DNA of 45,108 nt from a virus. Its lineage: Duplodnaviria > Caudoviricetes. The position numbers were made by a program, and so were the translations under genes. Within the stretch, counting starts at the first letter, position 1. Each line of letters starts with the position of its first letter. The notes below the pieces were generated by a model. The model was not told where the DNA came from. It did no database searches and saw only the letters and a list, made by a program, of their open reading frames with translations. Of the stretch, positions 1-45,108 are shown one piece after another. The stretch is taken from positions 1-45,108 of IMG/VR virus record IMGVR_UViG_3300012942_000014; one strand, given 5' to 3'.

Positions 1-119
1 ACCCTACAACCAGCTTTTGATTATTATGCCGACCATAGTACACCTTTCGATGCGTGTCACAGGGATTAGCCGTGCGTAGCAACTTATTATCCTACTGCCG
101 GGCAAACCTTAGTTGGTTA
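1..119. repeat. Terminal direct repeat (identical to 44990-45108); circular-assembly overlap
   Basis: accctacaac...agttggtta occurs identically at both ends. Confidence 0.95.
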
Positions 120-149
120 AATTGTTAATGTACTTTCTGTACTATATCT

Positions 150-178
150 AGTGTATCACAGATAAATACATTTGTCAA
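150..178 (-). promoter_or_regulatory. sigma70-type promoter driving the ORF-free structured RNA region across the contig junction
   Basis: TTGACA-17-TACACT with TGn extended -10. Confidence 0.8.
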
Positions 179-187
179 TAGTTTTCT

Positions 188-526
188 TTATTTTTGCCTC
201 ACAATAAGATTTATAACGCCTAGATTACACTCTTGTATATCATCTACAGCTATATCCATCCGTGGTACAGTAGGGTCAAACTTAGCCAATGCTCTTACGA
301 AGGTCTTACCATACTTGTCTTGGTATTCCCTCATAACCTGCTCAGCATACTTCTGACCGCCTCCAGACCAGATATAGCAACGTATATTCTTGAACCTTGA
401 TAAGGTATGTGCTAGGTTGCAGACATCCTCATTCCAGACGATTCTAGAAGTATCACGATGAGCATACTTTCTTTTACTGCTCCTTAGCGTCCCATCTATA
501 TCGAATGCTACATTTATCTTGTCCAT
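188..526 (-). CDS. HAD-superfamily phosphatase, directly downstream of the tRNA array
   Basis: FDIDGTL motif I, WSGGG motif II, VDD motif IV; start at MDKIN after AAGGA RBS (the ORF-track upstream extension overlaps tRNA-Phe). Confidence 0.75.
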   Translation of the reverse strand: MDKINVAFDIDGTLRSSKRKYAHRDTSRIVWNEDVCNLAHTLSRFKNIRCYIWSGGGQKYAEQVMREYQDKYGKTFVRALAKFDPTVPRMDIAVDDIQECNLGVINLIVRQK

Positions 527-540
527 ATAATCCTTTCCTT

Positions 541-617
541 TGGTGTCCTCGGTAAGTTTCGAACTCACGACCTCCTGGGCTTCAACCAGGCGCTCTCACC
601 ATCTGAGCTACAAGGAC
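541..617 (-). tRNA. trnF: tRNA-Phe(GAA)
   Basis: Cloverleaf, anticodon arm CCTGG-TTGAAGC-CCAGG, encoded CCA. Confidence 0.95.
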
Positions 618-621
618 TAAT

Positions 622-711
622 TGGTGGTAGGACTGGGATTCGAACCCAGGGTGGCTTGCACCACTCTTGTTTTCAAGACAAGTGCACTCGGCCAGACTAT
701 GCGACCCTACC
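622..711 (-). tRNA. trnS: tRNA-Ser(TGA)
   Basis: CTTGT-CTTGAAA-ACAAG, long variable arm, CCA. Confidence 0.95.
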
Positions 712-714
712 TTA

Positions 715-789
715 TGGTTCCGGTGCTAGGACTCAAACCTAGATAACAAGGCTCAGAACCTTGCGTCCTATCAATTAGACGACTCCGGA
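715..789 (-). tRNA. trnQ: tRNA-Gln(CTG)
   Basis: CAAGG-TTCTGAG-CCTTG; T-loop TTTGAGT; CCA. Confidence 0.9.
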
Positions 790-793
790 TTAT

Positions 794-869
794 TGGTTCT
801 CAGGGAACGGTTCGAACGTTCGACATTCAGGTTCAAAGCCTGACGACTCTACCACTGGTCTACCTGAGA
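794..869 (-). tRNA. trnQ: tRNA-Gln(TTG)
   Basis: TCAGG-CTTTGAA-CCTGA; CCA. Confidence 0.92.
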
Positions 870-896
870 TTATTTTGTACGCCAGTGAAGCTGGCT

Positions 897-982
897 TGGA
901 GGAGGGCTACGGTACCGACCCGTATGGAGTGACCCACGTACACCTTAGCACGATGTCCTCAGACCTTCTGAGTTAACCCTCC
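897..982 (-). tRNA. trnS: tRNA-Ser(GCT), atypical T-loop
   Basis: ACATC-GTGCTAA-GGTGT, long variable region, T-arm TACGG-GTCGGTA-CCGTA, TCCA end. Confidence 0.8.
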
Positions 983-1188
983 AGGCTCTTTATACCTAGG
1001 AGTTCAAAGACTCTTCTGTGGTAGTCTCCCTTTCTCTTTGTTTCTCCAGTGTCTCTGTAGGTAAGGAGCACTGGAACTCCTGCTATGTCACATTTCCTGG
1101 TGAACTTTCCATCTACTATAGAACTAGATTTAATCCCGTAGATGGTACCAGCCATACCAAGTCCTCTGATGAGTACAATCTCCCACAT
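973..1188 (-). CDS. Hypothetical protein inserted in tRNA array
   Basis: 71-aa ORF with AGGGAGG RBS filling the gap between tRNA-Trp and tRNA-Ser. Confidence 0.55.
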   Translation of the reverse strand: MWEIVLIRGLGMAGTIYGIKSSSIVDGKFTRKCDIAGVPVLLTYRDTGETKRKGDYHRRVFELLGIKSLEG

Positions 1189-1257
1189 TTAACTGCAACC
1201 TCCCTTCTTATACAATATGCTTCCTTTCTAACCTAGACAGCTAGTCAGGCTAAGTCT

Positions 1258-1329
1258 TGGCAGACCTGGTAGGTAACGCTCCCACAGCTAGAGGGTTTGG
1301 AATCCTCCGCAGCACTTTGCCTCAAGTCC
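1258..1329 (-). tRNA. trnW: tRNA-Trp(CCA), short D-arm and atypical T-loop
   Basis: GAGGA-TTCCAAA-CCCTC; T-arm GTGGG-AGCGTTA-CCTAC; GCCA end. Confidence 0.8.
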
Positions 1330-1333
1330 GTAT

Positions 1334-1431
1334 TGGTGAATCCGTTGGGAGTCTAACCCAAACTCCATACCTCTTTTCACAAGCACAACCAGGTTACTTT
1401 GACTGTATGGAACTGCACAGTTATCGGACTC
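1334..1431 (-). ncRNA. 98-nt tRNA-like / mini-tmRNA (TLD-only)-like RNA
   Basis: Acceptor GAGTCCG/CGGATTC with G3.U70, ACCA end, T-arm TTGGG-TTAGACT-CCCAA, 8-bp stem TTCCATAC/GTATGGAG enclosing a 34-nt loop instead of a 7-nt anticodon loop. Confidence 0.7.
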
Positions 1432-1434
1432 ATA

Positions 1435-1509
1435 TGGTGGGTTCTGAAGGAATCGAACCTTCATGGATTGGTTAAGAGCCAACTATTCTAGCCGTTGAAC
1501 TAAGAACCC
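1435..1509 (-). tRNA. trnK: tRNA-Lys(CTT)
   Basis: GTTGG-CTCTTAA-CCAAT; CCA. Confidence 0.93.
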
Positions 1510-1737
1510 GTGATTACATTTGCCCACTGCTCTCGTAGTAAGGGCACAGTTGGTACAGTATATTCTTACATAGTTGCCGTACTTTACTGGTATGAAGAGG
1601 TCTAGCATCTCATCACAGCAGAAGCATCTAGGTCTACCATACTCGTTCTTATATTCGGCTATGAAGTTACGATTGAGTAACCCTGGCTTTACTATAACAC
1701 GTGCTGGTAGACTAGAACTATGTCTTATTATACTCAT
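1483..1737 (-). CDS. Small Zn-ribbon protein within tRNA array
   Basis: CFCC...CTNC motifs; AAGGA RBS just after the tRNA-Ala CCA; 3' end overlaps tRNA-Lys. Confidence 0.55.
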   Translation of the reverse strand: MSIIRHSSSLPARVIVKPGLLNRNFIAEYKNEYGRPRCFCCDEMLDLFIPVKYGNYVRIYCTNCALTTRAVGKCNHGFLVQRLE

Positions 1738-1747
1738 ACTTTCCTTT

Positions 1748-1822
1748 TGGTGGAGTAACAGTGAATCGAACACTGATGAATACCTTGCAAAGGTATCATA
1801 ATAACCGTTATATGATTACCCC
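1748..1822 (-). tRNA. trnA: tRNA-Ala(TGC)
   Basis: ATACC-TTTGCAA-GGTAT; G3.U70; CCA. Confidence 0.93.
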
Positions 1823-1827
1823 AATAT

Positions 1828-1903
1828 TGGTGACCGCGCCAGGCATTGAACCCGGTTCTCTACCTTGAGAGGGTAGTGTCCTAACCGTATAGACGATGCA
1901 GCC
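1828..1903 (-). tRNA. trnE: tRNA-Glu(CTC)
   Basis: CTACC-CTCTCAA-GGTAG; CCA. Confidence 0.92.
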
Positions 1904-1908
1904 ATGCT

Positions 1909-1982
1909 TGGTGCACACTGAGTGAGTCGAACACTCGACATCTGATTGGAAGTCAGATATTTTACCGCTAAACTAAGCGTGC
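1909..1982 (-). tRNA. trnG: tRNA-Gly(TCC)
   Basis: TCTGA-CTTCCAA-TCAGA; CCA. Confidence 0.93.
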
Positions 1983-1988
1983 ATGATT

Positions 1989-2064
1989 TGGTGCTACCCT
2001 TCGGATTCGAACCGAAACCTGAGGGCTTAGAACACCCTTGTACTATCCGTTATACTAAGGTAGC
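1989..2064 (-). tRNA. trnR: tRNA-Arg(TCT)
   Basis: AGGGT-GTTCTAA-GCCCT; CCA. Confidence 0.9.
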
Positions 2065-2068
2065 GTAT

Positions 2069-2146
2069 TGGTGGCCCCAGTAAGATTCGAACTTACACTT
2101 TACAGGGTTTAGGTCTGTTGCCTCTGCCTAATTGGGCTATAGGGCC
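2069..2146 (-). tRNA. trnL: tRNA-Leu(TAA), short variable arm, C33
   Basis: ACAGA-CCTAAAC-CCTGT; Leu-type D-loop GGCAGAGGC; CCA. Confidence 0.8.
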
Positions 2147-2220
2147 TGGAACCCCGAGAGGGAATCGAACCCTCGAAAGCAGTTTTGCGGGCTGCCGGGT
2201 AGCCATTCCCCATTCGAGGT
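2147..2220 (-). tRNA. trnC: tRNA-Cys(GCA), C33
   Basis: GCAGC-CCGCAAA-ACTGC; U73 discriminator; CCA. Confidence 0.85.
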
Positions 2221-2230
2221 ATATTATCTT

Positions 2231-2317
2231 TGGTACCGTTTGAGGGAATCGCACCCACTCGACCCAGGGGGACTTGTTTTACAGACAAGCGTGCCTTCTT
2301 TAACACATTAAAACGGC
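2231..2317 (-). tRNA. trnY: tRNA-Tyr(GTA)
   Basis: CTTGT-CTGTAAA-ACAAG; long variable region; atypical T-arm; CCA. Confidence 0.85.
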
Positions 2318-2319
2318 TC

Positions 2320-2396
2320 TGGTGCCTCCCGAGAGATTCGAACTCTCACTGACGTGGTTCTAAGCCACGGTCCTCTGCCAGTTGGGATAGAGAGGC
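2320..2396 (-). tRNA. trnL: tRNA-Leu(TAG), short variable arm
   Basis: CGTGG-CTTAGAA-CCACG; CCA. Confidence 0.9.
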
Positions 2397-2403
2397 ATAT
2401 TCT

Positions 2404-2480
2404 TGGTCAGAGTAGCAGGACTCGAACCTGCGTTCTCTATGTTCCAAACATAGCGGATTAACCAGCTTTCCTATACTCTG
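2404..2480 (-). tRNA. trnP: tRNA-Pro(TGG)
   Basis: CTATG-TTTGGAA-CATAG; C1-G72; CCA. Confidence 0.93.
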
Positions 2481-2482
2481 AT

Positions 2483-2557
2483 TGGTCCCCACGAGACGGC
2501 TCAAACGTCTGATACAGAGTCAACAGCTCTGCGTGTTATCAACTACACTACACGGGG
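2483..2557 (-). tRNA. trnN: tRNA-Asn(GTT), G37
   Basis: CAGAG-CTGTTGA-CTCTG; T-loop TTTGAGC; CCA. Confidence 0.85.
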
Positions 2558-2563
2558 TTGTTT

Positions 2564-2639
2564 TGGGGTGCCCAACTGGTATTGCGCCAGTGTCTCCTCC
2601 TTCACAGGGAGGCGTGGTGACTTCTCCACTATAGACACC
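2564..2639 (-). tRNA. trnH: tRNA-His(GTG)
   Basis: G-1:C73; CCTCC-CTGTGAA-GGAGG; T-loop CGCAATA. Confidence 0.88.
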
Positions 2640-2642
2640 ATA

Positions 2643-2717
2643 TGGTCCCGACAACCAGAATTGAACTGGTGACTTAAGCCTGACAAGCTAATGTTATAAC
2701 CACTTAACTATGCCGGG
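2643..2717 (-). tRNA. trnD: tRNA-Asp(GTC)
   Basis: TTAGC-TTGTCAG-GCTTA; CCA; A73. Confidence 0.85.
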
Positions 2718-2721
2718 TTAC

Positions 2722-2797
2722 TGGTGCTCACAGTCGGATTCAAACCGACGTTCCCATGGCTGAAAACCAAGTATCCTAATCACTAGATGATGTGAGC
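2722..2797 (-). tRNA. trnE: tRNA-Glu(TTC)
   Basis: CTTGG-TTTTCAG-CCATG; T-loop TTTGAAT; CCA. Confidence 0.88.
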
Positions 2798-2800
2798 GTT

Positions 2801-2874
2801 TGGAGCTGGATTAGGGTGCCGCCCCCTAGTCGGTAGTTTACAAAACTACTGCTCTACTGTTGAGCTAAACCAGC
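2801..2874 (-). tRNA. trnT: tRNA-Thr(TGT), atypical T-loop
   Basis: GTAGT-TTTGTAA-ACTAC; T-arm TAGGG-GGCGGCA-CCCTA; TCCA. Confidence 0.85.
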
Positions 2875-2883
2875 GAATATATT

Positions 2884-2958
2884 TGGTGTCTCGATAAGGA
2901 TTTGAACCTTAACTAATAGTTTCGAAGACTAGTGTGCTATCCATTACACTATCAAGAC
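2884..2958 (-). tRNA. trnR: tRNA-Arg(TCG)
   Basis: CTAGT-CTTCGAA-ACTAT; CCA. Confidence 0.9.
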
Positions 2959-2961
2959 TTA

Positions 2962-3037
2962 TGGTAGCACCTAAAGGATTCGAACCTTTGACCGCCTCTG
3001 TGTAAAAGAGGAACTCTAGCCACTGAGTTAAGGTGCT
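2962..3037 (-). tRNA. trnV: tRNA-Val(TAC)
   Basis: CCTCT-TTTACAC-AGAGG; CCA. Confidence 0.93.
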
Positions 3038-3040
3038 TCA

Positions 3041-3115
3041 TGGTAAGGGATAAAGGAGTTGAACCTTTGTTGGCACTGTATAAGAATGCTGTCCTAACCG
3101 TTGGACGAATCCCTA
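3041..3115 (-). tRNA. trnI: tRNA with TAT anticodon (Ile-UAU), U1xU72 mismatch
   Basis: GCATT-CTTATAC-AGTGC; acceptor TAGGGAT/ATCCCTT; CCA. Confidence 0.85.
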
Positions 3116-3119
3116 TTAT

Positions 3120-3193
3120 TGGTCGGCTACCAAGGTAATGCTCCTCGGCCTTCTGTGTATCGGACAGATGCTCTACTTTTAAGCTAGTAGCCG
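3120..3193 (-). tRNA. trnI: tRNA-Ile(GAT), C33, atypical T-loop
   Basis: TCTGT-CCGATAC-ACAGA; T-arm CGAGG-AGCATTA-CCTTG; CCA. Confidence 0.82.
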
Positions 3194-3196
3194 TTA

Positions 3197-3272
3197 TGGT
3201 GCACCCTGTAGGAGTTGAACCTACTCTGTACTGCTTAAAAGGCAGTTGCCTTGACCGTTCGGCATAGGATGC
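3197..3272 (-). tRNA. trnK: tRNA-Lys(TTT)
   Basis: ACTGC-CTTTTAA-GCAGT; CCA. Confidence 0.9.
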
Positions 3273-3278
3273 TAAACT

Positions 3279-3353
3279 TGGTTGCTCCCCCCAGAGTTGC
3301 ACTGGGTCCTGAACCTTATGAGGGTTCCGAGATTACTGATTCTCCAGGGAGCA
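3279..3353 (-). tRNA. trnM: tRNA-Met(CAT)
   Basis: GAACC-CTCATAA-GGTTC; T-loop TGCAACT; CCA; lacks the initiator GGG/CCC anticodon stem. Confidence 0.85.
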
Positions 3354-3384
3354 ATATAGGCCAGGTATCTCTACCTGACCTATT

Positions 3385-3412
3385 ATTGTACACACATTTA
3401 TACTGGTGTCAA
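3385..3412 (-). promoter_or_regulatory. Promoter of tRNA operon, followed by a strong hairpin (~3356-3383)
   Basis: TTGACA-16-TACAAT; then ATAGGTCAGGTA-GAGA-TACCTGGCCTAT before tRNA-Met. Confidence 0.7.
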
Positions 3413-4149
3413 GCGTAGATGAACCCTATAAAGGAACTTATTGACCTAGTGTCGTAATGTACGACTCCTAGTCCGCCATTATAATTCATCTCAGACAGGT
3501 TTACTGTACCATTCCCATTTACGGAAGTTACTACCACAACGTGTCCTACTTGAACGCCTATAGAGCCTGCAACTGGAATACTACTTACGGTGAAGCCAGA
3601 TGCCGAAGCATTGACTAACCAGGAGTATCCAGCGTCTCCCCAGTAGCCTCCAATGTCAGGTTTAACATTCTTGACATACCAGGTACAGTTACCCCACGCA
3701 TACCCGTTAGATGAGTAGTTACTCGTCTTTTGGGCTATCGTCCCATATAGAGGCTCTGATGAGCTCACAGGGGCATATATAGCGGGTCTATCCTGTAGAG
3801 ATTCTGACTCTGTTGGTATAGTGACTACATCCCCGACGTTTATGATGTCCTGGTTATGTAGCTGTGTGTTCTTATCCCATAATCGCTGCCAGGTCGTATT
3901 GAACTGTTCTGCGATAGAAGTAAGACTGTCTCCTTCTTGCACCGTATAAGTCATAATCTTGGGTACCTTCTCTACTACTTTTGGAGTAGTACTATCTTTG
4001 GCAGGCTCCTTGATAACGAATGGACTGTCTGTGCTTCTTACTAATAAATTAGTTGTAGGGGTCGTATCCAGTAAGCTTAGGGCACTTGCCTGGGTGGGAA
4101 CCAATAGTGCGATGCCTATAGATACTAATAGTTTGAGTTTATAGCTCAT
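3409..4149 (-). CDS. Secreted LysM + CHAP peptidoglycan hydrolase
   Basis: Signal peptide (..TQASA|L), LysM (YTVQEGDSLTSIA...INVGDVVTIP), CHAP (YAWGNCTWYV, GHVVVV, LSEMNY). Confidence 0.9.
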   Translation of the reverse strand: MSYKLKLLVSIGIALLVPTQASALSLLDTTPTTNLLVRSTDSPFVIKEPAKDSTTPKVVEKVPKIMTYTVQEGDSLTSIAEQFNTTWQRLWDKNTQLHNQDIINVGDVVTIPTESESLQDRPAIYAPVSSSEPLYGTIAQKTSNYSSNGYAWGNCTWYVKNVKPDIGGYWGDAGYSWLVNASASGFTVSSIPVAGSIGVQVGHVVVVTSVNGNGTVNLSEMNYNGGLGVVHYDTRSISSFIGFIYA

Positions 4150-4175
4150 TATTTCGCCCAGTCTGGTCTAGGCTT

Positions 4176-4541
4176 TTATTCTTCTCCAGTTAAGGTTTCT
4201 ATGGTGACGCTACCATCTATGCCCCAGACTTTAGTGGCACAAACGTCATAAATATAGCTGTCATCATCACATAACGAATCTTGTACTGCTTTTTGTAAGT
4301 TGTCGATGTCCGGCTTCTGTTGATGAGGCTTTCCCTCCATCAATAACCTTTTCTTATTGGACCACGACTTTGGTATAGGCATAACAAACTTCAAGCGTAA
4401 TCTCTCTGGGACCTCTCGCTCACCCCATGCGGACTTTAATACGTCTCGATATTCAAAGTATCGTATGACTGCTGGGCGTCGTGCCCACCTATCTCGCTTG
4501 GTCATCCTTGGAGCGGGTACTGGAGTAACGCTGATTTTCAT
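4176..4541 (-). CDS. rusA: RusA-like Holliday junction resolvase
   Basis: KPDIDNLQKAVQDSL..DDSYI motif. Confidence 0.9.
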   Translation of the reverse strand: MKISVTPVPAPRMTKRDRWARRPAVIRYFEYRDVLKSAWGEREVPERLRLKFVMPIPKSWSNKKRLLMEGKPHQQKPDIDNLQKAVQDSLCDDDSYIYDVCATKVWGIDGSVTIETLTGEE

Positions 4542-4643
4542 TATACCACAATCTCTAATTCGTCAAATGTGTCTACGTCTTCTGGTACTAATAGCTTGAT
4601 TCTGCTCATCTTATAATCCTTTCTTAGAGTATATCAGACTCCC

Positions 4644-4925
4644 TTATAGGTCTAAAGTTCGTCGTAGCTCTTTCTCGGTTTCCGATACCTTAGGAGCTAC
4701 TTTTTTACTACCTTTCAAACGGTTGCATAACACGTGTGTAGCCTGGAGGTTTTTCTTATCGACAAGTCTTTCCCCTAGGCGACCTTCCACGTGGTCAACT
4801 TCCATATCCGTGTAGTGAACTGGCAAACCACAGATGCCACAGCAGAAAAATCCAGCGTGGTCTGGCCTATTCTCCTCTAAGAACTCTTTTCTAGTCTTAA
4901 GCCAAATCTTACTTCTTTTGCCCAT
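4644..4925 (-). CDS. Small HNH endonuclease
   Basis: CGICG, EVDHV, NLQATHVLCNRLKG. Confidence 0.85.
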   Translation of the reverse strand: MGKRSKIWLKTRKEFLEENRPDHAGFFCCGICGLPVHYTDMEVDHVEGRLGERLVDKKNLQATHVLCNRLKGSKKVAPKVSETEKELRRTLDL

Positions 4926-5355
4926 ATTGCTTCAGGTTATTCATTCTTCCATCTGACAACATATGACATCTTCTACATAGCCACTCCCAGTTACAAAGGT
5001 CCCTATTGTAGATTCCTTTATTGGCCAGGTCCAGCGGTGGTACTTTCTTGCACATATTACACAGAGCTGGCTTTGGGAGCCTTGACTTCACCCATTTGTG
5101 TAGAGGAAAATACTTTACGCTATCGCCAACCCACATAGGGTTTTTCTCGGCTAGTTTTGTTTCTGATTTGGTTCGTATAGGAACACCCATTTTGCGTAAC
5201 ATGTGTATGACATAGTTACTAGACGTTCCAAACTTGCTAGCTATTTCAGTTGAGTTTATTCCTGATGTGTACATCACGGCCCAACTTTCTATATCAGCCT
5301 TACTATACTTAAGGTTCTTTTTTGAGAACTTTGAATGGTGGTAAGTGTATCTCAT
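4909..5355 (-). CDS. HTH + HNH-like (homing-type) endonuclease, leaderless
   Basis: HTH (EIASKFGTS), NPMWVG, LHKWV, CNMC, NWEWLCRRCH; ATG 6 nt after the -10 box. Confidence 0.75.
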   Translation of the reverse strand: MRYTYHHSKFSKKNLKYSKADIESWAVMYTSGINSTEIASKFGTSSNYVIHMLRKMGVPIRTKSETKLAEKNPMWVGDSVKYFPLHKWVKSRLPKPALCNMCKKVPPLDLANKGIYNRDLCNWEWLCRRCHMLSDGRMNNLKQYGQKK

Positions 5356-5361
5356 ACTAGT

Positions 5362-5390
5362 AGTATACCACACTCACCACCAAAAGTCAA
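5362..5390 (-). promoter_or_regulatory. Promoter of the inserted endonuclease cassette
   Basis: TTGACT-17-TATACT with TGn. Confidence 0.75.
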
Positions 5391-5478
5391 CGCCACAGAT
5401 GTAATACCCTTGATGATTTGGTGGATTTTCGAGAACCCACGCTCTTCTTGTTCTGAGCCATTCTCGGGTACGATTCAT
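5374..5478 (-). pseudogene. Truncated N-terminal paralog of the HNH at 4644-4925
   Basis: MNRTREWLRTRRAWVLENPPNHQGYYICG-VDFWW* aligns with WLKTRKEFLEENRPDHAGFFCCG. Confidence 0.75.
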
Positions 5479-5513
5479 CTAGCTACGGAATAGTTTTCGA
5501 AGAAGTCTATTCC

Positions 5514-6506
5514 TTATTTCTCTTTTGGGAGTGTGGCCTTAACTGCTTCTACAACCTTTTTACGGTCAGCAGCTGATAGGGTGTCCCAGAGAACATCTAC
5601 CACAATCCGACGACCCTGTTCAGTCAGGGCTCCGCTTGAATCGTGGAATCCTGACTCACGCAGGACCTTCTCGTCCTTTGATAGTGCTGCGTAACGTACT
5701 TTCTGTCGTAGTGTCATGCTTTCTTTGTCCATTAGTTTCTCCTTTTCCTGAGGTGCTTTCTCAGCATCCTCAAAATTATGTTTAGTTATGAATTTAGGTA
5801 AACGATAGTATATTCGTAGTTCCTCTGTATACGTATGTTTATGAGCAGGCATGAAATTCACCATCTTGTCATCAGGTGCATAAACTGGTTCTCTCTTGAG
5901 CTCATTAACTTTCTTAGCATAGATTTTACCGCTGAAAGATTTGACCCTATATGGAATGGTCGAACCCTTAAAGTACTCGACAACCCTGCCATATACTCCA
6001 GCTCCAGGACCATCAGTGATAACAACTTTTGTGCCCACCGGGTAAAGAATCTTTTTCTTGCGAGCAGGAACTTTATCGTCTGGCTCAACATCTCTCACGT
6101 CGATATACCATTTACTATGCAGAAAAGAACTTTCGTCCCTATTCTTAACGACGATTTCTTTATCTGACGCCCCGATAACCTCTTGGACTGTACCAACTAA
6201 GTAGTCCATGTAGCCATCAAGGTTCTTACTAGAGTGTTCTAGGCTCTTAATCTTAACCTTATCGCCAATTCTATACTTAGGCGTTGTTGGCACGCTCTTT
6301 TCAATCTGAACAAAACAGTTATCGGTAAAATAGAAACCGAGGGCTCCTAGTCGCCCCTTAACGTTGCGCAGCTCGTCTTTAGTGTAGGACCTACTTTTCC
6401 AGTCGCTCCCGGCAAACTTCGCCACGAGATGTGTAGGTATGCCAAGCAGGACGCCGTTTTGAACGCATTCTTCATTTACTTTGTACATCTTCCTCCTTCC
6501 TTTCAT
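5514..6506 (-). CDS. Hypothetical protein with two SH3/KOW-like segments
   Basis: KYRIGDKVKI and YPVGTKVVITDG segments; likely start MYKVN (6488). Confidence 0.6.
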   Translation of the reverse strand: MKGRRKMYKVNEECVQNGVLLGIPTHLVAKFAGSDWKSRSYTKDELRNVKGRLGALGFYFTDNCFVQIEKSVPTTPKYRIGDKVKIKSLEHSSKNLDGYMDYLVGTVQEVIGASDKEIVVKNRDESSFLHSKWYIDVRDVEPDDKVPARKKKILYPVGTKVVITDGPGAGVYGRVVEYFKGSTIPYRVKSFSGKIYAKKVNELKREPVYAPDDKMVNFMPAHKHTYTEELRIYYRLPKFITKHNFEDAEKAPQEKEKLMDKESMTLRQKVRYAALSKDEKVLRESGFHDSSGALTEQGRRIVVDVLWDTLSAADRKKVVEAVKATLPKEK

Positions 6507-6663
6507 TTAATAGTTTATGTCGTTTCAGTGCTCCAAGACGAGCTATCTCAATCCTTCGTTCTTTCGGTAAGCGAGCCAGCCCCTTAGGTACTTTAGCCCT
6601 GCCACCTCTAGATGAGACAGCCCATCTCTGCACCGGGGAGTATCCAGCAAAGCCTTTAGCCAT
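6472..6663 (-). CDS. Small basic KGG-repeat-like protein
   Basis: KGFAG...SSRGG / KGLA...RRIEIARLG duplicated motif. Confidence 0.55.
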   Translation of the reverse strand: MAKGFAGYSPVQRWAVSSRGGRAKVPKGLARLPKERRIEIARLGALKRHKLLNERKEEDVQSK

Positions 6664-7082
6664 TAGTAGGTTTGACTTTCCTTTAGCTCCATCTGTAGGA
6701 ATATTAGTCGGCTCTTTATAGCGTCAATGAGGTCGTGGATGTTCAATGATAATCCCACGAGCTTGTCCTCCAGCTTCTTAGCTTCTATATATTCTATATA
6801 TTCTTGTTGACACTTGGTGATTTTAAGTGACTCAGCATCACCTTGAGTTTTGCCTTCATCTCTTAATTCTTGGTAGCCTCTAGCTTTCTTGTCGGCCAGT
6901 TTCCTTTCGGCATCCCAAGATGCAGCCTTAGCCTCGGTGACGTATGCCCCTAAGCCTGCTTTATAAGAGGCTAGACGCACACAGACTCGGGATAATGTAT
7001 CACCAGTGTAATCTTCTATTTTGTGTTGATTTAGTTTACCTATCTCAATCACAAGGAGTTCTGCGAGTTCTTCTGCCGACAT
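6663..7082 (-). CDS. Helical/coiled-coil hypothetical protein (recombination-module position)
   Basis: 139-aa ORF, RBS GAGGT, coupled to neighbours. Confidence 0.6.
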   Translation of the reverse strand: MSAEELAELLVIEIGKLNQHKIEDYTGDTLSRVCVRLASYKAGLGAYVTEAKAASWDAERKLADKKARGYQELRDEGKTQGDAESLKITKCQQEYIEYIEAKKLEDKLVGLSLNIHDLIDAIKSRLIFLQMELKESQTY

Positions 7083-7092
7083 ATTCTACCTC

Positions 7093-7512
7093 TTAAAAAG
7101 GGATATCTGCGAGATTTACTGGTTCATCTAGGTCGGTATCCTCTGGTGGAAGATTATCCTTCTTCTTGATTGCCTTTTCTGCACCTACCTCTACGGCGAT
7201 AGCCTCTAGAAGTGAGATAACATATGGCATATCAATAAGATTACCTAGAGCTTTTTGCCCGCCACCGCCACCTGTGTATGACGGATTAACTTTCTTGAAC
7301 TTCATATAGCTTGTGCCATTGCGAGTTTGGACCTCGGTATGACCGAAGATTTCACTACCAACGACTGGCGCTGGGGTATCTGGCTTCTGCGTAAGCTGAA
7401 TCCAGTCCTCAATACCTTCGAGCTTGATGGCATAATCAGCCATCTCACCAAATGAACCTGTCCAGTTCTTCCGGTGCTGAGCTTCAAGAATCTTATAACT
7501 CTTATCGTTCAC
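7093..7512 (-). CDS. Putative single-stranded DNA-binding protein
   Basis: Acidic C-terminal tail ending LADIPF; next to exonuclease. Confidence 0.65.
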   Translation of the reverse strand: MNDKSYKILEAQHRKNWTGSFGEMADYAIKLEGIEDWIQLTQKPDTPAPVVGSEIFGHTEVQTRNGTSYMKFKKVNPSYTGGGGGQKALGNLIDMPYVISLLEAIAVEVGAEKAIKKKDNLPPEDTDLDEPVNLADIPF

Positions 7513-7527
7513 CTATGCTCCTTTCTT

Positions 7528-8460
7528 TTATTTAATTTCTGAACTAATATCAATGACCTCAGAAGAGTAGTACTTCCACTCGCCACCGCTCCAGTTGTAG
7601 ATATCTAAACCTTCAACTGTCCAGCCCATACCTTTTAAGATATACGCATAGAACGACAGCTGTAGCCAGTACGCTCCTAGAGTCGTATCAGCAATCTTAC
7701 CCTTGAATGGGGCTTTGATTGTTTCTTTCTTTTCAATATCAGGGTTCGTCTTGTAATCCTGTACACGGCAGATTTTATTCTTCTCGTCTACAATCAGCAA
7801 TCGGTCAATGAACCCACAGAGCTTATGCTCCTTATCTGCTACGAATAACTCATAACGAGCTTTTTCCTTATCTCGCCCTGCGAAGAACTTCTGCACAATT
7901 GGCTTAAGAATTTCATTCTTATGTAACGCAGACTCTGGTGTACCCTTAGTTGCAACAGATAACTCTAGGTACTTACCATAAAGCTCTAATGCATTGTGAA
8001 TCGCTGTCCCAAGTGAGGTACTGGCCTCGCCGTTAAGCTTCCACATAGATTTTACATCATAAGGGTTTACACCATACTTAGCTGCAAACTTGTCACCAAT
8101 AGAATCAGCATCGAATTTAGTCTTGTACTTGCTACAGAAAGCGCTACCGCTAAGGTATTCTGCACCCTCTTCATCAAAGTATTTATGCGCGTCCTCATCA
8201 AATAATAATTCGACACCGTTGTACACTGAGACCACTCTATCATAACTATTAGTCTGTGTTGTATCGAATTTTACTGGCTGAGATACGTTTAATTCCTTGC
8301 CTGGTTCACAGACACGGTTCCAAATTCGTTGCGTTTTATCTAAGGCGTCTTGTTCAGCTTCTTCGTAAGTACTACCAACACCTTCTACCTCAGGCTGCAT
8401 ATTAGCATACTGGCCGGTAGGAATCGTTGAGGTAATCTTGAGTCTTACTAATTCACTCAT
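7528..8460 (-). CDS. PD-(D/E)XK nuclease (Cas4/RecB-like exonuclease)
   Basis: GTAIHNALE, CGFIDRL, QDYKTN, YWLQLSFY. Confidence 0.85.
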   Translation of the reverse strand: MSELVRLKITSTIPTGQYANMQPEVEGVGSTYEEAEQDALDKTQRIWNRVCEPGKELNVSQPVKFDTTQTNSYDRVVSVYNGVELLFDEDAHKYFDEEGAEYLSGSAFCSKYKTKFDADSIGDKFAAKYGVNPYDVKSMWKLNGEASTSLGTAIHNALELYGKYLELSVATKGTPESALHKNEILKPIVQKFFAGRDKEKARYELFVADKEHKLCGFIDRLLIVDEKNKICRVQDYKTNPDIEKKETIKAPFKGKIADTTLGAYWLQLSFYAYILKGMGWTVEGLDIYNWSGGEWKYYSSEVIDISSEIK

Positions 8461-8585
8461 CTTTCACTCCTTTACTAGACAAAATCATCCCTGATACAAA
8501 AAGAATCAGAAATATTATCTCTATTATATTCATAAATTGTTAAAGTTCTTCCCCACTAAGCACATCGCTCAATGTTACTGTATAC

Positions 8586-8614
8586 AGTTTAGCACACATC
8601 AATACAAAAGTCAA
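8586..8614 (-). promoter_or_regulatory. sigma70-type promoter for recombination module
   Basis: TTGACT-17-TAAACT with TGn. Confidence 0.65.
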
Positions 8615-8619
8615 TAGTT

Positions 8620-8931
8620 TTATGGCATTTTGTTAGCTTTTCTTATAATAAGGATGCCTTTTTTGCCGTGGTCAACCATTCTTTGCGCCTCTACTATAGA
8701 GCGCCGTGTGTCTATTGAGTCTTCGTGTAATGGGATTGTTAAATGAACTGTTACTATGTCCCTATATTTATAAGGTTTCTGCATAACAAGGGTTAGTATC
8801 GGGCCTTCTTGTGGGGGATATTTAAGTCCCAGGCCATATACTCCGCCCAGTAAGTCCATCTGTCTATTTAGAACTTGATGCTTCTTTGATTTCCTGTTCG
8901 AGCTGCTCGTTGAACTTTTCCACTTGGTCAT
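8620..8931 (-). CDS. Hypothetical protein (true start probably downstream, MDLLGG)
   Basis: ORF in minus-strand operon. Confidence 0.45.
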   Translation of the reverse strand: MTKWKSSTSSSNRKSKKHQVLNRQMDLLGGVYGLGLKYPPQEGPILTLVMQKPYKYRDIVTVHLTIPLHEDSIDTRRSIVEAQRMVDHGKKGILIIRKANKMP

Positions 8932-9097
8932 TGAATTCTCCCTTGACTTTGTTCAAAAATCCCAGCTTTGTCATATCCTTGTCAAATGACAACTTCTGAT
9001 ATGTAAAATTAACATACATTGTGCTTAGGTGTAGAACATCCGATAGCTTCTTCAGTACGCTCAGTTTAATCTTTTCCAATATTACCTCCAGTTCCAT
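8864..9097 (-). CDS. Hypothetical protein
   Basis: 77-aa ORF in operon. Confidence 0.55.
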   Translation of the reverse strand: MELEVILEKIKLSVLKKLSDVLHLSTMYVNFTYQKLSFDKDMTKLGFLNKVKGEFNDQVEKFNEQLEQEIKEASSSK

Positions 9098-9155
9098 TTA
9101 TCGCATTCACTCATATCATCGGGGAATGCTGTCTTCTCTATCTGTTCGAGCAATG

Positions 9156-9248
9156 TCATCCCTTACCCCAGATAATTGTTACTACACCCAGGATTCCAAT
9201 TACTATCCAGAATGTAATCTGTACTGCTCTATCGGTTTTCTTTTCCAT
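9156..9248 (-). CDS. 30-aa single-TM peptide
   Basis: MEKKTDRAVQITFWIVIGILGVVTIIWGKG with AGGAGG RBS. Confidence 0.5.
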   Translation of the reverse strand: MEKKTDRAVQITFWIVIGILGVVTIIWGKG

Positions 9249-9624
9249 AGTCTACCTCCTTGATGTCTTCTATCTTATCTTTGTTAGCATGAATGAATAA
9301 TCTTCGTCTGTTATCTACATGATTCATAAATCTATCGTACTCTGCTGCGCTGCGTATATAGTATTTCCCGATATACTGTATCCACGGCGAAAACGGTATC
9401 GGGAAGGCTCCCTCAACCCACTTAGGATATTCATTCATGACCACTCCTTCCTTACTTGCTCTTAGCACTTTATTCACTGTGCCGGAGAGGAGCTGTTCGA
9501 TATCAAATTGCAAGTCATCGTAAAACTTACCGGTTGGGTATATTTCAAACTCGCCTGGATTATCTAACATCTCGCTAGTATGCTTGACGATTATCTCTCG
9601 TAGCTCTTGCCTTGTGTTAGTCAT
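9229..9624 (-). CDS. Hypothetical protein
   Basis: 131-aa ORF with RBS. Confidence 0.6.
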   Translation of the reverse strand: MTNTRQELREIIVKHTSEMLDNPGEFEIYPTGKFYDDLQFDIEQLLSGTVNKVLRASKEGVVMNEYPKWVEGAFPIPFSPWIQYIGKYYIRSAAEYDRFMNHVDNRRRLFIHANKDKIEDIKEVDYGKENR

Positions 9625-9967
9625 TTATCATGTGTCCTTTCCTTCTCCATTAGCCCCCCTTTTACTACCTAGTAAGATAGTAAAGTAAGGTTTATCGTAT
9701 AGCGCTATTGTGGGCGGAGCAGGACTACCAGGTTCTCTCCGCTTCTTTAAGATTTCGTCGGCGTTTATCTTAATACTAGGTACCGAGTCGTCAAGGGGGT
9801 AGACGTGGCTCGGGTTTCCCGACTGTACGATTCCAGTTTTTTAGGAGGTGAATCAGTGAACGACTCCTACAGCGCTAATTGTTAGATACCAAAAAAGTAC
9901 CTACGACCTTTTCATAGTACGTCCTGGTCATAGATACTTTTCCGCTGACGTACTATGGTCTATATCT

Positions 9968-9996
9968 AATATAGCACACTACGTCCCAAATGTCAA
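9968..9996 (-). promoter_or_regulatory. sigma70-type promoter preceding a ~330-nt structured leader
   Basis: TTGACA-17-TATATT with TGn. Confidence 0.75.
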
Positions 9997-10172
9997 TAGT
10001 ATTTTCATACTTTTTTATAAAACTGGGGAGACGCCCTTAGCTTGAGTAGCCTCGCTCATCTCCCCATCTCAGCAATACCCATAATAACGTGCTCTACGAC
10101 TGAGTTCACTATAAACGACTATAGCGTTGTTATTATGCCTCCTCACCGCTCCCCTAATGTATTGCTTGCTTG

Positions 10173-10733
10173 TTATTCTTTCAAAACTGGTACAGTTATG
10201 TACCTCTTATCAAAATTCGGTTTAAGCTGAGGTAACACCTCCTCGAACCTATTGTGCTTTGAACAGACCTTTATGAGTGTATCTGTCAATACTCTATGTC
10301 TATCTTCTGGTCGAGGCCCTAGGTCAATTCTTACATTCGTACTTCCTCTCTCCAGTGCATCTTGGTACTGCTTGAATCCCCCATTGGAGAAAAACGGTAC
10401 ATAAGAGATATCCCTAGTAGCTATGAACTCACTCCTGTGATGCACTAGGGATATGTCGTATACCCAAGTCTTGTTATAAGTTAAAACATCGAACCACTTT
10501 GTGTTCGGCCTAACCCTGACGAGGTTGTTTGAGCCCACGGCAGCGATACAGTTATCAGTCATAAGGTTCCAGATGTACCTGGTCCCGATGGGGTTTATCT
10601 TAACTAGGAATTGACCAGAACGACTAGAACCAGTCTGTGACAATGCGGTTCGCAGTGCTCTCTGGGCTTCCTTAAACTTCATCAATTTTCCTGAATCTGT
10701 CATGATTACCATACCTTCCCTCGGAGCCGTCAT
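10173..10733 (-). CDS. Hypothetical protein (amidoligase-cluster associated)
   Basis: 186-aa ORF co-oriented downstream of GATase. Confidence 0.55.
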   Translation of the reverse strand: MTAPREGMVIMTDSGKLMKFKEAQRALRTALSQTGSSRSGQFLVKINPIGTRYIWNLMTDNCIAAVGSNNLVRVRPNTKWFDVLTYNKTWVYDISLVHHRSEFIATRDISYVPFFSNGGFKQYQDALERGSTNVRIDLGPRPEDRHRVLTDTLIKVCSKHNRFEEVLPQLKPNFDKRYITVPVLKE

Positions 10734-11115
10734 ATGTTACAACCTTGCTCGTCTTTTTAACCCTTACTTTATAAAACTGGGACAATAGTTCCTTCGCTGC
10801 CTTAATCGCTTCTGTATCGTTAAATATGAAGTTAAAATTCTCGGCGTAGAGAATTATCTCACCAGACTTCCGAACCAGGGTTAGCATATGGATAACACTT
10901 CCCCTATAAGAGGCACCTATATACACGTCCCTAGTGTCCAGGAACCTGTCCCTCTGGTAGTTATGCTGGAACTCTGGGCGTTTCTGGAACACCGTAAAGA
11001 ATACGTATCCCATAACACCCCCTGGATTATCTAAGAACGGATTATCATACAGGTTCAGCTTCTTTAATGGGTGAAGCACCCCATAATACATAATCGTCTT
11101 GTAGTTCTTCTTCAT
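10672..11115 (-). CDS. Hypothetical protein (amidoligase-cluster associated)
   Basis: 147-aa ORF, AGGAGG RBS. Confidence 0.6.
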   Translation of the reverse strand: MKKNYKTIMYYGVLHPLKKLNLYDNPFLDNPGGVMGYVFFTVFQKRPEFQHNYQRDRFLDTRDVYIGASYRGSVIHMLTLVRKSGEIILYAENFNFIFNDTEAIKAAKELLSQFYKVRVKKTSKVVTYDGSEGRYGNHDRFRKIDEV

Positions 11116-11116
11116 A

Positions 11117-12247
11117 CTAACCTCCTAGAAGCGATGTCTGGCCAGGGAGAATGTCATCCCTTTTACAGGAATCACCACCAGTAGACCTCTGCTCAAGCTC
11201 ATCGGCTATATGCTCAAGCATCCTGACGTATGACTCAAGCTCATTGTAAGAGTCGATACAGCTCTCCATATCGTCTTCGTTGTCTGCTGGGATGCTCTCT
11301 ATGATGTCCTCGGCTCTTGTTAATATCTCCAAACCCTCTTCAGCCTCACCGATTGCGTTGATAGCTGCAGTTGCGTAATCACCGTCCGCTTCTTCAAGGA
11401 ACTGGTTTTTTACTGACTCGTAGCTTCCCTTTCGGATGTCGATATGCGGAACACTATTCTTGCTCCCAGATTCCAACTTTTTCGGTTCCGCTACTGCTTT
11501 TGGGCTTGGTTTGCTATACCAGCCTGGCTGATATCCCTTGCTTTGACGGTAGCTACCACCATAATACCCTGATGGAATTGTTAGTGGTCGCTTACGAATC
11601 TTCTTCGTGTCATAATCGAAGCTGTACAGTTGGTTGGGTTCAACCTGCTCACCTTCGCCTGTCGAAGAGATGGTGAGCGAGTTATCTGTCTTTTTCATCT
11701 TCAGTGGATTACCGTAATTACGACCAAAGAACAGCGTCACTGGCTTGCCAGCTTTATTCCGCTTAATCATAACGAATGCGATTGTTCCACGAGCCGTAAG
11801 TGAATCAACCTCACCTTCCATATAACGAGCAAGGTCATAGATAAGTGCCTCACTGTCGTTAAATCGGTCATCTGGCTGAACGCTTACATACTGGATGCCA
11901 CGCTCCTGATGTTGGATACGAAGTTCTGTTGGGTTAGTAACAACCCCATTGTGAACCCCGATGTACTCACTTTCAAAGTACTGTTTTGTCGAGAACGGGT
12001 GGCAAGCATTCCGTACATCTGGCGTGCTTGTGCTAAACCGATGATGAAATAGAATGTCTGAGCCCTTCTCTCTTTTTAGCAGTGTTTTAATCCTGCCCTC
12101 TTTTACGTTGTGACACAGCTTGTTGCTATCGGAGACATAAAAACCAAAACTGGTTGTGCCTCGTGAGCGCTGTGCTTCAAATCGTTTTAATACTGTCCCG
12201 GTAGAATCCATCCCTCGGAAGTTATTACTATACACGATACCACACAT
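11117..12247 (-). CDS. Class II (Ntn) glutamine amidotransferase
   Basis: N-terminal MCGIV, HHRFST, HPF, HNGVV, NDSE. Confidence 0.9.
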   Translation of the reverse strand: MCGIVYSNNFRGMDSTGTVLKRFEAQRSRGTTSFGFYVSDSNKLCHNVKEGRIKTLLKREKGSDILFHHRFSTSTPDVRNACHPFSTKQYFESEYIGVHNGVVTNPTELRIQHQERGIQYVSVQPDDRFNDSEALIYDLARYMEGEVDSLTARGTIAFVMIKRNKAGKPVTLFFGRNYGNPLKMKKTDNSLTISSTGEGEQVEPNQLYSFDYDTKKIRKRPLTIPSGYYGGSYRQSKGYQPGWYSKPSPKAVAEPKKLESGSKNSVPHIDIRKGSYESVKNQFLEEADGDYATAAINAIGEAEEGLEILTRAEDIIESIPADNEDDMESCIDSYNELESYVRMLEHIADELEQRSTGGDSCKRDDILPGQTSLLGG

Positions 12248-12258
12248 TTATTACCTCC

Positions 12259-13614
12259 TTAAACTGCTAGTCTCTTTGATATCCTACCAACAATAGCTGG
12301 CTTATTGTTTTCAATGTATTTCTTCTCATCAAGTTCTGGAACACGTAGTCCCATCGCCATCGCCTTCAACTGCTTATCTGAGTAATGTCCACCGGTTAGG
12401 CGTGCTTGAGCTCTGAGATTTTGGAGTCGGCCCTCTTCAGCCCGTGTTAGAGGCCCATCAACAGCTAGCTCGAATGACGAGATGTGCTCCTTGAAGAGCT
12501 TCTTGAGCTCCTTAACTTGTAGACTCTCTTTCTTCTTAACCTCAGCAATCGTAATTTTAACATTACGTGTCGTCTCAATCTCTTTAATCGTGAGCCCCTC
12601 TGGTTTAATCAGCGCAAACTGCTTGCGAATTACTCGAATCTGGTCTGATGTCCGCACGAACCTTCGTGTTGTCTTGCCCTCGAATATAGGGAACGTTACG
12701 TCCTGCTTCTCTACCTTTTTTGATGGGTCGGCATAAAACTCCAGTGCTTTATCAATCACACCAAGGAACTCAATTACAGCGGTTGGTCGGTCGTAACAGG
12801 TCTCGAATAGGCGGAATTCAAGCGCCCCGTTGAGAACGTGAATCGCTGAGTATTTCTGATTGCTAATCTGTGCTTCTCGGTAGTATAGTTTACGTGACTG
12901 TTTACCACTTGACGCTAATAGATACATAGCTGGCAACAGTTTAGCCACTTCGTTAGCAAAATTGTTGAGTTTACCGTTATCGAGTGAAGCACCTGTCACT
13001 GGGTATTTACCACCACAACCATCTACAAGAACTGCAATGTGCATACCAGCACCAGCTACATCTATGCCCTGGCCTGTCGCTTCCGATAGGTCCTTGAATG
13101 CCTGAATGAACTCGACGATATACTTACCGTCCTCCACTGGTAGTGTAAATGTCATCTCACTATCAACTGAGCCATCGTAATAAAACTTACAGAAGCTCAG
13201 TGCCTTGCGAGCCTTTTCTGACACGTGCTCAAGAATCCAGTCTCTACAGAAGTTCTCACTCCCATAGTTGCCGGTCACTTTCTCCGTATACCCTCTACCA
13301 CCACAGGTAGGGTGTAGTATGCTTCCCTCACCAACACATCTTGCGCAAATTCGTCGAGTGGTTGCGAATTCTGGAAGGTCATCCAGCTTCGACTTCATAG
13401 TCGCAGAGTTCTCTACCCGTGGTAGCAGGATATACCCCTTACTTCTACACGCAGGACAACTGATTCGCCCATTATTACAGCCTCTGACGGTGCAGGGTGT
13501 CCTCTCTCGGACGGTCTCGCATCGGCCTCGCCAGAGTTGTGCCTCCAGCTCCACCTTTAGATGTGAGAACCCCTTATTCTTTATCTGCTTTAGTATCTTT
13601 TCCGCTGACTTCAT
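12259..13614 (-). CDS. Putative amidoligase (COOH-NH2 ligase) with DnaJ-like Zn-finger insert
   Basis: VELE, YDGSVDSEMT, AGMHI, KYSAI, LEFRLF; CxxCxxxG repeats; start MKSAEK after AGGAGG. Confidence 0.75.
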   Translation of the reverse strand: MKSAEKILKQIKNKGFSHLKVELEAQLWRGRCETVRERTPCTVRGCNNGRISCPACRSKGYILLPRVENSATMKSKLDDLPEFATTRRICARCVGEGSILHPTCGGRGYTEKVTGNYGSENFCRDWILEHVSEKARKALSFCKFYYDGSVDSEMTFTLPVEDGKYIVEFIQAFKDLSEATGQGIDVAGAGMHIAVLVDGCGGKYPVTGASLDNGKLNNFANEVAKLLPAMYLLASSGKQSRKLYYREAQISNQKYSAIHVLNGALEFRLFETCYDRPTAVIEFLGVIDKALEFYADPSKKVEKQDVTFPIFEGKTTRRFVRTSDQIRVIRKQFALIKPEGLTIKEIETTRNVKITIAEVKKKESLQVKELKKLFKEHISSFELAVDGPLTRAEEGRLQNLRAQARLTGGHYSDKQLKAMAMGLRVPELDEKKYIENNKPAIVGRISKRLAV

Positions 13615-13999
13615 TCTTTGCTTCCTCCTGAGCCTTCCTGTGCTCATCAAAAAGTTCCTTGTTCTGAACATACACGTAGACAATCTTATCGCCCACTTTA
13701 ATCTGCTCACGCTTGTACCAAGCACCCTCGTACCTATCTGTTGCTTGTAGTTGTTCATCAGTGAGGGCGTACACTTTACCGGCTACCGTCTCTCCAAACT
13801 TCTTAACAACATAGAAGATATTACTATCGTAACTATGTAGCTCGTAATCTGGTAATGTCGTTACAACGCCACTCATAGCCTCACCCCATAGATGTTGCTG
13901 TACTGGGTGAAGATTCAATGTCCCATAACAGAATACGTTGGTTTTGCTCTCGTACTTCTTGGTCGGCTGGTTATCCTGCCATTTTTTATGCTTACCCAT
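13574..13999 (-). CDS. Gamma-glutamylcyclotransferase (AIG2-like)
   Basis: VFCYGTL, VAGKVY, TDRYEG..YKR. Confidence 0.88.
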   Translation of the reverse strand: MGKHKKWQDNQPTKKYESKTNVFCYGTLNLHPVQQHLWGEAMSGVVTTLPDYELHSYDSNIFYVVKKFGETVAGKVYALTDEQLQATDRYEGAWYKREQIKVGDKIVYVYVQNKELFDEHRKAQEEAKNEVSGKDTKADKE

Positions 14000-14144
14000 T
14001 GTGGTCGTTAAAACTCCTCACTTCGTTGAAGATATCCACCTCATCGGCATTACCGTTGAGAATGTCTAGTAGCAGTCCTACTGTATCCTCTCGTTCAGGA
14101 TAGTTCTCCTGGAGGTAGTCCTCTAATTCTTTATATTCTAACAT
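13992..14144 (-). CDS. 50-aa acidic hypothetical protein
   Basis: MLEYKELEDYLQENYPERED..., AAAGGAG RBS. Confidence 0.55.
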   Translation of the reverse strand: MLEYKELEDYLQENYPEREDTVGLLLDILNGNADEVDIFNEVRSFNDHNG

Positions 14145-14366
14145 TCTACTCCTTTCGACTAGAGTTATTATTGTTCCTGTTATAAAGAGCAGGTTGCGTT
14201 GTGCAAGGTCTAGTTCGCCATTTATTCAGTAGCAGGGGCGAATCCACGCTATATGTAAAACATATTTCATACCATCTCAGGTAATCGTCAGGCGTTTTAT
14301 TGCTACTCCAGATGTTCCTATGTCAACCTTGCTGAGGAACCAACGTAATCTACTCTCTATAGGCTG

Positions 14367-14483
14367 TATATAGCCAGTAGAACAGATGTGCAAAACATAG
14401 TTGCCTCGAGTCGAACGAGGCTCCGTACCCGCACTCACTATGCCACCCAGTTGCATCTAGGCATCTGCTCTACCAGCCATATA
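14367..14483 (-). ncRNA. Structured RNA with tRNA-type T-arm inside a 22-bp closing stem
   Basis: 22/22 pairs incl. 4 G.U on the minus strand; GCCTCG-TTCGACT-CGAGGC hairpin. Confidence 0.6.
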
Positions 14484-14581
14484 AGACTGGTACTCATAAA
14501 TCTCTCTTGGTTCCGGCTGTCGTTGTTTCCCTAAGGGGTAGACGCATTTCACTAGTCCTACATTTCTTCTAGCACCATCTA

Positions 14582-14866
14582 TTACTTAATTACAATCTCA
14601 CAAACAGTATCTACTTTACCAGTATAACTATTTTGTATACCTACTACTTCATCACACTTGTCTACACTAACTACATTTAAACTACTACATATAAGGTAAA
14701 TAGATAATAGTATAAACATTAGTAATAGTACCGTAGCGAAAAACGTCGTGTGAGGTACCTGAGAGCCTCTGTATGGCATTCTAGGCGTAAAAATGTATTC
14801 CTGCCCATTCCGCACTGGTACACGCCTCGGCCGATTATAATACTGACCAATATCAATCTTCATCAT
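14582..14866 (-). CDS. Membrane-anchored hypothetical protein
   Basis: One TM helix, two Cys. Confidence 0.6.
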   Translation of the reverse strand: MMKIDIGQYYNRPRRVPVRNGQEYIFTPRMPYRGSQVPHTTFFATVLLLMFILLSIYLICSSLNVVSVDKCDEVVGIQNSYTGKVDTVCEIVIK

Positions 14867-15002
14867 CTACCTCCCCCAGTATCTCTATAGCTCGGTTCAG
14901 TCCATCAATAAATCCTTCTTTATAATCAGGAGTCCAGTCAGGTCTATCAAAATTGTTACTAGTTTCGAGCCCTATCTCAAACTTTAGCCTTTCTTCAATC
15001 AT
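14853..15002 (-). CDS. 49-aa hypothetical protein
   Basis: MIEERLKFEIGL...YKEGFIDGLNRAIEIL. Confidence 0.5.
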   Translation of the reverse strand: MIEERLKFEIGLETSNNFDRPDWTPDYKEGFIDGLNRAIEILGEVDDED

Positions 15003-15479
15003 AATAATGGTTACTAATGCCCTTCTTATTCAAACTGTAAATGATGGCGTAAAAACCTAACTCAAAGAATATACTAAACCCAGCGAGGGTCACTATGTTG
15101 TCTTGTATCGGTAGAGTCCTAGTGCCAAACAATATCATCCAGCCTAAAATGCTAATCACAATAATCTAATTCCCTTTCTTCACGCTCTCGTGATTCTAGC
15201 TGATGTATTAAAATCTCTTGTATCTTTAGTTCTTCACTAGACATCTACCCCTCCCGCAAAGTTCTTTAGTTTTTTAGCCATTTTTACACCCTTAGGGATG
15301 CTTGAGGCAATATGCCGATTCCAGAGTAGAATCCCAACTGCACCTATATCCCACCCGCAAAATTGCATCAGAGTGCGGGCTTCTTCTTTAGTTAAGTTAT
15401 ATAGTGTTTTACGCATATATTACCCTTCTGGTATCTAGGATACCCCTAAGCGCCCCATATAGAGGCGCTATAGGCTACA

Positions 15480-15623
15480 CTAGAGATGTATAATACCTGT
15501 ATTGTCTACTACACCACCAGTACGAGCTAAAAAGCCCAGCAGTGCCTTAGTATTCTCAAAGGTCATTAAACTATGGTTGCCATCTGTTGAGACGACCTCA
15601 ATATCAATTCTTACTTTTGCCAT
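15480..15623 (-). CDS. 47-aa hypothetical protein
   Basis: MAKVRIDIEVVSTDG..., TAATG overlap with upstream gene. Confidence 0.5.
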   Translation of the reverse strand: MAKVRIDIEVVSTDGNHSLMTFENTKALLGFLARTGGVVDNTGIIHL

Positions 15624-15814
15624 TAGTACTGGTACCTCTCTGCTGCTTTTGCAACTCTTTTACTATACTTATCTTCACAATCCCCGATAGCTACATCTAG
15701 GATACGTACCCCATTGTCGATAAAGGTAGACTCGATAGCGACACCTACCCCCATCTTAGCCATTGCACTGCGAAGATTGCCCAAATTACTTGATTGTACT
15801 GTGATATTAAACAT
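15623..15814 (-). CDS. Hypothetical early protein
   Basis: 63-aa ORF, AAGGGG RBS. Confidence 0.55.
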   Translation of the reverse strand: MFNITVQSSNLGNLRSAMAKMGVGVAIESTFIDNGVRILDVAIGDCEDKYSKRVAKAAERYQY

Positions 15815-15824
15815 AAAATGCCCC

Positions 15825-16130
15825 TTAAATTAGTTCTGCTGTGTTATTAGGGTATGTAAGCATTACTGCCTCTTGTTCAAACTCATCCCTGAGACGAGCA
15901 CACACCCGTTTAATAGTGGTAGCACTCTCATCAGTAGCCACCTCAATCTTGAAGGACACCTCTTGAGTACCCCCCCAGTAACCACTTACTTTTGTGATAG
16001 TACACCCGTCGATGCCGAATTCTGATAGAACCCGGCCAACCGCACTAGGATACTCCCTAATACGCTTACGATTCTCTGTTGCACTCAAGACCGAGCGAAC
16101 AGAAGTTGCATTTATTGTAAATAATTTCAT
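15825..16130 (-). CDS. Small ferredoxin/PII-like-fold hypothetical protein
   Basis: GCTITKVSGYWGG..E.S..IEV...LRDEFEQEAVML pattern. Confidence 0.6.
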   Translation of the reverse strand: MKLFTINATSVRSVLSATENRKRIREYPSAVGRVLSEFGIDGCTITKVSGYWGGTQEVSFKIEVATDESATTIKRVCARLRDEFEQEAVMLTYPNNTAELI

Positions 16131-16204
16131 AGTATACCCCTATGATACCTTTCTGGTGTATAGCACACCTATATCCCTCCCCTATAGAGAGGGAATTAGC
16201 TATG

Positions 16205-16429
16205 CTATGAGAATTGTAGAGAATTGTGCACAAGGTGGTAGACGGCATACGCCTCGTCCTCGTTATCGAAGGATAAGAAGTGTATGCTGCCCTCTGGATG
16301 TACTACCCAGGTTACCTGGTATCCTAGCTTGCCATTGCCCCTAGAATACCTAGTAATAGAGACTCCAGACTCTGTTCCAGCTATGAGAGTGCTCATTATG
16401 CCCTCTCTTGCTGGTCGGTAGAATCCCAC
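16205..16429 (-). CDS. Hypothetical early protein
   Basis: ORF, probable start MSTLIAG. Confidence 0.5.
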   Translation of the reverse strand: MGFYRPAREGIMSTLIAGTESGVSITRYSRGNGKLGYQVTWVVHPEGSIHFLSFDNEDEAYAVYHLVHNSLQFS

Positions 16430-17069
16430 CAGTTAGGGCCAAAGTCTAGTTCCAATTTAGCTAAAATATCTTCCGTTGCCATAGTTATACCCCTATTGCT
16501 TACTTAGTTATTCTTAGACCCATCCCACCCCTTGGTCGGATACGTCTACTTAGTAACCAAGCACAAGTATAGACGGGGTGCCAGAATTGTGTTATGACTA
16601 ACACCCCTAATATACTCTCTGAGGCGATACCCCGTGCATAGCCCAAGGCATCTGTTACGCTCTGATGACAGCCAGAGTTCCTATTTGTAAAGGGCGCATC
16701 TAATAAGTGGTATTCGTCTACCTTGCTTAAGGGTAGTGCTAGTAGGCCACAATTCACAAGAACTGCAACTTTTCGATAGGTTACGTAACGCCCCCCTCAC
16801 AGATGTGCTCAAGATATAAGCAAGTACGCCATATCATACGCTATGCATATCATATTTAATACATACCTCGAGTATCTTACCTGCTACTCAAGCTTTACGG
16901 TTAGCCTATCTAACCTAGCCACTACTAACCACTAGTATATAAATATACTGATGACTTTTCGCTATCTCTATAGTAAACAACATGTGGTAGTACTTTTCAT
17001 ACCGCTTGCCACTAGGGCTGTTGCTTCATTCCAGATAACTATTGTTACACCGTTCTTGTAACTGTACTC

Positions 17070-17098
17070 AGTTTACTACACTATCATTTAAATGTCAA
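17070..17098 (-). promoter_or_regulatory. Early leftward promoter 2
   Basis: TTGACA-17-TAAACT. Confidence 0.7.
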
Positions 17099-17242
17099 CA
17101 CCTAAGTTCGCGTATCTCTGTTGCTATGCTTACTTATTTACTGTAGCCAAGCTGTAACTACTGTGCTTAGAGATGCAACCCGTTAGGTTACCGACGTGAT
17201 AGATTGTAAATGCTTACCGTTACGTTTTATGTAACTATTTTT

Positions 17243-17271
17243 ATAGTACACCCCTCATTACGTAATGTCAA
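17243..17271 (-). promoter_or_regulatory. Early leftward promoter 1
   Basis: TTGACA-17-TACTAT. Confidence 0.65.
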
Positions 17272-17321
17272 CACAATTGTAAGACTTTTTTATATAATTA
17301 TCACGCTACCTCTGTTATATC

Positions 17322-17836
17322 TGTGCATAACTCGAGCGCCCGCCGTACCATACCGCTTACCTAAGGCCTCAGTGGCACAAGAGATAGTATTAGTAAGTAT
17401 TAGCTAAATGCTAATAATAAGCGTATGTATGATGGTTGCAATAAGCATAGACGGCTAAAAGGTTGCACGCAGCAAGGCGCGTTTATATCTGTAAGCATAA
17501 AAAGAACCGGCTTGTAACGGCCGGCCCCCTTATATCGCCTTTTGGTTGTTACCTTAGCTTGTAATACTCTGTATAAGCAATAAGACTATAAAGGCTAGTA
17601 CTAACTGTACTATGTAACTAGCTACTACTCTGATAGTGCTAAGGCATTGTGCAAGCTTAGATAGCCTCTGATTACGCTTATTACTGTTTAAATACCTAGC
17701 CATACGTGCATCTGTATATCTATCTATGTACATATCTGTATACCCCTATACTTATTATGTTTACCCTCTTATTATCTCTCTTATGTATATACCAGTCAAC
17801 AGTGATAATGCTAAAGTTATGCACAGTTTATGCACA
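17322..17836. other. Candidate origin region with three TTATGCACA (DnaA-box-like) sites
   Basis: TGTGCATAA 17322-17330; TTATGCACA 17817-17825 and 17828-17836; AT-rich ORF-free region at the strand switch. Confidence 0.45.
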
Positions 17837-18032
17837 GGCTGTAACAGGGGTACCACTATACTATTAGTGCTATGTATGTTCTAATAGTTGATAGTTTAGT
17901 TAGTTTATGTCTTACTATAGTTAAGTGGTGGGGTGGACACACAAACAGGTTCGCGTGAGTGTGTATACGGGTCATGTATTGTATCTGTTAGTTCACTCAC
18001 GTACATATCTTTTACAAAAGTATAGAGGGGGC

Positions 18033-18062
18033 TTGACAATACTACTATTAGTGTGCTATACT
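18033..18062 (+). promoter_or_regulatory. Rightward promoter 1
   Basis: TTGACA-18-TATACT, TGn. Confidence 0.75.
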
Positions 18063-18192
18063 ACTAGTAATTCGAACCATGCACGGGCTAAGATATGCGA
18101 CCGTATGAAGGAGAAGACTCAGTAACGATATAACTTGCCGCCAGTTTACTGGTTTTCTTGCTCATAAAACTAAAAAATATCCCAGAATAGTC

Positions 18193-18221
18193 TTGACAAA
18201 AGTATATATCTGTGCTATACT
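18193..18221 (+). promoter_or_regulatory. Rightward promoter 2
   Basis: TTGACA-17-TATACT, TGn. Confidence 0.8.
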
Positions 18222-18305
18222 GAATGAAGGTAGAGGCGAGAAGTCTCTATTTTATTTAGAAAGGAATAATGCTATACTATGAGTAGTAGTAAAACAAAGG
18301 AAAAC

Positions 18306-19094
18306 ATGGAACCAAAGATAGTTATCTGGGATACTGAGGTATCTCCAGCAATAGTTGCAGGATATGGGAATAAGTGGGATTTCCGGTATGTAAAAGAAAT
18401 TGAACCGCAGAAGCTCATGTGCTATGCTTATAAGTACCTGGGTGAAGAAAGCGTCAAGTTTGTTTCTATGCACGACTTTGAGACACAGGCTGAGCTAGTT
18501 CAGTCATTAGCAGACCTGCTGGATGAGGCTGATATTACGGTCGCACACAATGGGATAAATTTTGATGACAAAATGGCAAACACTTTCTTCATCTCAAACG
18601 GCATTGATAGACCGTCACCGAGAAAGTCTGTTGACACACTTCGGGTCGCAAGAAGAAAATTCAGATTTCCTTCGAATAGCCTTAATGACCTTGGAGAGTA
18701 TCTTGGCCTTGGAGGAAAAGCAGAGACAACTTATGGAAGTATATGGGAAGATTTTATCAGTGGAGATGAAGAGGCGTCAAGACTTATGGAAGTCTACAAC
18801 GCAAGAGATGTGGAACTCCTAGAGAAGATATATGAGAAATTCCTGCCATATATAGATAATCATCCAAATATGGGACAATACCTACAGAAGCAGAATGTCT
18901 GTCCTACTTGTGGAAAAGAAGATACATTACAGAAGCGTGGCGTTGTTCAAAGGATAAATGGTCCAGTCCAGCAATACTGGTGCAACACCGGAAAGGGCGG
19001 TTGTGGAGCATGGCCTAAGGAGCGCTACGTAGCAAAAGAAGATAGAATCCCTATGGGAGAGAGGAGCAATATAGTTCATGGACAAGGTGTTTAA
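18306..19094 (+). CDS. RNase H-like (DnaQ/DEDD) 3'-5' exonuclease with Zn ribbon
   Basis: WDTE, AHNGINFD, YNARDV, CPTCG...C....CG; AAGGA RBS. Confidence 0.85.
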   Translation: MEPKIVIWDTEVSPAIVAGYGNKWDFRYVKEIEPQKLMCYAYKYLGEESVKFVSMHDFETQAELVQSLADLLDEADITVAHNGINFDDKMANTFFISNGIDRPSPRKSVDTLRVARRKFRFPSNSLNDLGEYLGLGGKAETTYGSIWEDFISGDEEASRLMEVYNARDVELLEKIYEKFLPYIDNHPNMGQYLQKQNVCPTCGKEDTLQKRGVVQRINGPVQQYWCNTGKGGCGAWPKERYVAKEDRIPMGERSNIVHGQGV

Positions 19095-19278
19095 AAAGAC
19101 GGGAGACCGTCTTGCGTACAATACAGCGAATTCTAAGCCAGTCTTTAAAATTCTACAAACGCTTACCGAAGGGTATGTATATATTGTAGAAGGTAGACCG
19201 TTCGGACCAATGAATTTCGTCCTTAAAGACGCAGTAGTTGAAGAGGTTGAAGATGAGTCTAGCAAGTCAACTAAGTGA
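19078..19278 (+). CDS. Hypothetical protein
   Basis: 66-aa ORF, GAGGAG RBS. Confidence 0.55.
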   Translation: MDKVFKKTGDRLAYNTANSKPVFKILQTLTEGYVYIVEGRPFGPMNFVLKDAVVEEVEDESSKSTK

Positions 19279-19426
19279 TAACCTTACATTAGAAGAGAAG
19301 CTAGCTTTAATAGATAAAGCTATGACTGATGAAGACTTTAAAAAGGACTTCAACAAATCAAATGGCCGACCACTAGATACACCAGTAGACCCTATGGACG
19401 CCCTTCAATGTGAGGGGTGTCAATAG
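19253..19426 (+). CDS. Small protein ending in CxxC (RNR C-terminal-tail-like)
   Basis: ...PVDPMDALQCEGCQ*. Confidence 0.6.
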   Translation: MSLASQLSDNLTLEEKLALIDKAMTDEDFKKDFNKSNGRPLDTPVDPMDALQCEGCQ

Positions 19427-19683
19427 TGGTAACGATTTACTCGACACCAACCTGTGCCTTCTGTAAGGTAGAGAAGCAGTGGCTTGATAGTAAGGGTGTA
19501 AAGTATGATGTAGTAGACTTATCTGAGGATGGGAATGCAAGGAAAGAACTAGCAGATAAGGGTATGGTTGGGGTACCGATTACAAAGATAGGTGATACTA
19601 TCATTAAGGGCTTTGATAGAAAGCAAATAGAAAAGGCATTAGCATGGATAGAAACGAAGTCTGGAAGTCTCCAAGAAAGCTAG
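19417..19683 (+). CDS. Glutaredoxin (NrdH-like)
   Basis: IYSTPTCAFC, GVP, IKGFD. Confidence 0.9.
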   Translation: MSIVVTIYSTPTCAFCKVEKQWLDSKGVKYDVVDLSEDGNARKELADKGMVGVPITKIGDTIIKGFDRKQIEKALAWIETKSGSLQES

Positions 19684-19850
19684 AAGAAGAGCGAAGGCAG
19701 AAGCTTCACGAAGAGTTTGAAATACTTTATCAATTAGTTGAAGAGGGTATGATAACATTCGAAGAGGCTAAGGAGGCCTTTGAAGCACCAAGAGATGAGC
19801 TATTTACATTTAAGGAGTTTGATGGGACTATTCAAGAAGCCAAAGGTTAA
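19644..19850 (+). CDS. Hypothetical protein
   Basis: 68-aa ORF in operon. Confidence 0.5.
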   Translation: MDRNEVWKSPRKLEEERRQKLHEEFEILYQLVEEGMITFEEAKEAFEAPRDELFTFKEFDGTIQEAKG

Positions 19851-20082
19851 TGAGGACCTGATAATAAAGCCAGCACCAAGAGATGTGGCATTCTTCTCAT
19901 ATAGGGGATTAGCTTGCGCAGTTAACATCAATGACTGTACAATAGACCAGGTATTTGAGGATGCTAAGAAATCACTAAAAGCAGCAATGGAAAGAGAGGA
20001 GATTATAGATGACAGAAACCCCAACAAAACGGGGGAAGCGGTACGGCGAACGGACAAGAGACGGTCTAGTAAAAAAAGCTAA
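19780..20082 (+). CDS. Hypothetical protein (likely start MGLFKK)
   Basis: AAGGAG RBS before ATG at 19822. Confidence 0.5.
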   Translation: MKHQEMSYLHLRSLMGLFKKPKVNEDLIIKPAPRDVAFFSYRGLACAVNINDCTIDQVFEDAKKSLKAAMEREEIIDDRNPNKTGEAVRRTDKRRSSKKS

Positions 20083-20440
20083 CCAGTGGCAAGGCACTCT
20101 ACAGCAAGAGAAGTGGCTACTCTACTACTTAGACCCTAAGAGCCCTACATTCGGTAATGCCTATGGTTCAGCCTTAGAAGTCGGGTTCAGTGAAGCGTAC
20201 TCTAGGACGATTGCTAGACCGAGCAACTCACTACAGTGGGTGAAGGAAGCAAGGAATATTATTTCAATGAGACCTGAGCATATCGTTCAGAAGCTTCAGG
20301 AGTTCGCCCTCGATAATACACAGAAGAGTGAAGTACAACTACGAGCCCTAGAATTACTTGCTAAGACCCAAGGTATGTTCATAGATAGGAAGGTGGTAGC
20401 GCATGGTACGTTCGAAGAAGCGCTCAGAACACTTAAGTAG
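20009..20440 (+). CDS. terS: Terminase small subunit
   Basis: GNAYGSALEVGFSEAYS and LRALELLAKTQGMF motifs. Confidence 0.75.
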   Translation: MTETPTKRGKRYGERTRDGLVKKANQWQGTLQQEKWLLYYLDPKSPTFGNAYGSALEVGFSEAYSRTIARPSNSLQWVKEARNIISMRPEHIVQKLQEFALDNTQKSEVQLRALELLAKTQGMFIDRKVVAHGTFEEALRTLK

Positions 20441-20663
20441 TTTCTTAAAAGAGGCGAGGAAGAGATTCCCCAATACCTCCTGGAATGCCTATCAAGCAGA
20501 CAAGACTACGAATGAGGTATATGGCCCAGGATTCATCTTAGTAGGCAGGAGAGGCGTTCTAGAGAAAGAATACTTTATCCTTTATGAAGATAATAGACGA
20601 ATGCCCTGGGCAGCAATGATAAACGGACAAATAGACATGGAGTTGCATGGAAGAGTTCATTGA
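20403..20663 (+). CDS. Hypothetical protein
   Basis: ORF in operon. Confidence 0.45.
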   Translation: MVRSKKRSEHLSSFLKEARKRFPNTSWNAYQADKTTNEVYGPGFILVGRRGVLEKEYFILYEDNRRMPWAAMINGQIDMELHGRVH

Positions 20664-20985
20664 TAAAGAATACGAATTAAAGGTACGAGAATATATCGCT
20701 AAGATGCTATCTAACCGCAAGGGAAGACGAGCACTAGCGAAGAAGGATGGGAAGATTAAGGACTGGGATAGTATACAAAACTACTATGGGCCAATCAATA
20801 AACCACTTGATTTAGGTATCAACGCCTTTAAGAAGCTTGCTAGACAGAGACTTGACAAACCATACAAGTATGTGAAAAACTATAAAGAAGCAATGTACAA
20901 TGCATTAAAGGAGATTATTGATGGCAGTACCGACAACAGCACAACCAGTGCGGAGAGTGGTGAATCTAACACCGCCAGTAAGTGA
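20647..20985 (+). CDS. Hypothetical protein
   Basis: ORF in operon. Confidence 0.5.
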   Translation: MEEFIDKEYELKVREYIAKMLSNRKGRRALAKKDGKIKDWDSIQNYYGPINKPLDLGINAFKKLARQRLDKPYKYVKNYKEAMYNALKEIIDGSTDNSTTSAESGESNTASK

Positions 20986-21388
20986 GGAAAAAGCATTAGA
21001 GGTTAATGGATATCCTGACGGTAGAACAGTACCCGATGTAAAGCGTGATGAAATCATCGCCGAAGGGTATGACCTAGATAAGGCTACGGATTCAGGAGCA
21101 CTCTTTGCTAACGATTATCAGAAGCCTGTAGCAGTTACTGGCGTTACTCTAACTCCAGCTACAGCCTCAGTAGAAGTAGATGCTACAGTACAGCTTACTG
21201 CAACAGTAGCTCCAGATGACGCTTATGTCCAAGATGTGACATTCAGCTCATCAGATGAGACTAAAGCAACTGTTGATGCAACCGGTCTTGTAACCGGTGT
21301 AGCAGTCGGTAGCGCAACTGTAACGGTAACTACTGTCGATGGCGAGAAGACAGATACGACAGCTGTCACAGTAACTGCAGCAGAATAG
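20918..21388 (+). CDS. Bacterial Ig-like (Big_2) domain protein, likely virion decoration
   Basis: VTGVTLTP...VQLTATVAP...VTFSSSD..KATVDATGLVTGV..G.ATVTVTT. Confidence 0.85.
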   Translation: MMAVPTTAQPVRRVVNLTPPVSEEKALEVNGYPDGRTVPDVKRDEIIAEGYDLDKATDSGALFANDYQKPVAVTGVTLTPATASVEVDATVQLTATVAPDDAYVQDVTFSSSDETKATVDATGLVTGVAVGSATVTVTTVDGEKTDTTAVTVTAAE

Positions 21389-21424
21389 TCTTGACAATTC
21401 CTGGATTGTATGCTACACTGATAA

Positions 21425-21524
21425 GTGAATCCTACAAAAGCTCAGTGATTATATAGTGCCGACTATATATAGAGTCCAGAAATTGCAGGCAGTAGGAGCT
21501 CTCTAACGAGGGCTTCTATTTTTT
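21425..21524 (+). ncRNA. Candidate ~100-nt small RNA
   Basis: Own promoter TTGACA-17-TACACT (21391-21419), no ORF, intrinsic terminator 21493-21524. Confidence 0.55.
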
Positions 21525-21527
21525 GTG

Positions 21528-21556
21528 TTGACAAATTATCTCAATTGGTATATAGT
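21528..21556 (+). promoter_or_regulatory. Promoter for terminase-large/portal operon (leaderless first gene)
   Basis: TTGACA-17-TATAGT, ATG 6 nt downstream. Confidence 0.7.
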
Positions 21557-21562
21557 TATTCT

Positions 21563-21787
21563 ATGATTAAAAATAGACGAATGTTATATATCTGGGATGA
21601 GAATGCCGAGTTCTTCGATAGTCTCCCCAATAAATCAAAGTTAATCAATCTATTCATTCAAGAGAAGCGTAAAGAAGCTGGTGATGTAGTAGATAAAGGT
21701 GAAGAGTTCCAAAAACTAGTAGAGAGATTTGATGCAAGAGTCAAACCTAACAGAGAAACAACAAAGGCTACTACTAGAGATAGCTAA
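21563..21787 (+). CDS. Small hypothetical (possible ribbon-helix-helix) protein
   Basis: LYIWDEN...LPNKSKLINLFI pattern. Confidence 0.5.
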   Translation: MIKNRRMLYIWDENAEFFDSLPNKSKLINLFIQEKRKEAGDVVDKGEEFQKLVERFDARVKPNRETTKATTRDS

Positions 21788-23420
21788 GGACTTTGACCGT
21801 TTCCGAGAGAATAACCTCTGGATACGGGATAAAGATTCTAACATTGTGCCCTTTGTACCGAATATAGCGCAGAGGGCGCTTATTGACCGTGTCATGACCT
21901 GCCTGAGAGAGGGTAAACCAATTAGGATGATTATTCTAAAAGCTCGTCAGATGGGTCTATCAACAGCAGTAGAGGCTATCATTTACTGGTGGACATCAAC
22001 TAATCCAGAGGTAACGGCAAGCATTATCGCTCACCAGGAGGACGCTTCCAGAAACCTCTATAATATGTTCAAGAGGTATTATGATAATTCTAATATTCTA
22101 TTTAAACCTGCTCGTAAGTACGATACTCGTAGTGACATTAAGTTTGCTAGAGAAGACGACGATGGAAATCAAATCGGACTTAATTCTGTTATCAAGACTG
22201 CAACTGCTAAAAATACTGGTACTGGTCGGTCTGATACTATCAATCTTGTGCATGGTTCTGAGGTAGCTTTCTGGGACAATGGTGAGGAGCTTGTAGCTTC
22301 CCTTATGCAGACAGTACCGCATAGAGCTAATACAATGATATTCCTAGAGTCCACCGCTAACGGTAAAGGTAACTACTTTGCTAAGATGTGGGATGGAGCT
22401 GTTAAGGGCGATAATGACTATGAGCCGTTCTTCTTCCCTTGGTGGATTCAGGATGAGTATGAAATGGATGGCGATGATATCACCGAGTTTACCGTAGATG
22501 AAGAAGATATCATTGACTATATGCGAGAAGGTATTAAGGTAGGTAATGAATTTTATCAAGTACCTGAAGAGCGGATACAGGGCAAGATACGGTTCAGAAG
22601 GCATAAGGAACGAGAGTTCATGGCAACCCCTGAGAGACTCTTACAAGAGTATCCAAGTACTCCTCACGAAGCCTTCATTGCATCAGGTAGAAATGTCTTC
22701 AATACCAAGGCTCTTACTCACATGGAGAGAATGGTACGAGACACTGCGAAGTATGATATAGCCGATGACGACCAGAGAAATCCATATGTCACTGAGAATC
22801 CTTATGGTAATCTTAAAATCTGGGAGAAGCCTAAACCAGAAGATGAGTACGTTATTGGGGCCGATGTAGCGGAAGGTATAGAAGGTGGAGACTTCTGTGT
22901 AGCTGATGTTATTCGAGTAAAAGATTTAACTACCGTAGCCAAGTATAGAGGAAGAATCGACCCTGACCAGTTTGCACACATCATGGACAAGCTAGGGAGA
23001 TACTACAACTTTGCCCTACTTGGCCCTGAGGTAAATAACCATGGACTAGCTGTGGTACAGCGATTAAGGGATTTATTCTATCCTAACATTTATAAAAGAG
23101 AATCTGGATTAGATGAAGTATTTGAAACACCTACAGCAAAGTTTGGTTGGAAGACCACAGCAATCACCAAACCTCTGTCCATCGACTATCTGGCCGAAGC
23201 TGTCCGAGAAGGAATTGTTAAAGACCCAGACATTGTATTCGTTAAGGAAGCATTTTCATATGTCAGAGATGAACGTGGAAGAACAAATGCAGAACAAGGC
23301 GAGCATGACGATACGGTGATGGCTAAGGCTATAGCCTTGCAATTATTCGACTGGTCTGCTAATAATAAGAAGGACTTAAAAGTATACAAACCATCAAGGG
23401 ATAGAAAGCGTAGAAAGTAA
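21729..23420 (+). CDS. terL: Terminase large subunit
   Basis: ILKARQMGLST Walker A, HGSEVAFW, LESTANG, IGADVAEG, HDDTVMA. Confidence 0.95.
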   Translation: MMQESNLTEKQQRLLLEIAKDFDRFRENNLWIRDKDSNIVPFVPNIAQRALIDRVMTCLREGKPIRMIILKARQMGLSTAVEAIIYWWTSTNPEVTASIIAHQEDASRNLYNMFKRYYDNSNILFKPARKYDTRSDIKFAREDDDGNQIGLNSVIKTATAKNTGTGRSDTINLVHGSEVAFWDNGEELVASLMQTVPHRANTMIFLESTANGKGNYFAKMWDGAVKGDNDYEPFFFPWWIQDEYEMDGDDITEFTVDEEDIIDYMREGIKVGNEFYQVPEERIQGKIRFRRHKEREFMATPERLLQEYPSTPHEAFIASGRNVFNTKALTHMERMVRDTAKYDIADDDQRNPYVTENPYGNLKIWEKPKPEDEYVIGADVAEGIEGGDFCVADVIRVKDLTTVAKYRGRIDPDQFAHIMDKLGRYYNFALLGPEVNNHGLAVVQRLRDLFYPNIYKRESGLDEVFETPTAKFGWKTTAITKPLSIDYLAEAVREGIVKDPDIVFVKEAFSYVRDERGRTNAEQGEHDDTVMAKAIALQLFDWSANNKKDLKVYKPSRDRKRRK

Positions 23421-23424
23421 CTAG

Positions 23425-25230
23425 ATGAATGAAAATGACTTAGCTCCTAAGCTAACCGAAGTCGATAATGAGAACACCGAAGACAGGACTCATGATGAAG
23501 ATGTCGTTAGGCTAGTTGCTGCTGACTTTAAACAGTCGAGAGAGTATATTAAAAAACATTACACAGATGTCTGGGATAGATGCTGGAAGTGTTATAACTC
23601 AATGCGAACTGAGCATGGCTATGATGGTGTAGCCGACGACTTTGTCCCTGAGACCTTTACAATTGTGGAGTCTGTTAAGGCTAACATTGCTGGTGGTAAA
23701 CCAAAGTTCAACTACCTCCCTACTAAGGAAGAGCAGGAGTCCGATACTAAAGTTATCAACTCAATGATTGACTTCTTCTGGGACCAGAACAATATGACCG
23801 AGAAGGTCCAGCAATGGGTACAGGATATGCTCGTCCTGGGTAACGGTATCATGATGGTGTCTTGGGAGGGTGATATGCCTCATATCTCTAATATCCCATT
23901 ATCAGACTTCTTTGTTGACCCAACTGCTACTCATATGAACAAGCCCGGGACACCTGGTTATCCTAAGTATGCTGGCTATAGATTCCTCTCTACGATAGAC
24001 GAACTTAAGAACCGCAAGATTGTCAACCCAAGTACTGGTGAGATGACAGAGTTCTATAAGAACCTTGATGATATTGCTGAAACTAACCGTGAAGCTCCAG
24101 GCAAACCAGATGATGAGAAGACCGATAAAGAAACCAAGGAACTATTACTAGGAACTACTCTTGGAGATAAGGCAAGGGAGAAGCAAGTAGAGGTAATAGT
24201 TTACTATACTCGTAAGAAGAAGATTGTCGTTGTTAACAGACAAGTCCTCATCTACGAAGGTGATAACCCTTACAAGCGAGCTAAGAGCTCTAAGAAGGTA
24301 ACCCACCTTATTGACGGTGTACCAAGAGAAACCACTGTTGATATCCCTGAGATTAAAGGTTTCTTACCATTTGCAATTCTGAGGAATTATGTTGATACTA
24401 GCCTATTCTATGCTAAGGGAGACGTAGAGGTTATCCTTCCTAGACAGGAACGATTAAACGATATTTCATCTCAGAAGTCAGACGCTATTACCTATGCGCT
24501 ATCTCCTATGTGGCAGATTGACCCACAGTACAAGCACTTAGCAGAACAGATTGAATCATTCCCTGGAGCAGTATTACCACTTCCACAGGGTGCCATCTCA
24601 ACCTTTGAGAGACAGGATATCTCAACATCAGCAGACAACGAGATGTACCGTATTAAGGAAGAGATGCGCAGAGCTACTGCAGCTGATGAGGTTGTACAGG
24701 GTGTATCTCAGGATAAGGGGCGTATTACGGCTACTGAGATTCAGGCACAGATGAACCAGGCTTCTCAGCGGTTCTCCACAAAGCTTACTAACCTTGAAGA
24801 TGAAGGATATGCACAGCTTGGTAGAATCCTCTTCAAGATGGTACAAATCTTTGTTGACCAGAAGATGGCAGTTCGTATCGTGGGGCCTGATGGTGTCCAA
24901 TGGAAAGATTACGACCCTAGTGAATATTATGGTGATTATGAGCCTAAGGTTCAATTAGAGAGCACCACAAAGTCTGTTAAGGCCGAAGAAGGGCAGAAAT
25001 ATGCCCTTATCCATCAGATGTTTGCTCAGTCTCCGTATATTAACCAACAGGAGTTTGCAAGACTTTATCTAGAGACGATGCTTGATGTGTCAGAAGATAA
25101 GATTAAGGCACTTCTTACAACTCCTAAACAGAACCCTAATCCACCTATGGCTCCGCCTGCACCACAGCCAGCAGTACAGAATCCAAATGGTGTAGCTGCA
25201 GGACCATTACCAACGCCACAGGGTATGTAA
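23425..25230 (+). CDS. Portal protein
   Basis: 601 aa after TerL; DFFVDP, TATEI, P22/podovirus-type portal features. Confidence 0.9.
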   Translation: MNENDLAPKLTEVDNENTEDRTHDEDVVRLVAADFKQSREYIKKHYTDVWDRCWKCYNSMRTEHGYDGVADDFVPETFTIVESVKANIAGGKPKFNYLPTKEEQESDTKVINSMIDFFWDQNNMTEKVQQWVQDMLVLGNGIMMVSWEGDMPHISNIPLSDFFVDPTATHMNKPGTPGYPKYAGYRFLSTIDELKNRKIVNPSTGEMTEFYKNLDDIAETNREAPGKPDDEKTDKETKELLLGTTLGDKAREKQVEVIVYYTRKKKIVVVNRQVLIYEGDNPYKRAKSSKKVTHLIDGVPRETTVDIPEIKGFLPFAILRNYVDTSLFYAKGDVEVILPRQERLNDISSQKSDAITYALSPMWQIDPQYKHLAEQIESFPGAVLPLPQGAISTFERQDISTSADNEMYRIKEEMRRATAADEVVQGVSQDKGRITATEIQAQMNQASQRFSTKLTNLEDEGYAQLGRILFKMVQIFVDQKMAVRIVGPDGVQWKDYDPSEYYGDYEPKVQLESTTKSVKAEEGQKYALIHQMFAQSPYINQQEFARLYLETMLDVSEDKIKALLTTPKQNPNPPMAPPAPQPAVQNPNGVAAGPLPTPQGM

Positions 25231-25268
25231 CCCAACTTTTAACCTAAAGTCGCTCACAGAGCCTCTAA

Positions 25269-25610
25269 ATGGCCTTAGAACGCAAAATAGAAGGAGCTAT
25301 CATGCCTAAAAAGCAAGTAGAAGAACAGAATGACCTACAAGAGCGTATTGTCGCTCAGTGGAAGGCATTTGCTAGAACAGATGCCTATAAGGACTGGATA
25401 AAGTCCATGGATGAGTATATGTCACTTATCCAGGATAATGTCGATAATATGACAGAAAGCCGTCCAACTGGATTTAAGGAGGTCTTCGGGAGGTTAACAC
25501 CTCAGATGGCTAAGGCTCCTATAGACCCAGTACAGGCAGCATTAATGAATCAGCGTAAGGTCGGTGTGCGATTTTGTACAGAATATGCCAAATTACGTGT
25601 TGACAGCTAG
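25269..25610 (+). CDS. Hypothetical protein between portal and scaffold
   Basis: AAGGAG RBS before MPKK (25302). Confidence 0.6.
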   Translation: MALERKIEGAIMPKKQVEEQNDLQERIVAQWKAFARTDAYKDWIKSMDEYMSLIQDNVDNMTESRPTGFKEVFGRLTPQMAKAPIDPVQAALMNQRKVGVRFCTEYAKLRVDS

Positions 25611-25676
25611 TTTAATATATGGTATAAACAGAGGTGAGCATAACGCTCATAAGCATTTTAACAATTAGGAGTATCC

Positions 25677-26459
25677 ATGGCGGAACAAACAGCCCCTACT
25701 GAGGATACTGTCGTCGATAATACTGGCGTAGAAGATTCTACCCTACCAGTAGATGATAGTAGCGAAAACTCAGCGGTTGAAGAACATGAAGATACTGAGC
25801 AACCAGACCAAGACTCAGATTCTCAAGATTCAACTGAAGAAGAGAAAGATAATGGTCTAGCCAAATTCGCTAAGAGTCAAGGGTTCGACCCGGACAACCT
25901 TACAGATGGTGAGAAGAAAGCCCTTAAGATTGCACAAGACAATCAGAGAGCCCTTCGCCAGCGTATGGAAGCCTCTAAGCCAAGTGAAATCGAGAAAAGC
26001 ATCAAGGGTGTTGATTCATCCAGCGATATGTCAGACCGAGAGTACACTGACTTCAGACTCAATCAGCAGAACATGGTTCTTAACGTAAGGCAGTACTGGG
26101 CAGAGAATCCAGATGACAGGCAGTACGAGAAGGAGGCAGTAGCTATCCTTCAAAAAGAGAAAGAACTATATGGCGACGCAGCACAGATGAGACTAGCACA
26201 GGATATGCCTAGACTAGTACGAGAAGCAAAGTTTGCTGCTGGGGCTTTCGATGAGAAAGCTATCGTTGCAAAAGCTCAAAAAGAAGAAAGAGAGCGCCTA
26301 AAGAAGGAACAAGAAGGTGGTGCAGACAGCCTAAACGCTACTCAACCATCGTCTACAAGTTCAAAGAATATGCAGGAATGGATTAGAGACGAATATGACC
26401 CCTCTAACCCTGAACACCGAGCAAAGGTGGATGCATACCTGAACAATGCTTATAAGTAA
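25677..26459 (+). CDS. Capsid scaffolding protein
   Basis: Acidic N-terminus, helical, directly before MCP; promoter TTGACA-17-TATAAA at 25600-25628. Confidence 0.7.
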   Translation: MAEQTAPTEDTVVDNTGVEDSTLPVDDSSENSAVEEHEDTEQPDQDSDSQDSTEEEKDNGLAKFAKSQGFDPDNLTDGEKKALKIAQDNQRALRQRMEASKPSEIEKSIKGVDSSSDMSDREYTDFRLNQQNMVLNVRQYWAENPDDRQYEKEAVAILQKEKELYGDAAQMRLAQDMPRLVREAKFAAGAFDEKAIVAKAQKEERERLKKEQEGGADSLNATQPSSTSSKNMQEWIRDEYDPSNPEHRAKVDAYLNNAYK

Positions 26460-26489
26460 CATTGATTAACTTATAAGGAAACTAATTAA

Positions 26490-27344
26490 ATGGCAACATT
26501 TTCAATGAACACACCTGCCAATACTGCTGAAGTAATTCCAGAGGTGTGGGCTAAGGAAATCCTTGAGAACCGTCGTAACCGTCTCGTTATGGAGCAACTG
26601 GTTAACCACGACTACCAAGGACAAATCAAAAACTTCGGTGACACAGTTCACATTATCTCACTACCAGACCTAACTGCACAGACAATTACTCCTGGTACAG
26701 AAATGACTGTTACTCCAGTTGACCCAACTGAGCAGCTACTTGTTATCGACCAATATGAGGGTACACCTGTAGAAATCCAGGACATGCTTGTTAAGCAGTC
26801 TACCTACGACCTACGACGACCATTCACTGAGAAGATTGGGTTCTCTCTAGCTGATGCTATTGACAACTATCTTCTAGGTATTACGGTAGCTGGTGCAGCT
26901 TCAGGAAACAAACTAACAGCAGTGGCAAACCTAAACAAAGCAACTCTTATCGCAGCACATGCTAAACTAGATGCAGCAAACGTTCCAGCAGATGGACGAG
27001 CTCTAGTTGTCAACGGATTTGGTGTAGCAGACCTACGTTCAGATTCAGACATGACATGGGCAGAGCGACAGGGAAGTGGCGACCTAGCTGGTAAGGGTTA
27101 CGCAGGAACTATCTACAATACTCCTGTATACGTAACAAATCAGGTTGCTAAAATTGATTCAAACGCTAACTGGGGATTTGTACTCTTCCATAAGTCAGCT
27201 GTGACTTGTGCTGTACAGATTGAGCCAGAAGTTGAGTCTCAACGCCGAGTTCTTAGCAAGTCAACTATCATCGCAGGGTCAACACTATTCGGTGGAAAGG
27301 TTGTACGACCAGACCACATTGTAGTTATCCCTCGAACTGTGTAG
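26490..27344 (+). CDS. Major capsid protein (HK97 fold)
   Basis: IPEVWAKEIL, GDTVHI, LDAANVP..GR, FHKSA, FGGKVVRP. Confidence 0.9.
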   Translation: MATFSMNTPANTAEVIPEVWAKEILENRRNRLVMEQLVNHDYQGQIKNFGDTVHIISLPDLTAQTITPGTEMTVTPVDPTEQLLVIDQYEGTPVEIQDMLVKQSTYDLRRPFTEKIGFSLADAIDNYLLGITVAGAASGNKLTAVANLNKATLIAAHAKLDAANVPADGRALVVNGFGVADLRSDSDMTWAERQGSGDLAGKGYAGTIYNTPVYVTNQVAKIDSNANWGFVLFHKSAVTCAVQIEPEVESQRRVLSKSTIIAGSTLFGGKVVRPDHIVVIPRTV

Positions 27345-27363
27345 TTTGACCGATAAGGAGATT

Positions 27364-27392
27364 AAAGGTTTCGCACTTGCGGAGCCTTTTTT
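27364..27392 (+). terminator. Rho-independent terminator after MCP
   Basis: AAAGGTTTCGC-ACTT-GCGGAGCCTTT + T-run. Confidence 0.8.
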
Positions 27393-27434
27393 CTTGTGGT
27401 ATAATAACCAGGAAATCTAATAAGGAGAATAATT

Positions 27435-27959
27435 ATAGCTGCTACTTTCGTCTTCCAGGAGGATAATGGAGCTGCAACAGGAACCCCAGCTAAAGGCACA
27501 ACTCGTGCTAACGCTACACAGGTTAACTGGAAGTCAGTAGATGATATCTCTACACTTCCAACAGCTGCCCCTATCGTCTATGGAACCAACTCATTCACTA
27601 AATACCAGTTCGGTAAGTTTACTGGAACCTTTAATCAGATTAGTTCTGTTAAGTGGTCACATACAGCAGGAACTCTAGGAACTGGATTAACACTTAAGGG
27701 GGTTGTTACTAGTACGTATGCCACTCCTTCACAGACTACCAATGCTGCTCTAACTACAGATATGACCGCTATTACTCCTATTGCTTCTGGTGCTTCTGTA
27801 AATCTATCTACTACAGGACCAGAGGGAGCTAGCCCTACTGCGACACTATCAGCAGCTGGTTATACTCAGTATCTAGCCACTCAGTTACAGACAACAACAT
27901 CAACAGCTCCTGGTAACACGGCAACAGTAACACTCACTCTCCAGTATCAGGAGAACTAA
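27435..27959 (+). CDS. 174-aa virion structural protein with ATA start codon
   Basis: AAGGAG-7nt-ATA GCT GCT ACT TTC; open and in frame with the track ORF 27762-27959; no ATG/GTG/TTG in the first 109 codons. Confidence 0.75.
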   Translation: MAATFVFQEDNGAATGTPAKGTTRANATQVNWKSVDDISTLPTAAPIVYGTNSFTKYQFGKFTGTFNQISSVKWSHTAGTLGTGLTLKGVVTSTYATPSQTTNAALTTDMTAITPIASGASVNLSTTGPEGASPTATLSAAGYTQYLATQLQTTTSTAPGNTATVTLTLQYQEN

Positions 27960-27978
27960 GATAGGAGGAACCAATACA

Positions 27979-28371
27979 ATGGTTTTATGGGAAGCGTTCT
28001 TCAATGACGGACATAGTATACAGCAGCCTGCCGATGATAGGTATTCTAAGCATGACGACTCGTCAGGATATAATCCTAGTGCCTTCAGAGATATACAGGA
28101 CTATGAAAAGAAAGCAGCCCTAACCATATTTATCCTAGGAGACGTACAGGTTAGTTTATCAGAAGGATTCTTTATCATTAACGGAGTACCTGTATTCCTA
28201 GAAGATGAACCATTGACAGATAGGAAGCTAATATACTATCGTGTAATGGAGACTTCCTGGACAGATGGATTACAAACAGAACCTAAGATACTGAAGTATG
28301 CCGTAGGTTATGAAGGTAAAAACTCTAAAGGTAAAGTAGAAAAGAAAGTAATTTATATAGATGGCGAATAA
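27979..28371 (+). CDS. Hypothetical protein
   Basis: AGGAGG RBS, 130 aa. Confidence 0.7.
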   Translation: MVLWEAFFNDGHSIQQPADDRYSKHDDSSGYNPSAFRDIQDYEKKAALTIFILGDVQVSLSEGFFIINGVPVFLEDEPLTDRKLIYYRVMETSWTDGLQTEPKILKYAVGYEGKNSKGKVEKKVIYIDGE

Positions 28372-29710
28372 TATTAAAGACTTTGCAGCTGGTATAGTCT
28401 TAACAGCACCTAGTCCAAATACATCTGGGACTTCACTCACTCTCCAGTCGGGTCAGGGTGACTATATGCCTGACGTTCCTTTCTATGCGACCGCCTGCCC
28501 TCCAGGACAACTTACCAACCTTGGCAATTCAGAGAAGATATTAGTAACTGCTTTATCCGGTGATACAATCACCTTCGAGAGGGCACAGGGTGATACTACA
28601 GCTAAGTCTATAGACGCCGGCTGGGTCATCGCTAATGCTATGTATGCTGATGATGTGATGAAGAGCAATCTTGTTACAGATGAGCTCCTAGATGGTAATG
28701 TGGATGGATTTAACGTAGGCTTCACGACCGCAATTCCATTTACAGCCATTCAGGTATACAAGAACGGTGTAGCAATGCATCTAGGAGATGACTTTACTAT
28801 CTCTGGCGATAAAAGTATATTATTCGTAACAGCACCAAAGTCGGGTTCTAAGATAACCGCTACCTATATAGCTGGTTCTTCAGTGATGATAAACGGAAGC
28901 TCTAGTCAGGTCTTTGATGAAACACCATCTGGGACAGTAGATGGGACTAATAAAGTCTTTACTACTGCTAAACCATACGTACCAGGTAGTCTTCAGGTCT
29001 TTATAAATGGAGTTAAACAGAAGAGAGTAACTCACTTTACAGAGACATCTCCAACAGACGGTACTTTCACAATGTCTGATGCACCATTATCAAGCACTAC
29101 ACCAGACGATGTTATGGTTAATTATCAGTTCATAGTAAGTGTTGGGGGAAATGCTGATACGGTAGATGGATATCACGCTAATGACACACCAACTGCAAAC
29201 AATGTACCAGTGTTAAACTCTAACGCCCAGACTGGAGAATGGTGGGAAGAAATAGGCCGGACTACGCTTACTTCTAATAACGCTACCCTATCGGTATCAT
29301 TCCCTGCATATAAGTACCTTCAGGTTCATGTTCTGATATCAGGAACACAAACCTCAACCAGCTCAATACTTCTACAGTTCAACAATGATACGGCGAATAA
29401 CTATGGATATACCGCCACATCTGCTGGTACATATGGAACTGCAGCGCCCACTGGTTATATAGGACTAACGAGTAGTTCCTCTGGATGGCTGTCCGTATAC
29501 CAAATGGTTCTTGACATAGAAGTAGTGTCAGGCAGGGCGACAAACCTAACCGGAACAGTAACTGGTTCAGCACTGACTCCTGGTATTCCATACCAGCGTA
29601 CAATCACCGGTATGTGGACCGGCACATCTATCACGTCTATAAAGGTATTCGATAATGGAGGGGCGATATTAAATAGTGGCTCGGAGATAATAGTAAAGGG
29701 ACATAACTAA
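28361..29710 (+). CDS. Tail fibre / receptor-binding protein
   Basis: TFERAQGDTTA N-domain, two G.VDG.N..FT repeats, NADTVDGYHA. Confidence 0.75.
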   Translation: MANNIKDFAAGIVLTAPSPNTSGTSLTLQSGQGDYMPDVPFYATACPPGQLTNLGNSEKILVTALSGDTITFERAQGDTTAKSIDAGWVIANAMYADDVMKSNLVTDELLDGNVDGFNVGFTTAIPFTAIQVYKNGVAMHLGDDFTISGDKSILFVTAPKSGSKITATYIAGSSVMINGSSSQVFDETPSGTVDGTNKVFTTAKPYVPGSLQVFINGVKQKRVTHFTETSPTDGTFTMSDAPLSSTTPDDVMVNYQFIVSVGGNADTVDGYHANDTPTANNVPVLNSNAQTGEWWEEIGRTTLTSNNATLSVSFPAYKYLQVHVLISGTQTSTSSILLQFNNDTANNYGYTATSAGTYGTAAPTGYIGLTSSSSGWLSVYQMVLDIEVVSGRATNLTGTVTGSALTPGIPYQRTITGMWTGTSITSIKVFDNGGAILNSGSEIIVKGHN

Positions 29711-30060
29711 TGAGTAATCAGAAGATAAATCAAGCACAAATACAGAACCAACAGGGATGGCAATCTCCAACATTAGCAAATGGATGGATATATTATGGTG
29801 CACCATTTCACACACCAGGATACATGAAAGATACACTAGGATTCGTACACCTAGCGGGGCTCGTAAAGAATGGTGTCGTTGGTTACAATGTCTTTACTCT
29901 TCCTACAGGATATAGACCAGGTAGTACAATTGGGTTCGCTACCTACTGTAGCACTGGAATCGCATCGGTGTATATAGACAGCGGAGGAAATGTGACGTTC
30001 CCATCGGGGGCTAATGGCTTCGTATTCCTGGACGGTATAACATTCATGGCGGGGCAATAA
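29710..30060 (+). CDS. Small tail-fibre tip-like protein
   Basis: WQSPTLANGW...VHLAGLVK...FTLPTGYRP. Confidence 0.7.
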   Translation: MSNQKINQAQIQNQQGWQSPTLANGWIYYGAPFHTPGYMKDTLGFVHLAGLVKNGVVGYNVFTLPTGYRPGSTIGFATYCSTGIASVYIDSGGNVTFPSGANGFVFLDGITFMAGQ

Positions 30061-30062
30061 TA

Positions 30063-30434
30063 ATGGCAGAGACTAAGATAACATTCGATGAAATAGCAGA
30101 TGATTATTCTGCTAATGAAGTCAATACATGGAGAAGATGGATTGATGGTACCTACATTTATAAGAAGACAGTTGATGTCGGTACGCTACCGAACAATACG
30201 ATAAAACAGATTCCTCATGGGATTACTAGTCTAGGGCGTATCATAAGTGCCAGCGGTGCGGCTCAGCCAGCAGATAAGAGCCAAATTATTCCACTACCTT
30301 ATACTAATGGTGGAAATATAAATTACGGTGTATCGTTAGCGCTCGACGCATCGAACATTACCCTTGAAGCCAAATATGACCGAAGTGGCATGACAGGGTT
30401 TGTAACTGTCTACTACACGAAACTGGGGGGGTGA
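30063..30434 (+). CDS. Small tail-fibre tip-like protein
   Basis: WIDGTYIYKKT..G.LPN...VYYTK. Confidence 0.7.
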   Translation: MAETKITFDEIADDYSANEVNTWRRWIDGTYIYKKTVDVGTLPNNTIKQIPHGITSLGRIISASGAAQPADKSQIIPLPYTNGGNINYGVSLALDASNITLEAKYDRSGMTGFVTVYYTKLGG

Positions 30435-30721
30435 TGTATTATACTAATATAAATGGCCTTAAAAGATGCTGGGGAACTACCGCCCAATATGGTGTGGCGG
30501 GCAATAGCTCAACCAGCTTTGCCATTATCCTTCCTATAGGCTTCTTCTCTAGTATAACAGGTGTTATGCTTAGTTTATCTGAGCTTACTGTAGATGCTAG
30601 ACAGGTTGGATACTTATCCTCAGCACCAACTACTACTGTAATTTATCCTGCAATTCAGGGATTAACGGGTACCACTACTACTATTGGTGGTAAGGTGAGA
30701 TGGGAAGTAACGGGAACATAA
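30431..30721 (+). CDS. Small tail-fibre tip-like protein
   Basis: NGLKRCWG...VRWEVTG. Confidence 0.55.
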   Translation: MMYYTNINGLKRCWGTTAQYGVAGNSSTSFAIILPIGFFSSITGVMLSLSELTVDARQVGYLSSAPTTTVIYPAIQGLTGTTTTIGGKVRWEVTGT

Positions 30722-30751
30722 TCGTGAATACAATCACACTGAGACAATACA

Positions 30752-32572
30752 ATGTTTGGCGATGGCTCTGATGGCCCACTTAATGTAACCTCTGGCACTA
30801 GTAATCTTAATCTAGACCAGAAGTATCAGTTCACCACAGTTAATGTAGCTAGTGGTGCTACTTTGAGTACTTCGTCAACCACAGGCTCAGTGTTATACAT
30901 TACCGCTACAGATTCTATTACTATAGATGGTACTATAGACGTTTCTGGTAAGGTTACGCCTGGACAGAATATATGGTCTATTACTATAGATGGAATTACC
31001 TACCATTCACCTAGTACAGCTAATGGCGGCGCAGGAGGCCGAGCTAGAATTATATCGGGGGCTTCGAATACGAACGTTGGTGGCTCACAAGGAAGTGGTT
31101 TCGGAGGTGGTGGAGCTGGAGGAGGATTTGGGACAACTGGGGCTCCTCCTGTCTATGTGCAGGGTGGTGCAGGTGGTACTGGAGGATGGCCAGCTGGCGC
31201 AGGTGGTGCCGGGGGTGCTAGTGGCCCAACTATATCACCAGGATACCCTGGCGGAAATTCAGCAGGTGGTGGAACGCCAGCAGGCTCTGGTGCAACTGGT
31301 GCAACTGGTGCAACTGCGTATGGCAACGATGGCACTATAGATGTATATGGAGAGTATTCTGGTGGTGCTGGTGGTATAGCTGGTGTACCAGGGGTGAACG
31401 TCGTTCTAAAGGCACCGTCAGTTACCATCAACGGCGCAGTAGTTGCAGCTGGGACCGATGCTGGGAATGGTGGTAATAGCGGCACTACTACTGGTAGCAC
31501 CCTGTCGGGCGGAGGTGGCGGAGGTGGCGGAGGTGGTAATGCCGGAGACATAGCGGTAACGTATACTACTGATTATACTGGTGGTACATACTCTGTCTCT
31601 GGTGGTGATGGTGGTTCAGGCGGAATAGGTTATGTAAATGGAACCAACGGTAGTTCAGGCACAGACGGTGTCGTATCTGTATACCACAATATAACCTCTG
31701 CTCAGACACAATCTGGTTCTGCTAACATCTCACTTTATCCCCCAGCTGGAGGCTCAGGCGGTATGTCTGGTGGTTGGGGTACATTTGGATACGGTATAAT
31801 CTTCGGTGGTGAAGTAGAGACTTCTGGTAATGTTACTAATTACCCAGAGCAATATGGTAGTGCCGATATTAAGGCGACAATTCAACAGGCGCAGCTCGGT
31901 AGTGCTACTATTTCTATTACTCAGGCCTATAATCAGACTGGTAAGGCAGACATCCAGAAGGTAGCTAATAAGACTACTAAAGGTTATGCTACAATTCTTT
32001 CTGCTAGCGACTATACGCAGGACGGCTACGCAGACATCTTGTCATATCCTACTTGGGACCAAACAGGTTCTGCCCTTATTAGGACTATTCCTACCTACGA
32101 CCAGCTAGGTTATTCAACAGTTATACGAGCAGTATCCAATGACCAGAGTGGATATGCTGATATCTTGGGAGTGGCCCTGAGGGGACAGTCTGGTTACTCT
32201 AATATAATGATAACTCCAGAGTTTACACAACCTGGATATGCCAATATTATTAGAGAGTACAACTTTGCACAGGTTGGTTACACTAATGTTATAGTAACTC
32301 AGAATAGTGACCAATTAGGATATGCTCAGATTAACCTAGGATATCAATATGACCAGAGTGGCTCTGCCTATATCTATACGGATGCTACGCTACCTGAAGA
32401 TACTGTTAATACTGATGGCTCCTACATCAAACATCTACCAGATGAACCTACAGCATTAGATGGTAGTGAAGTAGGTGCCGGGGGAGCGTATATTAAGAAG
32501 TATGTAGATAACTCTGGTATTCTTACTGGAGAAGTGATAGAATTAAATGGAACATATATTAAGGAAAGATAA
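30752..32572 (+). CDS. Glycine-rich virion/tail protein with C-terminal 14-aa repeats
   Basis: FGDGSDG N-terminus, Gly-rich core, 13 x QxG(Y/S)AxI repeats. Confidence 0.7.
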   Translation: MFGDGSDGPLNVTSGTSNLNLDQKYQFTTVNVASGATLSTSSTTGSVLYITATDSITIDGTIDVSGKVTPGQNIWSITIDGITYHSPSTANGGAGGRARIISGASNTNVGGSQGSGFGGGGAGGGFGTTGAPPVYVQGGAGGTGGWPAGAGGAGGASGPTISPGYPGGNSAGGGTPAGSGATGATGATAYGNDGTIDVYGEYSGGAGGIAGVPGVNVVLKAPSVTINGAVVAAGTDAGNGGNSGTTTGSTLSGGGGGGGGGGNAGDIAVTYTTDYTGGTYSVSGGDGGSGGIGYVNGTNGSSGTDGVVSVYHNITSAQTQSGSANISLYPPAGGSGGMSGGWGTFGYGIIFGGEVETSGNVTNYPEQYGSADIKATIQQAQLGSATISITQAYNQTGKADIQKVANKTTKGYATILSASDYTQDGYADILSYPTWDQTGSALIRTIPTYDQLGYSTVIRAVSNDQSGYADILGVALRGQSGYSNIMITPEFTQPGYANIIREYNFAQVGYTNVIVTQNSDQLGYAQINLGYQYDQSGSAYIYTDATLPEDTVNTDGSYIKHLPDEPTALDGSEVGAGGAYIKKYVDNSGILTGEVIELNGTYIKER

Positions 32573-33213
32573 TGACACTAGCAAGCCTAAGAAATAGAGT
32601 TATCGTAGATAAACTAGATGACGAAGAGTACGATACAGAAGTTGTCGATAACTTTATCAATGATACTATAAATGACATATTTTCAGAGTATGAGCTTCCC
32701 TTCATGGAGAAGATTTATTCTGGTGTAGTACCAACTGGAGTGACTATGTTTAGTATGCCTACTGACGTTAGTGTTATTCAGTCACAGATTATTACTGGGC
32801 CAGATGGTTCACAGACAAACATAGAGAAGTACTTTATCCCATTTAGGGAGTTCAATAAGAGATATCAGACTCCAGGAGATAATGCTGCAGGGCCTATTAC
32901 CTGGTGGACTTCATACAATGGGAAGATGATTCTAGCTAGACCTACCGACCAGGACTATACCATGGATATCTTCTATATTAAGTCACCTACTCCACTACTA
33001 GGAGAGAATGATGTGCCAGATATTCCTGACCAATTTGAGGAGTTAATTGTCCTCGGTGCATACAAGAGGGTGCTTTCTAGAGAGGGCGATAATGATATCG
33101 CTGCTATTGTAGAGAACGAATATAATAGACGAGCCCTACAGATGGTCAATAGATACGGCTACAGATTCTCTAACGGTCCTATTAGAATGAAGAATAGACA
33201 AGTAGGTAGATAG
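32572..33213 (+). CDS. Head-tail adaptor (tail tubular A-like)
   Basis: MTLASLRNRV...FINDT, P.IPDQFEELIVLGA. Confidence 0.7.
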   Translation: MTLASLRNRVIVDKLDDEEYDTEVVDNFINDTINDIFSEYELPFMEKIYSGVVPTGVTMFSMPTDVSVIQSQIITGPDGSQTNIEKYFIPFREFNKRYQTPGDNAAGPITWWTSYNGKMILARPTDQDYTMDIFYIKSPTPLLGENDVPDIPDQFEELIVLGAYKRVLSREGDNDIAAIVENEYNRRALQMVNRYGYRFSNGPIRMKNRQVGR

Positions 33214-35198
33214 TGCCAGGAAGTAAGTTCGTTCAACAGGTTCCGATTCCTTCTGGAAGTAATAAACTATCTGGAGAAGTATTAACTGCTCTAGCTGGTT
33301 TAGATATGGTTACGCCTACTGAGAATATGAAGGAGGGCAGGACTCCTGATTCTAAGAACTTCAGACTATACCACGAATCGCAGGCAGGACGCGAGGTAGC
33401 CGTTTCAACACGTAAGGGTCCAGGTTTTTACGTAGAACCGCTCACAGAGGCTCTCAGGGCCTCACAGGACACGTTTACAGGCCATATAGTACTGGGCGCT
33501 GGTAATATACTGGCAGATAGCTTTATAGCTGGTGTAGACGGTAATATAACTAAGCTAGACCTTCACCTACAAACTCTAGATGGTACAGGACCATTACGAG
33601 TAGACCTATACTCAGATAATGATGGTAAGCCAGGAACTAAGCTATCAGAGAGTTCCTTTACTGCCATCCCTACAGAAGGCTGGGTAACGTGTCGATTCCT
33701 TAATGCTATACCAGTAAGCTCAACCACTAAGCTCTGGGTTGTTATCTATCAACAGGATGACTGTACGGGGACATATGGTGTAGGGAATGTCGCTACTGGT
33801 ACTGCACAGTTCTCTAATAGTTCACTTCTAGGGCTAGTAACGCAGACATACGGTTTAGCCTATAAGGTGTACGGTACGACAGGCGCTAAAGATAAGAACG
33901 GATATAGGTTTAATAGAGAGACTGGGGATAATACTACTGTTGTAGTCTTCGGAGATACACTTTACAAGGTTGATGAGACTACCCACACGTATGAGGTAGT
34001 TGTTTCAGGATTAAATGCAGCAGCCACTGAGTATTCTTTTACAAATGCTGACGGTTCTATCTTCTGGGTTAATGGTTATGACCAACTAAAGAGGTGGGAT
34101 GGAACAACTGTAGAGACTATCACAGACTCAGAGCTTCCAATCCTCTCTATGATACTCTTTCATAAGAATATTCTATTCGGAGTATCTGCTACAGACCCCA
34201 ACAAGATTGTCTTCTCAGAGGCTCCTGGTAATCCTACTAACAATCCAGTAGACAAGCAATGGTATCGTGCCTGGCTGTCTGTATCCTTTATCTATGTCCC
34301 ACGGCCTATGAACGGCTCTCCTATTACTGGTTTATTCTCATTCCAGGACTCACTTATTATTATTACTCAGGACAAGAAGTATGTCCTCTCTGGTTCTGAT
34401 AGAGGAAGCTTCTACTTACGAGAGTCTACTGGTTCCAAGGGTGCTATATCCCGTAAGGCAATGACATCAGATGCAAACTATATCTACTTCCTATCAGATG
34501 ATGGGATATATAGATTCAATGGTTCTAAGGATGAAAAGATTTCCACTCTTATTAACCCATTAGTAGAGAAAGTTCCTAGAAAAGAAGATGTAACAATGGT
34601 CGTCTGGAAGAATCAGTTACGTGTTTATATGCCATCTGAATTGTCTCCAGTAAATGATATCTGTGCTATATTAGACTTAGACTTTCAGGAGTGGATGCTA
34701 GATACTAATACTTATGTGAATCGGGCTATCTACTATGGCGATGCTGACGATAAAGGTGAGCTGATTGAGTTTAGCTCTTACAATGGAGCAGCCTATAAGG
34801 CAGAGCAAGACTTCAACTCTCTTGGTGCCCCTATAGACTTTGATTATAGATTAAAGTATAATTCATTCGGAACACCAGCCCAAAGAAAGAAGATTAAAAG
34901 ATTCTTCCCACTTCTACAGGCAGTTGGCTCTACCTTCAATATTACTCACGGAGTAGATATAGATATGGCCGATAGTCCTAGAGAGCAGTTAGGAGAACTA
35001 AAGGTTGGCGGAAATACATTAGGGACATTCCAGTTAGATGGTTCAGTAATGCTATCAGGTAAGATAGCTTTCCAGCCTAAGAAGGTGTCTGTCTCAGGAA
35101 ACGCTCGAACATTCCAATATAGAGTCTCAAGAAATGCTGTAGATAACCAAGTAGCTTTCATGGGAGTACAACTAACATATAAGACTAAGAGGTTATAA
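33213..35198 (+). CDS. Tail nozzle / stabilisation protein (beta-propeller)
   Basis: 661 aa after adaptor; IVFSE, ITGLFSF, IYFLSDDGIYRFNG. Confidence 0.7.
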   Translation: MPGSKFVQQVPIPSGSNKLSGEVLTALAGLDMVTPTENMKEGRTPDSKNFRLYHESQAGREVAVSTRKGPGFYVEPLTEALRASQDTFTGHIVLGAGNILADSFIAGVDGNITKLDLHLQTLDGTGPLRVDLYSDNDGKPGTKLSESSFTAIPTEGWVTCRFLNAIPVSSTTKLWVVIYQQDDCTGTYGVGNVATGTAQFSNSSLLGLVTQTYGLAYKVYGTTGAKDKNGYRFNRETGDNTTVVVFGDTLYKVDETTHTYEVVVSGLNAAATEYSFTNADGSIFWVNGYDQLKRWDGTTVETITDSELPILSMILFHKNILFGVSATDPNKIVFSEAPGNPTNNPVDKQWYRAWLSVSFIYVPRPMNGSPITGLFSFQDSLIIITQDKKYVLSGSDRGSFYLRESTGSKGAISRKAMTSDANYIYFLSDDGIYRFNGSKDEKISTLINPLVEKVPRKEDVTMVVWKNQLRVYMPSELSPVNDICAILDLDFQEWMLDTNTYVNRAIYYGDADDKGELIEFSSYNGAAYKAEQDFNSLGAPIDFDYRLKYNSFGTPAQRKKIKRFFPLLQAVGSTFNITHGVDIDMADSPREQLGELKVGGNTLGTFQLDGSVMLSGKIAFQPKKVSVSGNARTFQYRVSRNAVDNQVAFMGVQLTYKTKRL

Positions 35199-35199
35199 C

Positions 35200-35799
35200 A
35201 TGGCACAGGTTAATATAACACCATTTACAAATACAGACACAGCTACAGCAGATGCCTTTAACCAGAGATTTGCTGCTATTACACAGGTTCTTAATAAGGG
35301 TATAGATTCAGATAATATAAAGGATGGCGCAATCACGGCAGCCCTTCTAGCCAATGATATGCTTAATAAGACATATCCAGTGGGAAGTATCTACATGAAT
35401 GCTTCAGTTGATACTGACCCAGCTGTTCTACTAGGATTCGGTACCTGGACTAAGTATGCTCCTGGTAGAGTTCTTGTAGGCTTTGATGGAGGCCAGACTG
35501 AGTTCAACGCAGTAGAGAAGACCGGCGGTCATAAGGACATGCAGGCCCACACCCACACTGGCACAACAAGCACTAGCGGTAGTCACACGCACGGCTTTAA
35601 CCAAGATGTTGCCTACACAGATAACTCAGCTAGAAGAACGAGTGCATCTGGTAGTCTACAGGCTTATGGATTCGGCAGCCTTGCTATGTCAGCAGCAGGT
35701 AATCACAACCACACATTCACGACAGATACTGCAGGTGACGGTGACTCTGGCAATCTACAACCATACCTAACAGTGTACATCTGGAAACGGACAGCCTAG
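35200..35799 (+). CDS. Short tail fibre / baseplate gp10-C-like protein
   Basis: YPVGSIY...P..LLGFGTW...GRVLVG, HxH repeats, NLQPYLTVYIWKRTA. Confidence 0.8.
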   Translation: MAQVNITPFTNTDTATADAFNQRFAAITQVLNKGIDSDNIKDGAITAALLANDMLNKTYPVGSIYMNASVDTDPAVLLGFGTWTKYAPGRVLVGFDGGQTEFNAVEKTGGHKDMQAHTHTGTTSTSGSHTHGFNQDVAYTDNSARRTSASGSLQAYGFGSLAMSAAGNHNHTFTTDTAGDGDSGNLQPYLTVYIWKRTA

Positions 35800-36023
35800 T
35801 GGCGAAGTTCTCGCCTATTGAGCTACAGCCTGGGGCGGATATGAATCTGCTTATTCAGGCTGTTAATGATAACTTCAGACAGGTAGCTTCTAGTAATAGG
35901 ACAGACATTATTACCGACGAGAATGGCGACCAGAGAATACTTCTAGGTAAGCAGCCAAATGGCGAATATGGTTTATATATTACTAAGCCAGGAAAAGATG
36001 TACTAACTGAACTGGGGTACTAA
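35799..36023 (+). CDS. Tail-associated hypothetical protein
   Basis: Coupled ORF; RILLG...YGLYITKPG. Confidence 0.6.
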   Translation: MAKFSPIELQPGADMNLLIQAVNDNFRQVASSNRTDIITDENGDQRILLGKQPNGEYGLYITKPGKDVLTELGY

Positions 36024-36649
36024 TGGTAGACCTCAGAAACTTTCTATTCCACTCTGACTATCCCATGGATAAGGTGGTTGGTATTAAACAAGGTGGTCCC
36101 ATCACTGTGGATTCGTATGATGGTGGTAGCGCTTCATTTGCCCATGGACTCCCAGAAGCTCCTTTATGTATCTTACTCTGGTCAACAGCTTCGGACTTCA
36201 GTTCAACGAGAGACGGAGGTGAACAAGATTATAGGTATGATATACCCTATCTAACTGCATCATCAGACGGTACAAATGTGTCAATAAATGTCACGAATAA
36301 TACCGGCAGTGCAGCATCAGTATATTGGAGGGTTATTATGCTTCCGCAACCCAATACGACTGCGGACTATGATATCCCTACCACAGCTAATCCATTTATC
36401 CTCAATACAGACCTCAACTACTTCAAGTGTATAGGAGAGGGCTCAACTACTGGGGCATCAGTTCCGCATACTCTAGGGTATAGACCGCACGTTTTAGCTT
36501 GGTATCAAGACTCATATGGGATACATCCATTAACTTCGCCGATACTATTCTCTACAAATTCTCCACGGGTGAGAGTGGAGAATGATGGCCTTTACTTTAA
36601 TATGGGCTCCGCCACTAAGATATTCTATAGGATGTATGCTGATGGTTAA
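36023..36649 (+). CDS. Tail-associated protein with internal duplication
   Basis: FLFHSDY / FILNTDL and H.L...P repeats. Confidence 0.65.
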   Translation: MVDLRNFLFHSDYPMDKVVGIKQGGPITVDSYDGGSASFAHGLPEAPLCILLWSTASDFSSTRDGGEQDYRYDIPYLTASSDGTNVSINVTNNTGSAASVYWRVIMLPQPNTTADYDIPTTANPFILNTDLNYFKCIGEGSTTGASVPHTLGYRPHVLAWYQDSYGIHPLTSPILFSTNSPRVRVENDGLYFNMGSATKIFYRMYADG

Positions 36650-37052
36650 GATAGGAAACTTTACAGTACATAGTGACTTCCCTTCACTGGCTAATGATGG
36701 GAATGTGACAATGAGTGTTACTATCCCTAATGGCTGGGTAGCTCCCTTTACGGCTGGCCATACGTACGTTACTAAAGATTACGCAGTAGGTTCAACTAAC
36801 TCGTCCATAAGAGCTAGAATCACTGTTGATGGCACTAACTGGTATGTAGGAACTTCGGCATCCTTTTATAAGACAGTACGGTTTGTAGATGGAAGCACAT
36901 TCAGTGCACCGTTCTTTGTAAGCATCTATAGAACGAGCCCAACTAATATACGGCTAGAGGCTGGATTATACAATCAATTCGGTGATAATGTTACGTCAAC
37001 AAGCGACACAACCATAACAGCACAGGTGGCTACCTTTAAGACACCCTTTTAG
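36582..37052 (+). CDS. Tail-associated protein
   Basis: NFTVHSDF motif shared with preceding gene; likely start 36642. Confidence 0.6.
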   Translation: MMAFTLIWAPPLRYSIGCMLMVKIGNFTVHSDFPSLANDGNVTMSVTIPNGWVAPFTAGHTYVTKDYAVGSTNSSIRARITVDGTNWYVGTSASFYKTVRFVDGSTFSAPFFVSIYRTSPTNIRLEAGLYNQFGDNVTSTSDTTITAQVATFKTPF

Positions 37053-37107
37053 TTGACCTATTGATATGGATATGATATAGTAACCTGGAATACATAGAGG
37101 AATTTAA

Positions 37108-37791
37108 ATGGACCCTAATCAAGCGCCAAAAGTACAAAGTATAGAAGATATTATCAACTCTCAGGCACCGGCCTATCAGAGTAGTATAGATGTAGTTAAT
37201 AAACAACTAAACCAGTTACCTGGTCAATTTGATGCACAGAAACAAGCCCTAGACGCTAAGAAGGTCCAGGGATTTAATGATATTAACACCCAGGCCAATG
37301 GAAGAGGACTAGCCTTCTCTGGTATCCCATTAGACGAACAGGCTAACTATCTCTCTACACAGTATCTTCCTGGTATGCAGCAGCTTACTCAGCAGCAGAA
37401 TGACCAGACTCTACAACTAGACCAGGCACTAGCTTCTATAGATAAAGAGCGAAGATTAGGCGCTCTCTCTACTCAACAGTCGCAACAACAGTCTCTAGAG
37501 GATTATCTATCACAGCAGAGACAGTTCCAGCAACAGATGCAGCTACAACAGGCTCAGGCAGCTAATGAGAGGGCTAATGCGGCTTACTCAGCTAGCCTAC
37601 AGCAAAACGATACTCCTACTCCAGCGCAGGCAATCGCTGATTGGGCAACCAATATATCAGGGAATGGTAACTCTAACTACCAACACAACTACTCTTGGGA
37701 GAACTCTGGTATTGGAGCCCAACTATTAGCTAACTATGGTCTAACTCCTCAGCAGTCATATGCACTACGTAAGCAAGTCCTAGGATACTAG
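37108..37791 (+). CDS. Gln-rich internal virion / DNA ejection protein
   Basis: RGLAFSG motif, Q-rich helix; promoter TTGACC-17-TATAGT at 37053-37081. Confidence 0.6.
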   Translation: MDPNQAPKVQSIEDIINSQAPAYQSSIDVVNKQLNQLPGQFDAQKQALDAKKVQGFNDINTQANGRGLAFSGIPLDEQANYLSTQYLPGMQQLTQQQNDQTLQLDQALASIDKERRLGALSTQQSQQQSLEDYLSQQRQFQQQMQLQQAQAANERANAAYSASLQQNDTPTPAQAIADWATNISGNGNSNYQHNYSWENSGIGAQLLANYGLTPQQSYALRKQVLGY

Positions 37792-37799
37792 GAGGCTTC

Positions 37800-40700
37800 A
37801 TGGATTATAAGGATTTAAATAGCCGTAAGTTCATCGGGGGCTACAATGTCTATAAGGCTCTAAACGCTAAGAGTCCTTATGCCTCGTGGTATAGTGGACC
37901 TTCCCAGGAAGAACTAGACAAGATAGACGCAGCACAACGGGCTGCTGCTGAAAAAGACCAGCAAGACAAGAAGAAAAAGGACCACAATGGATTCTGGGAC
38001 AACGTAACTGACGCTATAGGTGGTGGTGCCTCTGGTGTTGTTAACGCTGGCGCCGAGATTCTTAATTACCTAGGTTCTGGTGGAGATAGGCAGGAAAGTC
38101 TCAAGAGAACCGCAGACTTTATGCGGACATCAGGAGCCCAAGGTTGGGGAGACAAAGATACTACAGTTGGTAATGTTGTTGGTGGTATTGTCGGAGGTAT
38201 CCCAGAAGCAGTAGTTCACAGTGGACTAAATACGATAAATGATGTTAGAGCTAGTGCTAATAATGCTATCCAGCACTCAGAGTTCCAGTCACTAATACAG
38301 GCTCAGCAAAACTGGCGAGACAATCCTCAGTTAATGGCTAAGACGCTCAAGAACGGTCAAACGGCACAACAGGCACAGGCAGAGCTAGCCGATAAGATTA
38401 AGAACTTCAAGTTTAATAAGGATGACCAGGAGTGGGTCCAGAATAGAAGTCCATTAGAAGCAGCGGGTGACGCTGCAATGACATTCCTGAACGCTGCTAC
38501 TCTTGGAGGTACAGGTGCAGTACTTAAGGGCGGTGAAGTAGCTGGCAAAGCACTAGTAGGTGCAGCGGAGCGGACTGGTAGTGATATACTTACCAATACC
38601 GCTAAGGGACTTGCAACAAGCAATATTCCTAGAAAGATTATAGCTGACACACTACTTACAACAGGACAGGTAGGCGCTCAGTCGGCAGGTGAAGGTGAGG
38701 CCCCTACGGCTCAGGATGTCGGTATTGGTGCAGCCCTAGCAATTCTAGCTCACGGTAAGGCCGGTCTAATAGAGCATGCTAATAAGAGGATACAGGCGAA
38801 AGCCGATGCACTTAAAGCTAAGAGCGATACTCTAACCGGTAATGCTACTGAAGGCGTTAAATCGGCTGAGGAACAACTAGCCCAACTAGATAGCAACGAG
38901 CAAAAGCTCAATGCCAATGACCCACAATATCTAAAAGATAATGGGCTAATTGATGAAGAAGCCGGTAAGAATAAGGCTGCTGAGATTATGCAAGACCCAG
39001 CTTTTGTTCAGAAGCAACAGGAAGCTACTAAAGCAGTTCAGGATGCTAATAAGCAACTAGACTATTACAACGCTATAGAGGCTAACTCACCATACCATAG
39101 GCAGGTTAATGCAGCGGAGCAACAGCGTCAGGCTGACATAGATAGAATTGAACAAATGGCTAAAGACCCACAGGTAGAAACTTCTCCTGAGGGTGTTCAG
39201 GCTGCCCTAGAGGACGTTAATAACAAGTACAAGGAAACTGTAGCCCAGTTAGATGAGAAGTATCCAGAAGATGCTATGCAGCGTCCTGTACTACAGCAGA
39301 CGAAAGAACAAGTCACTCAAGCTAAACTAGACGCTCAAGACAATCTAGATAGAATGACCAAGGAGCAGTATGGCAGAGCTTACCAAGAGTCACAAGCTCT
39401 TGAAGGTACCCCAGACCCAGAAAAGGTCAAAGCTCACCTAGAGCAAATCAACCAGCAGAGACAGAAGTTAAATACTGCTAGAGAGCATGCTGAAACAGTA
39501 GCTAATACTGTTAATAAGTCTGAAGCTGATGTAGATAAAGAAATAGCTACCGTAGAAGACGGTACACACCCTGAAGTACAGGGTGGAAGTAAGACGGCAG
39601 TAGAGAACAGGCTTCTATCAGAGAAGTCAGACTTCAAGTCTGCTGAACTAGTATCAAAAGACCCTAAAGAAGTTACTCCTACTGAACACCAAGAGCAGGG
39701 AGAAGATATCGTAGCTAGGGCAGATGCTATAGAGGTCCCTAATGATAGGAAACCACTTCTTCTTAATATGCTTGAGCTTACTTCTGAGTATATGAGATAC
39801 AGGGGGCTTAACAAGTTAGCTGACCTATATGATGACTCAGTAAGAAATACTAATAAGGCCAACTACCATGATGCCAATGAAATCAAGAAGATGCAGAAGC
39901 TTGCCAAAGGCATTAAGAGTAAGTCACTCTTCAAAGCAGCTGATGGCGACAGAGAGGCTTACGCTAAACTATCTTCTGCTGGTAAGGACATTATAGACTG
40001 GTGGAGGGGTAAGGCTAAAGAATGGGGTAAGCAATTAGGGCTAGCTGATGAAGTATTAAATAGACCATACATCCCTCACATCATGGGTAACTCAGTTAAA
40101 GTCCCAAGACTTATCCAGTTCTCAAATGAGATTAAGGATATTAACGCTAAGATTGCTTCTGGTGAAGGTGATACACATAGTCTATACAGGCAGAGAGCTG
40201 CCGTCCTCGATAAGATGGACAAAGCTATGGGCTATCAAAAGGAAGAATACAGAAGTGTATCTGGTAAGGTAGAGGATAGATTCCTTAAAGAGCGTAAGGG
40301 TGCTGAAGGATATAAGGAAGATTTCTGGCTTGCTGTTCACGCCTATTCTAGAGCTAAGAACACTAAACTCTACATGGAGGATGCTGTTCATGATATGGCT
40401 CAGATTGCCAACAATACAGCAGATAAGGGTGTTAAGGATTGGCTTGAAAATCGTATCAATAACGTTAAGGGTGGTAAAGCTGGAGCAGATAAAGCTTTAA
40501 GTAACTTTATGTCTGACCAAATGGGCATTGATAGTAATAAAGCAGAGCGTTCACTAGTACAGGCTAGACGACTAATGTCACTAGCTAAGATTGGTTACAG
40601 TGTTAACTCAGTTATTAACTCGTCTATGCAGTTAGCCACCATTCCAGGTGTTATCAACGCAGATGGCGCAGTCGTGGGATTTGTAAGGGCACATAAGCTT

Positions 40701-41999
40701 CTTACTAAACTTGCAGCTGGTGCTGCCACCGATGAGGAAAGAGCCCTCTGGAGAAAGATGCACGAGGAAGGTATCTTTGAGGGTGACTCTCAACTTCTTC
40801 CAGATACAGCCCTCACTAAGATAGGCCATATTATTGACACCACAGCCTTTGCTGGTATTAAGGGTGCTGACCGTTATATGCGGGTTGTAACGTACCTAGG
40901 TGCACAGCATAAGGGTATGCAGATGGGGCTTAAGGGAGTAGACCTAGATAGATTCTCTTGGAGAATGACTAACAAGGCTAACCAGAACTTCTCTAAGCTA
41001 GTAGCCCCTAAAGCATTTGAATCACAAGTATCAAAGAACCTCTGGTCAATGATGACCTTCCTACCTGGTACTGTAGTACGAGCAGGAGAAGTTGGCCTAG
41101 GTGGATTAAAGGGAGTTAAAGACCTGACTGTTATCGGTCACTCTAAGCTTACTGGTAAGGCAGTAACCGCAGGAGACTATAGACAGGCTCTAGATAGTGT
41201 ATCTAAGGCTCTCTTTATGGGACTCTCTATGTGGGGAATGAGTGCTCTGATTGGGAACATTACTGGTAACGGTGAAGTGGTTCCTAACCCTCTAAGCAAG
41301 GAATCTTGGCAGACCCCAGCAACAAGCTTCATCTTCGGTTCTGGTTCTCAGACTGGGGTAATGGGACTATTTGCAAGTAATGAGGATAATCTTACGAGGG
41401 ACGATAACGGTAATATAGTCAATAAGGACTTGTCTGATAGACAGAAGCAGTTCTTATTCCAGACACTACCTTCATTCCTAATCCCAGGATATGCTCAGGC
41501 TAGTCGTTCACTTACTGGGTACAACGAGAGTAAGCAGGGGTACGGAGCAAATGCTACTGGTAAGGTACAGTTTGTTAATGACCCAAGCCAGGACCTTAAA
41601 CGAACTATCTTCGGTAAGTATTCTACAACTGAGGGACAGAACTATGTTAATGGACTTTCTACTCCAGAGGGTGGACCACTTACTGCTAATGACAGTGCAA
41701 CCTTTAAGGGCGCTCCTAAGGCATTACGTAATCAGTATTATGACTTCTTTAAGTCAGCTGAGAATAAAGGCGATAGGGCAGGTGCCAACTCTGAGATATC
41801 TAGCCTATACAAGCAGGGTAAGGTACAGCAGGCTCGTAGAAAAGCTGCTGAGTGGAATGCCAAGATGGATGCCCTTATGGCTCCATTCTACGAGAAGTAT
41901 AAATTTATAGACCCTGACCTACAGAAGAAACTAAACAGTGGTCTCTATATTAACATCACTCCACGTGGTGAGAAGCAGAGAGAAAATAGTGGTAGCTAG
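37800..41999 (+). CDS. Large internal virion / DNA ejection protein (1399 aa)
   Basis: Podovirus position before lysis genes; helical, Ala/Gly-rich segments. Confidence 0.65.
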   Translation: MDYKDLNSRKFIGGYNVYKALNAKSPYASWYSGPSQEELDKIDAAQRAAAEKDQQDKKKKDHNGFWDNVTDAIGGGASGVVNAGAEILNYLGSGGDRQESLKRTADFMRTSGAQGWGDKDTTVGNVVGGIVGGIPEAVVHSGLNTINDVRASANNAIQHSEFQSLIQAQQNWRDNPQLMAKTLKNGQTAQQAQAELADKIKNFKFNKDDQEWVQNRSPLEAAGDAAMTFLNAATLGGTGAVLKGGEVAGKALVGAAERTGSDILTNTAKGLATSNIPRKIIADTLLTTGQVGAQSAGEGEAPTAQDVGIGAALAILAHGKAGLIEHANKRIQAKADALKAKSDTLTGNATEGVKSAEEQLAQLDSNEQKLNANDPQYLKDNGLIDEEAGKNKAAEIMQDPAFVQKQQEATKAVQDANKQLDYYNAIEANSPYHRQVNAAEQQRQADIDRIEQMAKDPQVETSPEGVQAALEDVNNKYKETVAQLDEKYPEDAMQRPVLQQTKEQVTQAKLDAQDNLDRMTKEQYGRAYQESQALEGTPDPEKVKAHLEQINQQRQKLNTAREHAETVANTVNKSEADVDKEIATVEDGTHPEVQGGSKTAVENRLLSEKSDFKSAELVSKDPKEVTPTEHQEQGEDIVARADAIEVPNDRKPLLLNMLELTSEYMRYRGLNKLADLYDDSVRNTNKANYHDANEIKKMQKLAKGIKSKSLFKAADGDREAYAKLSSAGKDIIDWWRGKAKEWGKQLGLADEVLNRPYIPHIMGNSVKVPRLIQFSNEIKDINAKIASGEGDTHSLYRQRAAVLDKMDKAMGYQKEEYRSVSGKVEDRFLKERKGAEGYKEDFWLAVHAYSRAKNTKLYMEDAVHDMAQIANNTADKGVKDWLENRINNVKGGKAGADKALSNFMSDQMGIDSNKAERSLVQARRLMSLAKIGYSVNSVINSSMQLATIPGVINADGAVVGFVRAHKLLTKLAAGAATDEERALWRKMHEEGIFEGDSQLLPDTALTKIGHIIDTTAFAGIKGADRYMRVVTYLGAQHKGMQMGLKGVDLDRFSWRMTNKANQNFSKLVAPKAFESQVSKNLWSMMTFLPGTVVRAGEVGLGGLKGVKDLTVIGHSKLTGKAVTAGDYRQALDSVSKALFMGLSMWGMSALIGNITGNGEVVPNPLSKESWQTPATSFIFGSGSQTGVMGLFASNEDNLTRDDNGNIVNKDLSDRQKQFLFQTLPSFLIPGYAQASRSLTGYNESKQGYGANATGKVQFVNDPSQDLKRTIFGKYSTTEGQNYVNGLSTPEGGPLTANDSATFKGAPKALRNQYYDFFKSAENKGDRAGANSEISSLYKQGKVQQARRKAAEWNAKMDALMAPFYEKYKFIDPDLQKKLNSGLYINITPRGEKQRENSGS

Positions 42000-42339
42000 C
42001 AAAGACACAAAACTAGAAACGGCCGTTGCGGTAATGCAGCGTGATATAGAATACCTTAAAATAGCTTCAGATGAACAGAAGAAGACATCTGGTGCCATTC
42101 TACATAAGATAGAAACTCTATCATTCGTTACTACAAAGGACTACCTCAGAGATATGAAGGCTCTTACGGCAGAGATTGCCCAGCTGAGACAGGATTTTGA
42201 GGAGTTCAAGCGAGAGTATGACGAGAGCAAGCCTGGAATACGGTTTTCCAATATACTAGAGAATAAGTTTACAACATTTATAGCCGGAGCAATGCTGGCA
42301 GCAACAGTATACTTCCTATTCATAAGGAGTTGGCAATGA
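41938..42339 (+). CDS. Coiled-coil protein with C-terminal TM (lysis module)
   Basis: C-terminal FIAGAMLAATVYFLFI. Confidence 0.55.
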   Translation: MVSILTSLHVVRSREKIVVASKDTKLETAVAVMQRDIEYLKIASDEQKKTSGAILHKIETLSFVTTKDYLRDMKALTAEIAQLRQDFEEFKREYDESKPGIRFSNILENKFTTFIAGAMLAATVYFLFIRSWQ

Positions 42340-42986
42340 TAAAACGGACCATTAGGGGTATAAATACTGCGCTACTTGTATTACTCATAGGACTTCTATC
42401 CTGGGGACTATTCGGTCCCGTAGATGTCCTTACTAACTGGACTATCACAGTTCCTGATAAGGTATATGTTGGCAAGCAGTTTAATGTAGAGTCTAAACTA
42501 GATAAAGTTAAACCAGTAGTAGGGCACTCTTATAGAGCGGTAGAGTGCCAGAATAAAGACGGCAACCCAGTAAGCTATCCATTAAATGGAGCTCTAGCTA
42601 ATAGAGACCCAGAAGAAAGTGGAACTCATACCTACTCAGTGATGATAGATAATATAGTGCCAGACTTACCAGCTAGCTGTGTATATACTGTTAATGTTTG
42701 TTATAATATAAACTTCCTAAGGAACTTCTGTGAGTTCAACCATTCTAATAGGTTTACACTATATCCAAAAGAAGTGTCTGTAGAATCCACTCCAGCGCCC
42801 GTTCAGTCAACCCCTACACCAACTAAGAGCGAACCACAGCAAACAACCACTAACAATAATAGCTCTGTGAGCTCACCAGAGCCCGTACAAGACACGATAC
42901 AGTACAAAGACGTATGTGAACCCATTATTGACTTATTAGGCATAAAAATAGGTAGTGTCGACTGCCATCAAGAACAGGTATCTTGA
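42330..42986 (+). CDS. Membrane-anchored extracytoplasmic protein
   Basis: N-terminal TM, Cys pairs, P/T-rich linker. Confidence 0.6.
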   Translation: MAMIKRTIRGINTALLVLLIGLLSWGLFGPVDVLTNWTITVPDKVYVGKQFNVESKLDKVKPVVGHSYRAVECQNKDGNPVSYPLNGALANRDPEESGTHTYSVMIDNIVPDLPASCVYTVNVCYNINFLRNFCEFNHSNRFTLYPKEVSVESTPAPVQSTPTPTKSEPQQTTTNNNSSVSSPEPVQDTIQYKDVCEPIIDLLGIKIGSVDCHQEQVS

Positions 42987-43020
42987 CAGACCCACAAATA
43001 AAGGTTAGAATAGATTAGAT

Positions 43021-43905
43021 ATGGCATATACTTACGAGACACAGTACGACAGTCCTAACTACACAGCTCAGGCGAGTTCACCAGCAGTGTTCGGATATAA
43101 CCGGACTATTGAGGGTATTACAATTCACTGGTGGGGAGGCCCTAATACAAACCCTTCGTATGAGGGCGTGAGAAGCTTCCTGTGCCGTTCTGGAGGCAAT
43201 ACTAGTGCTCACTACGTTGCAACTGGTACAAATCGAAGAGTGTCTTGTATTGTAGCTCCTATGGACGTAGCCTGGCACTCAGGCTCAGCCTATGGTAATG
43301 CTAAGACTATTGGTATTGAGTGTGACCCAAGAGCTAGAGACGAGGACTATGATGTAGTCTCTGAGCTGATTGCAGACATCAGAAGTGCTTATGGTGATGT
43401 GCCTCTTTACTCACACAATATGTGGATTTCAACAACTTGCCCAGGAGTATACGATATTAACAGATTAGACCAGATGAGTTATACAAAAGTTTCACACGAT
43501 AAATGGGGAGATGTTACAGACAAGTCAGCTCCTACCCCAACTCCAGCGCCATCTCAGCCAGCTCCAACTGCTCCTGTAGAGACACTTCTTTATAAGGTGG
43601 TAAAGGCTGGTAAGCAGCTTGGTGCCTTCGCTAAGGATATCAATGCCTGGAACCTCTTCACTAATGAGGGAGCGGATAAGATTACTGCTAACGGTGCAGA
43701 TGTCACTGAATCATTAAGAGCCAAGTTCACTACTCCATCACCTACCACAAAAGACCCAGATGGAAGCACTCAGGCAGATTCTGGTAAGCCAGTTGCCGAG
43801 AAGGACGACTACACTGAAGTAGTAAAAGATAACAACAATCTTCTAAAGACTATACTATCTATGCTACAATCATTAGTAGACGCATTTAAGAAAATATTTA
43901 AGTAG
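43021..43905 (+). CDS. Endolysin, N-acetylmuramoyl-L-alanine amidase (Amidase_2)
   Basis: ITIHWWG, SAHYV, AWHSG, IGIEC, HN...TTCPG; promoter TTGACA-17-TAGAAT at 42983-43011. Confidence 0.9.
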   Translation: MAYTYETQYDSPNYTAQASSPAVFGYNRTIEGITIHWWGGPNTNPSYEGVRSFLCRSGGNTSAHYVATGTNRRVSCIVAPMDVAWHSGSAYGNAKTIGIECDPRARDEDYDVVSELIADIRSAYGDVPLYSHNMWISTTCPGVYDINRLDQMSYTKVSHDKWGDVTDKSAPTPTPAPSQPAPTAPVETLLYKVVKAGKQLGAFAKDINAWNLFTNEGADKITANGADVTESLRAKFTTPSPTTKDPDGSTQADSGKPVAEKDDYTEVVKDNNNLLKTILSMLQSLVDAFKKIFK

Positions 43906-43915
43906 GAAAAACACT

Positions 43916-44104
43916 ATGCAAGTAACTATCCCATCAAAAGTAAGAGCTGGAATCTATGTCGCTACTGTTCTTGTAACAGCAGTCATTGTTCCCATGTATG
44001 CAGCTCATGTTGTGTCTGACCTAGTATTCGCTATCTGGACCAGTGTATCTGGTGCCGTAGCAGGACTAGCTGGACTTAACGTAACACCAGACAAGGAGGT
44101 GTAA
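43916..44104 (+). CDS. Holin
   Basis: Two TM helices, VRAGIY...LAGLNV, after endolysin. Confidence 0.75.
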   Translation: MQVTIPSKVRAGIYVATVLVTAVIVPMYAAHVVSDLVFAIWTSVSGAVAGLAGLNVTPDKEV

Positions 44105-44247
44105 TGAACTTACTATTCGGACTAATTGCAGGAGTACTAGGATACTGTGTATCACTGCTAGTATTTAATAACGTCATCTCTGTCCTTATCGGACTACTGA
44201 TTGGTCTAGTTGTGGCCTTTGGCTCAGATAGATTCGTTAGAAGATAA
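44104..44247 (+). CDS. 47-aa two-TM protein (second holin/antiholin-like)
   Basis: MNLLFGLIAGVLGYCVSLLV...; AAGGAGG RBS, TAATG coupling. Confidence 0.6.
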   Translation: MNLLFGLIAGVLGYCVSLLVFNNVISVLIGLLIGLVVAFGSDRFVRR

Positions 44248-44257
44248 AAGAAATAAG

Positions 44258-44358
44258 ATAAAAAGAAAGAGCACCCGAGAGGGTGCTTCTTTCGTAAGAG
44301 TTGCTCCGATTGGAGCTTGAACGGTGTTGGGGGAGGTACTAGTCACGCTAGTGACTGT
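44258..44358 (-). ncRNA. Candidate ~100-nt sRNA with CCUCCCCC single-stranded segment
   Basis: Perfect promoter TTGACA-17-TATAAT (44365-44393), two hairpins, terminator, no ORF. Confidence 0.65.
44260..44293. terminator. Bidirectional intrinsic terminator
   Basis: GAAAGAGCACCC-GAGA-GGGTGCTTCTTTC flanked by A/T runs. Confidence 0.8.
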
Positions 44359-44404
44359 ACTTGCATTATACCACATCAGTATAACTTTGTCAATAGGCTA
44401 TGCC

Positions 44405-44610
44405 TTGAATTATAGATAACAGCCGATGGGGTTATATCAGCTCTTCAATACCAGTCTCACCATAAGCTTTCCGCAATGTCTTTAGCAGTATAGGACTTAC
44501 GGTTCGCAGTAAAACTGCACCCGGCTTACCTTATCTGTATCAACCGCCTAGTCCACTTACTCCTCTGGACATTATCACCCGCTACTCTCGTAGTATTATC
44601 TATAAATCAA
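44405..44610 (-). ncRNA. ~206-nt structured RNA
   Basis: 17-bp terminal stem (one mismatch, U.G on minus), CTAC-GAGA-GTAG tetraloop, further hairpins. Confidence 0.55.
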
Positions 44611-44768
44611 GTCCCCCGAGCTGGTAATGCTAAGAAGCGGAGGGTAGATACTTCATAACGCTCAGGGGTTTGAATAGGGGGGGTATAAGGTACTATCTCC
44701 ACTAACAATGTAATGAAGATAGTATACCTCACCAACCTGAAAGGACAAGAGATTGATGAAGTATACTA

Positions 44769-45108
44769 TTAACCAACTAAGATATACCCAGCAGGGTGAG
44801 ATTCCACCCCGACCGCCTTTGGGAGAGAGGCTACTTTCCAGGCTTCCCCAGAGTTCGCTTCATCCATCCAGCAAGTCAGCAATGGCTTTGCACTCACCAT
44901 CAACGTCCCCTCCGCACTGAGTATGATTTGATTCATATGCCAAATAAAATTATATTAAGCAGGGACGCAACCGCTCCACGTCCTTTCGGACCCTACAACC
45001 AGCTTTTGATTATTATGCCGACCATAGTACACCTTTCGATGCGTGTCACAGGGATTAGCCGTGCGTAGCAACTTATTATCCTACTGCCGGGCAAACCTTA
45101 GTTGGTTA
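44769..45108 (-). ncRNA. ~340-nt structured RNA, GOLLD-like (spans the repeated terminus, 1-120)
   Basis: 13-bp terminal stem TTAACCAACTAAG/CTTAGTTGGTTAA, inner GCCCGGCAG/CTGCTGGGT stem, GAAA tetraloops, own promoter, adjacent to tRNA operon. Confidence 0.55.

Follow-up and report, generated by a model that had tools for sequence, protein, structure and literature searches.

Why phages carry tRNA genes is a long-standing question, and most tests of it compare a phage with its host. Viral tRNA clusters were defined by Morgado and Vicente (2019; PMC6409571) as at least 15 tRNAs at a density of at least 2 per kb; 8 of their 228 clusters (2017 data) cover all 20 isotypes and the cluster-bearing genomes range from 72 to 617 kb. 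For vibriophage 2.275.O (Yang et al. 2021, as described in PMC12482277) a host-tRNA-depletion model was put forward, the late genes being those that best fit the phage tRNAs, and the late genes of Shigella phage Sf14 also best fit the phage tRNA pool (PMC12482277). The phage tRNAs of van den Berg et al. (2023; PMC10264068) escape anticodon nucleases and are described there with no codon-usage signal. Mycobacteriophage DS6A encodes a tag-less, TLD-only tmRNA (PMC4131195, PMC11915505), and patesciphage RSA-ATP1, with a Patescibacteria host, carries four tRNAs including a UGA suppressor (PMC13059738).

The window, the whole stretch of 45,108 nucleotides analysed here, is the contig IMGVR_UViG_3300012942_000014. 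It carries a 119-nt terminal repeat and is recorded as direct-terminal-repeat and 100% complete, so that the circular genome measures 44,989 bp. The host is likely a member of Saccharibacteria, ultra-small CPR bacteria. The array comprises 27 CCA-ending tRNA genes at 541-3353 on the minus strand (Table 1), with all 20 amino acids represented in 2,813 nt, about 9.6 tRNAs per kb and 6.3% of the genome; every gene and anticodon listed in an earlier, sequence-only reading was found. ARAGORN at its default score called 22 of the 27. A relaxed search, which that reading had proposed, identified the other five: Glu-UUC, Thr-UGU and Ile-GAU at ps90-95, and Ser-GCU and Trp-CCA at ps85. Rfam RF00005 found 23 of the 27, and 200 dinucleotide shuffles of the region gave 70 calls at ps85, none of them CCA-ending. 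The promoter sequence proposed for the array is present, and its type occurs in 7 places in the genome. The further proposal of one operon is plausible from the spacing, with 23 of the 26 intergenic gaps at 0-27 nt. The region also holds a 28th CCA-ending RNA, a HAD-type ORF and, between the tRNA genes, a pair of small ORFs.

Table 1. Features of the tRNA array, in order along the minus strand, and of two regions outside it
Feature	Position	Strand	Remarks
Sigma-70-type promoter	3385..3412	-	TTGACA-16-TACAAT; 11/12 consensus match; overlaps LysM-CHAP stop codon
6-bp hairpin	3362..3377	-	in presumed 5' leader
tRNA-Met(CAU)	3279..3353	-	U1-A72 and A11-U24 like initiator lineage; without G30-C40/G31-C39
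tRNA-Lys(UUU)	3197..3272	-	84% identity with G017 copy
tRNA-Ile(GAU)	3120..3193	-	C33; same loop in G017
tRNA-Ile(UAU)	3041..3115	-	would read AUA without TilS
tRNA-Val(UAC)	2962..3037	-	ARAGORN default
tRNA-Arg(UCG)	2884..2958	-	A37, A20
tRNA-Thr(UGU)	2801..2874	-	ARAGORN relaxed score
tRNA-Glu(UUC)	2722..2797	-	ARAGORN relaxed score
tRNA-Asp(GUC)	2643..2717	-	A73; hosts G73
tRNA-His(GUG)	2564..2639	-	G-1, C73, A37
tRNA-Asn(GUU)	2483..2557	-	atypical: C1-G72, G37, A73
tRNA-Pro(UGG)	2404..2480	-	A37
tRNA-Leu(UAG)	2320..2396	-	variable loop 5 nt; A37
tRNA-Tyr(GUA)	2231..2317	-	84% identity with G018 copy
tRNA-Cys(GCA)	2147..2220	-	U73, C33
tRNA-Leu(UAA)	2069..2146	-	variable loop 5 nt; C33; sole candidate UUG reader in array
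tRNA-Arg(UCU)	1989..2064	-	G32, common to G017-G019
tRNA-Gly(UCC)	1909..1982	-	ARAGORN default
tRNA-Glu(CUC)	1828..1903	-	ARAGORN default
tRNA-Ala(UGC)	1748..1822	-	G3.U70
Small ORF, up to 96 aa	1483..1773	-	two Cys pairs; overlaps neighbouring tRNA ends
tRNA-Lys(CUU)	1435..1509	-	ARAGORN default
28th CCA-ending RNA	1334..1431	-	G3.U70, A73, T arm, P2-like helix, no anticodon arm
tRNA-Trp(CCA)	1258..1329	-	G73; D loop short; ps85
Small ORF, 71 aa	973..1188	-	
tRNA-Ser(GCU)	897..982	-	U73; ps85
tRNA-Gln(UUG)	794..869	-	U1-A72, A37
tRNA-Gln(CUG)	715..789	-	U1-A72, A37
tRNA-Ser(UGA)	622..711	-	ARAGORN default
tRNA-Phe(GAA)	541..617	-	ARAGORN default
HAD-fold phosphatase, 112 aa	188..526	-	DIDGT motif; directly after tRNA-Phe, at end of putative operon
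Putative SAM lyase	15825..16130	-	outside array; Pfam PF23780
Structural/lysis arm	20009..44104	+	UUG nearly eliminated

The anticodon set is complete, as had been claimed: each of the eight four-codon boxes has one U34 tRNA without a G34 or C34 partner, and U34 plus C34 pairs are restricted to Gln, Lys and Glu. In this coverage of the boxes it agrees with the minimal (superwobble) decoding sets of Mycoplasma and mitochondria. This logic is not new and the notion of a unique design does not hold, since T5 (NC_005859, 24000-40000), among 24 annotated tRNAs, serves seven four-codon boxes with a single U34 tRNA apiece. Further common features are a Gln pair of UUG and CUG, stable RNAs that resemble tRNAs, and small ORFs between the genes; T5 differs in its 121-kb genome, in a dedicated fMet, an Ile2(CAU) and a Ser-GGA tRNA, in the absence of Arg from the stretch read, and in tRNAs that extend over about 9 kb and have several promoters. 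Of the 27 anticodons of the array, 24-25 recur in larger phages that likely infect the same host. By number (27, or 22 at ARAGORN default) and density it is a viral tRNA cluster in the published sense, in a tailed phage with no integrase match like those of the survey. What is unusual is its presence in so small a genome: as the sequence-only reading held, arrays of this size are usual in larger phages, and here a full set fits in 6% of 45 kb, well under the 72 kb at which the clusters of that survey start. RSA-ATP1 and this phage both encode tRNAs, the present ones being a full standard-code set, and phages of Saccharibacteria, the likely host, carry such sets.

Eight close relatives contain 0-3 tRNAs each, and the terminase of these tRNA-poor sisters is 70% identical to that of the array phage. 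They are a natural control for the effect of the array, which is dispensable for the family as a whole since its closest relatives do with so few tRNAs. As the array is found in a single genome of the family, the comparison covers one event, which weakens it. The array was probably acquired from, or shares ancestry with, those of larger phages (about 85 kb) that infect this host group. The proposed comparison of anticodon sets among related phages showed a common set in the larger array-bearing phages and no such set in the closest relatives. Replication of the eight relatives with so few tRNAs would suit recently acquired and partly decaying cargo, the codon shift being due to mutational bias or to an atypical host instead of the tRNAs, as would the five genes below the ARAGORN default score and the somewhat lower AA/TT (with higher AG) of the genome relative to its relatives. 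We consider this account quite improbable. Mismatched stem pairs are few (4 of 189 in the acceptor and 6 of 135 in the anticodon stem), all 27 genes keep the encoded CCA, and the UUG loss described below is specific to frame and to late genes. Among 391 stem pairs compared with G017, a figure biased by gene calling, 190 were changed on both sides and 13 broken.

Asn identity depends on U1-A72 and G73, and Asp, Gln and Ser identity on G73. Deviations at such positions, which fit decay, were identified in Asn and in Asp, both Gln and both Ser, the latter three types lacking G73; the elements kept, which speak against it, are those of His (G-1/C73), Ala (G3.U70), Cys (U73), Arg (A20) and Gln (U1-A72), and also those of Pro and Trp. 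T loops are non-canonical in 10 of the 27 tRNAs and both Leu tRNAs lack the long V arm. The single CAU tRNA combines U1-A72 and A11-U24 with C30-G40 and C31-G39 and is likely an elongator because G30-C40/G31-C39 are absent; its homologs in G016, G017 and G019 keep G30-C40. The description of the set as self-sufficient was overstated: there is no clear initiator among the 27 tRNAs, no aminoacyl-tRNA synthetase gene was found in the phage genome, and the Asn tRNA is atypical despite the GatCAB route by which the host class seemingly makes its Asn-tRNA.

The G36 tRNAs have A37 in 6 of 6 array cases versus G37 in 19 of 19 host cases; A37 is frequent among phages more widely: other viral loci have it in 104 of 191 such tRNAs, and T5 in 4 of 5. 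TrmD is present in 29 of 31 host-class genomes and MnmA, whose check had been suggested, in 59 of 61, whereas CmoB exceeded the cut-off in none of 26. Judged by its sequences, the set avoids the substrates of TrmD (A37), TilS (Ile-UAU) and TadA (Arg-UCG), and the idea of a modification-light set stands in this respect; the view that the C34 copies make up for a lack of thiolation does not agree with the MnmA counts. For the design of a minimal, modification-light tRNA kit, the set is a natural template.

In the structural genes UUG accounts for 8 of 511 Leu codons (1.6%), versus 29 of 310 (9.4%) in the minus-strand arm (p=3e-7). In the orthologous late genes of the relatives it reaches 6.6-12.8% in 8 of 8 (each p<=3.3e-4). 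Out-of-frame TTG is at the level of shuffles or relatives, so the loss is a codon effect. Of 61 host-class genomes, 60 contain a Leu-CAA pattern and none the reversed control pattern, whereas the array lacks tRNA-Leu(CAA); in G017, G018 and G019, which have Leu-CAA, the UUG share is 11%. With UUG purged, Leu-CAA absent from the array and present in the host class, the phage likely makes its particle proteins on tRNAs of its own and not on those of the host. Comparison with the tRNA-poor sisters singles out what the array does: a late codon that the host class can read and the phage set cannot is nearly lost, and the replacement model becomes testable codon by codon.

Codon use lies beyond the range of all eight relatives for CGC, CGU, CAA and AAA (lower) and for AGA, CUA, CAG and AAG (higher). 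Late-minus-early log-odds, with early and late timing inferred in this phage, are the most extreme of nine genomes for UUG/UUA (-1.55), AGG/AGA (-0.87) and AGA/CGN (+0.74). The most enriched late codons (AGA, CUA, CAG, GAG and AAG) match array anticodons exactly, and GAG and CAG shares are 0.53 and 0.64 versus 0.30 and 0.24 in G017, which lacks the CUC and CUG anticodons. G087 and G090 have similar CAG and GAG shares without those C34 tRNAs, so the G-ending excess in the Gln, Lys and Glu boxes is not unique. NAU is up over NAC versus 7 of 8 relatives, opposite to the preference of G34 tRNAs, and the global test of Watson-Crick-matched versus unmatched codons was null (p=0.99). By the codon-specific signal, the late genes are adapted to the tRNA pool of the phage. 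The strong coupling between codon use and tRNA set does not support the part of the sequence-only reading that set the array apart from codon bias; its other part, replacement of the host elongator pool, is supported by the purge of UUG, by the anticodon set common to array-bearing relatives and by the avoidance of TrmD, TilS and TadA substrates.

Supplementation, in which host tRNAs persist, those of the phage top up the supply of a tiny cell poor in tRNAs, and late codon use drifts towards the now plentiful phage tRNAs, would explain the exact anticodon matches and accords with the single-copy tRNA genes of both host genomes read and with the lack of any tRNA nuclease identified in the phage. 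It would not require all 20 amino acids, does not predict a null global test, and hardly explains a sixfold, late-specific loss of UUG if the host Leu-CAA works; we regard it as unlikely. The interpretation that we favour, with somewhat better than even confidence, is that 27 elongator tRNAs take over late decoding when host tRNAs are depleted or inactivated. One transcript would start at the array promoter and be processed by RNase P and 3' nucleases of the host, the CCA being already encoded, and the tRNAs would be charged by host synthetases. Single U34 tRNAs would read whole four-codon boxes, since cmo5U enzymes are seemingly absent from the host class, and the C34 copies would serve those Gln, Lys and Glu codons that end in G. 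UUG would be selected out of late genes because the array has no C34 reader for it, and initiation, charging and processing would remain host-dependent. This phage resembles 2.275.O and Sf14 in its late genes; those phages are much larger and infect Gammaproteobacteria, whereas the present one has tRNA-poor sisters as control and one codon nearly purged. Like the system of van den Berg et al. it has anticodon loops that differ from the host; unlike that system it shows a codon-usage signal, and its host is not known to have such a nuclease or cut site.

The 28th RNA has a P2 helix joined to the T arm, a CCA end and no tag frame, and is probably a diverged TLD-only tmRNA, judging from sequence and fold. 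It scored 23.6 bits against the TLD-only model R2 (E about 0.001) with 18 of 18 model pairs kept; the same model scores the array's own tRNA-Ala higher, and the tmRNA-like fold lies 0.9 kcal/mol above the minimum-energy fold. It shares with the DS6A type G3.U70, A73, the T arm, the P2-like helix and the missing tag frame, but the conserved 5' GGGG, D-loop GAC and GAC before the T arm are absent, and it is thus better said to work like, or probably derive from, TLD-only tmRNAs than to be a member. Clear TLD-only RNAs were identified in G016, G017, G088, G089, G090 and L225, those of G016 and G017 before tRNA-Trp. An RNA of a type reported as tmRNA inhibitor (PMC4131195, PMC11915505), an end-healing-like phosphatase in the same unit and many altered anticodon loops and T arms would suit decoys, RNAs whose main task is to absorb anticodon nucleases or tRNA-binding defence proteins of the host and not to decode. 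A decoy ought to look like the substrate that it imitates, whereas the loops differ from both host references in 17 of 26 comparisons (host versus host, 3 of 35), and decoys would not drive a codon-specific purge of UUG; this is the least probable of the explanations.

Outside the array, a likely SAM lyase, possibly linked to it in function, matched Pfam PF23780 at 28.8 bits (cut-off 28). In its predicted structure (single-sequence model, pLDDT 75) the top query TM-score among the PDB matches listed was that of the T3 SAM lyase 8bb1 (0.66, E-value rank 16), with ribosomal protein S6 folds ranking above it by E-value. A joint scenario, speculative and rather doubtful as a whole, would have the phage exchange the decoding system of the cell: the lyase drains SAM and cripples m1G37-dependent host tRNAs, host tRNAs including the long-arm Leu-CAA are lost, the tag-less tmRNA jams trans-translation, and synthesis of late proteins runs on a code of 27 tRNAs independent of TrmD, TilS and TadA, with UUG close to unassigned; if true, it would be a natural genome-scale step toward codon compression. 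The two small array ORFs had no family match. The predicted structure of the HAD protein resembles PNKP phosphatase domains (TM 0.73-0.74), and its homologs occur also in phage loci without tRNAs.

The tRNA repertoire of the window is formed by 27 genes on the minus strand, and the anticodon list previously read from the sequence was confirmed for all of them. ARAGORN returned 22 at its default score and the remaining five, at ps85-95, with relaxed scores; Rfam recovered 23. All 27 end in CCA, as did none of the 70 relaxed hits obtained in 200 shuffles. The stems are intact: mismatches affect 4 of 189 pairs in the acceptor stems and 6 of 135 in the anticodon stems. The promoter is an 11/12 match, and no terminator was identified on the minus strand of window 1-5000. 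The terminal repeat of 119 nt marks the genome as circular and complete at 44,989 bp; it encodes terminase, an SU10-type portal with adaptor, and capsid, and the 60 ORFs scanned gave no integrase hit.

The array is a viral tRNA cluster as defined in a published survey (PMC6409571). Cluster-bearing genomes in that survey span 72-617 kb, and 20 isotypes are covered by 8 of its 228 clusters. The anticodon logic is the same as that of T5. In the literature covered, mostly that outside subscription journals, a full tRNA set was found neither in a phage below 50 kb nor in one of Saccharibacteria. The interest of the array rests on the genome being small, on the probable host group and on a purge of UUG for which sister phages serve as the control.

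This purge was identified in the late genes, defined as the plus-strand structural arm (the minus-strand arm being early or middle, both assigned by gene function). In the late arm UUG accounts for 8 of 511 Leu codons vs 29 of 310 in the other (p=3e-7), and its share is 6.6-12.8% in the orthologous late genes of all eight close relatives. It is the codon without a C34 tRNA in the window's array; three related phages have Leu-CAA in their arrays and use UUG at 11%, and 60 of 61 host-class genomes show a Leu-CAA pattern. Avoidance of a DNA motif was rejected as the cause: the loss is restricted to the reading frame, TTG occurring 174 times vs 179 expected in one out-of-frame reading and being as low as in the relatives in the other. 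The purge is hard to explain if the host Leu-CAA tRNA still worked late, and with moderate confidence we read the array as a replacement pool in late infection. After UUG, depletion is strongest for CGC and CGU, which both rely on U34 wobble by one tRNA, and AGA, CUA, CAG and AAG lie above the range of all relatives. Several results run counter to replacement: NAU is up over NAC in the window, a global test of Watson-Crick-matched vs unmatched codons was null (p=0.99), two relatives without the matching tRNAs reach similar CAG and GAG shares, the dinucleotide content of the window is slightly unlike that of its relatives, and the codon shift is one event in one lineage. Ile-UAU was discarded as driver of AUA use, which spans 12-48% in relatives without it. 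A late-gene fit to phage tRNAs has been argued for Sf14 and 2.275.O in PMC12482277, the 2.275.O results (Yang et al. 2021) being taken second-hand from it.

The set had also been proposed to be self-sufficient, which appears overstated. The single CAU tRNA presents U1-A72 and A11-U24 of the initiator lineage and lacks the initiator's anticodon-stem G-C pairs, because of which host fMet is likely needed for initiation. Identity deviations were identified for Asn, Asp, Gln and Ser: tRNA-Asn contains C1-G72, G37 and A73, both tRNA-Gln keep U1-A72, the pair read by bacterial GatCAB, and G73 is missing in the Asp, Gln and Ser tRNAs. GatB was identified in 26/26 host-class genomes sampled and AsnRS above cut-off in 0/31. 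T loops are non-canonical in 10 of 27 array tRNAs vs 5 of 79 host tRNAs. To judge from these features, some array tRNAs may be charged poorly. Altered loops have been proposed as nuclease escape (PMC10264068).

The nearest named homologs of the LysM-CHAP gene upstream of the array are from Saccharibacteria, and the top rows of a GTDB scan were mostly labelled Saccharibacteria or Saccharimonadales; from these we infer a host in the Saccharibacteria group. Two host-class genomes, G011 and G012, contain 41 and 39 tRNAs with G34, U34 and C34 readers, long-arm Leu tRNAs and three CAU tRNAs; both also present U73 in tRNA-Lys and A73 in tRNA-Gly. Their CGN box is read by Arg-GCG and Arg-UCG with no ACG, hence without inosine, and is mirrored by the uncommon Arg-UCG of the phage. 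Of the enzymes to be checked in the host, MnmA was identified in 59/61 and TilS in 56/61 genomes sampled; TadA was answered in part, by the two sets without ACG, the Pfam family being unspecific (strong hits in 6/41). TrmD was present in 29/31, MnmG in 12/41 and CmoB in 0/26. GATC is absent from the window, G001 and G002 (0 vs 213-301 expected), and CGCG, GGCC and CCGG are depleted in some of them, a pattern pointing to host restriction systems. An exonuclease scan of GTDB genomes confirmed 0 of 25 candidates.

The modification-light design stood in part. All six G36 tRNAs of the array carry A37, and host G36 tRNAs carry G37 in 19/19, the TrmD substrate; Ile-UAU needs no TilS and Arg-UCG no TadA. 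These traits are not special to the window: A37 also stands in 15 of 17 G36 tRNAs of the phages G016-G019, in 4 of 5 from T5 and in 104 of 191 from other viral loci. A short-V-arm Leu tRNA was dismissed as a special feature: viral contigs often carry Leu tRNAs without a V arm, and by estimate about 560 viral stretches fit the pattern. For Gln, Lys and Glu, the C34 copies make better sense as decoders of codons ending in G: the hosts have MnmA but in most cases lack MnmG, and codons ending in A are the ones favoured by s2U on its own. One ORF is a likely SAM lyase by Pfam profile and structure comparison, and hypothetically such an enzyme would make SAM-independent tRNAs useful. It was found in 0/5 relatives in a search in which no control gave a match, and as one weak match in four others in a search that matched the window itself; a PDB sequence search gave repeat-protein noise only.

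Among cultured phages no close relative was identified (best capsid identity 33%), and the array matched them in single tRNAs only, 4-5% of the query, among the 20 matches listed. The eight close relatives are genomes of 41-46 kb with terminase identity of 53-73% and 0-3 credible tRNAs, not counting two hits of low score on the opposite strand and a doubtful one resembling Ile. The nearest of them, G001 and G002, contain exactly one, Trp-CCA, at the array's position behind the LysM-CHAP gene. An unrooted tree of terminase, portal and capsid places the window among the eight; a single gain of the array fits this placement, and repeated loss is also compatible with it. Homologous arrays are present in larger phages sharing some genes with the window (G017, G018 and G019, fragments 30-69% complete). 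The G017 array has the blocks Lys-Ile-Ile-Val and Arg-Thr in common with the window, and individual genes are mostly 55-75% identical to the larger-phage copies, with Lys-UUU and Tyr at 84%. Wherever arrays exist the anticodon set is conserved, since G017 and G019 share 25 and 24 of the window's 27 anticodons and differences from G017 are mainly compensated (190 of 391 stem pairs changed on both sides, 13 broken); the random, incomplete sets that would have spoken against the sequence-only reading were not seen among the array-bearing phages compared. tRNA-Pro(UGG) genes that are odd or duplicated and have an A37 loop turn up repeatedly in these phages and relatives, even where few other tRNAs are kept, and the G017 array holds more long structured or CCA-ending inserts. 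Two array parts are matched without differences by contigs, 231 and 209 nt long, that come from two other runs, so close copies exist elsewhere; one 675-nt contig joins Ser, Ser and Trp-like pieces.

Positions of the features identified in the window and in the compared phages
Feature	Genome or locus	Positions
tRNA array	window	541-3353 (-)
Array promoter	window	3412-3385 (-)
98-nt RNA	window	1334-1431
HAD-fold ORF	window	188-526
Likely SAM lyase ORF	window	15825-16130
Amidotransferase group	window	11117-13999
Circular junction	window	44100-45108 and 1-180
Sigma-70-type promoters	window	178; 44393
Hairpin and T run	window	near 44260-44290
43-nt stretch	window	44679-44721
Match to 231-nt contig	window	1542-1772
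Match to 209-nt contig	window	2621-2829
Lone tRNA-Trp(CCA)	G001	38684-38757
Lone tRNA-Trp(CCA)	G002	17565-17638
Lone tRNA-Trp(CCA)	L220-L222	
tRNA-Pro(UGG), odd/duplicated	G017	10953-11026
tRNA-Pro(UGG), odd/duplicated	G019	1535-1608
tRNA-Pro(UGG), odd/duplicated	G016	11011-11084
tRNA-Pro(UGG), odd/duplicated	G088	14314-14390
tRNA-Pro(UGG), odd/duplicated	G089	24949-25255
tRNA-Pro(UGG), odd/duplicated	G090	32104-32177
G017 array inserts	L380	about 8360-8500, 11890-12045, 12525-12700
Mini-tmRNA	L380	10797-10869
Mini-tmRNA	L378	10199-10269
Mini-tmRNA	L225	7733-7833
Mini-tmRNA	L483	5427-5509
Mini-tmRNA	L479	14093-14174
Mini-tmRNA	L486	12479-12561
Mini-tmRNA	L502-L524	

The array region also contains a CCA-ending RNA of 98 nt with G3.U70, A73 and a T arm, lacking an anticodon arm. 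Mini-tmRNAs without a tag (TLD-only), 62-101 nt long, are found repeatedly in phages, directly ahead of tRNA-Trp in G016 and G017 and in three of the eight close relatives (G088, G089 and G090); their pattern matches 23 viral stretches and shows covariation, with compensatory change in 13 of 18 consensus pairs. The window's RNA scored 12.9 bits with a first model without P2, and with a model including the P2 helix it aligned over its full length, scoring 23.6 bits and keeping 18/18 pairs; this score is below that of the array's own tRNA-Ala. It gave no Rfam hit at E<=1 and no nhmmer match in the viral loci compared. A diverged copy of the tag-less mini-tmRNA seems the somewhat likelier identity. 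A tag-less tmRNA of the same kind is known from phage DS6A (PMC4131195 and PMC11915505).

The last gene encodes a predicted HAD-fold protein like PNKP phosphatase domains, with homologs also in phage loci without tRNAs; PADLOC and NCBIfam assigned no nuclease or defence family to 23 unknown ORFs. The circular junction is long and mainly non-coding, with sigma-70-type promoters, a hairpin with a T run and a 43-nt stretch 81% identical in G001-G003. Elsewhere, genes for a glutamine amidotransferase, a gamma-glutamyl cyclotransferase and a 499-aa protein that matched no family are grouped, a cluster kept in G001 and G002 and presumably like phage amidoligase gene clusters.

Follow-up and report, generated by a model that had tools for sequence, protein, structure and literature searches.

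Unexplained tRNA-like RNAs in phage tRNA arrays date from RNA C and RNA D of T4 and the stable RNAs of T5. As annotated in GenBank, RNA1, RNA2, RNA3 and RNAI of T5 and RNA C and D of T4 are non-decoding, tRNA-shaped molecules of 73–144 nt encoded between tRNA genes, and in several of them an acceptor-like stem as well as a T arm can be recognized. A tmRNA without a coding sequence is found in the Mycobacterium phage DS6A (JN698994, L277:979-1061). It is shorter than 100 nt, carries G3·U70, A73 and a T arm, lacks a D stem, and has a helix with a short insert in place of the message domain. According to two papers, tmRNA is inhibited by this "TLD only" RNA or one like it, perhaps through titration of SmpB (PMC4131195, PMC11915505). 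The SmpB contacts in cryo-EM are U17, G19 and A334, and the G19C change is cited as abolishing trans-translation (PMC8363625). For bacterial alanine tRNAs, the set listed in Table 1 of PMC9976931 comprises A73, G2-C71, G3·U70 and G4-C69, with G3·U70 as the major AlaRS determinant. Here, we describe a 98-nt anticodon-less tRNA-like RNA gene (hereafter the element) in the tRNA array of a phage, which both ARAGORN and Rfam miss.

The window, meaning the whole stretch analysed, is the complete virus record IMGVR_UViG_3300012942_000014 of 45,108 bases, with direct terminal repeats at its ends and genes for terminase, portal, capsid and tail proteins and an amidase. The LysM-CHAP protein encoded at 3409-4149 has its best relatives in genomes named as Saccharibacteria, and several tRNAs of the array have the same unusual T loops as the tmRNAs of that order; on these two grounds the host is likely a member of the Saccharibacteria. 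Besides the element and two small ORFs, the array (541..3353, minus strand) comprises 27 tRNA genes, which together serve all 20 amino acids. All 27 tRNAs were detected by a stem scan, whereas ARAGORN found 22 and Rfam 23, missing four. Directly upstream of the array lies a candidate sigma-70-type promoter-like site (3385..3412, minus strand), proposed on consensus only, with 11 of 12 consensus matches. Among five records of related phages with 78% capsid identity, three, two of them complete, have a single tRNA-Trp and none has an array; they thus offer no orthologous position for comparison, and the tRNA block of the present phage was apparently acquired. The related phages L001 and G003-G005 are about 45 kb long with tRNA-Trp as their only tRNA; in L001, this gene directly follows the LysM-CHAP gene, which is the site of the 27-tRNA array in the present phage.

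The array has some further features of its own. It encodes a tRNA-Ile with a UAU anticodon (3041-3115) and a tRNA-Arg(UCG) (2884-2958), both on the minus strand, and just one CAU tRNA. Such a pattern is known from organisms without the lysidine and inosine modifications, and it may reflect host decoding. Non-canonical T loops like those of the host-order tmRNAs occur, all on the minus strand, in tRNA-Ser(GCU) (897-982, GUCGGUA), tRNA-Trp (1258-1329, AGCGUUA), tRNA-Thr (2801-2874, GGCGGCA) and tRNA-Ile(GAU) (3120-3193, AGCAUUA). ARAGORN and Rfam both miss tRNA-Ser(GCU) as well as tRNA-Trp(CCA), which combines A8 and a short D arm with its odd T loop. One small ORF (1483-1737, minus strand) has CFCC and CTNC motifs, lies between tRNA-Ala and tRNA-Lys(CUU), and overlaps the latter with its end; a homologue and family search with this cysteine-rich ORF was empty. 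A second orphan ORF is located at 973-1188.

The element occupies 1334..1431, as an earlier sequence-only reading had placed it, on the minus strand. Its upstream neighbor is tRNA-Lys(CUU) (1435..1509, minus strand) across a 3-nt spacer, and its downstream neighbor is tRNA-Trp(CCA) (1258..1329, minus strand) across a 4-nt spacer, which is the usual tRNA spacing in the array. The acceptor 5' strand GAGUCCG (1425..1431; G1, A2, G3, U4) forms 7/7 pairs with CGGAUUC (1338-1344) at pair probabilities of 0.95–1.0, and the 3' part (1334..1344) supplies U70, the discriminator A73 and an encoded CCA. These acceptor features and A8 are all present as first described. Next comes the 13-nt D-loop-like segment AUAACUGUGCAGU (1412..1424), in which there is no GAC motif. 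Its G14-U15 (1418-1417) likely corresponds to the G18/U19 of the elbow, given the U19/A56 covariation in ordinary phage tRNAs, and matches the loop of the 5-bp T arm UUGGG-UUAGACU-CCCAA (1345..1361, with A56). In place of the anticodon arm, UCCAUAC (1405..1411) pairs with GUAUGGA (1364..1370), which is followed by the element's own G69 and U70 with no GAC linker. This central stem has 7 Watson–Crick pairs, 8 with the terminal U20·G69, which recovers the 8-bp stem reported before, and 9 with G19·U70. It encloses a weakly structured 34-nt loop (1371..1404) that contains no U33-type anticodon loop.

The sequence-only reading had allowed at most a weak D stem. A pairing of AACU with AGUU (3–4 bp, 4-nt loop) permits a cloverleaf at −16.7 kcal/mol, and the D-stem-less fold is more stable at −20.8 kcal/mol. 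The unconstrained minimum free energy structure breaks the T arm, and the tRNA-like fold lies at most 1 kcal/mol above it. The helices of the tRNA-like fold have pair probabilities of about 0.45–0.48, against 0.95–1.0 for the acceptor. In the inner part, the tRNA-like form and a competing fold, which is lower by less than 1 kcal/mol, are thus about equally populated. The fold z-score of the whole element is only −1.17. As drawn from the sequence, the analysis shows an intact tRNA top half, comprising acceptor, CCA, T arm and U19-A56 elbow, in which a long stem and a 34-nt loop stand for the anticodon arm.

Two of these features, A8 and U19-A56, had been taken as marks of tmRNA, and both turned out to be generic. 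A8 occurs in 3/27 tRNAs of the array. The loci retrieved contain 439 distinct tRNAs; in an elbow survey of the 357 that could be parsed, A56 went with GU in 34/39 and C56 with GG in 304/307. The U19-A56 swap fits this tRNA rule and suggests an intact elbow in the element, the position of the pair being inferred, and it has no bearing on tmRNA kinship.

When the phage was scanned for an acceptor with G3·U70, a T arm and ACCA, only tRNA-Ala and the element matched, and the same joint pattern gave 0 matches in 300 first-order Markov resamples of the 45 kb; the pattern is therefore not due to chance. Judged by its sequence and setting, the element is a genuine gene in the tRNA array. It might still be a neutral or decaying tRNA paralogue, which arose by a 27-nt insertion or a deletion-insertion and is simply carried in the array. 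This would suit a singleton with an unstructured loop and an acceptor off the GGG start, and when the element was aligned, with gaps, to tRNA-Lys(UUU) of the array, it outscored 299/300 base shuffles. The same alignment is ordinary when compared with real tRNAs and other elements, and an origin from tRNA-Lys(UUU) was rejected as unproven. Decay also accords poorly with helices that are fully paired (7+5+7 pairs), with the intact CCA and elbow swap, and with the presence of similar elements in other arrays. Nor is there a near copy in the array: the best anchored identity to array tRNAs is 22/34, against 17–26 for unrelated array tRNAs, and it is likewise at most 22/34 to host tmRNAs. We consider a neutral origin unlikely.

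The closest ordinary molecule is tRNA-Ala. The separate tRNA-Ala(UGC) that had been noted was confirmed at 1748..1822 on the minus strand and is the sole other G3·U70 gene in the array. Bacterial and phage tRNA-Ala (RF00005) share with the element G1-C72, G3·U70, A73, CCA, the T arm and the elbow pair, and one odd phage tRNA-Ala(UGC) (L021, L126) has A8 and a 17-nt T arm identical to that of the element, although 11 of these nucleotides were forced by the search pattern. Unlike tRNA-Ala, the element has no anticodon loop, no stable D stem and no RF00005 match, although Rfam also misses four of the array's 27 tRNAs, and its acceptor deviates from the GGG start seen in 16/18 alanine tRNAs. Of the four members of the bacterial alanine set it keeps A73 and G3·U70, while G2-C71 and G4-C69 are replaced by A2-U71 and U4-A69. 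To speak of "the AlaRS identity elements", as was done at first, was thus correct for G3·U70 and A73 and overstated for the set. Charging with alanine is plausible from these bases, but its efficiency may be low, since G2-C71 and G4-C69 are broken. The G3·U70 pair could even be incidental, as the search pattern forced U70 and also returned long tRNA-like RNAs with A3-U70. These RNAs (L046, L145, L220) are 122–133-nt genes with long inserts that adjoin tRNA genes, and they indicate that such long tRNA-like RNAs are not all of the alanine type.

An ordinary tRNA with a removable intron had been named as the case that would overturn the first interpretation. Without 27 nt the element would be 71 nt long, and it could be drawn as a cloverleaf whose anticodon stem has 5 bp and whose variable loop has 4 nt. 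However, no splice gives an anticodon loop: 0/8 cuts that leave a 7-nt loop on a 5-bp cloverleaf stem give U33, among single deletions within nt 21–71, none that yields a 70–78-nt RNA with a 5-bp stem gives a Y32-U33 loop, and the element, spliced or unspliced, has no NGC anticodon in a 7-nt loop with U33. All 20 amino acids are already covered by the array as well. An intron-bearing tRNA is therefore hardly credible.

Kinship with tmRNA, as suggested by the sequence-only reading, was not supported. The Rfam models for tmRNA, permuted tmRNA, mitochondrial tmRNA and tRNA gave no match to the element at E up to 5, and two further searches with RF00023 (E up to 0.5 and 10) gave none either. This model is able to detect tag-less domains, because it scores the DS6A RNA at 43.2 bits and two phage mini-TLDs, L024 and L205, at 54.1 and 54.3 bits. 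Weak RF00023 scores are uninformative, as ordinary tRNAs also reach about 14–34 bits. In the likely host order, 32 tmRNA loci (all parsed, one unpublished genome left out) have GAC within nt 15–24 in 32/32 and GAC before the T stem in 32/32, and G2-C71, G3·U70 and G4-C69 are invariant (32/32). At the two GAC sites the element has GCAGU in the D loop and AGU immediately ahead of the T stem. Compared with the SmpB contacts, it offers a G at 19 in one register and the linker A in no register.

These results bear most directly on the idea that the element is a tag-less tmRNA domain like that of DS6A, though diverged, which would bind host SmpB and inhibit trans-translation. Its spacing is compatible with tmRNA (A8, 13–14 unpaired nt, no stable D stem, a long helix, and 2–3 nt before the T stem), and DS6A is a precedent (PMC4131195, PMC11915505). 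The factors to be blocked are available in the likely host order, with tmRNA in 51/61 genomes (a tally that includes one unpublished genome) and SmpB in 5/5. Against this stand the missing RF00023 match, the loss of both GAC motifs, and the coexistence of GAC-less look-alikes with full tmRNAs; moreover, a search of the phage for smpB found none. A role as an SmpB decoy is thus distinctly unlikely, and from its sequence the element is less likely to be a miniature tmRNA than a tRNA decoy without decoding function.

Two observations were made along with the tmRNA survey. The Saccharibacteria-order tmRNAs (L361-L364, L386-L414) are mostly without the D-loop GG and have odd T loops; ARAGORN missed 4/4 of those tested and Rfam finds them. 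A 94-nt RF00023 match in the host-order genome G067 (L415:1948-2041, 44.4 bits) was rejected, as it is actually a tRNA-Tyr(GUA)-type gene. This gene has a tmRNA-like acceptor with G3·U70 and A73, and it might encode a mischarging tRNA or be a chimera formed at an integration site.

A minimal tmRNA had also been proposed; a working one would add the tag (A)KVTWLCL or (A)WLCL. The reading frame VKVTWLCL does exist in the loop, with 8 codons and a UGA stop, and CAGUC and GUAACC precede in-frame codons, which we take to be loosely like a resume motif. However, when the loop is shuffled 20,000 times, 30% of the products also contain a frame of at least 8 codons with a stop, so that its presence is at chance level. 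The eight host-order tags that were read differ from it, starting with an alanine resume codon about 80–90 nt in and having 22–31 residues and alanine-rich ends. No tag frame with an alanine resume codon, proteolysis tail or pseudoknot ring was found in the element, whose insert is 34 nt; SmpB motifs are missing, and the look-alikes have no frame in common. A working tmRNA of this size is scarcely conceivable.

The loop could instead be the functional part. Engineered tRNA scaffolds have an architecture similar to that of the element, and the mostly single-stranded loop might be stabilized and displayed by a natural tRNA top half as an antisense guide or a protein ligand. The loop folds no better than expected, as 73% of 1000 shuffles fold as well. 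Elsewhere in the phage it has no exact match longer than 11 nt, a length also reached by 92/200 shuffles. Paired with 10 of the 32 host tmRNAs, it has a duplex energy of −21.4 against −20.7 ± 1.0, with 12/40 shuffles as good. No match to the loop was found in 401 host-order genomes, and the inserts of the look-alikes have no sequence in common. A scaffold of this kind is improbable.

Homologue searches gave no close relative of the element. None was found with an exact 28-nt pattern and a two-part pattern, by blastn against 50,697 GenBank phage records, or by sequence look-up, and an A2-U71-type pattern gave none among 120 of about 770 matches. In another search only the tRNA-Lys part matched, among the best 40 of 179 matches, and a DNA search of the 401 host-order genomes placed one of 53 matches in the element (21 nt, E 0.008). 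Patterns built on an A56 T loop, U70 and ACCA gave at least 239 matches, one pattern contributing 121 of about 190; at least 124 of the 239 have a full T stem. At least 17 distinct G3·U70 elements of up to 130 nt, which include the present phage's own copy (L039), are not called by ARAGORN. The pattern searches returned shape look-alikes on other contigs. Five of them (L002, L006, L086, L101, L169) are 87–104 nt long, lack the GAC motifs, score below the Rfam gathering score and adjoin tRNA genes; L086 and L169 retain a D stem. What the look-alikes have in common is their shape and the bases forced by the pattern, not their sequence, and their inserts have no common sequence and no common frame. 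A search with L101 gave one 26-nt match, inside a portal gene. L023, L146, L229 and L243 appear to be missed or odd tRNAs.

Two of five whole records, G412 (with L006) and G413 (with L155, 82 nt), encode not only a GAC-less look-alike but also a tmRNA of full length, scoring 116 and 117 bits, and a UGC tRNA-Ala-type gene. Because of this coexistence, the look-alikes are not shrunken copies of the phage's tmRNA. The comparison points to the GAC-less look-alikes being a class distinct from tmRNA, which is defined by shape rather than by a demonstrated common origin. DS6A-type tag-less tmRNA domains of 79–81 nt were also found (L024:445-525, L205:447-525, L007:547-625). Two of these, L024 and L205, keep UUCGAC and GGAC and exceed the RF00023 cut-off, while L007 keeps the linker GAC only.

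With DS6A the element shares a phage origin, a length below 100 nt, G3·U70, A73, a T arm and a helix with a short insert, and its more stable fold likewise has no D stem. The DS6A RNA alone has GGGG, the D-loop UCGAC and the Rfam tmRNA score, whereas the element alone has A2-U71, U4-A69, the U19-A56 elbow, an open 34-nt loop and a place within a full tRNA array. Sequence comparison suggests that the DS6A RNA is the nearest functional precedent and that the element does not belong to the DS6A type. It would fit better with T4 RNA C and D and T5 RNA1-3, being equally non-decoding, tRNA-shaped and located between tRNA genes. Those RNAs differ in having no G3·U70 acceptor, structured extra arms and, by inspection, no evident sequence likeness, which makes this a resemblance of kind.

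The best explanation is that the element yields an RNA cut from the array transcript and charged with alanine, which does not decode but diverts host factors as a tRNA decoy; we give this a probability of about 0.45. Among the three options of the sequence-only reading, the anticodon-less decoy fits best. The element would be co-transcribed from the array promoter and excised by host tRNA-processing enzymes, giving a stable, processed and probably alanine-charged RNA. AlaRS charges independently of the anticodon. The retention of G3·U70 would therefore give such an RNA the simplest route to charging and to carriage by EF-Tu. In the least certain step, the decoy would sequester host factors by which the acceptor end and the elbow are recognized, and so would shield the phage tRNA pool, for example from tRNA-directed defence enzymes. 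Candidate enzymes of this kind act on tRNA ends. The decoy reading is supported by the tRNA-like spacers, the promoter-like site, the full pairing, the elbow rule and the recurrence of look-alikes. It is weakened by the lack of a close homologue, the partial alanine set and the alternative fold within about 1 kcal/mol, and the case for the present element is that of one sequence without close relatives.

It is very improbable that the element is an SmpB-independent rescue RNA, whose alanylated top half would be delivered by EF-Tu while the stem and loop replace SmpB or the anticodon arm in the A site. Once host defences had destroyed tRNAs and ribosomes had stalled as a result, such an RNA would accept their nascent chains. 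If this were true, the GAC-less elements beside full tmRNAs in other phages would be a third class of translation RNA.

No title or abstract among the papers searched, mostly non-subscription ones, dealt with GAC-less alanine-type mimics in phage arrays; the tmRNA database of PMC11915505 may hold relatives. Neither ARAGORN nor Rfam detects the genes for such mimics. The class has been little described and is easily tested, while the boldest readings of the present copy lack support. A recurring alanine-type anticodon-less class distinct from tmRNA would offer a testable handle on the tRNA-like RNAs of phage arrays, through charging, EF-Tu and SmpB binding, and tRNA-directed defences.

Follow-up and report, generated by a model that had tools for sequence, protein, structure and literature searches.

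Candidate ornate RNAs beside phage tRNA genes

The GOLLD, ROOL and similar phage RNAs known so far are 550–830 nt long. In PMC12286853, GOLLD and ROOL are described as often close to tRNA islands, kissing loops are prominent in the cages that they form, and bulged-G motifs are listed for OLE, ROOL and GOLLD; its supplement 1 reports variable stems carrying fixed A-run loops as an A-minor bridge pattern in OLE and GOLLD. Several mid-sized ornate RNAs form RNA-only oligomers according to 10.64898/2026.07.01.735769 and PMC12990946, and the first of these also describes RNAs of <200 nt as capable of higher-order assemblies.

The window analysed here is the whole 45,108 nt stretch of virus record IMGVR_UViG_3300012942_000014. 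Next to its tRNA genes it carries a ∼340 nt element, which we consider a rare, uncatalogued family of ornate phage non-coding RNA belonging to a known general kind, the tRNA-linked structured RNAs of phages. At 340 nt, and with covariation, a promoter-like site of its own and an anti-Shine-Dalgarno (anti-SD)-like tail, the family lends itself to transcription, probing and imaging. Through it one could ask directly if tRNA-linked phage RNAs generally self-assemble into cages and if they influence translation.

The phage and its tRNA cluster

The window is a complete 45 kb tailed phage record, classed as carrying direct terminal repeats, and positions 1–119 duplicate 44990–45108, a 119 nt overlap of the contig ends. 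PHROG matches on the plus strand (21729–43905) include terminase, portal, capsid, tail and lysis genes, while those on the minus strand are early-type genes. The minus arm ends, in order, with a tRNA cluster, a gene for a 112 aa product, a promoter-like site and ∼900 nt without a credible gene, and the two arms meet at a terminator-like hairpin (44287–44270).

The tRNA cluster (541–3353, minus strand) contains 22 genes called by ARAGORN and 22 called by Rfam, with a union of 25. The 45 kb record thus carries no fewer than 25 tRNA genes, including the rare calls Ile(TAT) and Arg(TCG), whereas the three closest phage records (G001–G003) have only one each. Three tRNA-sized gaps in the cluster (888–985, 1258–1333 and 1335–1428, minus strand) were called by neither program and are probably atypical tRNAs; 888–985 and 1258–1333 fold in a cloverleaf-like manner, the latter with a CCA anticodon-like loop. 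The 112 aa gene (188–526, minus strand) lies between the last tRNA gene and the promoter and includes a DxDGT motif. Its product has no PHROG or Pfam match, and no full-length relative was found in viral contigs. An earlier note, made from the sequence alone, had placed the RNA downstream of the tRNA operon; the cluster is indeed upstream, but this gene intervenes.

For the terminase, 120 relatives are listed at 55–100% identity, many on contigs of 41–46 kb, and the capsid protein is 78% identical in G001–G003. Terminase relatives also occur in Saccharibacteria-labelled and other Patescibacteria genomes (29–41% identity), but better matches (52% and 44%) are found in other phyla, and a search of 201 genomes from the class of G050 returned nothing for the lysin at E≤1e-20. 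The evidence on the host is divided, part of it pointing to Patescibacteria and part failing to do so.

Extent, promoter and strand of the element

Because the contig ends overlap by 119 nt, the 13 bp stem formed by 108–120 with 44769–44781, which had been claimed in the earlier note and is exact, closes a single contiguous element. Re-circularisation, proposed there as a check, joins 44769–45108 and position 120 on the minus strand into one stretch of ∼340 nt, and in sequencing run X1, possibly the source of the record, the region 43000–45108 is spanned within one contig.

The minus-strand promoter that had been proposed at 150–178 is present as a predicted sigma-70-type site (178 to 150), with the −35 sequence TTGACA, a 17 nt spacer and an extended −10 sequence TG-n-TACACT, matching the consensus at 10 of 12 positions. 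Shuffled sequences yield 1.7 such sites per 600 nt, making this a good site that is not rare on its own. The predicted start is near 143, giving a short predicted 5′ leader (121–143, minus strand) in which a 10 nt block (125–134) recurs in the otherwise unlike flank of the homolog described below, identical in run X3 and with one change in X4. The minus strand of the element folds to −127.8 kcal/mol and the plus strand only to −93.2 kcal/mol, a difference of 35 kcal/mol. Both the promoter and this asymmetry of folding point to the minus strand. No terminator was found in 1–600.

The region had been described as free of open reading frames, but a 90 aa plus-strand frame (44796–45068) overlaps the element. 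It has no PHROG or Pfam match, and the changes in the homolog show no codon pattern, falling at codon positions 1, 2 and 3 in 13, 10 and 10 cases respectively (hand count, n = 33).

Predicted fold

The minimum free energy (MFE) fold of 44769–45108 has a z-score of −4.46, with none of 100 shuffled sequences as stable. The best of 28 control windows, each 340 nt long, scored −2.92. With the closing stems removed, the core has a z-score of only −0.86. The energy therefore supports mainly the closing helix, and the case for the interior rests on covariation.

All parts of the fold are on the minus strand. The 5′ strands of the closing stems P1 and P2 occupy 45084–45108, with position 120 as the first base of P1, and are duplicated at 95–119 by the assembly overlap; the 3′ strands are at 44769–44794. 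Inside them is an irregular hairpin, P3 (45052–45081), with outer pair probabilities of 0.75–0.88 and uncertain inner pairs. Domain I (44971–45051) is a four-way junction, predicted by the MFE fold and supported by covariation. It carries a first GAAA hairpin (45042–45029), an 11 bp hairpin with an invariant 13 nt A-rich loop (45016–45004) and a second GAAA hairpin (44991–44980). P2 and the two GAAA hairpins, all noticed previously, appear in the MFE fold with pair probabilities of 0.89–1.0. Domain II (44903–44968) is a junction with three short hairpins, of which an AU-rich one varies. Domain III (44795–44898) is a long irregular stem with a terminal hairpin (44852–44837), and holds the GOLLD-like landmarks discussed below. 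Beneath the terminal hairpin, the MFE fold places GAA (44856–44854) opposite AGUA (44835–44832) in an internal loop, which we take to be a bulged-G motif. A scan of the element found no complementarity of ≥5 pairs between MFE loops, unlike the kissing loops of GOLLD and ROOL cages, and no long-range pseudoknot helices were found in it.

Homologs and covariation

Four sequencing runs (X1–X4) are listed for the element, with X3 and X4 representing one wastewater sample and one contig. This contig aligns to 44813–45095 with 42 substitutions and 6 gaps, and is ∼85% identical over 283 nt. The adjacent 44706–44812, which includes the 3′ strands of P2 and P1, has the same length but is diverged, and 44678–44705 is identical. 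Past both ends the contig is unlike the window, with a loose end at 45095 and similarity ceasing before 44678. As the similarity stops at the 5′ edge of the element and before 44678, the RNA has been kept while its flanks have not. A second homolog fragment in run X1 covers 44789–44847 with 8 changes in 59 nt, and near-identical short pieces of the element are present in X2, X3 and X4. X3 and X4 are labelled RNA-Seq but are flagged as probably DNA, and their contigs cannot show strand or ends, nor are gaps in their coverage evidence of absence.

Covariation was tallied by hand, comparing 33 listed X3 changes with the MFE pair table (9 of the 42 substitutions are unlisted), and thus involves two sequences, the window and one near-full homolog, together with the 59 nt fragment. 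Eighteen of the listed changes are in Domain I, and 17 of these keep pairing while none breaks a pair. Twelve make up six compensatory pairs (45043/44979, 45041/45030, 45040/45031, 45039/45032, 45038/45033 and 44990/44981), four of them consecutive and directly under the first GAAA loop, and five are one-sided changes that preserve pairing (45025, 44997, 44996, 44994 and 44988). The partner of the remaining change, 44973, is at a gap, and this change would also be compensatory if the gap and a nearby insertion are taken as ungapped. There are no changes in the 21 bases of the two GAAA loops and the A-rich loop, and hence these loops are invariant on stems that vary. The absence of covarying homologs, which would have counted against the earlier proposal, was thus not observed, at least for Domain I in this two-sequence hand tally.

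The 15 listed changes outside Domain I include 6 in the gapped AU-rich hairpin, 3 at unpaired positions, 3 with partners in the diverged stretch and 1 that is ambiguous. The partners of the other two, 44852 and 44848, lie where changes are unlisted, and these two would break MFE pairs if the partners are unchanged. No listed change falls in 44891–44927, and 44853–44868 is unchanged. The pair-preserving changes are strong evidence, from two sequences, that selection acts on the fold of the minus-strand RNA, and the element is very probably a real structured RNA.

Distribution

BLASTN against phages and plasmids gave no match at E≤1. Four DNA pattern searches of viral contigs returned 0, 2, 15 and 7 stretches, the 2 being tRNA-Tyr and the others not alignable to the element, and a search of metagenome contigs returned 6, one from the window's own record (L076) and 5 unrelated. 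The pattern search of genome contigs returned none, using a pattern that includes a possibly covarying position and may be too strict, as may one of the viral contig searches. BLAST with the element found matches of only 14–30 nt in 5 of 50 related records and none in 401 genomes of the class of G050. A model, R1, for which the window and its own copy served as input, found nothing in 55 related records or 150 genomes of the phylum, and only itself among 8 sources. The element is missing from all 5 of the closest phage records and, by model R1, from the 55 related records, and hence ranks as an accessory gene. The literature covered, which mostly excludes subscription papers, contained no description of it. 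Two motifs of the element were not found in the part of the PMC10690425 supplements searched, and its catalogue may still hold the family.

Comparison with GOLLD and ROOL

The element was previously suggested to be either an unusually small version of GOLLD or a new class, and the latter fits best. Rfam cmscan in E-value mode, applied to 44250–45108 and to 44775–44975, gave no match at E≤10 to the 416-position GOLLD model (RF02032) or the 574-position ROOL model (RF03087). The only matches were five weak, unrelated ones on 44250–45108, which touched at most the last 6 bases of the element; 44775–44975 gave none. In the same mode, a diverged Ligilactobacillus ROOL (L287, 464–1006), taken from the alignment in PMC12286853, was found in a stretch of the same length with 130.4 bits and an E-value of 1.6e-28. 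Rfam gathering mode missed this ROOL although 130 bits is above its cut-off. A scan of the whole window in gathering mode is therefore a weak negative, and for large ornate RNAs the lack of a match in that mode is unreliable. GOLLD was also sought as a control, but four sets of genomes or records (5, 150, 66 and 4) yielded none, and a pattern search of 400 yielded none either. The exclusion of ROOL is thus backed by a positive control and that of GOLLD is not, E-value mode having been validated by ROOL alone. The element is probably a member of neither family.

Like GOLLD (RF02032; PMC12286853 and PMC12990946), the element is phage-encoded, ornate and beside a tRNA cluster, here with one 112 aa gene between them. 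Its GNRA loops, its predicted bulged-G loop and the A-run loop that it carries on a variable stem are also shared. However, GOLLD RNAs are 700–833 nt and their conserved 3′ domain alone is 375–416 nt, and the full 3′ architecture (P13/14–P27 in ∼375–416 nt, plus a variable 5′ domain) is not present in an element of 340 nt in all. The element also differs in being closed end-to-end by a long helix, in being followed by an anti-SD-like tail and in having no middle part of the 3′ domain. ROOL (RF03087) is likewise a phage RNA found near tRNAs with a long terminal closing helix, and its consensus shows an AGUAG/GAAA internal loop like that predicted here, but its model has 574 positions and, apart from the missing model match, the long-range pseudoknot helices are not found in the element.

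The resemblance noticed in the 3′ part was followed up by eye and post hoc with two printed GOLLD sequences, env-38 (PMC12286853) and env-46 (PMC12776560). Five landmarks of the GOLLD terminal region are colinear and similarly spaced at 44884–44800. A pattern made from these landmarks matches the element and has no match in 2.95 Mb of other loci or in 20,000 shuffled sequences, but was chosen after the match had been seen and was loosened at two positions; a check by hand showed that env-38 itself falls outside it by one base in the second gap. Seven letters of the GOLLD L14 region also occur at 45009. However, only 5 of 11 GOLLD motifs sought are present, the order of two is reversed, and the middle landmarks of the 3′ domain are missing. 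The look-alike of the GAAA hairpin precedes the L14-like loop instead of following it and is rewritten in the homolog, in which two of the five landmarks (44884/44881 and 44848) are also altered. A GOLLD-like topology lies 13.6 kcal/mol above the MFE fold and destroys the predicted bulged-G loop, and it is this loop that may be the source of the perceived GOLLD familiarity of the 3′ part.

The downstream hairpin and C-rich tail

The conserved unit continues for ∼90 nt beyond 44769, to about 44678, and 44665–44772 folds with a z-score of −5.22. Directly after the closing stem is a 17 bp hairpin (44722–44766, minus strand) with an 11 nt loop that includes UCCUUUC (44745–44739), followed by a second hairpin and an unpaired C-rich tail (44670–44721, minus strand), in which 44678–44705 is identical in the homolog and the spacing from the element is unchanged. 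UCCUUUC has the same letters as the 3′ tail of the 16S rRNA of genome G046, but not that of G050, whose 16S rRNA lacks an anti-SD tail. In G001–G003, which do not have the element, the tail is retained behind tRNA-Trp, and the anti-SD-like loop letters are fixed while the stem differs. The minus (early) strand has 10 copies of GAAAGGA and the plus strand 2, and among the genes that it precedes are those at 188–526, 9229–9624 and 18279–19094. Searched with a model of the tail, a set of 56 records gave nothing but those used in training, and 150 genomes from the class of G046 gave one match. This match, in G165 (L261, 1420–1593), is a similar host-genome hairpin with a promoter-like site of its own, located right after gyrB and with a changed loop. 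A 7-letter motif, CCUAUUC (44670–44676, minus strand), follows the C-rich run and recurs in the flank of the homolog and in L032, L034, L037, L038 and L039.

In its 16S-tail-like loop and C-rich tail, 44670–44766 is like the RsaE/RoxS-type small RNAs, which have C-rich or anti-SD loops. The likeness is confined to this segment, which has no Rfam match and is fused here behind an ornate domain.

Possible functions

Our preferred interpretation, held tentatively and with rather less than even confidence, is that the element specifies an uncatalogued ∼340 nt RNA, likely transcribed from its own promoter, that forms a compact protein-free particle with docking loops and serves as an abundant scaffold or decoy during infection. 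With no terminator found before the tail, a transcript starting near 143 would run through the tail, and, none being found in 1–600, read-through from the tRNA operon may also occur. An RNase III-type cut in the ∼25 bp closing helix could release the core, which would then adopt a compact particle-like fold unaided by protein. Its GAAA and A-rich loops may dock onto helices, either within one copy or between adjacent copies, as in the bridge pattern of GOLLD and OLE, and may lead to oligomers. The abundant product would act as a scaffold or decoy, like the role proposed for GOLLD and ROOL. Counting against this are the low z-score of the core, the small basis of two sequences for the covariation, the lack of complementary loops in the scan when kissing loops are prominent in GOLLD and ROOL, and the absence of the element from the closest phage records. 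A more elaborate form, which we regard as distinctly improbable, is a modular transcript whose ornate part self-assembles without protein and displays many loops mimicking the 16S tail, capturing ribosome-binding sites and redirecting translation.

Several other explanations were weighed against this one. That there is no functional RNA here, but a DNA-level element, a plus-strand small protein gene or a chance fold, is very unlikely. None of the runs holding the element is on record as RNA, the 90 aa frame overlaps it and the region is where two transcription arms converge, but the compensatory changes, and those that keep a G-U pair, make sense solely in an RNA of the minus strand, and a coding role is at odds with the lack of third-position bias (10 of 33) and the 6 gap positions in the homolog. 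A structured RNA could instead be a remote and much reduced relative of GOLLD, in which the terminal module (approximately P23–P27) and an L14-like A-rich loop are kept and the rest is replaced. The ordered landmarks, their pattern being absent from the other loci and the shuffled sequences, the L14 letters and the adjoining tRNA cluster agree with this, but it is unlikely given that RF02032 finds no match at E≤10, that the loosened pattern is post hoc, that 6 of 11 motifs are absent, that the GAAA hairpin is on the wrong side of the L14-like loop and rewritten, that landmarks at 44884/44881 and 44848 are altered in the homolog, and that the fold costs 13.6 kcal/mol and the bulged-G loop. A further, improbable reading is that the element is a minimal core from which the GOLLD terminal module derives. 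There is also a small but real chance that the working part is the anti-SD-like hairpin and C-rich tail, a trans-acting small RNA masking ribosome-binding sites, for which the 340 nt domain would be a stabilizing or localizing 5′ carrier. The tail is the constant part, following the element at unchanged spacing in the homolog and tRNA-Trp in G001–G003; its loop letters survive changes in the stem and match the 16S tail of G046, GAAAGGA is biased 10 to 2 towards the minus strand and stands ahead of three genes, and one of 150 genomes of that class has a comparable hairpin behind a promoter of its own. Yet this leaves the conservation of 283 nt of junctions and loops unexplained, the tail exists where the element does not, the G050 16S rRNA has no anti-SD tail and the G165 match has a changed loop.

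The remaining explanations bring in proteins or catalysis. The long invariant blocks amid freely covarying stems, namely the 13 nt A-rich loop, 44891–44927 and 44853–44868, would also suit the RNA half of a ribonucleoprotein in which these single-stranded blocks capture a single, specific protein of host or phage, for instance to titrate a defence nuclease or an RNA-binding regulator. HEARO is disordered without its protein (10.1101/2024.12.08.627333), and by this parallel the modest stability of the core would fit a protein-stabilized fold. However, no candidate partner gene is linked and the upstream 112 aa gene has neither a family match nor a full-length relative in viral contigs, and we give this explanation a small but real chance. 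HEARO (343 nt), along with ARRPOF (255 nt), raiA, EGFOA and manA, resembles the element in size class and multi-junction fold, but the element has no Rfam match to such mid-sized ornate RNAs at E≤10 and a different genomic context; HEARO has an adjacent nuclease gene and the element has none. A catalytic RNA serving the tRNA cluster, whether a ribozyme, an intron remnant or a diverged RNase P-like tRNA-processing RNA, is very unlikely. Its size, nested closing stems, multi-way junctions and place after 25 or more tRNA genes would be appropriate, CPR bacteria have diverged RNase P RNAs below model cut-offs (PMC8172020), and the 5′ end of the element has 8 letters in common with group IIC intron 5′ ends. 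But the Rfam models for ribozymes, introns, RNase P, SRP, tmRNA and 6S RNA all failed to match at E≤10. RNase P RNA was rejected as a 9-letter P4 motif is absent from the region even with one mismatch. A group II intron was rejected as no D1–D4 or D5 model matched and a profile of 16 intron 5′ domains gave no match at E≤100.

Other folded RNAs in the region and in related phages

Further folded stretches are present between the tail and the meeting point of the two arms. A second ORF-free stretch (44404–44669, minus strand) consists of a GC-rich stem and a ∼208 nt domain closed by a 16 bp stem (44611–44596 with 44419–44404, 15 of 16 paired), with a z-score of −2.98 for 44395–44770. It has no Rfam match and is not shared with the X3/X4 homolog. 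Beyond it, in 44262–44393 (minus strand), a promoter matching 12 of 12 consensus positions (44393–44365) precedes a candidate small RNA of ∼95 nt with a z-score of −7.7, which includes an unpaired C-rich, anti-SD-like stretch and ends at the terminator-like hairpin at 44287–44270. A matching promoter is also found in L032 and L034, together with a shared 9-letter motif in the same place.

G001–G003 carry a different ORF-free RNA of ∼240 nt upstream of tRNA-Trp (L032 1134–1376 and L034 1134–1376, plus strand). Compensatory changes are seen between the L032 and L034 copies and there is no Rfam match in L032; homology of the element to this RNA is not supported. In L037, from a phage with a related lysin, two ORF-free folded RNAs, ∼165 and ∼140 nt in size and both with a long closing stem, are located upstream of two tRNAs (∼8050–8365, minus strand), and have no Rfam match in gathering mode, a weak test. 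The occurrence of other uncatalogued folded RNAs in the same slot of related phages points to a region of exchangeable RNA cassettes, which would belong to a large family of uncultured 42–46 kb phages. Within the window, an 18 nt GAGA-loop hairpin motif is found twice on the minus strand, upstream of tRNA-Lys (1523–1540) and in the second folded stretch (44578–44595), and the two copies are identical at 16 of 18 positions.
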